A program made the position numbers and the translations under genes. From Eledone cirrhosa (lineage: Eukaryota), in contig OZ024741.1 in assembly GCA_964016885.1 (NCBI GenBank), positions 381,238,001-381,302,000 on the forward strand: 64,000 bases of DNA, given 5' to 3'. Position 1 is the first letter of the stretch, and each line of letters begins with the position of its first letter. The notes beneath the pieces are model-generated. The model was not told the DNA's origin. It saw nothing but the letters and a program-made list of their open reading frames with translations, and did no database searches. Below are positions 1 to 64,000 of this stretch, piece after piece.

Positions 1-34
<34 letters not shown>

Positions 35-1579
35 TGAGAGAAAGAGTGAGGCATAGCAGTGATGGCTTAATCTTCGGAACACCAACTGCAGGATGTGTTT
101 TGATCTCTACAGAAGATTTTGTCTATGTTATCTTACATGACGCTATCACTCATAGAGGTAAATGAGAGGTTTATGACCAGATACTGTTATTCAAGGAGGG
201 GGAAATCTTTACCCGGATAACTGATAAGGGAGAGCCTACACAGATATTAAAAATGGAAAATGTTACAAAATGTTGTGTGCTACCAAACTACCTTTCATCA
301 TAATGGTTTTAGACTTACAGACTGAAACAATTCAGAAGATACAGAGAAAGAAAATAACAGCATCTTATGCTGTTGTAAGCTTCTCCATCTAAGAAGATTC
401 CGAAGCGTATCTCATGGGAATTTCTGTTACCAGAGAGCTACAGCCTCAATGGAAGTTCTGAGTCTGAGAGTCAGCAATGCATGTAAAGTTCCTCTCTGTC
501 TCAGATGAATTTTGATCCCCCATCAGTCAAAAGGTAACTGAAATCATGTACAAGCAAGCCAATAAATAAGAGATGCCTTCAAGCAAGCTTAAGTATCAGA
601 CCCTACTAACAATTACATAGAAAGATTTCCTATTTCTTTGGGAACACCTTTTCAAGTATAAGATTTGTGAAGACCAGTATCGTCTTAAATACACTTCATA
701 TTATTGTTGAGGCTGACGTAAAATGCCCCTGGAATCTTATGCAGTGGAAATTACTGTGTACGAATGAGAAAGGTATCTGCCTTTACGAGATAATGCACAT
801 ATTTTAGTAAAGAGGGAGGTTCCCAATCGCTCACGGTTCACTCTAATGCAGATCCCAACCGCACTGGTCTGATTAAATTGCAAGAAATGATGATGGACTT
901 CTTCCAAATGTTGTTTACAGAGTGATCACTTTGGTTGTGGAGACGATGTTGGTGGTGGTCGTTTTTTTGGGGGGTTAGCAAAATAAGCGTTCTATGGACA
1001 ACGAAAATCTTGCAAGGGTGTTATGACTATTTTTGTAAACCATTCACTATTATCGCAGTTTTGTAGGCACGTTTTGCTGCTACCTGTTCAAAGAAAGAGC
1101 GGCCCCAAGGCGTCTGTGCAGGCGAGAACTGGAGAAGTTGAGTAGAAGAGCAGCCAGCATAACGTTGCCACAAATTGTTTTTTCAGCCACTTTGGAATGC
1201 CATTGGCATCATATATTTAAATGAAAGAAGTATCTGGTTTGTATGCAATGTCATCAAATATGGTACCAGCTGAAATGTGTAATGTTTGAGCGAATCCAGC
1301 GTGTTAACCATAAACGTAGTTCTATCCTATGATAAACTGCATTCCAACCAAAACTTAGTTATGTAGGTGTCATCACATTCTGCCAGGAAATTTAAGAGAT
1401 ATTTGGTTTCTACTTACAACAGATAGAGCTTTTAAAAAAAAAAGCTTTATTGGAGAAATATATATTAAAAGTCAATTTTATGTTGTTCATTTATATGAAA
1501 CGTATCTACAACTGGATGAGTTTCAATATGTAGATATATAGGTGTTTCGAATAACATGTTATCATTTATAATCTATGGA

Positions 1580-1740
1580 GGCAAACTGGCAGAGTCACTA
1601 GAATGTCATATAGAATGCTTTGCGTTATTTGTTTCGAGTCTCTGCTCTCTGTGTTCAAATCGCGCAGAGGTTAACTTTGCCTTTCTTTTATTCGAGGTCG
1701 ATAAAAAAGCTTTAGTCTAGTACTGTGGTCAATTTTACTT
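1580..1740 (+). mobile_element. tRNA-derived cephalopod-type SINE (degenerate)
   Basis: ggcaaactggcagagtc head, B-box-like gttcaaatc, core actttgcctttc...ggtcgataaa; homologous to the copy at 37721-37935. Confidence 0.7.
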
Positions 1741-2674
1741 CTATATCTCTTTCTTACTTCTATTCTCTCAATATCTCGTTCCTTCTCTGGAAGAAATCTG
1801 TCTTCATTCAGATTAAGAAAAGATTAGGTTCTGCTAGTATTGAAAATGCTCTAGAAGTATTTCATATCGATACTGCGCATCTATGATTTATGGGACTATG
1901 CATGCATTTATACCCTATTTGCAAACATCATTCATGGTTGTCTTTGAAGAAAATAGTGCATGTACAAAATGTTTAAGCAGAAAATCGATGACAGAAGCAT
2001 ATTAAAGAGGATTGTGTATTGGAGAATGCTATCATCAGATTAGAAACACAAATTGTTATAAGTGAGAGAGAGAGTATGGTGTCGATTAAAAAAGGAAGTT
2101 TCTGAAGGATGTAACTGAAACTTGTTCTACAAGAGATTTGAGTGAATATTTGTAGGACGAAGACAGCAGAATTAATCAGATTCACAATAGATAGCTAAAA
2201 AAGGATATAAAGTATATAGTACCATTAGGTCAGTAACTTTAGAAAAAAATCACATTTGAAGCCATTGATCAGAACTACTCGAAAGAATAAAAATACTTAA
2301 AACCACTCAGCCTTTAACATGACACACTAAATTGGGAATGAAACTTTTTTTTCAAATCAGCTTGGACAATGGAATAAGGAGATATTCCGGTGTATATATA
2401 TATATAAGAAATAGTGTATCGCCCTACATAGTTAAATACGAGAAATGTAAACTGAGTTTTTCAAATGTTAATATTAATATTCGATTCACTTGCAAATATG
2501 CGTCATTCTTGCTCTTATGTTGGCATGTTAACAGAACTGCATATATATATATATATATATATAGTAACAATAATAAATTTGAACACTAAAATCCAAAGAG
2601 GGCACGATAAGGATAAATATATATCAAATATATAAGAAGCGTAGAGCAAATATTTATTAAAATAACAGATTAAA

Positions 2675-2723
2675 GTTTAAGCAAAGAATCGCTGCTTTCA
2701 CCCTTAATGGGATCTTCTGAAAC
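2675..2723 (-). ncRNA. type-I hammerhead ribozyme-like motif (core CAGAAGA)
   Basis: minus strand: gttt-CAGAAGA-tccc attaa gggt-GAAA-gca...tgc-TT-aaac; all three stems pair, U4 position is A; next to a (TA)n tract. Confidence 0.55.
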
Positions 2724-2758
2724 ATATATTTACATATATATATATATATGTATATATA

Positions 2759-2838
<80 letters not shown>

Positions 2839-2883
2839 AAAATCGGAATTAAGAGTATTCCGCAGTTCATTGTAAAAAAAGAG

Positions 2884-2933
2884 TGCCTAAAAATTCGAGT
2901 GGTATCTGATTATGTATATATATGTGTGTGTGT

Positions 2934-2993
<60 letters not shown>

Positions 2994-3043
2994 ACACACA
3001 CACATATATATACATAATCAGATACCACTCGAATTTTTAGGCA
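2884..3043. repeat. perfect palindrome centred on (TA)n
   Basis: tgcctaaaaattcgagtggtatctgattatg-(ta)(tg)... mirrored as ...cataatcagataccactcgaatttttaggca. Confidence 0.9.
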
Positions 3044-3516
3044 GTCACAAAGCACTCAATGTGGAAAAACAATATATTTTCGCTAGAGTAAACGTAAAGT
3101 TAAGAAATGTTGACATCATAAATCAACCCCTCATATGCATGTGACTATAATTATACGACAACAACGATAAATGGAAACAGGTCGAAGACAAACCTGGACA
3201 CTCTCGAATATATACAAATCGATATAAATAAATAAAAATCTTCGATAGGTTTCTGTGACTTCGAAAAGATACACCACCAGTTACATAATGCATATGGAAA
3301 TAATAGATACATCTAGCGATGAAACTGGAAGGTCGTAGTCGGTAGGCTTTCGTTACGTATTATCCGACATAGGCCGATCTGGAACCAATGAAGCATTCTA
3401 ACGTAGTAGTAAATTTGCATGTTATCACGTGACGTTTCTCAAAAGGTGAAGGTCAAATTTACTAAACTGTCGGCGAGTAAATTAGGCGTGGGAACAAATA
3501 GATTTTCACAGCCTAT

Positions 3517-3818
<302 letters not shown>

Positions 3819-5249
3819 ACTCATTCGTTCCAATGTGCATTGGAAAGAACCATAATGACACGAAACTAGTGATTTCTGACAGAGGAGATGGGACTATTCT
3901 TTTTTCCGTTGATTTTCGTTCGTTGTCATTGACCTATGCGCCCCCATTTTTTAATACATCTTCTGAAGACATAGCTATGCAGCTGTTATAAAAAGGATAC
4001 AGTCCCCCGCCACACCCACAGACATATATATGTGTGTCTGTGTGTGTGTGAATGCGTGTGTAAGTGCGTGAGTGTGTCTGTATATATACACACTTGTACA
4101 CCCCCTCTTACACACACACACACACATATATACACACACACATACACTCACACACTATATATATATATATATATTATATACGTCTATTCCTTGCCACATA
4201 TATTAAATGCGCCAAATATATGCGGTAAATAACTGCATGATTATGGGCATCATTTGGAGTTTAAATTCTAGAAAACAAAAATAATATTCTGATGCTTTCA
4301 TGTTAAAGAAAACGTTATGAAAAATATATCTGTTAAGTTTTATGATTTTTTCGTATAGCTAACCTTTTGGTAAATAGCTTTAGATAAAATTTTATTTGGT
4401 TTTAATATCATTTGAGCTTCGTTGATTCATCAACGTTATTTTATTGATAAAATCAAAAAGACGTTTAATAGATAAAAATAAATAATATGTTTTATAGTAT
4501 TATTTCAAGTTTTGAAAAGCATAGCAAATTTTATGAATGAAACACTGCAAAATTTAGGAAATGTTCTTTGCATGGCAGAATTAAATGTATCACGTTCTCA
4601 GTTTTATATGACAAAGAAATTTTCAGATAAAGTACGGTTCCAGAATTGGGTCAAACTGCAATGTTTGTAAATGGTGTAATAAATATTTAATGATACTATT
4701 CATTGGAAACTATATTGAGATGATAATATACAATATATTTTAAAATCCGAGAAAAATCACTCCATGCATTGATATTACATTTTAATATTTTAATTGTTTC
4801 AATCTATGGCACTATATTTAAATCTATATTGTCCTTTCATAATGGAGTTTAAAATAGTAAATTCACTGTAATTTTAGTTCTCTACCCATATTCGACACCC
4901 TCCTCAAAATGATATATTTAATAATTTAACATACATTTATAATAATTAGGTCGAATGACATTACTATTTCTTCCATTTTCATCATTCAAGGATTGATAAA
5001 ATAAATGCCTATCAAGTATTTGTGCATTTGAATTCGATCCTCTGCATATACCATAATTTCGTACAGTGTATGTATGCATGAATGGACCCGTAAATCCTGT
5101 TAGAGCTGTAGAGACCCTGTCGTGTCTTGGGCATTTTATAAATGGAGCAGCACATTTCCTCAGCATGTCTAAACGCAGCTGACATTTTTCAGAGGAGGAG
5201 ACTCAGATACAGGAATTGAGAAAGAGATGTAGAGGAGAATTAACCCAGG

Positions 5250-5370
5250 AACTGGACTTGTACATTTCTTATCGAATTCTAAAGCAAGAAAGGCAAAGGT
5301 GAACCCGACCTTATTTGATCACAGAATGGAGAGTATCGGAGGAAATGCTTCTAACGACAGCAAATTGGCC
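5250..5370 (-). mobile_element. SINE fragment
   Basis: ttatcga...gaaaggcaaaggtgaacc is the reverse complement of the SINE core. Confidence 0.5.
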
Positions 5371-5374
5371 AGAT

Positions 5375-5930
5375 TTTGGTGTTGTCTGGGGCTCTTGACG
5401 GTTGGTTTTGCCTGCAAAAGCTGTCTAGCAATTCTTTTCGGAAATATTTAAGCCACATGCCCATAGTATCGGAGCTGTGATTCCTCAATTTGGAGAAGTA
5501 GCAACTCTCTGATCTCTGATAGAGCTAGGCATTCAGAGTACGTATTCGTTCGAACGTTACTTAAGATACGTGACCAAAGTTAAGCATTTGCACAAATATT
5601 GATTTGAAGACTGCAGCTTTGGCTTTTACACCTACTCCTTTCTTCTGTTGCCTAAATGCTGAAGCTGGCACATTATTGCACCAGTTCCTCCAAGTCCCTA
5701 AACAATTCAGCTCGTGCTTTCCAACATTCGTGAATATGGCCCCAAGTTACTTGAACTTCCTCACCTGCTTTAGTGGCCATCCACTAACATGTACAGAACA
5801 CTGCGCAGGCATTTTATAATGATGAAAGCCAGTCTCTTCCCGGAACATATTTTCATTCCTGTCGTGCAGGACTCGGCAGACAACTTATAAAATGTATGCT
5901 TCAGCTGTTATATGGTGCAGACAAAACAAC
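5375..5930 (-). pseudogene. degenerate RTE-clade (Expander/Rex3-like) RT C-terminal half
   Basis: minus-strand conceptual translation: ...PLKQVRKFK*LGAIFT... and ...LLLQIEESQLRYYGHV... Confidence 0.65.
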
Positions 5931-5959
5931 TTGATATGGTGCCGGGTGACATGAGGATC

Positions 5960-6960
5960 CCTTGGTTCTCTCCAGTGCTTAAATATGCCATCCGCGCAAC
6001 GTAGAAGGTTTACAAAGCTTGTAAATAAGCACTCGCTGCACCTGCAGTCCAATCAGGTTAGAGAAGACGCAACAGAAACAATAAAAGCATCCAAAACTAA
6101 AGCATGAGATGACATTGAAGATAAGCTGGAATCCGATCAGATCAGCAAATAAAATGATCTGTCAGACGATCAGGTGACTTCGTAATAATAAGTATTCCAA
6201 GCCTACTATTAGGAACGCGTCTACGTTTCTTCTCTCTTCAGAGAGATGCATCCTCGTGAGGGGGAGAGAATGCTTCACTGATTCTTTAAACATGTCCATT
6301 ACAACACCTTTTGATAAGTATGACGAGCATCATAAAGAGATGACTAACTTCTCGAAGGCTCAGGTAACAAGAAGTATAAAAGTGCTCAAATGTTGAAAAT
6401 CTACCGGGCAATTCGGTCCGAGATGTTAAAAGCTTTAAGTAGAGAAGATATTCTCTGGTTGACTCGTAAGTGTCGGATTGGATGGATCACTATAAAAAAG
6501 CACCTAAGTAGTGTCAATCGGAAGTGATAATCCCAGTTTTCAAAAATGGTCACCAGAGATATTGCTCTAATTATAGAGGGATCTGTTTGTTAGGCTTCCC
6601 AGTTTAAGGCTATGCTAAATGCCTGTTAGGTGATGTAAGGATAATGTGTACAAGAAAGCAGATGAGCAGTATAGATGTCGTCGCGGACGCATCACAGCCG
6701 AGCAAATATTCACGCATTGGATCGATGAACATCTTGTTGCTGTGATGTATTTGCATTCGGATTAATGGTACTAAGTTGAAAACATTCAATATGAGTGTTG
6801 GACTCCACTAAGGTTGTGAACACCTCTCCTATACATAATCATCACGAACAAGCATGAAATGCATAGCCGAGTTCGAATACTCGGCTGTAATTTGCAGAAA
6901 TTATGACACTATTTAACGCGTCAGAAGGTGATTGTCTCTTTTCTCTCTTTGAATTATATC
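5960..6960 (+). pseudogene. degenerate RTE-clade RT N-terminal half, inverted relative to 5375-5930
   Basis: EMLKAL...ILWLTR...VIIPVFKNGHQRYCSNYRGICLL motif at about 6420-6600. Confidence 0.65.
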
Positions 6961-7991
6961 CTCGGTTGACCCTTGAATTTTAGTGGTATTATTGCTTTGT
7001 TTGGAGTCAGCCAAAAAACGACTATTCATCTGGTAACAAAAGATTTTTATGGATCTTCAACGGGATCTTTCAACCTTCCTTAAATCTCAACCAAATACCA
7101 TCTATTCACACAAGAATCTATAGTCGTTTATATCAAATATAAATTTAATAACAACATTTACACAGTTTTTTAACACAAATATGCTAACTTGGGATTGGTC
7201 TGTGGCTCTAAAACATAAATAGTATAAACCAAGCATTTTCAGAGAGACAAATATCTATTTCAATAAGAGATTACTGCAGAGAAAATTTCAAGATGCTGAT
7301 AAAGAAAAAACGTTATTTCAAACCGCTTACGGAGCAGTTTAACATCAATTGAACTGGTTTTGGAAATGACATAGTATTCACAACTGCTATTTCTTCACCT
7401 GATAAAATATTAGGTCTTAGTCATTATTGAAGAGAAATCAAATTGATTGAAATAAAAGAAAAGCAAACTGTGAAATTGAATCTATATATTACTTTGCCTA
7501 ATATATAGACAAAGTTTTTTTTCCTAAATTCCAATCGAAGAATTGACAGCTTAATCTTATGAACAATTAGCTTACATTTGTTAATTGCTTGCTCATGCAT
7601 AGCGTTGTATTGCCCGCTGGCATTTAATCTCCTCTCTTTCTCTCTATCATTTCATCTCTTTCCCATCACACCCTCTTTGTCTACTACCCTCCACTTCTTT
7701 CGCCCCTACCTCGAATTCATTTCCTACTTCCTCTGCATATACATATAAAAATACCTACACACACACAATCACAAGCAGTGGCGCACATCTATATGTATGT
7801 ATGTATGTTCTTCTGGTTTTATAATTTCACAAAGTTTTACTAATGGAGAGAGAGTCGGTTTCTAACAACGACACACGTCTCTCATTGGAATTTACACAAC
7901 ATCAACTAGGTAGATATGAATGTATGCATGCATATGTAGATATGGATGTTATTGTATGTGTGGATGTGGATGTTTTGAGTTGTATGTGTGC

Positions 7992-8022
<31 letters not shown>

Positions 8023-8279
8023 TGTATGTATGTATGTATGTATGTGTATATGTATGTTTGCATGAATACATGTATGCATAAATGTATGTATGTATGTTGA
8101 TGTGCGTAGATCAAATCTTCAACTACTGCATAATCTGTAGTAACCAGAGTAATCTCCAGAGTAACAACACACTAGATCAACTTTAAACTATTAATTTCTG
8201 CTATAGTATTCAACACCCATTCTATAATATATGTGTGTATGTATGTATGAAGACCAATTATACTTTTTGAGTAAATGTA

Positions 8280-8560
8280 TTCGTTGTTCGGTGAGTGGAA
8301 TTTGCCTTGTCCAAACCCATTCCTCACTTAAACTGATGTGAGACATCTTGCGTTGCAAGGCCTGGCTCGCCCCGGGTTCTGGAACGGATAATGAAAGGGT
8401 CTGGCTCGACAGGTGTCTTAGCTCACTGCAGCCTGGCCTCGGTCGTAGTCCTATAACTGCGAATCCGTAGAAGGACTAAAAAGCCACGGCCGTACTAAAG
8501 TATCAACGGATAGCATTACTCGAAATCAAATTGCAAATATCATGTATGTATGATTGTATG
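8280..8560 (+). mobile_element. SINE-like element with RTE-type 3' tail
   Basis: ends cattactcgaa...ttgcaaatatcatgtatg, similar to the tail at 56008-56040, followed by (TATG)n. Confidence 0.4.
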
Positions 8561-8820
8561 GACGTATGTATGTATACATGCATATATTAGTGAATGTATC
8601 TATCTATCTGTCTGTCTATATATAAATTCTGGAATTGAATAATCAAAACCGTAGCGGTATGTCACATATCAAATCATATATTTTGAGAATACTTTTCATT
8701 TATCAACATTTTGAATAATATTAAACACTCCAGGAAAATCTACTGTTGAGTGCTTCTAATCTATTAAACTATTGTAATATTGTATTCGTAGAGTATTCAA
8801 CGAACCATATTAATCTTTGG

Positions 8821-8906
<86 letters not shown>

Positions 8907-8928
8907 GTATATATAAATAAGTATATAT

Positions 8929-9122
8929 TATGTCAGGTCACACTTGAGTGCTACTGGTAACATGTAAACCAGTACAACCTGTCGCATGGTCAGGTCGTCG
9001 GCGACTAAACTGGCAACTCCACCAAGTTTACTTGGTGAGGAGGGTAATCTTGGACACCCTGCAGGACAAAAAACAAAACCTGACAAAGGGCGGAAGAACT
9101 CATCAGAGTCAACGGCCATCCA
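8929..9122 (+). mobile_element. 5' fragment of a non-autonomous RTE-related element
   Basis: clearly homologous to 49166-49360 (tgtcaggtca...gagtcaacggccatcca). Confidence 0.65.
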
Positions 9123-9184
9123 CACAAGCATATACACGTATAAACATGTACCTATGTATGTGTATGTATATGCGTGTGTATATG

Positions 9185-9890
9185 CCTGGGGTGTCAGGAA
9201 CGGACATATACCTCTGTAGGGAGGGCTAGCCATGCCCTTTTTCAGGACAGCTCGTCCTGCATGGGTCCCACCTGACACTCACCTCTTACCTCTGGCCCCA
9301 AGAAGTTGTAGCATGCGACAGCGGCCACACACCGGTAAACCACCTTGGCTGCCGGGCCGAACCAGGTTGAGGGTAGCTAGACGGGTCTGAAACCCCCCGG
9401 TGAGTTAGATATGGAGTGCCTGCCCCGCCATGCGAAGACTGGAGCCGGCGGAGTGAGTGGAGGTGGACAACATCATCCCAACGGTCATAAAGGCGGCGAC
9501 AGCAGCAGTGTGGGGCGCTAGAGCACGGCAAGGCACTAAAGACGTGGTGGTCATCTACTGCAGCCAAGGAAGACCCTGGTCGTGACGGTCCTCCGTACCA
9601 CCGGATTCTGGCTTCTGCGGCCGAGTGAGTGCACTGGCCCTCCCATTATAAACCTTTCCCGCACAGGTTTCTTCTTTAGCGTTTACTCCCAAAGCCCGGC
9701 GGCGATGGGCGAGAGGTGGAGGTAACCTCTGGGAGTTGCCGGTCTGGCTCCGGTCTCTTCCCCTGCCTCCATTGTCCCCGGACCTGCAAGTCAAGGATTG
9801 GCCTCCTCAGCCACCTTTGTGCCCTCAGCAGACGGGAACAACAATAAAGAAGATGTCATCATCGTTTACGATGGACAACCAAAAAGAAGA
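9185..9890 (+). mobile_element. GC-rich non-autonomous bipartite RTE-derived element
   Basis: RTE 5'UTR-like sequence with gcacagg motif joined to a 3' tail gtcatcatcgtttacgatggac; no long ORF. Confidence 0.55.
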
Positions 9891-9899
9891 TATATATAT

Positions 9900-11134
9900 A
9901 TATGCCGAGAACTCAACCTGATCTACCAATACAACGTGAAGACGGAAAACTCCAACAAAGCCTATATAGGATTAACCGCTTGTGACTTTAAAACCCGGCT
10001 CGACCAGCACCGACATACGTTCCGAAACCCGTCCCGGCGACATGCCACTACACTTTAGGGCCACATCTGGGACCTCCAAGATAATAACATAACATACAAT
10101 CTTACTTGGAGCTTACTGTCCAGGGCTAACTCCTACACGGGAGGACGCCGTCCGTGTAACTTATGCTCGGTGGAAACATTACAAATGCTGTTTACGAAGG
10201 ACCAACACCTAAACAAAAACGACGAAGTTGTAACCGCATGTAAACACCGATTGCGTAGGACTTACCTCGCCCTCAAACCTTCTCAAGACCCGGTTGGTTA
10301 GAAAATCGCTGCAACATCCTCCTTTTCCCCACTTTCGGAATAAGATAGAGGAAACCCCAGGTAACATAGGTAGATGTACTTCTTTTCTTTTCCTTTTTGT
10401 TTTCTTCTTCCCTTTATCTCTTCCTATCACTTACTTCCACTCCCTCTCCTCTTCCTTTTCCTTTTTCCTCTTTCGCCTACCTCTAGGCAACCCAACAGGA
10501 TTTTATAACCTCAGTACCCGCACCCTGTAAATTATACATAGCATTGGCCGAAAACGCAATACCTACTAAATATAGCAGTTGCTTTAGACTCTAAAGAATT
10601 CTTTTTGACTTTTTACCGTTCAAATTTATTATTTTTATATATTATTTTTATTTATTTATTATCTTTTAATCTCAATTTATGAACCTATTCTATAACGTCC
10701 CCTCTCTAATTTCTACAGAATCCTTTTTCGCCTGCTTCCTAACTAGTCTAATTTCATACGCACTCCTTAGAATTTGCTGGATAGAATTCATTTTCAACGC
10801 TTGACCGGCTCCACCCACTCCCTCATTGTTCTACAGGCAAGTTCAGCCACCACCACCTCCCACCCACTGCCATGAAAGATTTAATTGTGTTTAGAAGAAA
10901 TGTTGACCAATCCTTTTGACAACTACATTCTTCCCATATAAGGAATTACCCCTTGAAAAGTTCGGCTATTTATTTGCCACGCTAAAAATTCTAATTTAGT
11001 CCAGAAATAGCCGTCGAGACGGCTTGAGCTCTGCCGTCGGGGTTAAACGTTTTCCTATTACCCACTCTACTACCCTAAGTATAGAGTACTCTGGTGCGTT
11101 TTGGACCATCTGATTTCTTACGACACCTCCTTCG

Positions 11135-11135
<1 letters not shown>
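9900..11135 (+). mobile_element. 5'-truncated Penelope-like element (family A): GIY-YIG remnant, 3'UTR, hammerhead
   Basis: LIYQYNV...AYIGLTACDFKTRLDQH...TWSLL...CNLCSVE...LNKNDEVVTACKH; (TA)n at both ends; 3' part homologous to 56478-56760. Confidence 0.8.
10948..11043 (+). ncRNA. hammerhead ribozyme, U3-A8 variant, GAAA mutated to GAGA
   Basis: acccc-TTGAAAA-..cggctattt...aaatagccg..-GAGA-cggc ttgagctct gccg-TC-ggggt. Confidence 0.65.
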
Positions 11136-11204
<69 letters not shown>

Positions 11205-11754
11205 GCGCCCGTGTGTGTGTGTGTATGTTTGTGTGTGAGTGTTTGGTGGGATCGTGTGTATAATTATAATCAAAACTAAATACATATGAATAATCATATT
11301 AAGTACATCAAATTCTGCACTCATTCGTATTTAAAATCTTCCATTTTATCAGAACCAATATGATTAGCAGTCTTAATGAAATGCTGTGTTATTTGCTGTG
11401 CAATAAATAAACAGGATTTATTGTGGTGTGGTAGATCGGAGAGTTGTATTTTATCTAAATTAAGATCGGAAGTTTTGCTAGTAAATTATGAAAATACCAA
11501 CAACAACAACGCCACAAACAACAATAGCAGAATCCACAAGAATGCTATAGCTAGTAATTATAATAACAACATAAACACCAGCAACAACAAAAACAGCAAA
11601 AACAAGGCGTAGATAAAACCGGCCAACTGCCACAGCAATGGAAAATATAAACTGATTAAAGATAAGAAATAGAATATACATCACGCATACACACACATAA
11701 ATATAAATACACCGTATGTTTATATGAATATACATACATGCGTACATATATAAG

Positions 11755-11827
<73 letters not shown>

Positions 11828-11916
11828 AGATAAATAAATAAAAAAAAAAAAAATATATATATATATATATATACATATATATATGTATGTATATATGTAT
11901 GTATATGTATGTATAC

Positions 11917-11970
<54 letters not shown>

Positions 11971-12023
11971 GTAAATATATAAATATATATATATATGTGT
12001 GTGTGTGTATATATTAAATATAT

Positions 12024-12094
<71 letters not shown>

Positions 12095-12766
12095 CAACAC
12101 TCCGCCAACTACATGGATAACAGCAACAATACGTCATCTGATTAAATATAGTAAACGCGAGTATTTCTGAGTCATAGTTATTTTTTAATCTACTTCGATT
12201 CTGTTTGCTCTACAGGAATCTTATCGAGGAATTGACCAATTAAATCTAATCTTTAAACATCGATCACATCTCATCTAAATGCAATTACTCGTTCTTGCCA
12301 TCAGATTCGCTGCTCGATCATAATTGCCCTTCTATTTCTAATGATCTTTTATATTCCTGCTGCCTGCTTGGTCAGTTGCCAGACTGTATTTACGTTTTTC
12401 TGCCATCCTTTCTTTGCTTCTCAACGATGGTTGGAGCGGAAAATTCCTGTCATTATATTAATTTGCCTTCTTCGTTCTATATTATTTACGGCAACCCAAA
12501 TCGAATTTCTATTGGTTATTTGTTCCTCTTTGCCTACACACATGATACTAGATAGAGAAACAACCACAGAGGCATAAAGGCAGTGAATCAATTGAATGAA
12601 AATTATATGCACGTGAGCAGAGCAATTGCCCACATATTTTTGTGTGCATATTTCCATATTGTCTTTCCAGATCAAGACAACTGTGCATATCCAGCCACAT
12701 GTGTAATTGTGTAATTGCAGTGTTCATTTCTACATAGAGGACGAAAGCCACCTATATTTCTCTCTC

Positions 12767-12799
<33 letters not shown>

Positions 12800-12814
12800 A
12801 TGTGTTTGTGTGTG

Positions 12815-12854
<40 letters not shown>

Positions 12855-13293
12855 TATGTGTATATGTGTGTTTGTGTGCATGCGTGGGTCTGTATATGTG
12901 TATGTGTATATGCGTGCACCATAACTATAGTGATTTCCATAGGTTGAATGAAAAGAAGCTACTATTCATTTTTGTCTTTTTCGACCCCATCATTTGATTC
13001 AATAGCCCTATTACAAATAACAGTTGTAAGCACTCTTGGTACTGCTTTGAACGGCCAGACGAGCAGATCGATAATGGAGTCAGATCCGTAATTTCTATCG
13101 GTCACCCTTAGCCAATCCCCTGCGAAACGCGTGAAACAGGCTGACACACAATAACATTCTATATACATGTAAACATAACTTCATCGATCTTATTAATATA
13201 TACAGTTTGCCTGTACATCGAGGCCTTGAATTATTATCAGTGCCAGCAATTCAGAATTCACTAACCTCTAATAAATGAAAAGTATGAATTGCA

Positions 13294-13294
13294 G

Positions 13295-13331
<37 letters not shown>

Positions 13332-13680
13332 CGTCGTCGTCGTCGTCTTCTTCTTCTTCTTTCTCTTCTTCTTCTTCTTCTTCTTCTTCTTCTTCTTCTT
13401 CTTCTTCTTCTTCTTCTTCTTCTTCTTCTTCTCCTTCTCCTCCTCCTCCTCCTCCTCCTCCTCCTCCCCCTTCCTCCTCTTCTTCTTCTTCTTCTTCTTC
13501 TTCTTCTTCTTTTTCTTCTTCTTCTTCTTCTTCTTCTTCTTCTTCTTCTTCTTCTTCTTCTTCTTCTTCTTCTTCTTCTTGGGAGTGTCTTGGTGAAGTC
13601 ATTCAGACACTCTTTCCAGTGTGTCCTGTCAGAAGCAACCATCTCAGGCTTATTCACTGGATCTCCAAGCGAGATTTAAA
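13294..13680 (-). mobile_element. RTE-type 3' end with compound (GAA/GGA/CGA/CAA)n tail
   Basis: minus translation EMVASDRTHWKECL, then trinucleotide tail; homologous to 61230-61330. Confidence 0.55.
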
Positions 13681-13736
13681 GATTTTATATATATATATAT
13701 AGTAATAATAATAATAATTATAATAATAATAATAAT

Positions 13737-16700
13737 GCTTTCTTTATTAAACACAAGGGTGTACATAAAGTAGACATTAAGGACAGTACAGGACAATACA
13801 GGACGGTACAAATGGGCATTTCTGCGTGTTAAAAACAAAAACAGAGTATGTACTGAAAAATAACAAAGAAAAATTCCCCAATAGGGAGGAGAATTCCGAG
13901 GTACATTTGTGGAGAAAGCCCATTAAAAAGGCACAGTGACCCGGACCACCAGGGCAAGTGCCCTCTCCCAGTTTTCCACCTTTAATTTACAGACACATAC
14001 TCAGAGTACGCCCAATCACTCGGGCCATTCTTGCTCTCTCACCCATCTTTCAACAAAATGCTGGGAAGTGAGTACTTCCCTCTCTACCCTGATTTTCCTT
14101 TTCAAATTAAATTTGAAAAAGTTAATCAGGGCATCATCGAAGAGGTAAGTGCTCGTCTTCAGCCCTTTCAAACGTGTCCACCATACTATCTGTTTCGTAA
14201 TGGCCACCAGACTGATAAAAACTGCCTGCCCTTCCCGGCTAAAGGAAGAGGGCGGGGCAATTCTCACGATGGACTCAGCTGATAGCTGGATCCGTCCTAC
14301 ACGCGACAGCAGGTGTTCGACATAAACCCACAAGCCAACAGTGCTGGAACACTGGACGAGTGCGTGCATCTCGGACATGCCCGGCTGACGGCACCTCCAT
14401 GCCTGTAGAGTTTGTCCCTAACTGGCAAAGCTCTTCGGTAGCACTGCCAGGCCAGGGATTTCTGGAAGTTGTCCATAGGCCCTGGCCAGAAAGTTCTTCC
14501 GAAGAGATTGGCTAGTTGATTTTCGTCGACGCCTGGAGTTTCCCCAAGTTTGTCGTCGCTCTTCCCCTCCACTAATCTGCTATAGAACGCCGATGCGGAG
14601 TTTCCACCGATCACATTTACCGATTGGTCGAGGGCTGTGAGCGCCTGAAGACATTCCAGTCTCCAAGCGCTCCCTCTCGGTCTTCGTCAAGGAGACGAGC
14701 TTGGGAAAGACGCGTCTAGCAAACGGCGATCACACCTGATCACCGTCGAGGAAAGGCGGAGATGTCGTAGCCTGAGCGCGTGTCTACGCATCATCAGCCA
14801 CGGCATACCCAGCCGTCCACGTAGCGGGAGTTGACAGCAGATGGACCGCCTGACCATCGGAGCGCGTCCCTTCCACAAAAAGGGAAAGAGCAAACGCTCC
14901 AGCGCAGTCAGGCGTGGCTTAGGACAAGTTACGGTGGTCAGGCGGTAGTAGATGACGGACACAATGTACGCGTTAGCCACCTCCGTTCGACCTTTCAGGG
15001 ATAGCTTCCTCTCCGCCCTTCTAGGTGAGAGAAGCCACCCTGCTCGTCACCTCGTCCCAGTTTTTGTCCGTCTAGCAATTTAACCAGACTCCTAGCAATT
15101 TAACCGGCCTGACCGTCCAGCGCCCGACGACGCTGTTGGACGGCATGGACCTGCCTCTCCAGGTGCCAAGCTGCATGCCCACTGACTTTTCTTGGTTGAT
15201 CATTGCTCTTGTCACCGCTTCCTATTCTCTTAGTGTAGTGCCGATCGCCTCGATGTGTTTGGCATTCGACACCACTACGGTGACATCGTTCTCATATGCT
15301 GACACGGAACTTCCGCATGCTAGTTCGCGCGAGACCCCCCTCAACGTTTCCAGATTGTGCAGTAATGGCTCTAGAGTCAATACGTACAAGAGGGACGAGA
15401 GGGGAGCTCCTTGGCGGACCGAGCGCATTATGTTGTACGGTTCCGAAAGGTGACCGTTCACTCTCACCACAGAGCAGATGTCGCTGTGCATGGCAGTGAT
15501 CCAGCCTCTGAAGACGGGCCCAAAGCCAGCCGCCTTCAGGACTGCCGCTAGGTAACGATGGTCGACCCGATCAAAAGCTTTCGACTGATCTAAATTGATC
15601 AAGGACCCACCCGTGCCAGGTTCCCTAGCTACACTGTCCACGATGTATAGCATGAGGTGGAGGTTGTCTTTGATGGATCTGTCAGGAATGGCGCATGTCA
15701 GCGCCTCTCCCGCCAGACCACCAACGACAAGCGCCCACCTCTTTGCTAGCACCTTGGCCAAAATCTTGAACTCTGTGTTTAGCAAAGTTATGGGCCTGTA
15801 ATTATCTATGTTGTCCCCCTTGTTCGGATCCTTTCTCAGCAGCGCCACCGCTCCTCGTCACACAGAGCTGGGAATTCTCCCGTTCTGTTGCCAGTTGCAG
15901 TAGACGTCCGCCAAGAGGCCACCGATTAAGTCTGGCATCTGTACGTAAAGTTCATAGGTCAGACCATCCAAACCAGGCGATTTACCCCTTGTGCAGCTAT
16001 TCATTGCTGTTGTTATCCGCTTTTCGCAACACCCCGCCTCAGTGGCCGAGAGCTGCGGCAGTTCGTCGAGGTAGACACTAAAGTCCATCCCTCGATCCAG
16101 CCTGCCGCTGCCCCCGAACAGCTGAGCGAAGTGTCGCTGAAAAGCTTCACACATTTGCTCGGGATCGAGTAGCATGCGCCCGTCGTCGTCCACCAAAGAC
16201 CGGATCGTGGCTTTGTTGCCACGACGCGCCTCCGCCACTCGGGCCCATTGAACGGCTTTCGTCCCCTCGTGTCTGAGAGCACGCACCCTACCTCTGACAA
16301 CGCAGCCTTCGTGGTTTGCATTGAAGAATTGGTCAAGGGCCAATTTCGCTGCAATTTCGTCGGTCGCGATTCCTTTGCTAAGCGCCTCGTCTAATTTTCT
16401 AACTAGTTCTCCCTCTGCTCTATTTTTCTCTATTGGTTAAGCCTTACTAAACCGAATGAACTCTATTCTAATCGCTCTTTTCAGAGCAATCCACCCCTTG
16501 TTGTTGACGATTTTGGATTTGAGACTCGGATGCCCGTTCCACTCGGCGCGATTTTATGTTAAGCGTCCGATAAGACACGGTGCATAGGCGCCGATGCTTC
16601 ATTTTATTTGGTGTGGGTGTGGGGGGTGGGGGGACCTGTACCCATCTTTCTTTACCATTCTCTTGGCTTTATCTAATTCCTCCTGAGTTACCTTCATTGT

Positions 16701-17327
16701 TTCGCATTTTTTGGCTGCTTTGGCAAACGACATGGTGTTGTTATCCTCATTGTTGTTGTTTCTGTTGTTGTTATTGTTATTTTTAGTTTCAGTTGTGGTG
16801 GTGGGGGCGTCAGTGTTGTTCGGTGTGGAAGAGTTCATTTTGGGTGAATCCATTTCGATGTCACGAGATAATTTATTTATTTCTTTTGTTTCTGTTGTCG
16901 CTGTGGTGATGGTGGGGGTGGCGGCTTCAATACCTGCAGCCATTAGCAATGGCGGGAAATGAGACACATTTAAATTATTGCTACTGCTTATATTTTTATT
17001 GTTGGAAAACGTAGTAATATTTTCAATAGTGGTGTTGGTGTGAGGTGTTAGTTTGTGAGGAAGGCTCTCAGCTCCTTGGTGTAGCTGTGAGTCGTCCATG
17101 ATTTTTTCAAAGAAATTTTTTGATAATTATAAAAGTTTAAATTTTGGGCCCAATCTTTTTGAGTGTCCTTTTCCGAAAGCCAATTTTGTGACTTTATAAA
17201 AAGTTAACAACAAAAATTTTCCAAAAATTTAACAACAAAAATGTTTCCATAAATGGCAATTTAAAAAAAACGAAAACAACAAAACTTTGCGGATCTCACG
17301 ATGATACGATTTCCTACGTAGATCGCC
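13737..17327 (-). mobile_element. Tx1/L1-type non-LTR retrotransposon, internally deleted copy
   Basis: highly similar to 18001-23876; RT ORF pieces at 15222-16343; junction at about 16510 removes the endonuclease and most of ORF1; flanked by (AAT)n. Confidence 0.88.
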
Positions 17328-17372
17328 AATAATAATAATAATATTAATAATAATAATATTAATAATAATAAT

Positions 17373-17628
17373 GTTTTCTTTATTAACCACAAGGGTTCAC
17401 ATAAAGTAGACATTAAGGACAGTACAGGACAATACAGGACGGTACAAATGGGCATTTCTGCGTGTAAAAAAACAGAGGTTGAAATAAAATAACAAAGAAA
17501 AATTCCCCAATAGGGGGGAGACTTCCAAGGGACATTTGTGGTGAAAGCCCATTAAAAGACCACAGTGGCCCTGACCACCAGGGCAAGTGCCCTCTCCCAG
17601 TTTTCCACCTTTAATTTACAGACACATA
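17373..17628 (-). mobile_element. Tx1/L1-type 3' end fragment
   Basis: near-identical to 18001-18257. Confidence 0.85.
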
Positions 17629-17634
17629 ATAATA

Positions 17635-17937
17635 ATTGTGGATATGGCCTGCCCATTCGACACGAGAGTGCAAGAGAAGGAGAGGGAGAAAATTAACCGA
17701 TACCAGGACTTAAAGTGGGAGGTAAAAAGGATTTGGAACTGCTATGAAGTCAAAGTAATCCCGATTGTCATAGGCGCACTAGGGACTATCTCAAAAACTT
17801 TCCAGGGATGGTTAAAGAAAATTGGCCCCTTCACGCTTTTTGGAACGCTTCAAAAGGCATACCTGAGGCTGCAGGTAGTGGCTTGATATTCATTTCAACA
17901 AACTTTCCAGTTAACTAACATCAATGACTGAGACTCA

Positions 17938-17938
<1 letters not shown>
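17635..17938 (+). mobile_element. R4/Dong-type LINE 3' fragment (RLE C-terminus and 3'UTR)
   Basis: IVDMACPFDTRVQEKEREKINRYQDLKWE; near-identical to 42300-42642; (AAT)n tail. Confidence 0.85.
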
Positions 17939-18001
<63 letters not shown>

Positions 18002-18244
18002 TTTTCTTTATTAACCACAAGGGTTCACATAAAGTAGACATTAAGGACAGTACAGGACGATACAGGACGGTACAAATGGGCATTTCTGCGTGTAAAAAAA
18101 ACAGAGGATGAATTAAAATAACAAAGAAAAATTCCCCAATAGGGGGGAGACTTCCGAGGGACATCTGTGGAGAAAGCCCATTAAAAGACCACAGTGGCCC
18201 TGACCACCAGGGCAAGTGCCCTCTCCCAGTTTTCCACCTTTAAT

Positions 18245-21200
18245 TTACAGACACATACTCAGAGAAGGCCCATTCATTCGGGCCATACTTGCTTCTCTCA
18301 CCCATCTTTCAACAAAATGCTGGGAAGAGAGCACTTCCCTCTCTACCCTGATTTTCCTTTTCAGATGAAATTTGAAAAAGTTAATTAGGGCATCACCGAA
18401 GAGGTAAGTGCTCGTCTTCAGCCCTTTCAAACGTGTCCACCATACTATCTCTTTCGCCATGGCCACCAGACAGATAAACACTGCCTGCCCTTCCCGGCTA
18501 AAGGAAGGGGGCGGGGCAATCCTCACGATGGACTCAGCTGATAGCTGGATCCGTCCTACACGTGACAGCAGGTGTTCGACATAAACCCACAAGTCAGCAA
18601 TGCTCGGACACTGGACGAGTGCGTGCAGGACGGTTTCGTCGCCCTGCGCGCATCTCGGACATGCCCGGCTGACGGCACCTCCATGCCTGTAGAGTTTATC
18701 CCGAACTGGCAAAGCTCCTCGGTAGCACTGCCAGGCCAGGGATTTCTGGAAGTTGTCCATAGGCCCCGGCCCGAAAGTCCTTCCGAAGAGATTGGCTAGT
18801 TGATTTTCGTCGACGCCTAGAGTTTCTCCAAGTACGTCGTCGCTCTTCCCCTCCACTAATCCCCTATAGAAAGCCAAGGTGGAGTTTCCACCGATCACAT
18901 TGCCCGATTGGTCAAGGGCTGTGAGCGCCTGAAGACATTCCAGTCTCCAAGCGCTCCCTCTCGGTCTTCGCTTCACCCAGGACTGCAGTTCCGTCAAGGA
19001 GACGAGTTGGGGAAAAACGTGTCTTGCAAACGGCGACCACACCTGATCACCGTCGAGGAAGAGGTGGAGATGTCGTAGCCTGAGCGCGTGTCTGCGCATC
19101 ATCAGCCACGGCATGCCCAGCCCTCCACGTAGCGGGTGTTGACAGCAGATGGACCGCCTGTCCATCGGAGCGTGTCCCTTCCACAAAAAGCGAAAGAGCA
19201 AACGCTCCAGCGCAGTCAGGCGGGGCTTAGGACAAGGTACGACGGTCAGGCGGTAGTAGATGACGGATGCGATGTACGCATTCGCCACCTCCGCTCGACC
19301 TTTCAGGGATAGCTTCCTCTCGGCCCATTTCTGGGTGAGAGAAGCCACCCTGCTCGTCACCTCGTCCCAGTTTTTGTCCGTCTGGAGGTCTGGACCGAAC
19401 CAGACCCCTAGCAATTTAACCGGTCCGTCCGTCCAGCGCCCGACGACGCTGTTGGACGGCATGAACCTGCCTCTCCAGGTGCCGAGCTGCAGGCCCACTG
19501 ACTTTTCCTGGTTGATCATTGCTCCTGTCACCGCTTCGTATTCTCTTAGTGTAGTGCCGATCGCCTCGATGTGTTTGGCGTTCGACACCACTACTGTGAC
19601 ATCGTCGGCATATGCTGACACGGATCTTCCGCATTCTAGTTCGCGCGGGACCCCCCTCAACGTCTCCAGTTTGTGCAGTAATGGCTCGAGAGTCAATACG
19701 TACAATAGGGACGAGAGGGGACATCCTTGGCGGACCGAGCGCATGATGTTGAACGGTTCCGAAAGGTGACCGTTCACTCTCACTACAGAGCAGATGTCGC
19801 TGTGCATGGCAGCGATCCAGCCACCGAAGACGGGCCCAAAGCCAGCCGCCCTCAGGACTGCCGCTAGGTAACGATGGTCGACCCTATCGAAGGCTTTCGA
19901 CTGATCTAAATTGATCAAAGACCCACCCGTGCCAGGTTCCTTAGCTACCCTCTCTACGATGTATCGCATGAGGTGGAGGTTGTCGTGGATGGATCTGTCG
20001 GGAATGGCGCATGTCTGTGCCTCTCCCACCAGACCACCAACGACAAGCGCCAACCTCTTTGCTAGCACCTTGGCCAAAATCTTGAACTCTGTGTTTAGCA
20101 GAGTTATGGGCCTAAAATTATCTATGTTATCTCCCTTGTTCGGATCCTTTCTCAGCAGCGCCACCGCTCCTCGGCTCACAGAGCTGGGAATTCTCCCGTT
20201 CTGTTGCCAGTTGCAGTAGACGTCCGCCAAGAGGCCTCCGAACAAGTTTGGCATTTGTACGTAAAGTTCATAGGGCAGACCATCCAAACCAGGCGATTTA
20301 CCCATTGTGCAACTAGTCATTGCATCCCGTGCTTCAGCGGTTGTTATCGGCTTTTCGCAACACTCCGCCTCAGTGGCCGAAAGCCGCGGCAGTCCGTCGA
20401 GGTTGACACTAAAGTCCATCCCTCGATCCGGCCCGCCACTGCCCCCGAACAGTTGAGCGAAGTGTCGCTGAAAAGCTTCACACATTTTCCCGGGATCGAG
20501 TAGCATGCGCCCGTCGTGGTCCACCAAAGACCGGATCGTGGCTTTGTTGCCACGACGCGCCTCCGCCACTCGGGCCCATTGAACGGCTTTCGTCCCCTCG
20601 TGTCTGAGAGCACACACCCTAGCTCTGACAACGCAGCCTTCGTGCTTTGCATTGAAGAATTGGTCAAGGGCCAATTTCGCCGCAAGTACGTCGGTCGCGA
20701 TGCCTTTGCTAAGCGCCTCATCTAATTTTCTAACTAATTCTCCCTCTGCTCTATTTTTCTCTATTGCTAAAGTCTTACTAAACCTAATGGACTCTATTCT
20801 AATTGCTCTTTTCAGAGCAAACCACCACTTGTTGTTGACGATGGCCGCCGTCAACGCCCGCTTAACTAGTTCGCTAATCCGGTCTCTGTAGGCCTTGCGC
20901 GCTGGTAAGGACGCGTTTAGCTTCCATTAGCCGGGTCCTTGTCTATGAAGCCTATCTAAGTCAAGAACACAGATCACGAATTTGTGGTCCGTGTAGCTGA
21001 CTATCTTGAATTGTGGACAGCCTATGCTAGACCTATCTATTTCCCTTCAAAATACTCTATCTAGATATGATCTGGATGACCCTATGCGATTTGTCCAAGT
21101 CCACATTGGTACATTCGGGAAATCCATTCGGTACCTGTCAGACAGTTCAAAACGTCTGAGCAGGTTGGTGAGACTCTTGCACCCTCCTTCCCTATCCACT

Positions 21201-21664
21201 AATCCCACACAATCCCAGCGTGCATCTAAGATCCCGTTCCAGTCGCCCACTAACACTAAAGAGCGGGACGTTCCAAGAAAGGTCTCCAGACGCCGGAAGA
21301 AATCAGGCCGCCCTGCTCCTGTCGGGGCATAGACGGCCACTAACCTGAAAGCTTGCCCGTCTCCGCTGGTCACGTCCAGCACCACCAACTTACCTTCTGG
21401 GTCCAGGAAGATGGCTCGTATGGCAAGATCCAAACCTCTCCGAAAAAGTACAGCAACTCCTCCCCCCGATCCCGGACGGCTGGGAGATGCGTACACATCG
21501 TAGCCGCCGAAGATCGGTGCGAAAGCCTGTGCTTCGGAGATTCTGGTCTCGCTGATGGCCACTACATCTATGTTTAGTGACCTGAGGTCGTTCAGCAGGT
21601 GGCCCTGCTTCCATGACGACCCCAAGCCACGCGCATTTATGCTGCCTATTCTGAGTGAGGTCAT
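18245..21664 (-). pseudogene. ORF2: APE endonuclease, reverse transcriptase and zinc knuckle; frameshift at about 21050 and stop at about 20928
   Basis: GSINARGL, ISET, VYAP, GDWN, YLDR; 869-aa open RT part with KSPGLDG, LDQSKAFDRV, VRQGCPLS, YADD, CPRC..DETVLHALVQC. Confidence 0.9.
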
Positions 21665-21698
21665 GTTGAAAAGGAGTGGAAAAGATGGGAAAGACCAC

Positions 21699-23666
21699 TT
21701 ACCTTACTTCTCGTAGGGGAAGGACGGTTTTTCCATCCTTTTCACTGCTTGTGGCCTCCTCAGGAAGGATGTCCTTATAAATCCTCCTGGAGAGTGCTTG
21801 TCGGAAGTCTTCGATGTCTTTGGGGAATTTTTGTTTTAGTGTCATGTACGTTTTCTGTGTGATGCGAGTGATTTGTATGTGTGGAGGTGGTGTGAATTTT
21901 GGGGTTGTTGTGTAGTCTTTTTCTGTGATGCTGGTGTTGTGTTGGATGTAGTGCAATAATTGCTTGTTGTTCAAATTTAATGCTGTGTAGTGTGTATCGT
22001 TTTGGTTGTTTTTTTTTGTTTGCGTTTGTTGTGGGTTTGTTTCTGTTTCGCATTTTGGTGACTTTTGTGGTGTAGGTGATGGTGGTGCTGGGGATAATGA
22101 TGGTGATGGTGTTGGTGTTTGGGTTGATGGGGTTGGTGATGCTGGTGTGGATGGTGGCATATCTGTCCTAACTTTTTTGTTTCTTAGTTTATTTGTTTCC
22201 CTCTGTATTTTGTTTTTGGAGGGGGAAGGAAGAGAATTTTTTCTTTTTTGGTTTCTTTTTTTTTTTCGGATATCGTTTCCCACTCCTCGTCGTCAAAATC
22301 TGTCTCCAGTTGTGATAGGCCGGGGAGTGGAAAATCCTCCACAGCCGTTAGTTTTGGTTGTGGTGTGGTGGATGGTGTAGGCGCTGGTGCTAGTTCTGAA
22401 GCGTTGGGTGGTGGTGGTGTTGGTTTTGCTGGTGGTGGTTGTGGTGTTGGTTTTGCTACTGTTGCTGGGGCTGTTGCTGTTATAGTTGCTTCTGTTGTTG
22501 CTGCTACAGTTGTTGCTGCCATCTCTGCTACTGGTGGTGTTGATGGTTGTGTCACTGGGGTGGGTAGGAGAGGTGGCCTCAACCTTTTAGCCTGAGGGAA
22601 GAAAGCCCTTAGGTGGGTTCCTTCACCACAAACGACACACCTAGGTCCTCTGCCCTCGACAATTACCGTGAGGTGGCTGCCGTCAGTGAGGTCTATTACC
22701 TCTGGGATCTCCTCAATGCTTTTTTGGTCCGCTTGGATCAGGAGCTCCATCCCAGATCCGGACCAGTTTTCCTGCTTTTCTTTTGCTACTGCTATTATTT
22801 TCGTGCTGGCTTCGATGCCAGCGAGGACAGCCGCTATTAGCCAGGGAATTTCGATGGCCGGTGGAACGTGGGTCACCCTGATCTTTACCAGTCTCTGGCC
22901 ACAATAGCTTGGGACGAGTGTGAGGTCGTCACTTTTTAATGGGGCCATGGAGTGTTCTCTAGCCTCCTCTGGTGTTTCAAAGAACACATCCACGGTTCCA
23001 TACTTTTGCCCACGTCTGATGTGGGTTTTTGGATTTGGGACTCGGATGCCCGTTCCACTCGGCGCGATTTTACATTTATTGTTCTATACGACACGGTGCA
23101 CAGGCGCCGATGCTCCATTTTATTAGGTGGGGGTGGGGGTGGGGTGGGGGGGTGAGGCTGACCCTGTACCCATCTTTCTTTACCATTTGTTTGGCATTTT
23201 CTAAATCTTCTTGAGTTACCGTGAACGCTTCGAATTGTTTTGCTACGATGGCGAAACTGAGGGTCGGTTTTATAATGTCATTGTTGTTGTTGTTGCTATC
23301 GTTAATATTAATTTTATTTTCAGTTGTGGTGGTGGTGACGTCAGTCGTCTTTGGTGGGGAAGAGTCCATTTTGCTTGATTTCATTTCGACATCACGAGTT
23401 AATTTATTTTTTTCTTCTTTTGTTTCTGTTGTCGCGGTGGTGGTGGTGGTTGTCGCGGTGGTGGTGGTGGTGGAGGCTTTAACACCTGCAGTCATTGGTA
23501 ATGGCGGGAAATGAATGTCTGCCTGAGACAAATTTAAAATATTGCTACTGCTTATATTTTTTTTTGTGTTGGCAAACGTAGTAACATTTACAATGGTGGT
23601 GTCGGTGTGAGGTGTTATTTTGTGAGGAAGGCTTTCAGCTGCTTCGTGCAGAGGTGAAGTAGCCAT
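21699..23666 (-). pseudogene. ORF1 (gag-like), broken into pieces by frameshifts
   Basis: ORFs 23076-23666, 22184-22993 (VEGRGPRCVVCGEGTHLRAF, degenerate CCHC knuckle) and 21699-22283 lie directly upstream of ORF2. Confidence 0.7.
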
Positions 23667-23876
23667 TTTTTTTTCAAAGAAATTTTTTGATAATAATAAA
23701 AGTTAAAATTTTGGGCACAAGGCCCCAATCTTTTTAGGTGTCCTTTTCAGAAAACAATGTATGTGTGCTTATAAACAGTTAACAATAAAAGTTTCCATAA
23801 ATGGCAATTTTTAAACAAACGGAAATAACAAACATTTGCGGAGCTCACGATGATACGATTTACTACGTAGGTCGCC

Positions 23877-23924
<48 letters not shown>

Positions 23925-24100
23925 TTGACAACAACCAGAAGATGTTGTTTGGACAGCTTGAAGGGACAGAAAGAGGCAACGACTTGATCCCTGCGCGGAA
24001 CAATCTAAGACATTCTGGAGTGGAATATGGGAGCAGGATGTTAACATAATGACCAGGCAGTGTGGATTGAGATAAATAACATCAATGACTGAGACTCATA
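23925..24100 (+). mobile_element. R4/Dong-type fragment: upstream coding piece joined to the 3' terminus
   Basis: AEQSKTFWSGIWEQDVNHNDQAVWI followed by taacatcaatgactgagactca, the same 3' end as at 17916-17937 and 42621-42642. Confidence 0.6.
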
Positions 24101-24121
24101 GAACAATAATAATAATAATAA

Positions 24122-26080
24122 TTCGATACTTTGCGACACAGTTGGATTGAAAAATGTTTAGAGATTTTCAAAATATCTCCCGTTGTCAGGAATTTCTTGC
24201 CATTCAGTATGAAGACATGGAAAACGACACTCCTTTTGAATAGTGAAAATAAATCATTGGAAGCTGGAGAAGTTAATATTAATTGTGGAATTTTTCAGGG
24301 TGACTCTTTATCACCGGTTTTATTCTGCATCGCACTTATACCATTAAGTAAAATGCTCAATGTAACATGGATATACAGTCTATGACAAAACAATTAAACA
24401 CTTGTCCTACATGGATGACCTGAAACTATTTGCAAAAATTGATGAACCATTGCAAGGGCTATTATCCACTGAGAAGCTGTTCAGTGATGACATTAAAATG
24501 GAGTTTGGACTAGATAAATGCGCCAAAGCAACGTTCACCAGAGTAAAGCTGCTGAAAAGTTCAGACATTAATCTTGATCGGGGGAATCTGAGAAGAGACC
24601 ATGACCAAGAGGAAACTTACAAATATCTAGGTGTTTGTGAAGGAGACGGAATCAAACACTCGACAATGAGGGAAAGGATAAGGAAGGAATGTTACAGCAG
24701 AATAAGAGCAATCTTAAGAACGGAATTGAATGCAAGTAATAGGATCGATGCCATAAACACGCATGTCATACCAGTAGCAACCTACAATTACAATGTCATC
24801 AACTGGTCAAGCACAGAGATCCGTAGGCTGGATACAAAAATTAGAAAATTCTTAACCATGCACGGAATGCATCACACTAAAGCTGATACAGATAGAATAT
24901 ATCTCCCTAGGAAAGATGGAGGATGTGGGTTAATCCAGTTAGATATTGCGTTGAAAACTGCAACAATTGGATTATCTACATATCTAAGGGAATCACATGA
25001 TTGGATGATCAAACTCGTTTTGAATCACGAAAGCATCAAAAGATGCACAAAGATACAGTTATGGCCTACACATTTCAGAAGTTCCATCTACAGCTGAAAA
25101 TAAAAACACAGAAAAAGCAGAGCAGGTTAAAGTTACTGCAAAGAAAGAACTGCTACAGAAACTGGCTAAGAAATAGCAAGAAAAACCTCTGTATGGAAAA
25201 TACCCGGAAATAGCTGATAATCCTGATGTTGACAAAACGTTAACCCATCAGTGGTTGGCATCCTTTGGACTGAAATCGGAGACTGAAGGACTGATTATAT
25301 CAGCACAAGATGAGGGTCTACCAACAAAAAATTACCAAGCTAACATAATAAAAAATGGATGCAACACATTATGCCGTGTATGTAAAAAACCACCAGAGAC
25401 CATTGATCATGTAATTTCAACATGCAGTCCTATAGCTCCAACCGAATACCTAAACAGGCATGACAGCTGCACAATACATACATTGGATAATATGTAAGCA
25501 TTTTGACATGCCCCATCAAAAGAATTGGTGGGAGCATCAACCACCGCCCGTACTTGAAAAAGATCACATCTCAATCTTGTGGAACTTTAGCATCCAAACA
25601 GACCGAAAAATAAATGCAAATAGACCTGATATAATACTGAAGGACTTTAAAAAGAGGGTATGCCTGCTAATTGATATGTCCGTTCCAATAATCAAGAATG
25701 TAACTATAAAAACATTTGAAAAATTGAGCAAGTATAAGGAACTGGAGGTAGAAATTGGAAAAATGTGGAAATTGAGAACTAAAACAATACCAGTGGTTGT
25801 AGGCGCTCTAGGAATGATACCTATGGGGTCGAATGATTACTTATCGCAAATCCCAGGAAACCCGCGTATAGGACAAATACAAAAGATAGTACTAATGGGA
25901 ACTGCCCATATACTAAGGAAGATTCTGTCAATATAATTAAATCGCAAGTCTAAACACCTAAAGATGCATGTGTGTGTATGTATGTTCTTTCTTGAACATG
26001 GCCGACCTTGTTGTCTCTGAGGTCACTGGTTGTCTCTTGGTGATAAGTCGTATGAACATAAAGCAAGATAAATGAAACTG
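24122..26080 (+). mobile_element. 5'-truncated R4/Dong-type LINE (RT, CCHC, RLE), frameshifted
   Basis: GIFQGDSLSP, YMDDLKLF, CRVCKKPPETIDHVISTC, RHD, NRPDIILKD...LIDMSVP..EK..KY; (TAA)n tail. Confidence 0.88.
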
Positions 26081-26099
26081 TAATAATAATAATAAGTAT

Positions 26100-27577
<1,478 letters not shown>

Positions 27578-27594
27578 TATATAATATATTTGTT

Positions 27595-27775
27595 CCTACT
27601 TTTGACACAAGGCCAGCAATTATTCCTGTACATTACTGGCACTTTATTTTATCGACCGCGTAAGGATGAAAGTCAAAGTGACCATCGGCGGGATTTGAAC
27701 TAAGATCATAAAGGGGCGTAAATCTATGCTGCAAAGCATGGCGTCCGACCTTCTAACGATATTGCTAATCCCAGA
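27595..27775 (-). mobile_element. cephalopod-type SINE
   Basis: ttatcgacc..aaggatgaaagtcaaagt..ggatttgaac, reverse complement of the 37721 copy. Confidence 0.75.
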
Positions 27776-29193
27776 AATACACGGACGATTTGTTAAGCGT
27801 TTATTGATTGGTGACTCATGTTTCACCATTGATCAGCTCCAGATTCGATCTCTATCGATCTGCCCCAACTCTGGAATAAAAATTTCGTCGGACCTCTGCT
27901 GTTGTAATGACAGAAATCTACACTCCCTTGAAAAAAAATAAAAAAATTATATATGTGTGTGTATGTGTGCGTGTGTGTGTGTGTGTGTATGTGTATGTGT
28001 GGGTGGCTGTGTGTGTGTGAGTAGGTGTGTGTGCATAGTATAAATAAAGTTCCATATAATTAACATGTGTGTATGTGTTACTAATGGTTTCGTAGTCCAG
28101 TCATTGCCACTACTTTATAATGGAGGAGACACTTTTAAACTGGCACTTCTTTGAGACACGTGGACAAGAATATGAAAAATGTAAGCTGTTGTCCCTAGGG
28201 TACATGTTCCTCCTAAATATCTATATGTATATTTGAATCAGGGGAGGTAATTCTGGGCTGAAATCTGTATACGAATTTACTCATTTCTATTCTGTCCAGT
28301 GGATAAAGGGTTGAAGGGAAGCAGCTTAAGGGTTTACTAGATATTTGGTAGACAGCTAATAAGTTGTATGTAAATGGATATGCGTATACATAGCATACGG
28401 ACACAGATGAGGAATAATTAAGATTAAAAAATATAATAGACGTGGATTTACGTACACACGGCTGCTCGCACAGTTATAACTAACTGTATGGATAACAAAG
28501 TGTGTATACAGGCAGACATAAATACACAAGCAGAATGCATGCACATACACATATATACACAGGCTTATATGTATATACATATATGTACGTTCGCAAAAAA
28601 ACCACATTCACTCAAATTTAGGATCTTACAGGATCTATACTCACAGAATGTTTGCTTAAACTCAAAGACAGAAATATTCAGGTCATGCTTACATCAATTG
28701 ACCAAATTGTTTATTTAACTTGAAGCCCGCACAACAAGACACGATCTCATCGGAATTCATGACACCCCATGACACTACCTATATCTAGTACCCTTCAACG
28801 AGTACAGATTGGCGAATTGGTGAAATACACACCGAAATTACAACACCACACTGCAACCAACGATCACATAGACATGCAACCTCTTATGTCTCCGATATTA
28901 AAATTGGTGAAACCCCAATAGAGATAGATTTTGAATGAATATGCATGTTTTTGTAGAAATGTGGTGGTACCCACACCTCGGATTATAACGATTTTAACTT
29001 TTTTCTTGCTTTCTTTCTGATGAAGCACACTCACAGACCCGTAATACACACGAATGAACATTGTATAATGTTTGCGGATGTAGTGGGTTACGTAATTTTA
29101 CAGAAACATGTTAAAGATTGAACACAATAAATGTTTCTTTCTGTCCAATTAATTTCTTCTAGTTGTCCCGTTATTCTTGGTACCATATTTATA

Positions 29194-29306
<113 letters not shown>

Positions 29307-30959
29307 CTATGTGGACAAAGACCAAGAAACACATACAGTCACACATGAATTAGAATTCATCTATTCATATATTTTCTTTTCCTTTATTTCTTTTCTTTGC
29401 TCATAGTGATTTTTCTATTTGAGTTTTCTTTGTTTCTTATTATTCGTAGAACTTTTATTGAAATAAAACTATATTGAATACTAAATATGCAAATATTGTT
29501 ATTCTATCACATAGAGAGAATATTAAACGCAGCGGGCATTTAACCTATTAAGTAAATATTCAATCTCTATTTATTTGACAATTTATTAATTACACGACAA
29601 TTTCCCTTAAAAGCGCTAACATTTTTGTTTAATAATTATAGTGTCCGAGGAAACCTATAATGGATAAATGATGATCATTTGCAAATAGTAATACGCATTT
29701 TTTAAATAGCAAAATTCAGTCTGACCCGTCGCCTTGGCTTGATAGGGGTGGAACAATGCATAGCGCGGTTCCCCCGATACTTTCCAATGGTACACTCTTA
29801 GTATTAGAAATGTTACATTGATAGGCTTATTCAGAAATTCTGCCTTAGAGTTATTTAAAATAAGACTGCCCATTGAGAAGGTTCTGAAACACGCATGAAA
29901 TCCTTAATGTCACAAGGAGAAGGAAAGAATGTTTATCGGCTTTCTCCTCTCACCATTCCTTTTTTCTTATGAGTTTATAATTATTTATCCTATATTATAC
30001 TACTCGCAATGTATTTATAGAATAACACTAAAAAAGCATTTCTTCAATCTCTATCAAAGAGAGCAGTCCAAACTGTCAGATTCCTCTTCTTCCTAGCATC
30101 ACATTTATTCTAATATTAGAATTCTTTTCTTGATGTTTTTCATTGAAATTTCTTTTGACTTTGCAGGGTATTGTATCTACTTTCCCTAATAAAACCTTAC
30201 CTGTATTATTACTTTACTTGTTGTCTCAGTGTTTCTTGTTTCAGGTTATATTCTATAGCATGGTGACGAAATTGTAATATATCACTTACAAGTAGCCAGT
30301 GCACATCAGAATGATTGCCAAACTTAATTCTAATTCTTTAGAATTTGGTTTCCCCAAACACATCATTGGATGGCTTATCTTATGATTTTTTTTGTGTCCA
30401 AACTTACTTATCAACTCGTGTCTAATGAAATTCCATCCAAAGTTATTACGATGACGAAACCCTGTAATTGCTTGAACTTTAGAAACTAAACTGTAGATTG
30501 AAAGAATAGAAAATATAAATTCCGATGACGATTGTGTAGTTTACTTGTTTATTACTGACATTACTGCTTGAAGTGTATAATTCATATTGGTATTAGTTAC
30601 GAAAAAAAATTGAAGATTGTGGGGAATACTGATATTGATCCGAGCCACATAAGAGTGTAGAGTGAATATATAGATCAAGGGAAAATATACAATGGATTGA
30701 CAATTAAAATAACTATTTCGGCCGCCGCCCTCACGCACGCTCTACTGAATACCCCAGATATTCAAAACAACGAACAGCGGAGGACACGTTTCGCACCTTT
30801 CCGAAAGACAAACCCCCTCCCCCGGAAACAAACTCAGTCGATGGATGTGAATCCGAAATATATAGGGACAATTAAATCTCTCACGAGGTAACTCTATCTC
30901 GTGTTATTATTTTTATTTTTTACGCTCTTTCCTACGTTCTTCTACACACTATACATCTC

Positions 30960-31055
30960 AATCTACATTCACTTACATCTCTCTCTCCACCACCGGATCT
31001 TGTTACTCGGAGAATTACCCATCTGCATTGTTGAGGCTTCCCAAAACGACCTAAA

Positions 31056-31104
<49 letters not shown>

Positions 31105-31200
31105 TTTAGGTCGTTTTGGGAAGCCTCAACAATGCAGATGGGTAATTCTCCGAGTAACAAGATCCGGTGGCGGAGAGAGAGATGTAAGTGAATGTAGATT
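30960..31200. repeat. palindrome (about 96-bp arms, 1 mismatch) centred on An(TA)n
   Basis: aatctacattcac...cgacctaaa / tttaggtcg...gaatgtagatt. Confidence 0.92.
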
Positions 31201-33929
31201 AAGGATATTTAAATAAATCTAAGGTAAAAGACTAATTGTCAAAAATATCTTTTGCATTTGCTTTTTTTATTCTATATCCATACTTGCATTGTTTTGGCTT
31301 TACAAATTAAAACGTTTATACCTCATTACACAATGCTTCAAGTGAACTATAACTTCCTCCTTTCCTTACGCCTGAGCCAGGCCCAGTTCACAACTGTAAA
31401 GAAACTCTTCCAGCTATCTGAAAAGCGCGCCAAAGCCGGCTGGCAAATAAACTTCCTAAAACGAAGCCTGAATAACAACATCATCCCCAAAACTATCAAA
31501 AACCTGCACCTACCAACACGCTTCAAATCACCAGGCCTCAAACGATCACGTAGCTACATACAAAAATTCTGCCTAAGAAAACTCATACAACACCTACACC
31601 GCACGCTACAACAACACATACGGACTATTTCCAGCCTTGTACCACAACTCGCTGAAACCCCAGAACCTCTGTCCAGAGTTATCTCCTTTGCTATAGACAG
31701 GTCATACCACCATCGCCGAGACTACGAGAAAATACGCCTAACGCAAACATTTCTCAAACTCAGCACGGCTAACCGTCTTAACAACATCCCAACTCTAAGC
31801 ACCAACAGAGGCGAACAAGACGGTACCACACCGAAACTAGCGGCGCCGCGACCAACAACACACCTGACGCAAAACACCTCGTCACAGACTTTACAGGATC
31901 CCTCTCCCGAGAGGAATTAGACCTCCTCAGCCTGGGTCCCAAGTTCATATTGAAACAGAGATTGGACGACAAAGTATGGCTCGACATAGAAACGAATTTC
32001 TGTCGGGCTGCCTACCAACTAAAATGGATATCGACTCTCGGCAACAACACCTCGGAATCTTAGAAACCCAGATTCCCGATATACCAACTGGATCGCCCAC
32101 TCTGTCCACCGCCTGCCAACCGTGAGCTTGAAAAAAAACTCTCTTGGCTAAAACATTCCGTATTTAACATCTTACGGAAACAGAAGAAGATAGACCCAAA
32201 CCTCTCCAGGACACAACAACTCGCCTTGAAGAACCTACGGAATAAGGAACTTATATACTTACCATCCGACAAAGGTAAAGAGTTTTCCGTCATCTCTCAA
32301 GCTACATACAACAAACTAGCCTCTGAACACCTAAGCGACAATGAACTATATACAGAGATCCCGGACATTACAGCAGCCCAGATCGAAAAACAGACCAACT
32401 GCATCTGGTTTGACATCTGTAGGAGAAGACGACTCCCAAATAAAGTTAAGCTCAACTACACCACTAGAAATAGCGGGACTTGCCACTTTCTACCACCTCA
32501 TCAAGACTCACAAGAATAGTGCTAAGACACAAATAAGATCCATCGTCTCTAGCATAGAAGGACCCCTATACAAAATCTCCTGGCTCCTCTCCCAGTTCCT
32601 CAAGCCTCTACTCTCCACCTTTCCCGGGCATGTCAGTAGCTCCGACGAAGTCATACGTAGATTTTACCAACTCCAGCCGGAACAACGTAACCTAGATAGA
32701 TACGCCTATAGCCTCGACGTTGACTCCCTCTACACTACAGTCCCCGCTCATCCAGCTGTCGATTTATTAACGGACTGCGTCGTCGCAGAGGACATCCACT
32801 GCTACGGCCTCCATCCGACGGACATACACCAGCTTTTGTGTTTCACAGTGGACAACACCTACTTCACCTTCCACCACCACACATACAGATATACAACAGG
32901 ATTACCCAATGGATCCAGCCTATAGTGCCTGCTGGCTATCACCTATATAAACCAGCTAGAATGCCGAGCCCTCAACACCTGCCATTCCCATACCTTCTTC
33001 ACCCGATATGTAGATGACATACTCATCCTTACATCATCCCGTGAGGAGGCGGATAAAATATACACAACATTCTCCAGCATGGATGCCAGTATAAACTTCA
33101 GCATGGAACACCCCGATGACCGCGGATCCCTATCCCTACTGGACTTCCAACTCAGGGTAACAGAGGAAGGCAACATCCACACCTGCTTCTATAAAAAAGC
33201 CGCCAGTAGGAACCTGTCCGTACATTTCAGATCGGCCCTCCCAGCCGGCGCCTAGTTCGGATACATAAGGAACGAACTAACATGTATCCGGAACAAATGC
33301 ACCGACGCTAGAGACCGAGACACACACACCACACATTTCCTAGAAGTACTCAAACTGAACGGATACACGGCATCCACAACAAACCGTGCCAGAAAGAACA
33401 GAGGACCCCATACCCGAGGCACTAACACTTTCTTCCTGAAGCTCCCACACTTCAGTGGCGAAACAACAACACACATCCGCAGAGCTATCATACGAGAGGG
33501 ACTAGATATCCAACTGGCCTACTCAGGACCTTCTCTACGCGGACAGAAGGTACTCCACCAGACATGACAACCGCTGGCTAGCCACACACACACACATACT
33601 TACACATTCACGCATTCTACCACACACTTAAACAGACATGTCCAAAACCCCTTTTAAAGGGAGACTACTCTTTATCCACCTAACCTTAAATCTTTGACAT
33701 TAGAGATAGAACAGATACTCTATATCATTTCCTGTCAGCATGACTTGGCAAGCTATTTAGAACACTGGTTAAACCGCTTTACTTCCCTCCGAAGAAGAGA
33801 TATTATCTCGAAAATTAAGGACATTTAAATAAATCTAAGGTAAAAGACTAATTGTCAACAATATCTTTTGCATTTGCATTTTTTATACTATGTCCATACT
33901 TGCATTGTTTTGGCTTTACAAATTCAAAC

Positions 33930-33930
<1 letters not shown>
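31201..33930 (+). mobile_element. Penelope-like element with direct terminal repeats (pLTR); RT pseudogene, no recognisable GIY-YIG
   Basis: repeat 31201-31315 matches 33817-33930; FLKRSLNNNIIPK, YLPSDKG, SLDVDSLYTTV, GLPNGSS, RYVDD; ends in (TA)n. Confidence 0.88.
33786..33820 (+). ncRNA. minimal hammerhead-like motif at the pLTR boundary
   Basis: cct-CCGAAGA-a-gagata tt atctc-GAAA-at-TA-agg; predicted cut coincides with the start of the terminal repeat. Confidence 0.6.
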
Positions 33931-34872
<942 letters not shown>

Positions 34873-35989
34873 GAGAGATTGATAGAGAGAGAGAAGGAGA
34901 GAGAGAGAGATGTGTGTAATCACGTTTTACCATAGAAACATAATGCAGAGATGAATTTACGGTACAGAAACAATGTGTCATCAAATCGGTCAATATTTTA
35001 TACAACATGCTATCATAATTCCCTGAAATATTATACCAGTTATATACAAGCCATGTTTCCGTCGTTCATCTATTTCTTAAATGAATTAAAGCGTGATGTA
35101 CACAATTACATGCGCAAATTATTTTATGCTAATTACTATTTATTGCTTGGAGAACGAACTGGAAATCATAGTAGTATATATATTTAGCGACTCTGAAAAA
35201 GAAAAAGGTATTTTCAAGACATTTAGAATTAATTTCCCCAAATTGACAGTCATGAAATATTTTCCTTAACGTCCTTTTTTTCTTTAATTATTTGCTACGC
35301 ATGTTCACATTTGTTCAGAGACTTTCCATACTGGAAAGTAGCGAGAATCTGCAAAGTAGGATTGTGCTAATGATGCAAAGCGTTTTCAACATTCTTTTGT
35401 TTATATCTTCCATGTACTCTTCTTCTGTATTATGTTGTAACAATTTAAACGTCAATTATTCAAACGGATCACAAAATGCTTTCTTTATTGTCGAAGACAG
35501 CATTTCATTTTACAGCAATTTTCCTAACCAATCTGTCATCCCCAACTAATTCCACTTCAATTTCCTTCAAGATGGAAAACACTTTCCGCAGTAATTTCTA
35601 AAATCCTTGTCGAAGTCAGCCTATCTTTAATAGGTTTTATGCAGTATCGTACACATTTTCTTTTTCCTTTTTCTTTTTCTTTTTCTTTTTCTTTTTCTTT
35701 TTCTTTTTCTTTTTGCGATGCTATAGTTTTCCGAATAATTTGGATTGAAATACTTCTCTACAAGAATAATTATTAAACACTTATCTACAGGAATCGATAT
35801 TTTACCGCTTTTACAAATATAAAAAATTATAGTATGAGAAAATTAACATCGTATTTTTTTATGTTGTACTAATTTTTGTATTATGTATCTCATAATTTCA
35901 CAGGTTTCAAAGCGACGGTACACACACATATATGCACACTCACATAAACAAAGTTTGTCACGATCTTGCGCTCTTGTAGTGCAAGTATT

Positions 35990-36330
35990 TGAAGGTGCGT
36001 GGATATGTGTGTATTAGGTTGTTCGGTTCAAGACCGAAAGGTTGTACATTTGATTTCCTTTGGTGCCTTGTGTATTTGAACCAGAATATTTATTTCATGT
36101 TCTTCTTGTCCATGCAGCAGGAAAAATGAGTTGAATCTATAATTTAATGGAAACGTCTTGTCACACACACTGTTTTATTCTGAATCTCCCTGAGAACCTC
36201 ATTAAGATGCATGTAGTCGTTATATGATTCTTAGTTTTAGCAGGTTAATTTCATGAGCAAGCTGCTTTATTGTTCGAACAATTGGAGCACTACTCATCGG
36301 AATTAATACTAGTCCAACTTCAGAATGCAA
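35990..36330 (+). mobile_element. old SINE-like remnant
   Basis: degenerate tRNA-like head (ggttgttcggttcaagaccgaaaggttg) followed by a SINE-like core. Confidence 0.3.
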
Positions 36331-37024
36331 AAATAGTATAGGGTGCCATTAATGTGATAAATGAGTCTAAATTTCTATGAGTAGGATAACAGTATTCAAA
36401 ATGTTATTAAATAATTAAGGAACCAGTACCAATTATAGTCTGTATATAAGTACATTGATTACTGGCTACCCTTCGAAGAACATGTGCTCATAGAAGAAAA
36501 TTAATGTTTAAATTTTATTTTAAGCATGTTGTTAAAAACTTTCATGCGTAATAATTCTTGTCCAATATATTAGTAGCATAGTTCCATCTTCGACAATATA
36601 GCTGTTAATGTTAACCTATGAGTCTCAATGACATCTTTTTTCTGGGGGCAGGGGAACTACCGGAATGCTCTAGGCGTATTAGCATACACTATTTCATCTT
36701 AAAAAATAATCCTTTGCATTATTTATTTGAAGGCGTAATACCACTGGGTGTCCTGCCGGTTAGTTTTGACCGTACAATCTGTACAGCGATTCTTTCCTGA
36801 GAAATTCTAACAACAAGTCCATAGTATCGACATGTGTGTATGTTTAAGTAATAATAATGGAATATTCCTGGTGGTATACAGGTATCCTCTGTATTGTATA
36901 AATAATTGATAAGTAGTTATAACTGACTGAGGAGTTGTTTGTATATACATGTAAGATTATCATCTTATACGAACAATTAGATTTTTAAAATTGAATTAAT
37001 TTGAAAAAGCCTGGTTCTCATCAC

Positions 37025-37078
<54 letters not shown>

Positions 37079-37336
37079 GATATATGAGATGGATGAACAC
37101 AGATAAAAGTATACATGTGTTCCAATTGCAAATGACCAAGTTAGCTAGGTTGAAAAAATACTAATTTAAAACAATATGGTTTGCCTGACTCGATTTAAAG
37201 TAATAAATCAATAAAAATAAGAAACCTATATCGGGTAATAGCCTTTGATACCCGGACAGACCAAAATCTATTCCGCAAGAATTATTAAGTGAAAGCCAGA
37301 ATTCCTGTGCTCATCTGCGGGTTTCCAGGAAAGACA

Positions 37337-37658
<322 letters not shown>

Positions 37659-37720
37659 GGTCATGAGCAACCTATTGTTTTAACCTTATATCTAAGATTC
37701 CATTATTATTCAGTGTTCAA

Positions 37721-37935
37721 GGGCGGTGGATTGGCAGTATCGATAGAGAGTCGGACGCCATGCTTTGCAGCAAAGAGTTACGGCCCTTTATGATCTGAGT
37801 TCAAATCCAGCCGAGGATAACTTTGCCTTTCATCCTCACGGAGTCGGTAAAGTAAAGCACCAGTCACGCACTGGGGCCCATTTAATCGACTTTCCCCTCT
37901 CCCCCAAATCACTGGCCTTGTGCCTATATAAGAAA
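37721..37935 (+). mobile_element. full-length cephalopod-type tRNA SINE with target-site duplication
   Basis: A-box tggcagtatcg, B-box gagttcaaatcc; flanked by ccattattattcagtgttc at 37700-37718 and 37936-37954. Confidence 0.85.
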
Positions 37936-38066
37936 CCATTATTATTCAGTGTTCCTTTAATATGTTAATGTTTAAAAGTAAACATCGGAGATGGTCTTAA
38001 ATTGCCTCCTCACATAAACTGTTATATATATTGTTCTATGCACAAACAGAGTTATGTATAGACCAC

Positions 38067-38128
<62 letters not shown>

Positions 38129-38303
38129 GGAATGGCACCCCAATTTGCTGCCTTTGTCACTCTAAATATAAATTATAGCTTTAAAGAATTACCTTTTAAT
38201 GAATTCCCTTTTCATTCAACCAATGACCTCCACCCATCCCACTCCCCACCCTCTCCTACCACCTGAAAAGATATAAATACCACAATATTTATTTTGGACA
38301 ACC

Positions 38304-38354
38304 AGATTCCTGATGATTTCTAAAGAATGAAGCAGTTCTGGTCCTGCAGAATCT
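38304..38354 (+). ncRNA. degenerate hammerhead in a PLE-like 3'UTR fragment
   Basis: agattc-CTGATGA-tttct aa agaat-GAAG-cag..ctg-CA-gaatct; region 38120-38440 lies between (TA)n tracts. Confidence 0.55.
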
Positions 38355-38436
38355 TTATATTAAAACTTTTATACTCTGCTATGTATTGAGTACCTTACTT
38401 ACTGTGTTTACCTCCGATTCAACCCGGAATAACTTA

Positions 38437-38507
<71 letters not shown>

Positions 38508-38509
38508 TT

Positions 38510-39392
38510 ATACCTTTTTATCATCGTAGTGGACTATTGTATGCGCCTTGCACTGGAGAAACACCAGGACTCTGGCTTATTGTAGCACCGGCTCAGAGCA
38601 GAAGAGTTGGGGCGAAAAAGGTATCGGATGCTGAATTTGCCGACGACATAGTTTTGGTGACAAATACAGTGAAGGAAGCAGAGGATTTGATGCGGGAGGT
38701 TGAGACTGTGTCGATGAGTGTGGGGCTGAGAATGAATGAGACTAAAACAAAATATCTGGTAGAGAATGTTGAGAAGCCAGAGGGGATCACTAATGTAGGC
38801 GGGAAGCCGCTGGAATTGGTTGAGGACTTCCTGTATTTGGGAGCAAAGATTGGGAATACGGAAGATGATGTGGTTGAGAGGAAGAGCAAGGCCTGGGCGG
38901 CGTGTCACAGCTTGGGATCGGTGTGGAAGTCGGACCTTCGTAGAGACCTGAAAATCCGCCTCTTCATTGCTGTAGTGGAGTCTGTGCTGCTGTGTGGGTC
39001 TGAGACTTGGACACTGACCAAGAGACTCACTCAAATGGTGGATGGGTGCTACACGAGTATGCTGAGGATGGCTCTGAACATTAATCAGTATACACTGAGG
39101 ATGAAAAACTCAGAGCTGTATGGGAGCATCCCAAAAGTCAGCTCAAAAGTGACACAGAGAAGATCGAGGTTGGCTGGACATGCTCACCGACATCCAGAGT
39201 TGACATTGCACTCAGTGCTCCTTTGGGAGCCCCTACATGGACACACTAGAAGAGGAAGACCAAGGTTAACATATGTCGATGCCCTAAGGACAGACACAGG
39301 TCTGTTGGAGATGCAGGATATGGCAGCGATAATGAGGGACAGAGACCGCTGGAGAGAGCTCGTCCATGGATCTCGGGAATTTTACCCGCCTT

Positions 39393-39394
<2 letters not shown>
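38510..39394 (+). mobile_element. 5'-truncated RTE LINE with open RT C-terminal ORF (38537-39394)
   Basis: EFADDIVL, GLRMNETKTK, FLYLG, SETWTLT, RLAGH, RGRPR; (TA)n both sides. Confidence 0.88.
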
Positions 39395-39471
<77 letters not shown>

Positions 39472-39999
39472 TATACCTATATTCCCATACAATTGAGTAA
39501 ATTATATTCTTCGACATAAAACCAATTGGTTGTTTTCAGTCATGAGATGTAAATCAACAAATGACGGTATTGCAAAATTCTCATCATCACTTCTTTAATT
39601 ATACATTGCTGAAACCATAATGTTTGCATTGATAAAGGCGCTGTGTCCATAGTCTGCATTTAAGACTGAATACTATTGTGGGAATTGAATTTATGCCAAT
39701 AATTCTTCTGTACAATGTAAATTATTTCAAAACAAATCACACCACATTTTTGAGAAAATTGGATATTTCTCTCTTTTTTAATTCTTAATTATTCCTGTTT
39801 TGCTCATTGTGTTTTTTTTTATCGATTTGAATATCAGTCAAAATACTAACACATATAATTTCCATGAACTGAATACCCGTCTATAGGAAACACATACACA
39901 CTCTTACATACATACGTACTTACATACATATATATATATATACATACATATATATATATGTGTTTTGCAAGGTTTTTGATATGAAATTGTGTGTTGAAA

Positions 40000-40760
40000 C
40001 AAATATTGTTTTATTTGGGGAGGGTCATATTGTTATAATATTGCCAGAAATAATAATAAAACACACTCACTGTTTCGTTTGGGTTGGTTTTCGCTTCTGT
40101 AACTTTTATATCTCCATAGTTAATTTATCTGGCAATCAATGTTTGTCATTGATTGAACAACGGTTTAAAAACATATATATTGTCTATCGAAGTTCTTTCA
40201 TCACACATCTGTGACATCATCAGTGGTATTATTATGTTTCCTCCAGTTGTATTGTAAAGTCTACGACATTTTATTTATTTATTCATGTATACTTGTCCCT
40301 GTCGGTGCTTGCACATACGTCTGAGTTTGTGTTTTCTGCTTGGTGTGTGTGTTCGATCTGAGTCTATGTGTGTTTATTCTTTCTTTGTTCACTAGTGTGT
40401 GTTTAGGTGTGGTTGTTATTATTGCACTTGTGTATATTTATCTATTTACTTATATTTACCTTAGGTCAGTATGTGTGTTTGAGTATGGTTTTTCTTATTC
40501 CATTCCTTTTTTTCTGTTCAACTTTGGTTCTCTTTGTTCTGTTTCAGCTGCTTCTCTGATTTGCCTACCTGCTGGGTCATTTCTATGTTTAGATATTATT
40601 TTAAATTAATGTTGTCTATATTACCATCGTGTCTTTGTCACGTTTCTGCAACTATCTTCTGTAGCGAAAACCAATCCAAACGAAACAGTGAGTGTGTCTT
40701 ATTATTATTTCTGGCAATATTATAACAATATGACCCTCCCAACTCCCCAAATATAACAAT
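40000..40760 (-). mobile_element. PLE-like terminal fragment with about 100-bp inverted termini and a hammerhead remnant
   Basis: 40003-40096 is the inverted copy of about 40663-40760; minus strand CTGATGA-tgtcac..gtgat-GAAA at 40184-40228. Confidence 0.55.
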
Positions 40761-40929
40761 ATATATATATATAAATTTCCAGCGATTATAATTTAAAGTT
40801 ACTGTAGGTTCACCAGGGTGAGCACTCGATGTTTAGGTTCCCTTCAGTGTCGATGAGCCCCCTTAACAATCCACTTCTACACATATCATCCCACCCTAAA
40901 CACCGTAACCTTTCATCCAGTATTATAAA

Positions 40930-42644
40930 CCACAGTGTTGGGCAAAAGTATGAAGTCCTGGGAAACAGAATTAACATCAACTGGAGAATCCTTGGGAAGC
41001 GTGAAGATCAAGAGAGGTATCTTCCAGGGAGATAGTCTGTCCCCTCTGTTGTTTGTCCTTGCCCTGATGCCCCTGACTAGTGTACTGCGAAAAGTGAGAG
41101 CAGGATACAGGTTGGGAAAGGGAGGGCTTACCATCAATCACCTCCTCTTCATGGACGATCTTAAGCTCTTCGGGAAGAGTGAGAAGGAGTTGGATCTGCT
41201 TGTTGACACTGTCCGTATTTTCAGCAATGATATATGTATGCAATTTGGTATTAGTAAGTGTGGAGTCCTTGTGATGAGGAGGGGTAAATTGAGCAGAAGT
41301 AACGGAATCCAGGTACCAACAGGTGAGATGATAAAGGAAATTGACTCTGAAGAAGGATACAAGTATTTGGGTGTTCTGGAGGCTGATGACATCAAGAACA
41401 AAAAAATGAAGGAATTGATAAGAACTGAATACATTCGGAGAGTATGGAGCATATTAAAGTCACATCTGAACAGTAGGAATGCCATAAGTGCAGTAAATTC
41501 CCGAGCTGTGTCTATTATTAGGTACAGTGCGGGAATTCTGAGATGGAATGTTGCTGAACAAAAAGAAATGGATAGGAAAACTAGGAAGCTATTGAATATC
41601 TACAACATATTCCACAAGAGGAGTGATGTCGATAGACTCTACTTAAGGAGATCGGAAGGTGGAAGAGGTCTTATCAGCATAGAGGACTGTGTTCAGATGG
41701 AGGAAAACAACCTACACAAATACGTCACTGATAGTAAGGAGCCAATGCTCAGAACTGTACTGAAGGAGGGGACAATAGACCAGGGGATGTCGAAGGAGGA
41801 AATAATATCAAGGAGAAAGAGCAGCCTTCAGGAAAAATCCCTTCATAGTACCTTCTTTGAGAAAACTGAATTCAGAGATCCACAGACATGGAACTGGTTG
41901 AAAAGAGGAGACCTTAAAAAGGCTACAGAAGGAATGTTAATGGCTGCGCAGGAGCAGGCCCTCAAAACGAAGTGGTTGAAACACCATATTTACAAGGAGG
42001 CGGCTAGCCCACTGTGCAGGATCTGTGGAGAGAGAGAAGAGACTGTGGCTCACATTGTATCCGAGTGTAAACACCTAGCCCAGACTCACTATAAGGGCTG
42101 GAGACATGATGTGATGGGCACCTATGCAAAGTAAACAATTTATCACATTCTGAGAAGTGGTATGAGCATAAGCCAGAGTCGGTGATAGAAAACGATCAGG
42201 TGAAGGTGCTGTGGGATTTTAGGATACAGACAGACAAGAAACTGGAACACAATAGACCTGACCTGGTGGTTGTGGACAAAGAAAAAAGATCGTGCATGAT
42301 TGTGGATGTGGCCTGTCCATTCGACACGAGAGTGCAAGAGAAGGAGAGGGAGAAAATTAACTGATACCAGGACTTAAAGTGGGAGGTAAAAAGGATTTGG
42401 AACTGCCATGAAGTCAAAGTGGTCCCGATTGTCATAGGCGCACTAGGGACTATCTCAAAAAGTTTCCAGGGATGGTTAAAGAAAACTGGCCCCTTCAGGC
42501 TTTTTGGAACGCTTCAAAAGGCATGCTTGCTGGGAACAGCAAGAACCCTCCGATACGTCCTGAATATCTGAGGCTGCAGGTAGTGGCTTGATATTCATTT
42601 CAACAAACTTTCCAGTTAACTAACATCAATGACTGAGACTCAAA

Positions 42645-42685
<41 letters not shown>
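40930..42685 (+). mobile_element. 5'-truncated R4/Dong-type LINE; ORF 40935-42134 (RT and CCHC), RLE frameshifted
   Basis: GIFQGDSLSP, FMDDLKLF, CRICGEREETVAHIVSEC, RHD, RPDLVVVD..IVDVACP; (AAT)n tail. Confidence 0.9.
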
Positions 42686-42689
42686 GGTT

Positions 42690-43800
<1,111 letters not shown>

Positions 43801-45139
43801 CATGATATATATTTCTGTTATATGACTAATTATGCGACATAATCAGACGATCATACAATCATTTGTCGCCGGTCACGTATTACCATCCAGTTGTGATGTC
43901 ACCAGACATATGAGTTACTGAATCTCTTTTGTTAGTAAGTGTTAATAGTAAATATATCCGCCTCCTGATTGGTTGAGGTTTCAGGCTCTGGGTAATGTTC
44001 CTATAGTTAATTGTTGACAGATATACTGTTACATCTCAGCTTGTGGTTTATTATTATGTCTGTTGTCTGTAATCCTCGTCATCATTATATCGGCGTTGCC
44101 GTTAGTCAGAGCAGCATTCGTTTCATTCCGCCGAAACCATGCACCGGTATTGTTACCGGAGAGAACAGAAGAGGAAAGAAGTTGCGGTTTGCTTTGATGA
44201 AGGCGGTAGCACCGCTGTTACTGTCAATAACAACTACCGTGACAACAACAACACCAATAAAGACGATGATAATGATGCTATGATTAATACTAACTAATTT
44301 AATATATATAAACTGTAGGTGATTCAATCAATTATTGACAACAAGCAATCGATACACTGGTAGAGTGTATATATTACAAAAGACATGAAGATTGGTTTAC
44401 ATGTATTTAGATCGTTATCGTGTATCGCCATGTTACGCGCGTTTCACAGATGATTCGCCAAGGGTCACCCATATGTGTTATAGAAGAGACGCAATTCTCA
44501 ATGCTATAATATACATATAGTGATTTTTGTGATTTGTGAGATTACGGGTTTATATATAGGCATCGAAGCTATTTTTGTGTGATGGGATACACTTAAATAT
44601 ATCGAGCATTAACAGGACAAAATTTGTAAAACCATTGAAGAATATATATCTATTTCCAAAAGATGGCATATTTAAAATGTAAATACCTACATTTCAGTAA
44701 TTATTCATATCCTTGCATGGATATTCTCTTGTTTCTTATGAATATGTTTCACGAATAAAATGCCTGAGTTCAATAATCAATCCAGCGAACATCACTGCAA
44801 GATTAATTGATACTTGAGCTCACACGGCCAAAGAAAAATCCGGAACTGAAGTAAAATGCGCATGGTAAAAATCATTACAGGTAATCATTGTCCCGCGGTG
44901 ACGTGTAATAAATATTTATAGCTAGGAATAGCAGCCAAAATCTTTCAACATTCGTGAAACATATTCTGAAGCAGTAATAGAATATGTATGCAAAAATAGG
45001 AATAATTATTGAAATATAGGTATTTAGATATTTACACTTTAAATATGCTACCTTTTAAAATGAAATCTATGATCTTATATGATTTTACAGACTTTCTCTT
45101 TAATGCATGATACATTTAAGCATATTTTAATAGTTTTCA

Positions 45140-45205
<66 letters not shown>

Positions 45206-46271
45206 TATGTATGTATATATACCTGTGTGTGTGTGTGTGACAATATTTGCAAATAAAAAATTGGCGCGTTGAGTGAGTTAAATGCTTCGAAAATATAGGA
45301 CACAGCTTAGAAAATTGGGTAAAATACACCCTACGGCCAGAAAAAGTGGCGAGCAGCACCTACAGAGAACCGAAATCTGCACAGCACAAATTCCAGCTGA
45401 GCACTGTGTACCATTCTGTTAAACGACCCTTGATGACAGTTATCGTCTTAAATAAAGCTTAATATCAGCTTTTCAATGTGACAACATTTATAAAGCAACA
45501 CTGGATCATCGCGTGAGATTTACTCAGTTTTATAAGTTGTGATCACAGCTAGTTTCCTATGCTTGAGATTTTTTTCCATTTTCTAATCATTTCAACATAC
45601 CCAGCGTTCCATTTTTATACAAATATTGTCACATTGATATTGTTTTTATTTCCCACGGTAGCTGTCGTTAACGGTTCATTTAGGTCAATGGTACTGAGTT
45701 CGATTCTCTTCTAAACATAGGGGCATCCTGCACCATAAAAGCAGTTTTCCAAGAGATAATGAAATGTACAAAACTGCTTATTCATTTCTGCCTCCGCTCA
45801 CTCTCCTGTTTATTCCTATTTCTTCTTTAATTTCTCATTCCAGTTGCTGGTGTAGGATTAGCCTCGAAAACATTGTCCATTTTCCTATAATTTTTTGCGC
45901 GAAACTAATATACTTCATCATTGTACTTCATCATCTGGTTTATTGTTTCCTTTACGTTTCACATATATGTATACACATACTCATCCACATACATACAAAC
46001 AAACAACCACCACACACACAAACACACACATATATATTTATGTATATATGGTTATAGATATGTGTGTGTGTGTGTGTGTGTGCGTGTGTGCGTGTGTGTG
46101 TATGTGTGTGTGTGTGTGTTCGTGTGTGTGTACCGTTTTTTTTATTTGCTTTTTAAAACTTCTCATTCTGACACCATTCTTATTTCGTGAATATATAAGT
46201 GTACGCATGTATGTATGCATGTATGTATTATGTATATATTATGCATGTATGTATGTATGTATGTATGTATG

Positions 46272-46305
<34 letters not shown>

Positions 46306-46329
46306 TGTATGTATGTATGTATGTATGTA

Positions 46330-46745
46330 GGGAGAGATGACGCCTTAGCCTTCGTCAAGGCAGAATTCTAGGAGAAGGAAAACTCTGATATAACACCTGC
46401 AACCCTGATGGTATCCAATGATGTTGACTTGTTCTTCTTTTTGGTAAATATCATCTTGGTTAAGAGAGTGGGACTGGCTTTGTGCAGTGCCTTTGCTCAC
46501 TATAAAAGCTTCACGGCACAGGCATTGCTTTATATCTGGAGATCTCTCTGCACTTGTCATCACATGGTACCATGGGCCCAGCACTATGTGTCAATAATTG
46601 TCACAAGTGTAGTGTTTGTACCAGAGTTTTCCAGTCGCTGGCTGGACTAAAAAGTCACACTCGTTCAGCGCATCGGTAGGGGTTCTCCTACATGGATATA
46701 AAGTAGTGGCCGTACTCGAAAACGAGTTGGCAGCCACCATGCATG
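46330..46745 (+). mobile_element. bipartite RTE-derived SINE
   Basis: highly similar to 49368-49777; RTE-like 5' motifs, zinc-finger remnant and gtggccgtactcgaaaacgag tail; in (TATG)n. Confidence 0.8.
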
Positions 46746-47129
46746 TATGTATGTGTGTATATATGTATCATTGCATATATGCATGTATGTGAGTATGAAT
46801 GTATATCTGACCGTCTATTAAAGAGACAACATATAGCGCTGGTACTGAGATTCTCAGCTCTGTGAAGAAAGCCCATCAGGATTAGTTTATTAACACTGAG
46901 ATAGAAAATATGATGCAGGAGAGAATGGTTTTGTTGATCCTTCTTAATGACTGGCATCATCATCTGGTGGGGAATCGACTGTCAGGCGGCTTGAAGGCAA
47001 TCAAATTGCGTACATGTAGAAGGTTTGTGAAAGAAAGGGTGTATGTTAGAATAAGAAGTTTTATGAGATTCAGACTGCACCAGTCTCCCATAACACAAAA
47101 CAATTATACACTCTCTTGAGTAACATTTA

Positions 47130-49165
47130 CGGACCAGTTTCTTCCCTGATCGCGCCTCTCCGTAGAAAGTGACAATATATTTATTATGTTTTTACTCTAC
47201 CTTCGAATGTTGATCAGGATTCTATAAGGAATCTTTCGTGAAACCCTGTGAAACATGCCTTGGCTAATGCTCCGTCATTTAAGATTGTGCAGAGATTAGG
47301 AACTAAAGTAAATAGTGGCAAATCTGCCGGAATAGACTGAGCTAATGAGGAACCTTTGAAAACTGGAAGTGAGAACCTACTAAAACAGCTTCATGTCATC
47401 ATACGTGACATCTTTATTATCCACTCTGTTTCCACTGATTACCGGGATGTTCTCATTGTTATCTTCTATAAGAGTAAGTGCAGTAAAGAAGATGGAGCAA
47501 CTATCGCGACACCTTGCCCTTTATGTCAGGGATGATTTTTAAGGTCATTTTGAAGGAGATGGTACTATTGACATAATCGTTCCTGCAAACGCAATGCAAA
47601 TGCAGTACTTAAAAACCGGGTATGGAATTCTACCAGTTGTTTGTTGATCTTACTAAAATATTTAAACACGACAAAAAAAGAGGGGTTGTAGAGAACATTG
47701 GAGGAGGTTGGGTGTTTAATATTTCTGAGTAGTGTTCTGAAAGTCTCTCACAACGCCATAGCTGCTTACATAAATGAGAGGGAATAGTTTTCTGAACCAA
47801 TAAACGTCCCGAATTGAGTGAAACAGAGAGATATTCCTGCTCCTAAATTGTCTGCTTTATACTCCGCAATGGTTTTTAAACTAACTTTTGTCGACTGCAG
47901 CCCTGGTGTTTATGTTTACTATTGAACAACTGGAAGTTTTTCACTATTTGTCTTTTAATTCAAAGAAAAATATGTTTTCGATATTGCTGAAGCATCTACC
48001 TTATGCTGATGATTATGACTTTGAAGCTGACGTAGAAGATGATATGCCACATCTGACGGATGATTTTGCGAAAGCTTGCACCGTGGTGTTGCTGCAATCT
48101 CTGACTGGAAATCATTATAGAGAAGCTTAGAGTTGTCGAAAACTGTGTTTACCTGGGAAAAACCGTCAATAGGTCTTGCAACTTGGTCGATGAAGTGAAG
48201 CACATGATTGGCAAGATTTAGGTGCGTCTATGTTCCCAACTTGTTATCAACCTGCAGACGAAAGTAATAGTATACAATGCATGTGTTCTTACCTTCTTTC
48301 TGAACGTTTGTGAAACATTTGTAACTTACATGCATCACAAATGGCTTGAATGCTTTAACCAAATGTGTTCCAGGAAGATTGTTGGTTTTGACTGAAGACA
48401 CCACGTGAGTGACAGCGGTATTCTAGAGAGAAAACATTGATATAACATTGAATGCCTGGTTCTGAAAAACAGGCTGAGGTGGAGTGGTCACGTAGTACGT
48501 ATGGATGACAGGTGGCTTCACAAACAATGTTTCACAGTGACCTGGTCGTTGAAAATCACCACCTCATAAACCCAGGATGAAACTCTCATGAAAATCAAAT
48601 ACCCACCAGAATAGATATTGATTCATGTGAAACTGATGCTTCAGATAGAAGTAAATGGTGGAAGATGTGTTCGAGTCATCTCTAGTACAAAATAAAAATT
48701 CTAAAAAAAGATATCAAAAATCGTATTTTTTTAAAATTACCTACAAACCCACGTAGAAGTCTCAGATATTCAATATGCAGAATATCTGACATATTCTCCT
48801 TCATCAAGGCTGGCAAGTAAATTCATCTTCGTATTCATGAATATAGAACTCATTTCGATTACCAAATTGTAACTGGCAAGAATACAATATATTGTACACA
48901 CGCAGTACTTGTTACAAACAATACAGGTACGTTGGCAACCTATAAAAAAACATTAATGTCATGTGTAGAGCATGGCACACCTGCCAAGACTGTGAAAATC
49001 CCAGTAAAGCAGCTGCAAGTCTAAGCAGAGAATTCGTTTGCAAAACCCAGAAGACTGAAGCTAATGTCATTCTATCGCCATGCTTGATCGCGTATGGGTG
49101 TCATTAAGTATGTATGTATGTATGTATGTATGTATGTATGTATGTATGTATGTATGTATGTATGT
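47130..49165 (+). pseudogene. heavily decayed RTE LINE
   Basis: collinear similarity to 52680-54600 (e.g. LPYADDYDF vs LLYADDCDL); (TATG)n tail. Confidence 0.75.
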
Positions 49166-49774
49166 TATGTCAGGTCACCAGTTGGTGCTATGGATAACAT
49201 GTATCCCAGTACAACCCGTCTGATGGTCAGGTTGTTGACGACTAAACTGGCAACCCCACCAAGGTTTCTTGGTGAGGAGGGTGACTTTGGACATCCTGCA
49301 GGACTAAAAACAAAACCTGTCAAAGGGCAAAGGAGCTCTTAAGAGTCAACGGCCATCCAAAATCACCGGGAGAGATGACCCCTTAGCCTTCGTCAAGGTA
49401 GAATTCTAGGAGAAGGAAAACTCTGATATAACACCTGCAACCCTGATGGTATCCAATGATGTTGACTTGTTCTTCTTTTTGGTAAATATCATCTTGGTTA
49501 AGAGAGTGGGACGGGCTATGTGCAGTGCCTTTGCCGACTATAAAAGCTTCACGGCACAGGCATTGCTTTATATCTGGAGATCTCTCTGCACTTGTCGTCA
49601 CATGGTACCATGGGCCCAGCACTGTGTCAATAATTGTCACAAGTGTAGTGTTTGTACCAGAGTTTTCAAGTCGCTGGCTGGACTAAAAAGTCACACTCGT
49701 TCCACGCATCAGTAGGGGTTTTCCTACATGGATGTAAAGTAGTGGCCGTACTCGAAAACGAGTTGGCAGCGACC

Positions 49775-49805
<31 letters not shown>

Positions 49806-49860
49806 TGTATGTATGTATGTATGTATGTATGTATGTATGTATGTATGTATGTATGTATGA
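49166..49860 (+). mobile_element. longer bipartite RTE-derived SINE
   Basis: 5' part matches 8929-9122, 3' part matches 46330-46745; encodes the remnant HKCSVCTRVFKSLAGLKSHTRSTH; (TATG)n tail. Confidence 0.8.
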
Positions 49861-50589
49861 TAGATAGGACAACACACGCTGTCTTTTCGTGGGGTAAGTT
49901 TTTAATTAATTTTTGTATTCTGAAACATCAAAATACAACAATTTTTTGGTCACTGGACTCGGGAATGTCACGACAGAAGTTTGTGGAAGTTACACAAATA
50001 TCTTAGCATATTTTAGCAGAGCAATCCTTATTTATATTTCACATTTTACATTTACTTACATCTCAATATAACGTGGCTAAACTTCAAATTTTGCAAAGAG
50101 AAGAAAACGGTCAAATGAACTAGATACATCTCACTGTCCCCACCACCACAATAACGTCTACACTCTCTCCCCACCATCACATGTCATTACCATACCATAC
50201 CCTATCTAGACTAAAGTCATCGACCTGTTGTCAAACTCTCTGCTCTCTGTTGAATGTGTATATATATATATATATGTGTGTGTATGTATATGTGTGTATA
50301 TACATCACTCCCAGATTTCAACCCCAACATCTACAACACCAACAACACTGGCACTAATGTTTACAGCAACAACAGCTTCAGAATGAACTGAAGTGAACAT
50401 TTACAACAACAACAGCGGCATCAAAACATAAAAAAAGGAAGGGAAAAAAGAAAAACAAAAAACTCAAAATAACAAAACACACACGCACACAACACAACAA
50501 CAACATCAACTGCCACCACCACCACCACCGCCACCGCCGCCGCCATCACCATCACCAGCGACCGGGCCTTAAGAAAACAATTTTATAAT

Positions 50590-50740
50590 AATTTTTCTGC
50601 TTTTGGCACGGATCCAGCGACTGGTCAGCGCATCACTGGTACTCTCTTTTGTTGACTCCGTGGGGATGAAGGGCAGGGTTGACCTCGGCGGGATTTGAGC
50701 TCAGACCGTGGAGAGCCATAACTCTATGCTGTAAAGCAAT
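50590..50740 (-). mobile_element. SINE fragment
   Basis: ggatgaagggcagggttgacctcggcgggatttgagctcag is the reverse complement of the SINE core. Confidence 0.65.
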
Positions 50741-50951
50741 TATAATAATACTGGACTGTAATACGATCGGCTTCAACTATACAAACTCTTGAAAGTCAAC
50801 AGTTGACATAATCTTGTAATCTTGTATCAGTAATGACGGTAATGTATATATATATATACATATATGTGTGTGCGTGTAAGTGAGTAGAGTAGCGTGTGTG
50901 TGTGTTTGTTTGTATGTATGAGTGTTGCTGTGTGCGCGCATATGTATGCGT

Positions 50952-53900
50952 ACTGGATGCCCGATCGCGCAGTTAAACCACGGGGAGTGAAGAACCCCTA
51001 GCCCTTGTCAGGGCATTCTCCTAGGAGAAGGCATATCAGGAAACTGGGTTAACTCCGATATAAAACCTGCGGCTCAGTAGTTACCGAGGATGTTGATCTT
51101 TTCTTCTTTTCGGGTTATAGCTACTGTCGCTCAGAGAGTGGGATTGGCTCAGTGCACAGTCTTTCCTCACTTTAAAAATATTCGTCACGCACAGGCATTG
51201 CACGAGTGCATTAATAATTATTAATAGTGTACTATTTTTATTATTATTATTATTACTATTATAATTACTTTTTTTTTTTTTTTTCCCAATTCAATGATGT
51301 TCCAGAACAATGTAAAAGAGATAATTGGCAATTTAGGTTCTGGAACAAAAAAGATCATTGGTAATAAGGGCAGGGGCCCCAAGTTATCACAGCCTGGGCC
51401 CGCTCGTCATCGTAACATTGTAATAGAGCCAAACAGGGCATTCAGTCTTGGCTGCTGGAACGTACGGACGCTGCTTGACAGGGATTCCTTGGAGCACCCT
51501 GAACGAAGGACCGCTCTTGTTCCAAAGGAGCTTCGACGTTACGATCTTGACATCGTGGCTTTATCTGAGACGAGGTTAGCTGGAGATGGTCATCTTACGG
51601 AATTTTGTGGAGAATACACATTCTTCTGGAAAGGAAGAGATGAAGGAACCAGAAGAGAGGCTGGGGTAGGATTTGCTGTTAAGACTGTACTTGTGAATAA
51701 ATTAGAAGAATTCCCAGTAGGGATTAGTGAGCGTCTTATGTCCATGAGAGTTCTGCTGGACAAGGGAAGACATGCTACCCTGGTGAGTGTGTATGCTCCA
51801 ACTATGAATTCTGTCGATGAAGAAAAACTGCCCTTTTATCATGACTTGAAAGGTGTTCTAAGAAATATCCCTCAGGCAGACAAAGTCATCGTGCTTGGTG
51901 ACTTTAATGCTAGAGTGGGTAGGGATTTTAACACATGGAATGTAATCGGAAGGCATGGGGTGGGAAAGTGTAACAGCAATGGTATGCTCCTGCTGCAGAT
52001 GTGTGAGGAGCTGGATCTGTGTGTTACCAACACCATGTTCCAACAAAAGAACAAATTCAAGACCACATGGATGCATCCTGCATCTAAGGAATGTCATCTT
52101 TTGGACTACGTCCTAGTCAGGATGCGTGACAAACAGGATGTGCAGTGTGTTCGTGTTCTTCGTGGAGCTGAGTTCTAGACGAACCACCGCCTGGTACGCG
52201 CAAAAGTGAAACTAATCACCAAACGTAAAATCCGGGCTCCTGGTGATGCCCTGCCCAAAAGATTGAATGCTGCTCGTCTTAAGGATAAAAATATGAAGAG
52301 GACATTGGAAGAAGAGATGCAGGCTGCAGATCTTGGTGAGGATTGGCCGACCCTTAAAAAGTCGGTTTAGGATGTAGGCAGGCGTGTTCTGGGATTGGTG
52401 CAGAGAAAACATCAGGACTGGTTTAATGAGAATGATGTACATATAGAAGACTTGTTGGCTGATAAGAGGCGTGCTCTGTCACGCTACTTGACGGCAAAAC
52501 CACAGGAGAGGAATACGTTGCATGAGAAGTTCATGGATGTAAAATCACGTGTTAGGCGGAGTCTTTCTCAGATGAAGGATCAGTGGTGGAGTGAGAAGGC
52601 TGGTGAGATACAAACTGCGTCTGATTCCAATAACACAAAGCTGTTGTACAGTCTCTTGCGTGAGGTTTATGGACCGTCTTCTTCTCTGGTGACACCGCTT
52701 CGCAGCAAGGATGGCAAGGAACTTCTTCGTGACTCACAGGGAATTCTACGAAGGTGGCGAGAGCACTTTGATGATCTTTTGAATCAGCCATCTGTCGTCA
52801 GTGAAGATTTCCTCAATCTCATTCCAGAAAGTCCTGTGAAAGTAGCTCTCGCAGAACCTCCGACGCTTGTGGAGGTTGCAGTGGCTATTTCGAAGCTGAA
52901 CAGTGGAAGATCTCCAGGTATGGATGGCATACATGCTGAGCTCCTACAATATGGTGGTGAGAGACTCCTGCAACATCTTCACTTTTTGTTTGGAAGGATA
53001 TGGGCTAATGAATCCGTACCTGAGGACTGGAGAGATGCAGTAATGGTGGTCTTGTACAAGGGAAAGGGTAACAGGAATGATTGTGGGAACTACAGAGGTA
53101 TATCATTGCTTTCTGTCGTAGGGAAGGTTTTATGTAGGGTGCTTCTGGACCGTCTGCTGACACACATTGCAGATTGTGTTCTTCCTGAAAGTCAATCTGG
53201 TTTTCGTGCTGGACGCGGCACTACTGATATGATCTTCTCAGCTAGACAGCTCCAGGAGAAGTGCATTGAACAAGGCTTGGATCTGTATCAGGTTTTTGTC
53301 GATCTGACAAAGGCTTTCGATACTGTCAACAGAGATGCATTATGGAAGGTTCTCCAGAAACTTGGTTGCCCTGATAAGTTCCTTGCTTTAGTTAGGTCTT
53401 TCCATGACGACATGAAGGCTTGGGTTAATGTCGGAGGTAACATGTCGGAGCCTATCTCAGTAAAAAATGGAGTGAAACAGGGGGATATTCCAGTACCGAC
53501 CCTGTTTGCCATATACTTTGCAATGGTTTTCTGTATTGCATTCAGAAATTGCGAGCATGGTGTTTACATACGATATCGAACCTCAGGCAGCATATTTAAC
53601 ATCAGGCGCTTTGCTGCGAAGACAAAAGTATTTACATCAATCATAAGAGACCTCTTGTATGCAGATGATTGCGATCTTGTAGCGCACACAGAGAGTGATA
53701 TGCAGCACATTTTGAATGCATTTTCTGACGCTTGCACTGCCCTGGGTTTGACTGTCAGTCTCAAGAAAACCGTCGTCATGTACCAACCTGACCCTAGAAA
53801 GCAGTACACTGAACCAAACATCTATGTGTATGGCAAACGACTTGGAGTGGTTGATCATTTTGTCTACCTGGGAAGCACTGTCAATTGATACGGCAACCTT

Positions 53901-54988
53901 GACAGTGAAATCTCACTTAGGATTAGGAAAGCAAGTGATGCTTTCGGAAAGCTAGAAAGGCGACTCTGGAGTCGGCGAGACATATGCAGGAGGACAAAGG
54001 TAAGGGTGTACAGGGCATGTGTACTCTCTTGTCTTCTTTATGCCTGCGAGACCTGGGTCACATATCGACACCACCTTAAGCAATTGGAGCGTTTCCATCA
54101 GATGTGTCTCAGACGGATCCATGGCGTTCACTGGAGGGACCACATCAGTGATGTCGAGATTTTGGAAAGCTCTGTGTGACAGTATAGAAGCTCTTGTGCT
54201 TAAGCAACGACTCCGTTGGAGTGGTCACCTTGCCAGGATGAAGGATTATAGAATACCAAAACAACTCTTCTATGGAGAGTTGATTAAAGGAAAACGACCG
54301 CCACATAAACCAAAAAAGAGGTATAAGGATTCATTGAAAGCCTCTCTGAAAGACGCTAACATCTCTGCTGATACATGGGAAAATATTGCTGCTGATCGTA
54401 ATAAATGGAGAAAGACTGTATATGAGGGAAAAGTTGCCTTTGAGGCATCTCGAATCGCACACGAGAAAGTAAAGCGGGATGTGAGGAAGGGCATTGCTGT
54501 TGCACTTCCAGACGGCGAGGGTCCTCCTATGGTGCTGACATGCAGCGTCTGTGCGAGACTCTGCCTAAGCAAAGCTGGACTCGAAAGTCATCTTCGCAGT
54601 CATAAAGTAAGACCAGTGGTTGACTACCAGGCTGCTGTTGGAGATGCTACTCATCATGCTTGCCAAACATGTGGTAGAGAATGTAAATCAGCAGGAGGGC
54701 TCAAGCGACATGCAAAAGTACACGAATTCCAACCACAGCTGACTACTGCCAGTGAATGTTTTGGTTGCCGACTCTGTGCAGGACATTTTAGATCATTGGC
54801 TGGGCTAAAAAGCTACATTCGATCGCAGCACTGTTAGTTGCTATCGTGTGTGTGTGTGTGTGTAGATATGCTTATGTGCGTGCGTGTGTGTTTATATATA
54901 TATGAATATGTATATTATTATTGTTGTTGTCGTTATTATTATTATTGCTATTATTATTATTAATAGTATTATTATTGTTATTAATGTA

Positions 54989-55031
<43 letters not shown>

Positions 55032-55058
55032 GTGTATGTATATATGTATGCATGTATA

Positions 55059-55089
<31 letters not shown>

Positions 55090-55229
55090 TAAATTTATTT
55101 ATTATTATTATTATTATTTTATTTTATTTATTTATTTATTTATTTTTATTTATTTATTTATTTATTTTTTCTTCTCGTGCAATGGCCATACTCGATAACG
55201 AGGGGGCAGCCATCATGTATGTATGTATG

Positions 55230-55290
<61 letters not shown>
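50952..55290 (+). mobile_element. near full-length RTE-clade LINE
   Basis: 5'UTR, single EN-RT reading frame with lesions, 3'UTR and (ATGT)n tail. Confidence 0.92.
51294..54837 (+). pseudogene. RTE ORF: APE endonuclease, RT and three C2H2 zinc fingers; stops at about 52176, 52368 and 53886, frameshift at about 54170
   Basis: WNVRTL, LSETR, VYAPT, GDFNA; NYRGISLL, QSGFR, FVDLTKAFD, GVKQG, YADD; CSVC..H..H, CQTC..H..H, CRLC. Confidence 0.9.
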
Positions 55291-55294
<4 letters not shown>

Positions 55295-55344
55295 GTGTAT
55301 ATATATGGGTGCATGTGTATATGCGCGGGGACATGAAATAGTCT

Positions 55345-55690
55345 GGCTGGAGACCCGGTCGCGCGGTTAAACCACTGGAAGTGAAGGACCCCTAGCCTTT
55401 GTCAGGGCATTCTTATAGGAGAAGGCAATTCACGAAACTAGGATAACTCCGATATAAAACCTGCGGCTCAGTAGTTACCGATGATGTTGATCTTTTCTTC
55501 TTTTCGGGTTATAGTGGCTGTCGCTCAGAGAGTGGGATTGGCTAAGTGCACAATCTTTCCTCAATTCAAAAAATATTTTCATGCACAGGCATTGCACGAT
55601 AGAATTAATTAATAATTTTTAATAATGGTATATCGTGCAATGGCCATACTCGATAACGAGGGGGCAGTCATCATCATGTATGTATGTATA
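55345..55690 (+). mobile_element. internally deleted non-autonomous derivative of the adjacent RTE
   Basis: 55345-55600 matches 50952-51205; 55633-55680 matches 55175-55220; the whole ORF is replaced by about 30 bp of AT-rich sequence. Confidence 0.9.
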
Positions 55691-55786
55691 TATATATGTA
55701 TGGGCGGAGGAACTCAGAAGAATCAAGGGACATCCAGTCAAGTATTTTTTTTGTTTGTTTTGTTAGTGGAGGAAGAGATTCCTAGT

Positions 55787-56045
55787 GTTCATTAATACAT
55801 CTCTCTAGGGGAAGATCACTCTGATATAAAACCTGCGACTTCGTTTGCATCCAATGATGTAGGCCAGTTCTTTTTTGGGGGTGAATGCATTCGATGTTCA
55901 CAGACAGGGATTGGTCCCGTGGAAAGACTTCAAGCACAATGCATGGCATTGCTAGCCATAGGCAAGTCCCTAGCAAGACTTGCTCATGCTTAACAATCAT
56001 GTGATGTCATTACTCGAATAGAGTTGCAATCATCATGTATGTATA
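55787..56045 (+). mobile_element. more diverged bipartite RTE-derived SINE
   Basis: ctctgatataaaacctgcg, gggattgg and cattactcgaatagagttgca-tcatcatgtatg motifs shared with the other copies. Confidence 0.65.
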
Positions 56046-56427
56046 AATGTATGTTTGTTTTAAATATACGATGTCTTCTGCTTTAATATTTATCATTTAA
56101 TTAATTGTGTTGCTAAACGAATGAATGACATGCAAATATAATCTGATCATTGCCTTTATGCTCTACATATTACTAGGCATAAACCGAACCGCTCTAAAGA
56201 TCACTCTGTAGACATAATCTGCGGAGACATTTATCTTCTCACGAAGAGACAATAATTTCCGAAACGCGTACAAATATTCTGAAGTCATCTGTCTACAGAG
56301 AAGAGTAAACAGTATATACACTTCATTAATTTCACAAGATATCTCATTTCAAACTTGCAGTCAGTTATAACTACATTAAACTTATCTTATATACGGCATT
56401 CTATGCAGATGATAAATTCTATGTGTG

Positions 56428-56480
<53 letters not shown>

Positions 56481-56571
56481 CGAAGGAAATGTGGTAAGGA
56501 ACCAGGTGGACCATAACGCACCAAAGTACTCAATACTTGAGGTAGTAGAGTGGGTAATAGGAACCAGTAAG

Positions 56572-56665
56572 ACCCCGACAGCTGAGCTCAAGCCGTTTCG
56601 ACGGCTAATTCTGGACTAAATGAAAATTTATCCTGGTATTTAAATAGCCGATCTTCTCAAGGAGT
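56572..56665 (-). ncRNA. hammerhead ribozyme, U3-A8 variant (intact)
   Basis: actcc-TTGAGAA-gatcggcta...tagccgtc-GAAA-cggct tgagctc agctg-TC-ggggt. Confidence 0.75.
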
Positions 56666-58092
56666 AATTCCATATATGGTCAAAGTGATTGTCAAAAATC
56701 AGTAGTAATTATGTGGTTGCAAATTAGTAGGGGAGATGGTGGCTAAACCTGCCAGTAGGAGAAAGAGGGGAGGGGGTGGAGTAGCCCCAATCAAGCGTTT
56801 GTAGTGCCAGCTACAGCTGGGCATGAGGTCAAAGAAGATACAGGGGAGGGGGAGGGGGAGGAAGTCGGAACGGTAGGTAGAACAATGGGGGGTAGAAATA
56901 TATAGGAAAGAAAAAATACTGAGAGTGAAGAAAACAAATAAGTGTAAAGAAAAACAAATGAGTGTAAAGAAAAAGGTAAAGTAAATTAAATTCTACGACC
57001 TAGGTCTCTAGCTATTGTTAGTCTAGAATAAATAAATAAATAAAGAAAGAAAGAAGTAAAGAAAGAAATAAAGAAATAACGAAATAAGTAAAAGAACTAG
57101 GTGGGACGGTATAGGCGAGGACCCTTTTAAGAGGTATAAGTACGTAAATGATACGGTGACGGGTCAACAAAAGGGGCCAAAATACTAAAGAGACTACCAC
57201 GAAATAAACAATAACGGTTTCCATCCCGGGCACAATTCCAGCAACCACCCAGTGCAGCAAAGTGAACTAATACGAGATAATAATTCTGAGTCCCGAGAAA
57301 AATATATACTAATGCTAACTCTAAAAGATCTAAAACAAGCTACATGAAAGTTCGTACGAAGTAAAGGTAGAATACGGAAGAATAAATTCAGAATCCACCC
57401 CGCCCAAAAGAAAAGCGAAGAAAGAAATACTGAAACGAAAAAATAAGGCATAAGTGCCACTAAGAAATATAGAGGGCACAGACAATTGTGGGAGCGGTCG
57501 GAAAAAGGGGACAAGTATCCGGGGTCTAAACCAACTGCTATAAAGGGCGGAGTCCGCCAAATCTATCCTAGACTAGGGGAGGGGGTGGGGGTACCCGTCA
57601 CCGTATCATTTACGTACTTATACCTCTTAAAAGGGTCCTCGCCTAATCCGTCCCACCTAGTTCTTTTACTTATTTCGTTATTTCTTTATTTCTTTCTTTA
57701 CTTCTTTCTTTCTTTATTTATTTATTTATTCTAGACTAACAATAGCTAGAGACCTAGGTCGTAGAATTTAATTTACTTTACTTTTTTCTTTACACTCATT
57801 TGTTTTTCTTTACACTTATTTGCTTTTCTTCACTCTCAGTATTTTTTCTTTCCTATATATTTCTACCCCCCATTGTTCTACCTACCGTTCCGACTTCCTC
57901 CCCCTCCCCCTCCCCTGTATCTTCTTTGACCTCATGCCCAGCTGTAGCTGGCACTACAAACGCTTGATTGGGGCTACTCCACCCCCTCCCCTCTTTCTCC
58001 TACTGGCAGGTTTAGCCACCATCTCCCCTACTAATTTGCAACCACAGAATTACTACTGATTTTTGACAATCACTTTGACCATATATGGAATT

Positions 58093-58186
58093 ACCCCTTG
58101 AGAAGATCGGCTATTTAAATACCAGGATAAATTTTCATTTAGTCCAGAATTAGCCGTTGAAACGGCTTGAGCTCAGCTGTCGGGGT
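58093..58186 (+). ncRNA. hammerhead ribozyme, U3-A8 variant (intact)
   Basis: acccc-TTGAGAA-gatcggcta...tagccgtt-GAAA-cggct tgagctc agctg-TC-ggggt. Confidence 0.78.
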
Positions 58187-58196
58187 CTTACTGGTT

Positions 58197-58249
<53 letters not shown>

Positions 58250-58253
<4 letters not shown>

Positions 58254-59136
58254 CAAATAGTGAAAACAATGAAAGTAAATAAAATACGGGTAATTCATAG
58301 TAAAACTCATTATCTTAAGATCGTTTCTGGGGGTAGTTCTCCGTATGTTCATTTTATTAATGATCTATGTAAAATATATTACAAATTATCAAAGTAAGAA
58401 AATATACATGTCTTCCCTACCCGTTGTCTTCAGAAATAATGAGTTTTGTTTATTGAAGAATATAAAAACATGTATGAATAAGTAATCCTTTAAGAACAAC
58501 GTTGAGATTGACCAATAGTAAAAATAGGAAGGGGCAATATAGATCATTAAGCTGGTAGTAGTAGATGAATAAATTACCAGTCAGGGGATGAGGTATCGAA
58601 TGACCTTTAAGAAAAGAAAAGAAAGTTGCGAGTGTAAAGGAATTTAGACAGATTTTATAGAAAAATGTGGACGGTCAAGGAAGATTAAAGTTGGAGGAAA
58701 AGGGGTGCAGATATCAGTGTGTTATATCTAGTAGAATAGTATAGAATAATCCAAAATATTTGTTATTTCTAAAAATAGAACAAGTAGAGGAGTATAGATG
58801 GAACCAAAGAAAAGTAAAATTTAGATAAACAAATATATAGTTAAGAAAATAATAAAATTTGTGTAATTATTGTATTGTGTTAGAGTGGTCAGAATGAAGT
58901 TTTAGCTGTAGGGAATTTTATTTTCGAATAAAAAATCTCATTTATAATCTGGTTTTCTTAATAGGTTTAAAAGCATGTTTGGTAAAGTTTTGTTAGAGTG
59001 TTGGATATAATGTAATATATAGTGGTCATTAATAGTTAGTTATTTAAAACAGTTATAGGGATGAGCTATAGGATTGAATGTATGGATTAATTCTAATAGC
59101 AAAACAAAAAATACACACACTCACACACACACAGAG

Positions 59137-59206
<70 letters not shown>

Positions 59207-59274
59207 CCACTACCTGGAATACCATAACTGGACTTCACCTAAGTGGACTGCATTTAACTATTATTTGTTAATCC

Positions 59275-59311
<37 letters not shown>

Positions 59312-59837
59312 ATTTTTTTTTTATATTTTTTTTATTTATTTGTTTAGTTGTATTTATAATACTTAAATGTTTTTCTAATTCTATGGTTACATGCGATAAT
59401 TGACTCCTGTCTTTTATTTAATAGAATGTCTTTCGATTTAGTAATTTCAAGAATTTCTTGGGAACATAGTCCACACTCCTTTCTATTGCCCTGATAAGAA
59501 ATGGCTCTATTGAGAATCTTCCAAGTTAGGGTAGGGAAGACGTATGTATATTTTCTTACTTTGATAATTTGTAATATATTTTACATAGATCACTAATAGA
59601 ATGAACATACGGAGAACTACCCCAAGAAACGATCCTTAAAATAACGAGTTTTACTAGGAATTACCCGTATTTTGTTTAATTTCATTGTTTTCACTATTTG
59701 TATTATTTTGACTGTGCTTCCAATGAATTATAACGTTGAAATTTAGTATTTTAAGCTTTGCTTCACGACATCTTCTACATACGGATTACATTGAGTTCTT
59801 TATACGGCTTGGACCCTACCATTAATTGGTGGATTTA

Positions 59838-59845
<8 letters not shown>
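58250..59845 (-). mobile_element. PLE family B 3' fragment with inverted terminal copy
   Basis: minus 59370-59525 LTWKILNRAISYQGNRKECGLCSQE..LLNKRQE..CNHR; 59528-59705 is the inverted copy of about 58250-58423. Confidence 0.78.
58306..58443 (-). ncRNA. hammerhead with long stem II (family B)
   Basis: ctcattattt-CTGAAGA-caacgggtag...ctaccccca-GAAA-cgatct-TA-agataatgag. Confidence 0.65.
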
Positions 59846-59868
<23 letters not shown>

Positions 59869-59936
59869 TTCTGTGTGTGTGTGTGTGTGTATTTAAATAC
59901 ATATATATATATAAATATATATATCTGTATATATAT

Positions 59937-60265
59937 ATTATTTCTGAAGACAGCATATATATGTGTAGGTATGTATATCCCCTCTGATAGTTTGTAAAAT
60001 GTTTACATAGATCTATATGATATACATACCAACACACACACATATATCCTAGAAGCGATCGTAAAATGATGAATTTTTTAATATAAGGAACTGTTTCTTT
60101 GTTTTTATTCATTGTTTGTTTTTATTAATTTATCTTGACTCTGTTTTCCTGTGATTTTCATCGAACACATTTTTGAATACATCTTCTCTTTTCATGATAT
60201 TTGGATTACATTGAGTTCTTCATACGGATTGGACACTACCGTATATTTTGGTAGATTTATCTACA
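59937..60265 (+). mobile_element. PLE family B pLTR-only fragment beginning at a hammerhead (59937-60070)
   Basis: attattt-CTGAAGA-...-GAAG-cgatcg-TA-aaatgat; ends ttggtagatttatctac|atata like 27444-27460. Confidence 0.7.
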
Positions 60266-60430
60266 TATATATATATATAATGAATAATTTCATTGGCCTC
60301 GGCAGAACTTTATTAACAGTTAATCAAATACAATGGAAATATATAAATATCTCTACTCTCTGTATGGATTCACTCTATCAAGAAATATTTGTTATTTATG
60401 GACCTAAAATATACTACCTAACATTAACGT

Positions 60431-60548
<118 letters not shown>

Positions 60549-61149
60549 GTAAATGCAGATAGTTTTGTTAGTTTTTATATAATATATTATCAGTTCTACT
60601 TGAACGATAGCTTATATACAATATTTGTTTTATCACAAACAAACTGCTGATTTTAGTCTTATTCTTGAGCGTAGTATGAAATCAAGACACTAATAGTGTA
60701 TATTTGTACTAAGCATAAACAATATATCATTTGACAACTAACATTTGCTTCTGAAACAACAACTTTGAATAATGTTTGTCATCTATCGATTCCTGTCATA
60801 CATGGTGCAAAATTTGGCGTACTCAACAATTGTTTCTGTCTTAGCAAACTATCTGTATTGCTTTCCAGTCAAGATGTTTATCTATCAGACATTTTTATTC
60901 AAGAAATGAAGGAGAACATATGATTATGATTAGATTTAGCAGTCGACATTGTGACAATGATGGATGTTGACCGGGTTTTACATACTTTCCGTATAAACCT
61001 GCAAACTCTCACAAAGCATGCCAAACATGAATACCATTCTAAAAGTACCACATTTTCTATTCTTCTTGCTGATGTCTTCTATTATCTCACTGCGTGTAAA
61101 GCCGTAACTTGATTAATGATAATTTCAGTGTTGTACCTTTAGGTTGACC

Positions 61150-61560
61150 ACCTCCTCCTCCTCCTGCTCCCCCTGCTCCTCCTCCTCCTACTCCGCCACC
61201 TTCTTCTTCTTCTTCTTCTTCTTCTTCTTCAAATATTATTTCCAGCACGTCCTGTCAGAAGCACACGCCTCAATGTGATCATGCTGAATCTCCAAGCGAG
61301 ACCAGTCAAGCACCTAACAATCTTATCTGGTGACCGTGTCGCTATCCGCTCCTTGCGACTCATTTTCTAGCATAACAGCTCTAAATATGACCTCATTTTC
61401 GAAGTATTATGGAATAAATAAATGGCTGGTCCTTTGTTACCGCTGATCTTATGTTCTAACCGATATATCCATTGTTAATACTCTTTGTTGGTCTCTAATC
61501 GTAGCAAATGCTATATTATATTTCTGGAGAGAGGGCATCGGCTGTGAAACCAATATGAGA
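61150..61560 (-). mobile_element. old RTE 3' fragment with (GAA/GGA)n tail
   Basis: similar to 13610-13675 (ttccag..tcctgtcagaagca..atctccaagcgaga). Confidence 0.5.
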
Positions 61561-62663
61561 AGAACTGGGAACGATACTACCAGACACACCAATAGATAAT
61601 TTTAACAATTGCTATTAAATTAGTAATATCTTGGTTATTGAACGATCGATTGATTACTTCAACATTTATTGCTCAATTCCGTAAGTAAGTTATCAGTCAT
61701 TTGGTTACCGTAGTATTCCATCGAGAACTAATAACATTGATTTCTAATTCCGGTACAAGGACTGCAAATTTATGGGAAGGGCGAAGCTGCTAAAATCTAC
61801 TCAACATTAAACTGGTACTTTATGTTATTGAATACAGAATGATGAAAATGAAAGTTGATGTTGATGGTACTTAAAATCAATCGAGAACAAATACTAAATG
61901 TGTGCGTGCATATGTTTGTGGGAATGTGTGTTGTATGTAATAGTGTGAATGTGTGTAAGTATTATTACACTTTATTTACGAACTTGCTATTATAGATAAA
62001 ATAAAATGAAAGAATGTAACTGCAATTTCAATAGTAGATATATCGTTATGCTATAGCGTTACTCTAAAAATAGAAGTAATTTGAGTCCTAGGATCAGCTG
62101 GCCCCTGTTGACTGTGTTGAGAATAGATGCTGTCCATTCTTGTGGAAATCTCGCCTTCACTTCGAACGATTGTGTTAACCTTTGGTCTGTATTAGGAAAA
62201 GAGGGGTCATGTAGAACGAGGTTAGTGATCCTGCATTAATGGAAATTGCTACAGAAATGAGGGACACACATTTACGACGTCAAGAATAAAAAAAACATTC
62301 AGAACTTCCGTCGAATGGAAACCAGATGGAGAGCTACCAAGATCTGGTTGAGCTTCATGGAGAAAAACTGCAAGCCCAATTTTCGTCGTATTTGTCGATT
62401 ATCCAAAATATGAGGGCCAATCGACAATGCTTAAACGATATGTCCACATGGACAATTAGTGGAGATAATGAATGGGTTCCACGATGGTGCATCCGCCAGC
62501 GTCTATCTTGGGTGTGACATCACGGCCTCTTTTCTGGAGGGCATGTATTAAATCAGAGCTGTTTACTAATTGCTGTGTAAATATCCACACAAGAATAATA
62601 TCCTGTAGGAGGTGCCACGGTATGTATAGCATATAAGTGCCATTCTATGTTTAACTTCACTCA

Positions 62664-63715
62664 TCTATATATATATAAAACTGAGGATGTCTGTCTATGT
62701 GTGTGTGTGTGAGTTTGAATCCCTAAAACTCGAGAAGCACCCAACCGACTGTTTTCAAACGTTACACATGTCATACTTATGTTTCAGGGACTGTTCTCAG
62801 CAAAAAACATTTCAAACTTTCAATGCCCTAGGGAGGGACCGCATTATAATATTTAGGGATCTCTCTCTATAATTCTTAGTCTTTTTATTTTAGATAGATA
62901 CATACATATAGCGTCGTGCCCTTCTAATATCTGTCAATATGTTTGGCTGTGTGCATTACGTCACTTCCCACAATTCCATCTGCGTCTAGAACGCGCCCTT
63001 ATAATATATGTCTGTATGTCTGGCTGTCTGCTGTCTCCGGTTATATATGCCACCCTTGCTCAAGACAAATGTCACACTCATTCCCCAAACAGTTGCTAAG
63101 TGGACACAACTTCTTCCTCACGTTTTAAGCCACATTGTTGCCTACTTACGTACCACCAGACCCTTACTTCTTTGCCAGCCGTGGTTGTGGCAATATTAAG
63201 CTTAGCTAAGGCGGTTATATATTTTACACAACAATAAAAATTAAAGCCGGTAAAGAAAAACATCGCTATAATAGCTTCAGTTTTCACAGTTTTGCTTACT
63301 TACGTGCCTTTAGGACCATGTTATCGAGGCAACAATCCTCTCTGGGGGCGGAAAAGGCGACGATGTCTTCATTCCGAGAATTCCTCTTACTCCCTCGGGA
63401 GCCGAAATTCCGTTTACCTTCAGAAGACTGCAATTCCCGCTTCGGGTCACTTTTGCCATGTTCAATAACAAGTCCCAGGGGCAGACTCTTTCTGGGGCCA
63501 GACTTCTACTGGAAGAGCCCCGTTTCAACCAGGGACACTTGTACGTTGGGTGCACTAGAGTTGGCAGCAGCGAGAGGCTTTTTGCATTTGCACGACGAGG
63601 GAAAACAAGGAACATTGTTTACAACGAGGTGTTATAAATGCAACAGCGAGAAGGTAGGTTCATTATTGCCCTTTCTTAAACCAATCTGGTCTCAATTCGT
63701 ACGGGCTACTATCTG
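62664..63715 (+). mobile_element. non-autonomous or deleted Helitron
   Basis: starts a|TCtatatatatataaaa; contains a Pif1-family helicase C-terminus; degenerate 3' end (cgtacgggctactatctg), no intact CTAG. Confidence 0.75.
63317..63637 (+). pseudogene. Helitron RepHel helicase C-terminal fragment (106 open codons, absent from the ORF track as called)
   Basis: HVIEATILSG..KGDDVFIPRIPLTP..IPFTFRRLQFPLRVTFAMFNNKSQGQTL...GHLYVGCTRVGS...KTRNIVYNEVL*. Confidence 0.85.
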
Positions 63716-64000
63716 AAATGCGTTTTGTCTACGATTTAAGGTGAACCCTTTAGCTAAGAACCTTCCCCTTGACAATCGGTGCGGCAATGTAAGGTCGCTA
63801 AGCGGATCGTTGTTCGTTGGGTGCTCTAGAGTTGGCAGCTGGCAGAGTCTTCTTGCATTTGCACAAGGACGAGGTAGGTTCGTTATCAACATTTCTTAAG
63901 GCAATCTGGTTGCCTTTCATACAGCCTATTACCTGAAATACGTTTTCCCTTGGCTTCAGGTGACTACCTTCAGAAATGGACCTTCCGCTTCGCACTTGGC

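Follow-up and report, generated by a model that had tools for sequence, protein, structure and literature searches.

This locus raises the question of why an RTE-clade LINE should carry, just behind a 5′UTR motif, a short sequence complementary to another that lies about 4 kb away, immediately ahead of its 3′ terminal hairpin, and what such an end-to-end stem might do. The window that we analysed is a stretch of 64,000 nucleotides of the Eledone cirrhosa genome (GCA_964016885.1, contig OZ024741.1, positions 381,238,001 to 381,302,000 of the forward strand). The original prediction, that the LINE and short elements around it share this stem, quoted motifs that are all where it had placed them, and the stem itself is confirmed: its arms are fixed in the majority sequences of the families, which makes them family traits and not features of single copies. 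The elements concerned are as follows.

9300..9895, + strand: bipartite element of family C, whose RTE lineage is more distant (arms 9670-9678/9845-9853)
46330..46742, + strand: family B, 5′-truncated copy (arms 46523-46537/46694-46708)
49168..49776, + strand: family B, full copy (arms 49561-49575/49730-49744)
50953..55292, + strand: RTE LINE family A, near full-length copy (from domain search and sister copies)
51137..51192, + strand: predicted H-type pseudoknot, conserved 5′UTR domain of family A
51196..51206, + strand: 5′ arm of the end-to-end stem of the family A LINE, 3 nt downstream of the predicted pseudoknot
51294..54837, + strand: ORF with APE endonuclease, reverse transcriptase and C2H2 zinc fingers (Pfam), broken here
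55174..55184, + strand: 3′ arm of the end-to-end stem of the family A LINE
55185..55216, + strand: 3′ terminal two-tier hairpin and short spacer ahead of the tail
55293..55690, + strand: A-short, bipartite non-autonomous element, 5′-truncated copy within the tail of the LINE (arms 55590-55601/55631-55642)
55780..56040, + strand: family H, bipartite, decayed copy (by-eye comparison with L182-L189)

The family A LINE is made up of a 5′UTR, one endonuclease-reverse transcriptase-zinc-finger ORF, a microsatellite-rich 3′UTR and a tandem tail; the single ORF with APE endonuclease and reverse transcriptase domains (Pfam) and the short tandem-repeat tail behind the 3′ hairpin are class features of RTE-clade LINEs. 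The window's copy is disabled by stops and a frameshift in the ORF; intact ORFs of ~1200 aa are present in sister copies (L097, L099, L103, L104 and L105). Relatives with the same two domains were found, though none in the viral contigs searched. By eye, the 5′UTR and 3′ end resemble those of RTE-1_PSi, RTE-3_AMi, RTE-3_BF and RTE-3_PM in the available part of the PMC5786205 supplement. Of the two stems of the predicted pseudoknot, the first (51137-51143 with 51164-51171) is well supported and the second (51152-51155 with 51189-51192) weaker. Copies of the families sit in microsatellites.

The arms pair at 11/11 Watson-Crick positions in the family A LINE, at 12/12 in A-short (enclosing a 29-nt loop) and at 9/9 in family C, while both family B copies form 15 pairs, G-U included; in the family H copy the arms are mostly lost, and the majority sequence of intact copies pairs 12/12. 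Candidate copies in the genome, at first look, number 1888 for A-short, 2704 for B, 917 for C and 3516 for the A LINE. In this genome, arms of 9-15 nt occur in two autonomous RTE LINE families (A and D) and in five that are short and non-autonomous, the 5′ arm following the 5′UTR motif and its complement preceding the 3′ hairpin; the best partner of each 5′ arm is a 3′ arm of its own group, and the arms are kept in every short, non-coding family examined. Five of 20 fetched D LINE copies were full length, with both arms ~3.5 kb apart, and the separation in autonomous RTEs is ~3.5-4 kb. Shuffled sequences reached the real duplex energy in 1/5000 cases for the A LINE and in 0/5000 for both A-short and B; the A/U-rich family C stem is weak by this measure (300/5000). 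The 3′ terminal hairpin also covaries, among families A, B, C, D and H. At fixed anchors, the stem brackets inserts of anything between some tens of nucleotides and 4 kb, as claimed, and it does so far more widely than in the window.

The short elements had been called SINEs, and one of them a deleted copy. Neither description survives. No Pol III head (tRNA, 5S or 7SL) was found: there is no tRNA in the window, and Rfam gave no match of this kind at E values up to 1, its hits being microsatellite noise only, with no HDV-like ribozyme among them. The ~190-nt structured head of the full family B copy, common to A-short, C and D, was judged by inspection. These are bipartite non-autonomous LINEs. 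The supposed deleted copy did not arise by deletion from the window's LINE but belongs to the amplified A-short family, which joins part of the 5′UTR to the 3′ end of an autonomous RTE by internal deletion (compared with L282/L285/L288 and L197); D-short is a similar join (compared with L204), and the short families have been amplified as units to many copies. Nor are most of them derivatives of the window's LINE, since B, C, D and H derive from other RTE parents; the loop of the 5′-truncated B copy contains a zinc-finger remnant from another RTE ORF. No parent was found for B, C or H, and the search made for the parent of B yielded B copies, all mutated or truncated, which show no compensation, as post-insertion decay predicts. 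A 5′ arm for a further family, E, predicted before searching, gave 11 matches (control 0), none of them followed by an E ORF: nine traced to copies or fragments of a short family not seen until then, H, and the other two to A-short copies carrying mutations. All 12 family E loci examined belong to one 5′-truncated chimera.

Does the stem extend beyond this genome? We compared 15 autonomous RTEs, 13 of them from metagenomes, with a median protein identity of 47% (closest pairs 85%, 66% and 66%). In a fixed register, at least eight of nine Watson-Crick pairs form in 12/15 own pairings against 6/210 crossed ones (0/200000 permutations), with anchors chosen after the helices had been inspected and crossed pairs given equal register freedom; all four Watson-Crick pair types occur in eight of the nine columns and three types in the remaining one. 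The uncorrected pipeline, run on 14 elements with two mis-anchored ones retained, gave a longest Watson-Crick run of 7.86 for own pairs and 4.77 for crossed pairs (0/100000 permutations), and displacing the 3′ windows by 40-120 nt dropped the signal to background. Across the whole ~4 kb, the anchored site ranks within the top three partners in 14/18 anchored elements, the exceptions being L316, L318, L322 and L336; among 10 other elements a plausible 5′ partner was seen in only four. A 14-nt site inside the ORF of L099 that outscored the 5′ arm was rejected as a single-copy variant (1/19 young copies). Folding predictions are more mixed: when the LINE ends are co-folded the mean pair probability is at least 0.6 in only 8/14, and single-sequence folding gives the stem a probability of 0 in both window copies of family B. 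Published sequences of BovB, turtle, alligator, elephant and hagfish RTEs also show complementary ends by eye, with 9/9 pairs in RTE-1_PSi, RTE-3_AMi, BovB, BOVA2 and RTE-2_EBu and double changes between RTE-1_PSi and RTE-3_AMi and between BovB and BOVA2; in several SINEs (CoeSINE4/5, SINE2-2_ACar, HaSE) the stems are short or weak. We conclude from these comparisons that the stem is real and extends well beyond this window.

The complementarity of the arms, their fixed position, their covariation and their retention in all the non-coding derivatives examined are observations; from these we infer a role for the stem in reverse-transcriptase docking. On balance we think it probable that the 9-15 nt arms pair in RTE RNA and that the resulting composite site is needed to start target-primed reverse transcription. 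In vivo, the arms would form a helix that, with the 5′UTR pseudoknot and the 3′ hairpin, makes up the composite site, and the element's protein would read the shape of this helix rather than the sequence of the arms, so that only RNAs with both ends would be copied well. Copies truncated at the 5′ end would then be dead ends, while internal deletions sparing both arms would give better, short-range substrates, and the resulting bipartite elements and SINEs would be free to take any head or upstream cargo. A need for both ends in copying would explain why RTEs often spawn short parasites that keep both. A broader generalisation, to which we give not quite an even chance, is that the RNA of animal RTEs has to be closed by pairing of its two ends, a long-range helix independent of any particular sequence stacking the 5′UTR pseudoknot on the 3′ priming hairpin as the docking site, acting as a full-length checkpoint with its own lock for each family, and that this is the reason why RTEs, including BovB, repeatedly breed bipartite SINEs.

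The stem could be real and yet act on translation or RNA quality control: pairing of the ends might stop translation of the RNA in favour of its copying, or might license only full-length RNA for translation, with short elements keeping it for entry to the ribosome or RNP and not for docking. Consistent with this, in L326, L333 and hagfish RTE-2_EBu the 5′ arm and the likely start codon overlap (frames read by eye), and competing local folds are predicted in family B. However, the arm lies ~50-100 nt upstream of the start in D and A and ~300 nt ahead of the ORF match in most metagenome elements, the 3′ arm adjoins the terminal hairpin, where priming starts, and non-coding families retain the stem. 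Moreover, SINEs headed by tRNA, 5S or 7SL, which lack an ORF and bring a promoter of their own, still retain a piece of 5′UTR in the available parts of PMC5786205 and PMC7245038, which points to mobilisation and not to transcription or translation. We regard this alternative as unlikely.

Alternatively, the stem might matter to the autonomous LINE only, with the reverse transcriptase jumping across its base to give bipartite elements in which the arms are kept passively. The original prediction had tied breakpoints to the stem, and they do fall inside the loop. In D-short and A-short the 3′ breakpoint coincides with the inner end of the 3′ arm, but other breakpoints lie away from the base of the stem: B and H retain ~80-150 nt of the ORF end (B ~150 nt) and D ~50 nt of extra 5′UTR. 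Such clustering is biased, because only short families were sampled. In python SINE-1_Pmo and hagfish SINE1-1_EBu the loops measure 4-5 nt, which also suits a jump; template jumping has been proposed as a route for R2 SIDEs in the part of PMC3414825 available. Against passive retention, short elements show double changes of their own relative to LINE relatives (BOVA2/BovB, SINE2_Gav/RTE-11_AMi), which suggests selection. We therefore consider it improbable that the arms are mere passengers, although template jumping is compatible with the docking explanation as a route of origin. As for the proposal that the ORF is a looped-out, exchangeable cargo, cargo sometimes lies upstream of the module, so that looping out is only part of the picture. 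In favour of the docking explanation, a 4.6-kb chimera terminates at an intact A-short module and not at its inner LINE end, which lacks the 5′ arm. The interpretation first offered is thus partly supported.

Could one arm have been overwritten with the other by fold-back or template switching, with no selected function? Arm sequence can indeed change completely between families, but copying would erase the G-U pairs, the bulge common to the D LINE and D-short, and the mismatch intermediate, all of which persist, and the spacing between the arm, which lies within the UTR, and the conserved knot is fixed. The intermediate concerns pair 11 of family A, where a compensatory change had been claimed. 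Covarying arms between families bear out the general claim, but the quoted pair passes through a mismatch: among 39 fetched copies with a 5′ T, the 3′ end was located in eight, with C in seven, T in one and A in none, and the 3′ A is found in an older, 5′-truncated subfamily (L132, L197). The change from G-C to T-A is no clean single swap; it passes via a mismatched subfamily, a productive one in which the mismatch was tolerated, and this suggests one stepwise path through intermediates. A copying artefact is very unlikely. A chance match selected by eye, for which the post hoc anchors of the fixed-register test and the relatedness of some elements might speak, is hardly credible given the uncorrected pipeline, the displaced windows and the equal register freedom of crossed pairs.

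Accounts of how LINEs choose their templates usually place the signal at the 3′ end only. If a 5′-3′ helix is indeed required, a clade that is widespread and transferred horizontally would follow a different rule. Such a helix would also offer a concrete answer to a question in print, why RTEs often give derivatives with both UTR ends; in the available part of PMC5786205, Kojima notes that few LINE groups yield both-end derivatives, "for unknown reasons". Two published observations count against it: tobacco RTEs exchange 5′UTRs (bioRxiv 2022.11.04.512097), and plant Au-like SINEs are described, in what is accessible of PMC6007223, as having only the RTE 3′ end in common. End pairing bears on gene-insertion tools derived from RTE-1_MD: their templates include both UTRs and, according to the accessible text of PMC13708176, were tuned empirically. 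In the papers and parts of papers searched, no description of pairing between RTE ends was found, and an earlier mention elsewhere may exist.

With cyclising RNAs this system shares conserved, covarying complementarity of two ends; pairing of those ends in vivo, and a need for it in replication, are predicted here. In flaviviruses, 5′-3′ cyclization likewise depends on short end complementarity in a long replicating RNA and is tied to the start of copying. In Ty1 too (CYC5/CYC3; PMC7969010, in part), the start of copying is tied to short complementary sequences close to either end of a replicating RNA that is kilobases long, but that element has LTRs and is primed inside a particle by tRNA, whereas the RTE stem belongs to a non-LTR element primed at a DNA target, its arm sequence turns over between families and its function is predicted only. 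Stringent LINEs (ZfL2-1/2, PMC4176376; plant RTE/Au SINE, PMC6007223; R2 3′UTR, PMC12503042) have a covarying 3′ terminal hairpin as the expected protein-binding site; in the available parts of these papers the signal does not reach beyond the 3′ end, whereas part of the site predicted here comes from the 5′UTR, 3.5-4 kb away. R2 SIDEs are, like the short elements, internally deleted non-LTR derivatives with both ends and not Pol III SINEs, but they retain their 5′ part as a ribozyme that cleaves itself, independently of the 3′ end, R2/R1 hybrids work, and the accessible portion of PMC3414825 does not describe 5′-3′ pairing. Closest of all are the bipartite RTE elements and RTE-mobilised SINEs (Bov-A, WALLSI, MAR1, AfroSINE, AviRTE SINEs, SINE1-1_EBu), in which, as far as the available parts of PMC5786205, PMC4844689 and PMC7245038 go, a 5′UTR piece is joined to the extreme RTE 3′ end by internal deletion, with the same 5′ motif, the same type of 3′ hairpin and exchangeable heads; complementarity between the two retained pieces goes unmentioned in those parts.

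The motifs on which the original prediction rested are all present in the window. They describe a 5' arm in the 5'UTR of RTE elements that is complementary over 9-15 nt to a 3' arm lying before the terminal hairpin. The long element of this 3.0-Gb animal genome is a LINE with a single EN-RT-zinc-finger ORF; 40 scored copies of its family share about 96-98% identity, with open frames of ~1200 codons in several of the 20 fetched. The three short elements are likewise families rather than single copies.

Elements of the window
50953-55292: A LINE, the full RTE
55293-55690: A-short
46330-46742 and 49168-49776: B
9300-9895: C
47050-48886: decayed piece of one more RTE family, 38-52% identical in protein, bordering a B copy on its upstream side
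56557-58201: probable non-autonomous DNA transposon, a short core flanked by long inverted repeats of 378 and 234 nt with 98-99% complementarity
30964-31196: MITE-like, near-perfect palindrome of ~230 nt surrounding a microsatellite
14016-23702, minus strand: a different LINE in two neighbouring copies, its long EN/RT-like frame preceded by a second frame; ruled out as an RTE by 20-23% identity

In every window family the 5' arm directly follows one common 7-nt anchor and the 3' arm abuts a two-tier terminal hairpin, which differs between families by paired changes. The A LINE 5' arm can alternatively pair locally, in a 4-bp hairpin, with the bases directly after it (51199-51210), a possible conformational switch; the flank is present in most older copies and absent from A-short. 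Position-ordered 5' anchors were of full-length LINE type in 11 of 30 loci (L111-L140, three unread), which hints at many 5'-complete copies. A-short, B, C and family D also share a ~190-nt head (49168-49360) resembling several hairpins within a closing stem, with paired differences, by eye, between A and B; the head has no Rfam match.

Further families were found in the same genome. Family D, uncovered in flanking sequence (2940 candidates), has arms unlike those of the other families, forming 13 pairs with one bulge; its autonomous parent, about 54% identical to A in protein, shares these arms, separated by about 3.5 kb in 5 of the 20 copies fetched. A search for the pattern predicted for another RTE family, E, returned family H instead, whose stem has 12/12 pairs. 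Comparing majority arms from copies with both anchors, we found that the best partner of each family's 5' arm is a 3' arm from its own group. Since one chimera accounts for 11 of the initial 30 A-short loci, the counts of copies lack independence and the family is the unit.

Arm pairing by family: copies with both anchors; shuffles of 5000 reaching the observed energy
A LINE: 12; 1
A-short: 30; 0
B: 46; 0
C: 18; 300
D-short: 9; 3
D LINE: 4; 145
H: 3; 1

Independent elements bore out the predicted 5'-3' covariation. Forty of the 120 listed relatives were aligned and used as query, which gave 80 metagenome loci; 29 near full-length elements were taken from these. With motif-only windows, 14 elements were scored (12 of the 29 and two from this genome; 17 had no anchor), and own pairs had a mean longest Watson-Crick run of 7.86 against 4.77 for crossed pairs, two mis-anchored elements included; no permutation of 100000 reached this, and shifting the 3' windows lowered the mean to about 4.8. 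In a fixed register, with anchors hand-corrected and L329 added (15 elements, median protein identity 46.6%), at least 8 of 9 pairs formed in 12/15 own pairings against 6/210 crossed, a score reached by 0/200000 permutations. When whole elements were scanned with the 3' arm, 14 of the 18 with an anchor had the anchored site among their three best partners, and 11 had it in first or joint first place; in L316, L318, L322 and L336 it ranked lower than third. Of ten further elements, L326, L333, L339 and L347 had one of their three best partners where a 5' arm could plausibly lie, and L320 had a doubtful one; five had no convincing 5' partner, two of these lacking most of the 5'UTR. L122 (580-950), L192 and L235 represent remote RTE-like families, about 30% identical, whose 3' ends differ; by eye, L122 has a possible short arm pair.

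The compensatory change quoted at pair 11 of the A stem, G-C to T-A, is no simple one-step exchange: G-C and a 3' A both occur, but copies with a 5' T keep 3' C (seven) or T (one), the 3' end being found in 8 of 39. Three layers separate on a tree of 41 ORF ends, midpoint-rooted for drawing only: an old-looking clade (support 100/97) whose two readable ends both have 3' A, a middle grade in which T and C are mismatched, and a young G-C clade. Such layering is consistent with change in two steps (T-A, T-C, G-C), the 5' T of the old clade being presumed. Because of the mismatch grade and the 5' T copies keeping 3' C or T, pair 11 is dispensable; the covariation case depends on whole arms.

Published arms were judged by eye, in the part of PMC5786205 covered (supplement, tail-swapped SINEs left out) and in the PMC7245038 supplement.

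Arms of published autonomous RTEs (PMC5786205, in part)
RTE-1_PSi: 177-185 with 3726-3734, 9/9 pairs
RTE-3_AMi: 282-290 with 3855-3863, 9/9 pairs

These two stems lie one double change apart. BovB and BOVA2 each have 9/9 pairs, with A-U versus G-C between them; RTE1_LA has 14/15 with G-U; and the arms also pair in MonoRep87A/B, WALLSI and SINE2_Gav, while CoeSINE4/5, SINE2-2_ACar, HaSE and butterfly SINEs have only 4-6 pairs (all PMC5786205, same portion). Hagfish RTE-2_EBu has 9/9 pairs, and the arms recur in its SINE, where they close a loop of 5 nt; RTE-4_EBu has 9 pairs, two of them G-U (PMC7245038).

A conserved 5'UTR motif preceding the 5' arm is predicted to form an H-type pseudoknot. 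In an 18-row alignment 88.9% of stem 1 cells are paired, with double changes in 4 of 7 pairs; stem 2 does less well (68.6%, with its register partly out of alignment; 87/100000 permutations), and 0/500 shuffles, a control that ignores relatedness, reach the covariation score of the whole. The predicted order runs from the pseudoknot, across 2-3 nt, to the end-to-end stem, then the terminal hairpin and the tail. Folding programs gave the stem probabilities of 0.65-1.0 in A-short and C and of 0 in B; when LINE ends were co-folded, 8 of 14 supported it.

Deletion breakpoints spared both arms in every short family examined; A-short and D-short have them at the 3' arm, whereas in H and B they fall about 80-150 nt inside the loop. 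Cargo can also sit outside the loop, since a 4.6-kb chimera carries its cargo upstream of the A-short module. This chimera (L222-L232, L291; e.g. G000:C1:293620810-293625400) joins about 1.5 kb of unknown, unrelated DNA and a decayed, dead 5'-truncated E LINE to A-short, and was amplified as one piece: shared sequence begins at a fixed point and stops just past the module, about 66 nt after its end.

The arms are complementary, constant in position, covarying and retained in non-coding families. We lean, somewhat beyond an even chance, towards an end-to-end helix that would form in the RNA and set the 5' pseudoknot next to the priming hairpin, giving the element's protein a single site; only RNAs with both ends would then be copied, and deletions sparing both arms would make efficient parasites. 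Alternatively, the stem could be a translation switch, which we consider unlikely but worth weighing: the 5' arm overlaps the probable start codon in RTE-2_EBu and in the sublineage of L326 and L333. In those two the ORF match follows the arm at about 89 and 68 nt, and the L333 3' hairpin lies inside the ORF end. Template jumping with the arms passively retained seems a shade less probable again. Complementarity as a copying artefact is very improbable, and chance is scarcely credible.

Bipartite RTE elements are an established class (PMC5786205), and the parts of that paper covered call the cause of such derivatives unknown and do not mention pairing. Literature searches, covering the text of openly readable papers, found no published description of RTE end pairing; we judge an earlier mention rather improbable. 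Plant RTEs may be an exception to end pairing (PMC6007223, bioRxiv 2022.11.04.512097, each in part). Recognition of LINEs is described as 3'-local in the parts covered of PMC4176376 and PMC12503042. The end-to-end stem reported here belongs to RTE elements. Pairing of the ends is also known in flaviviruses. It is likewise known, from the part of PMC7969010 covered, in Ty1.
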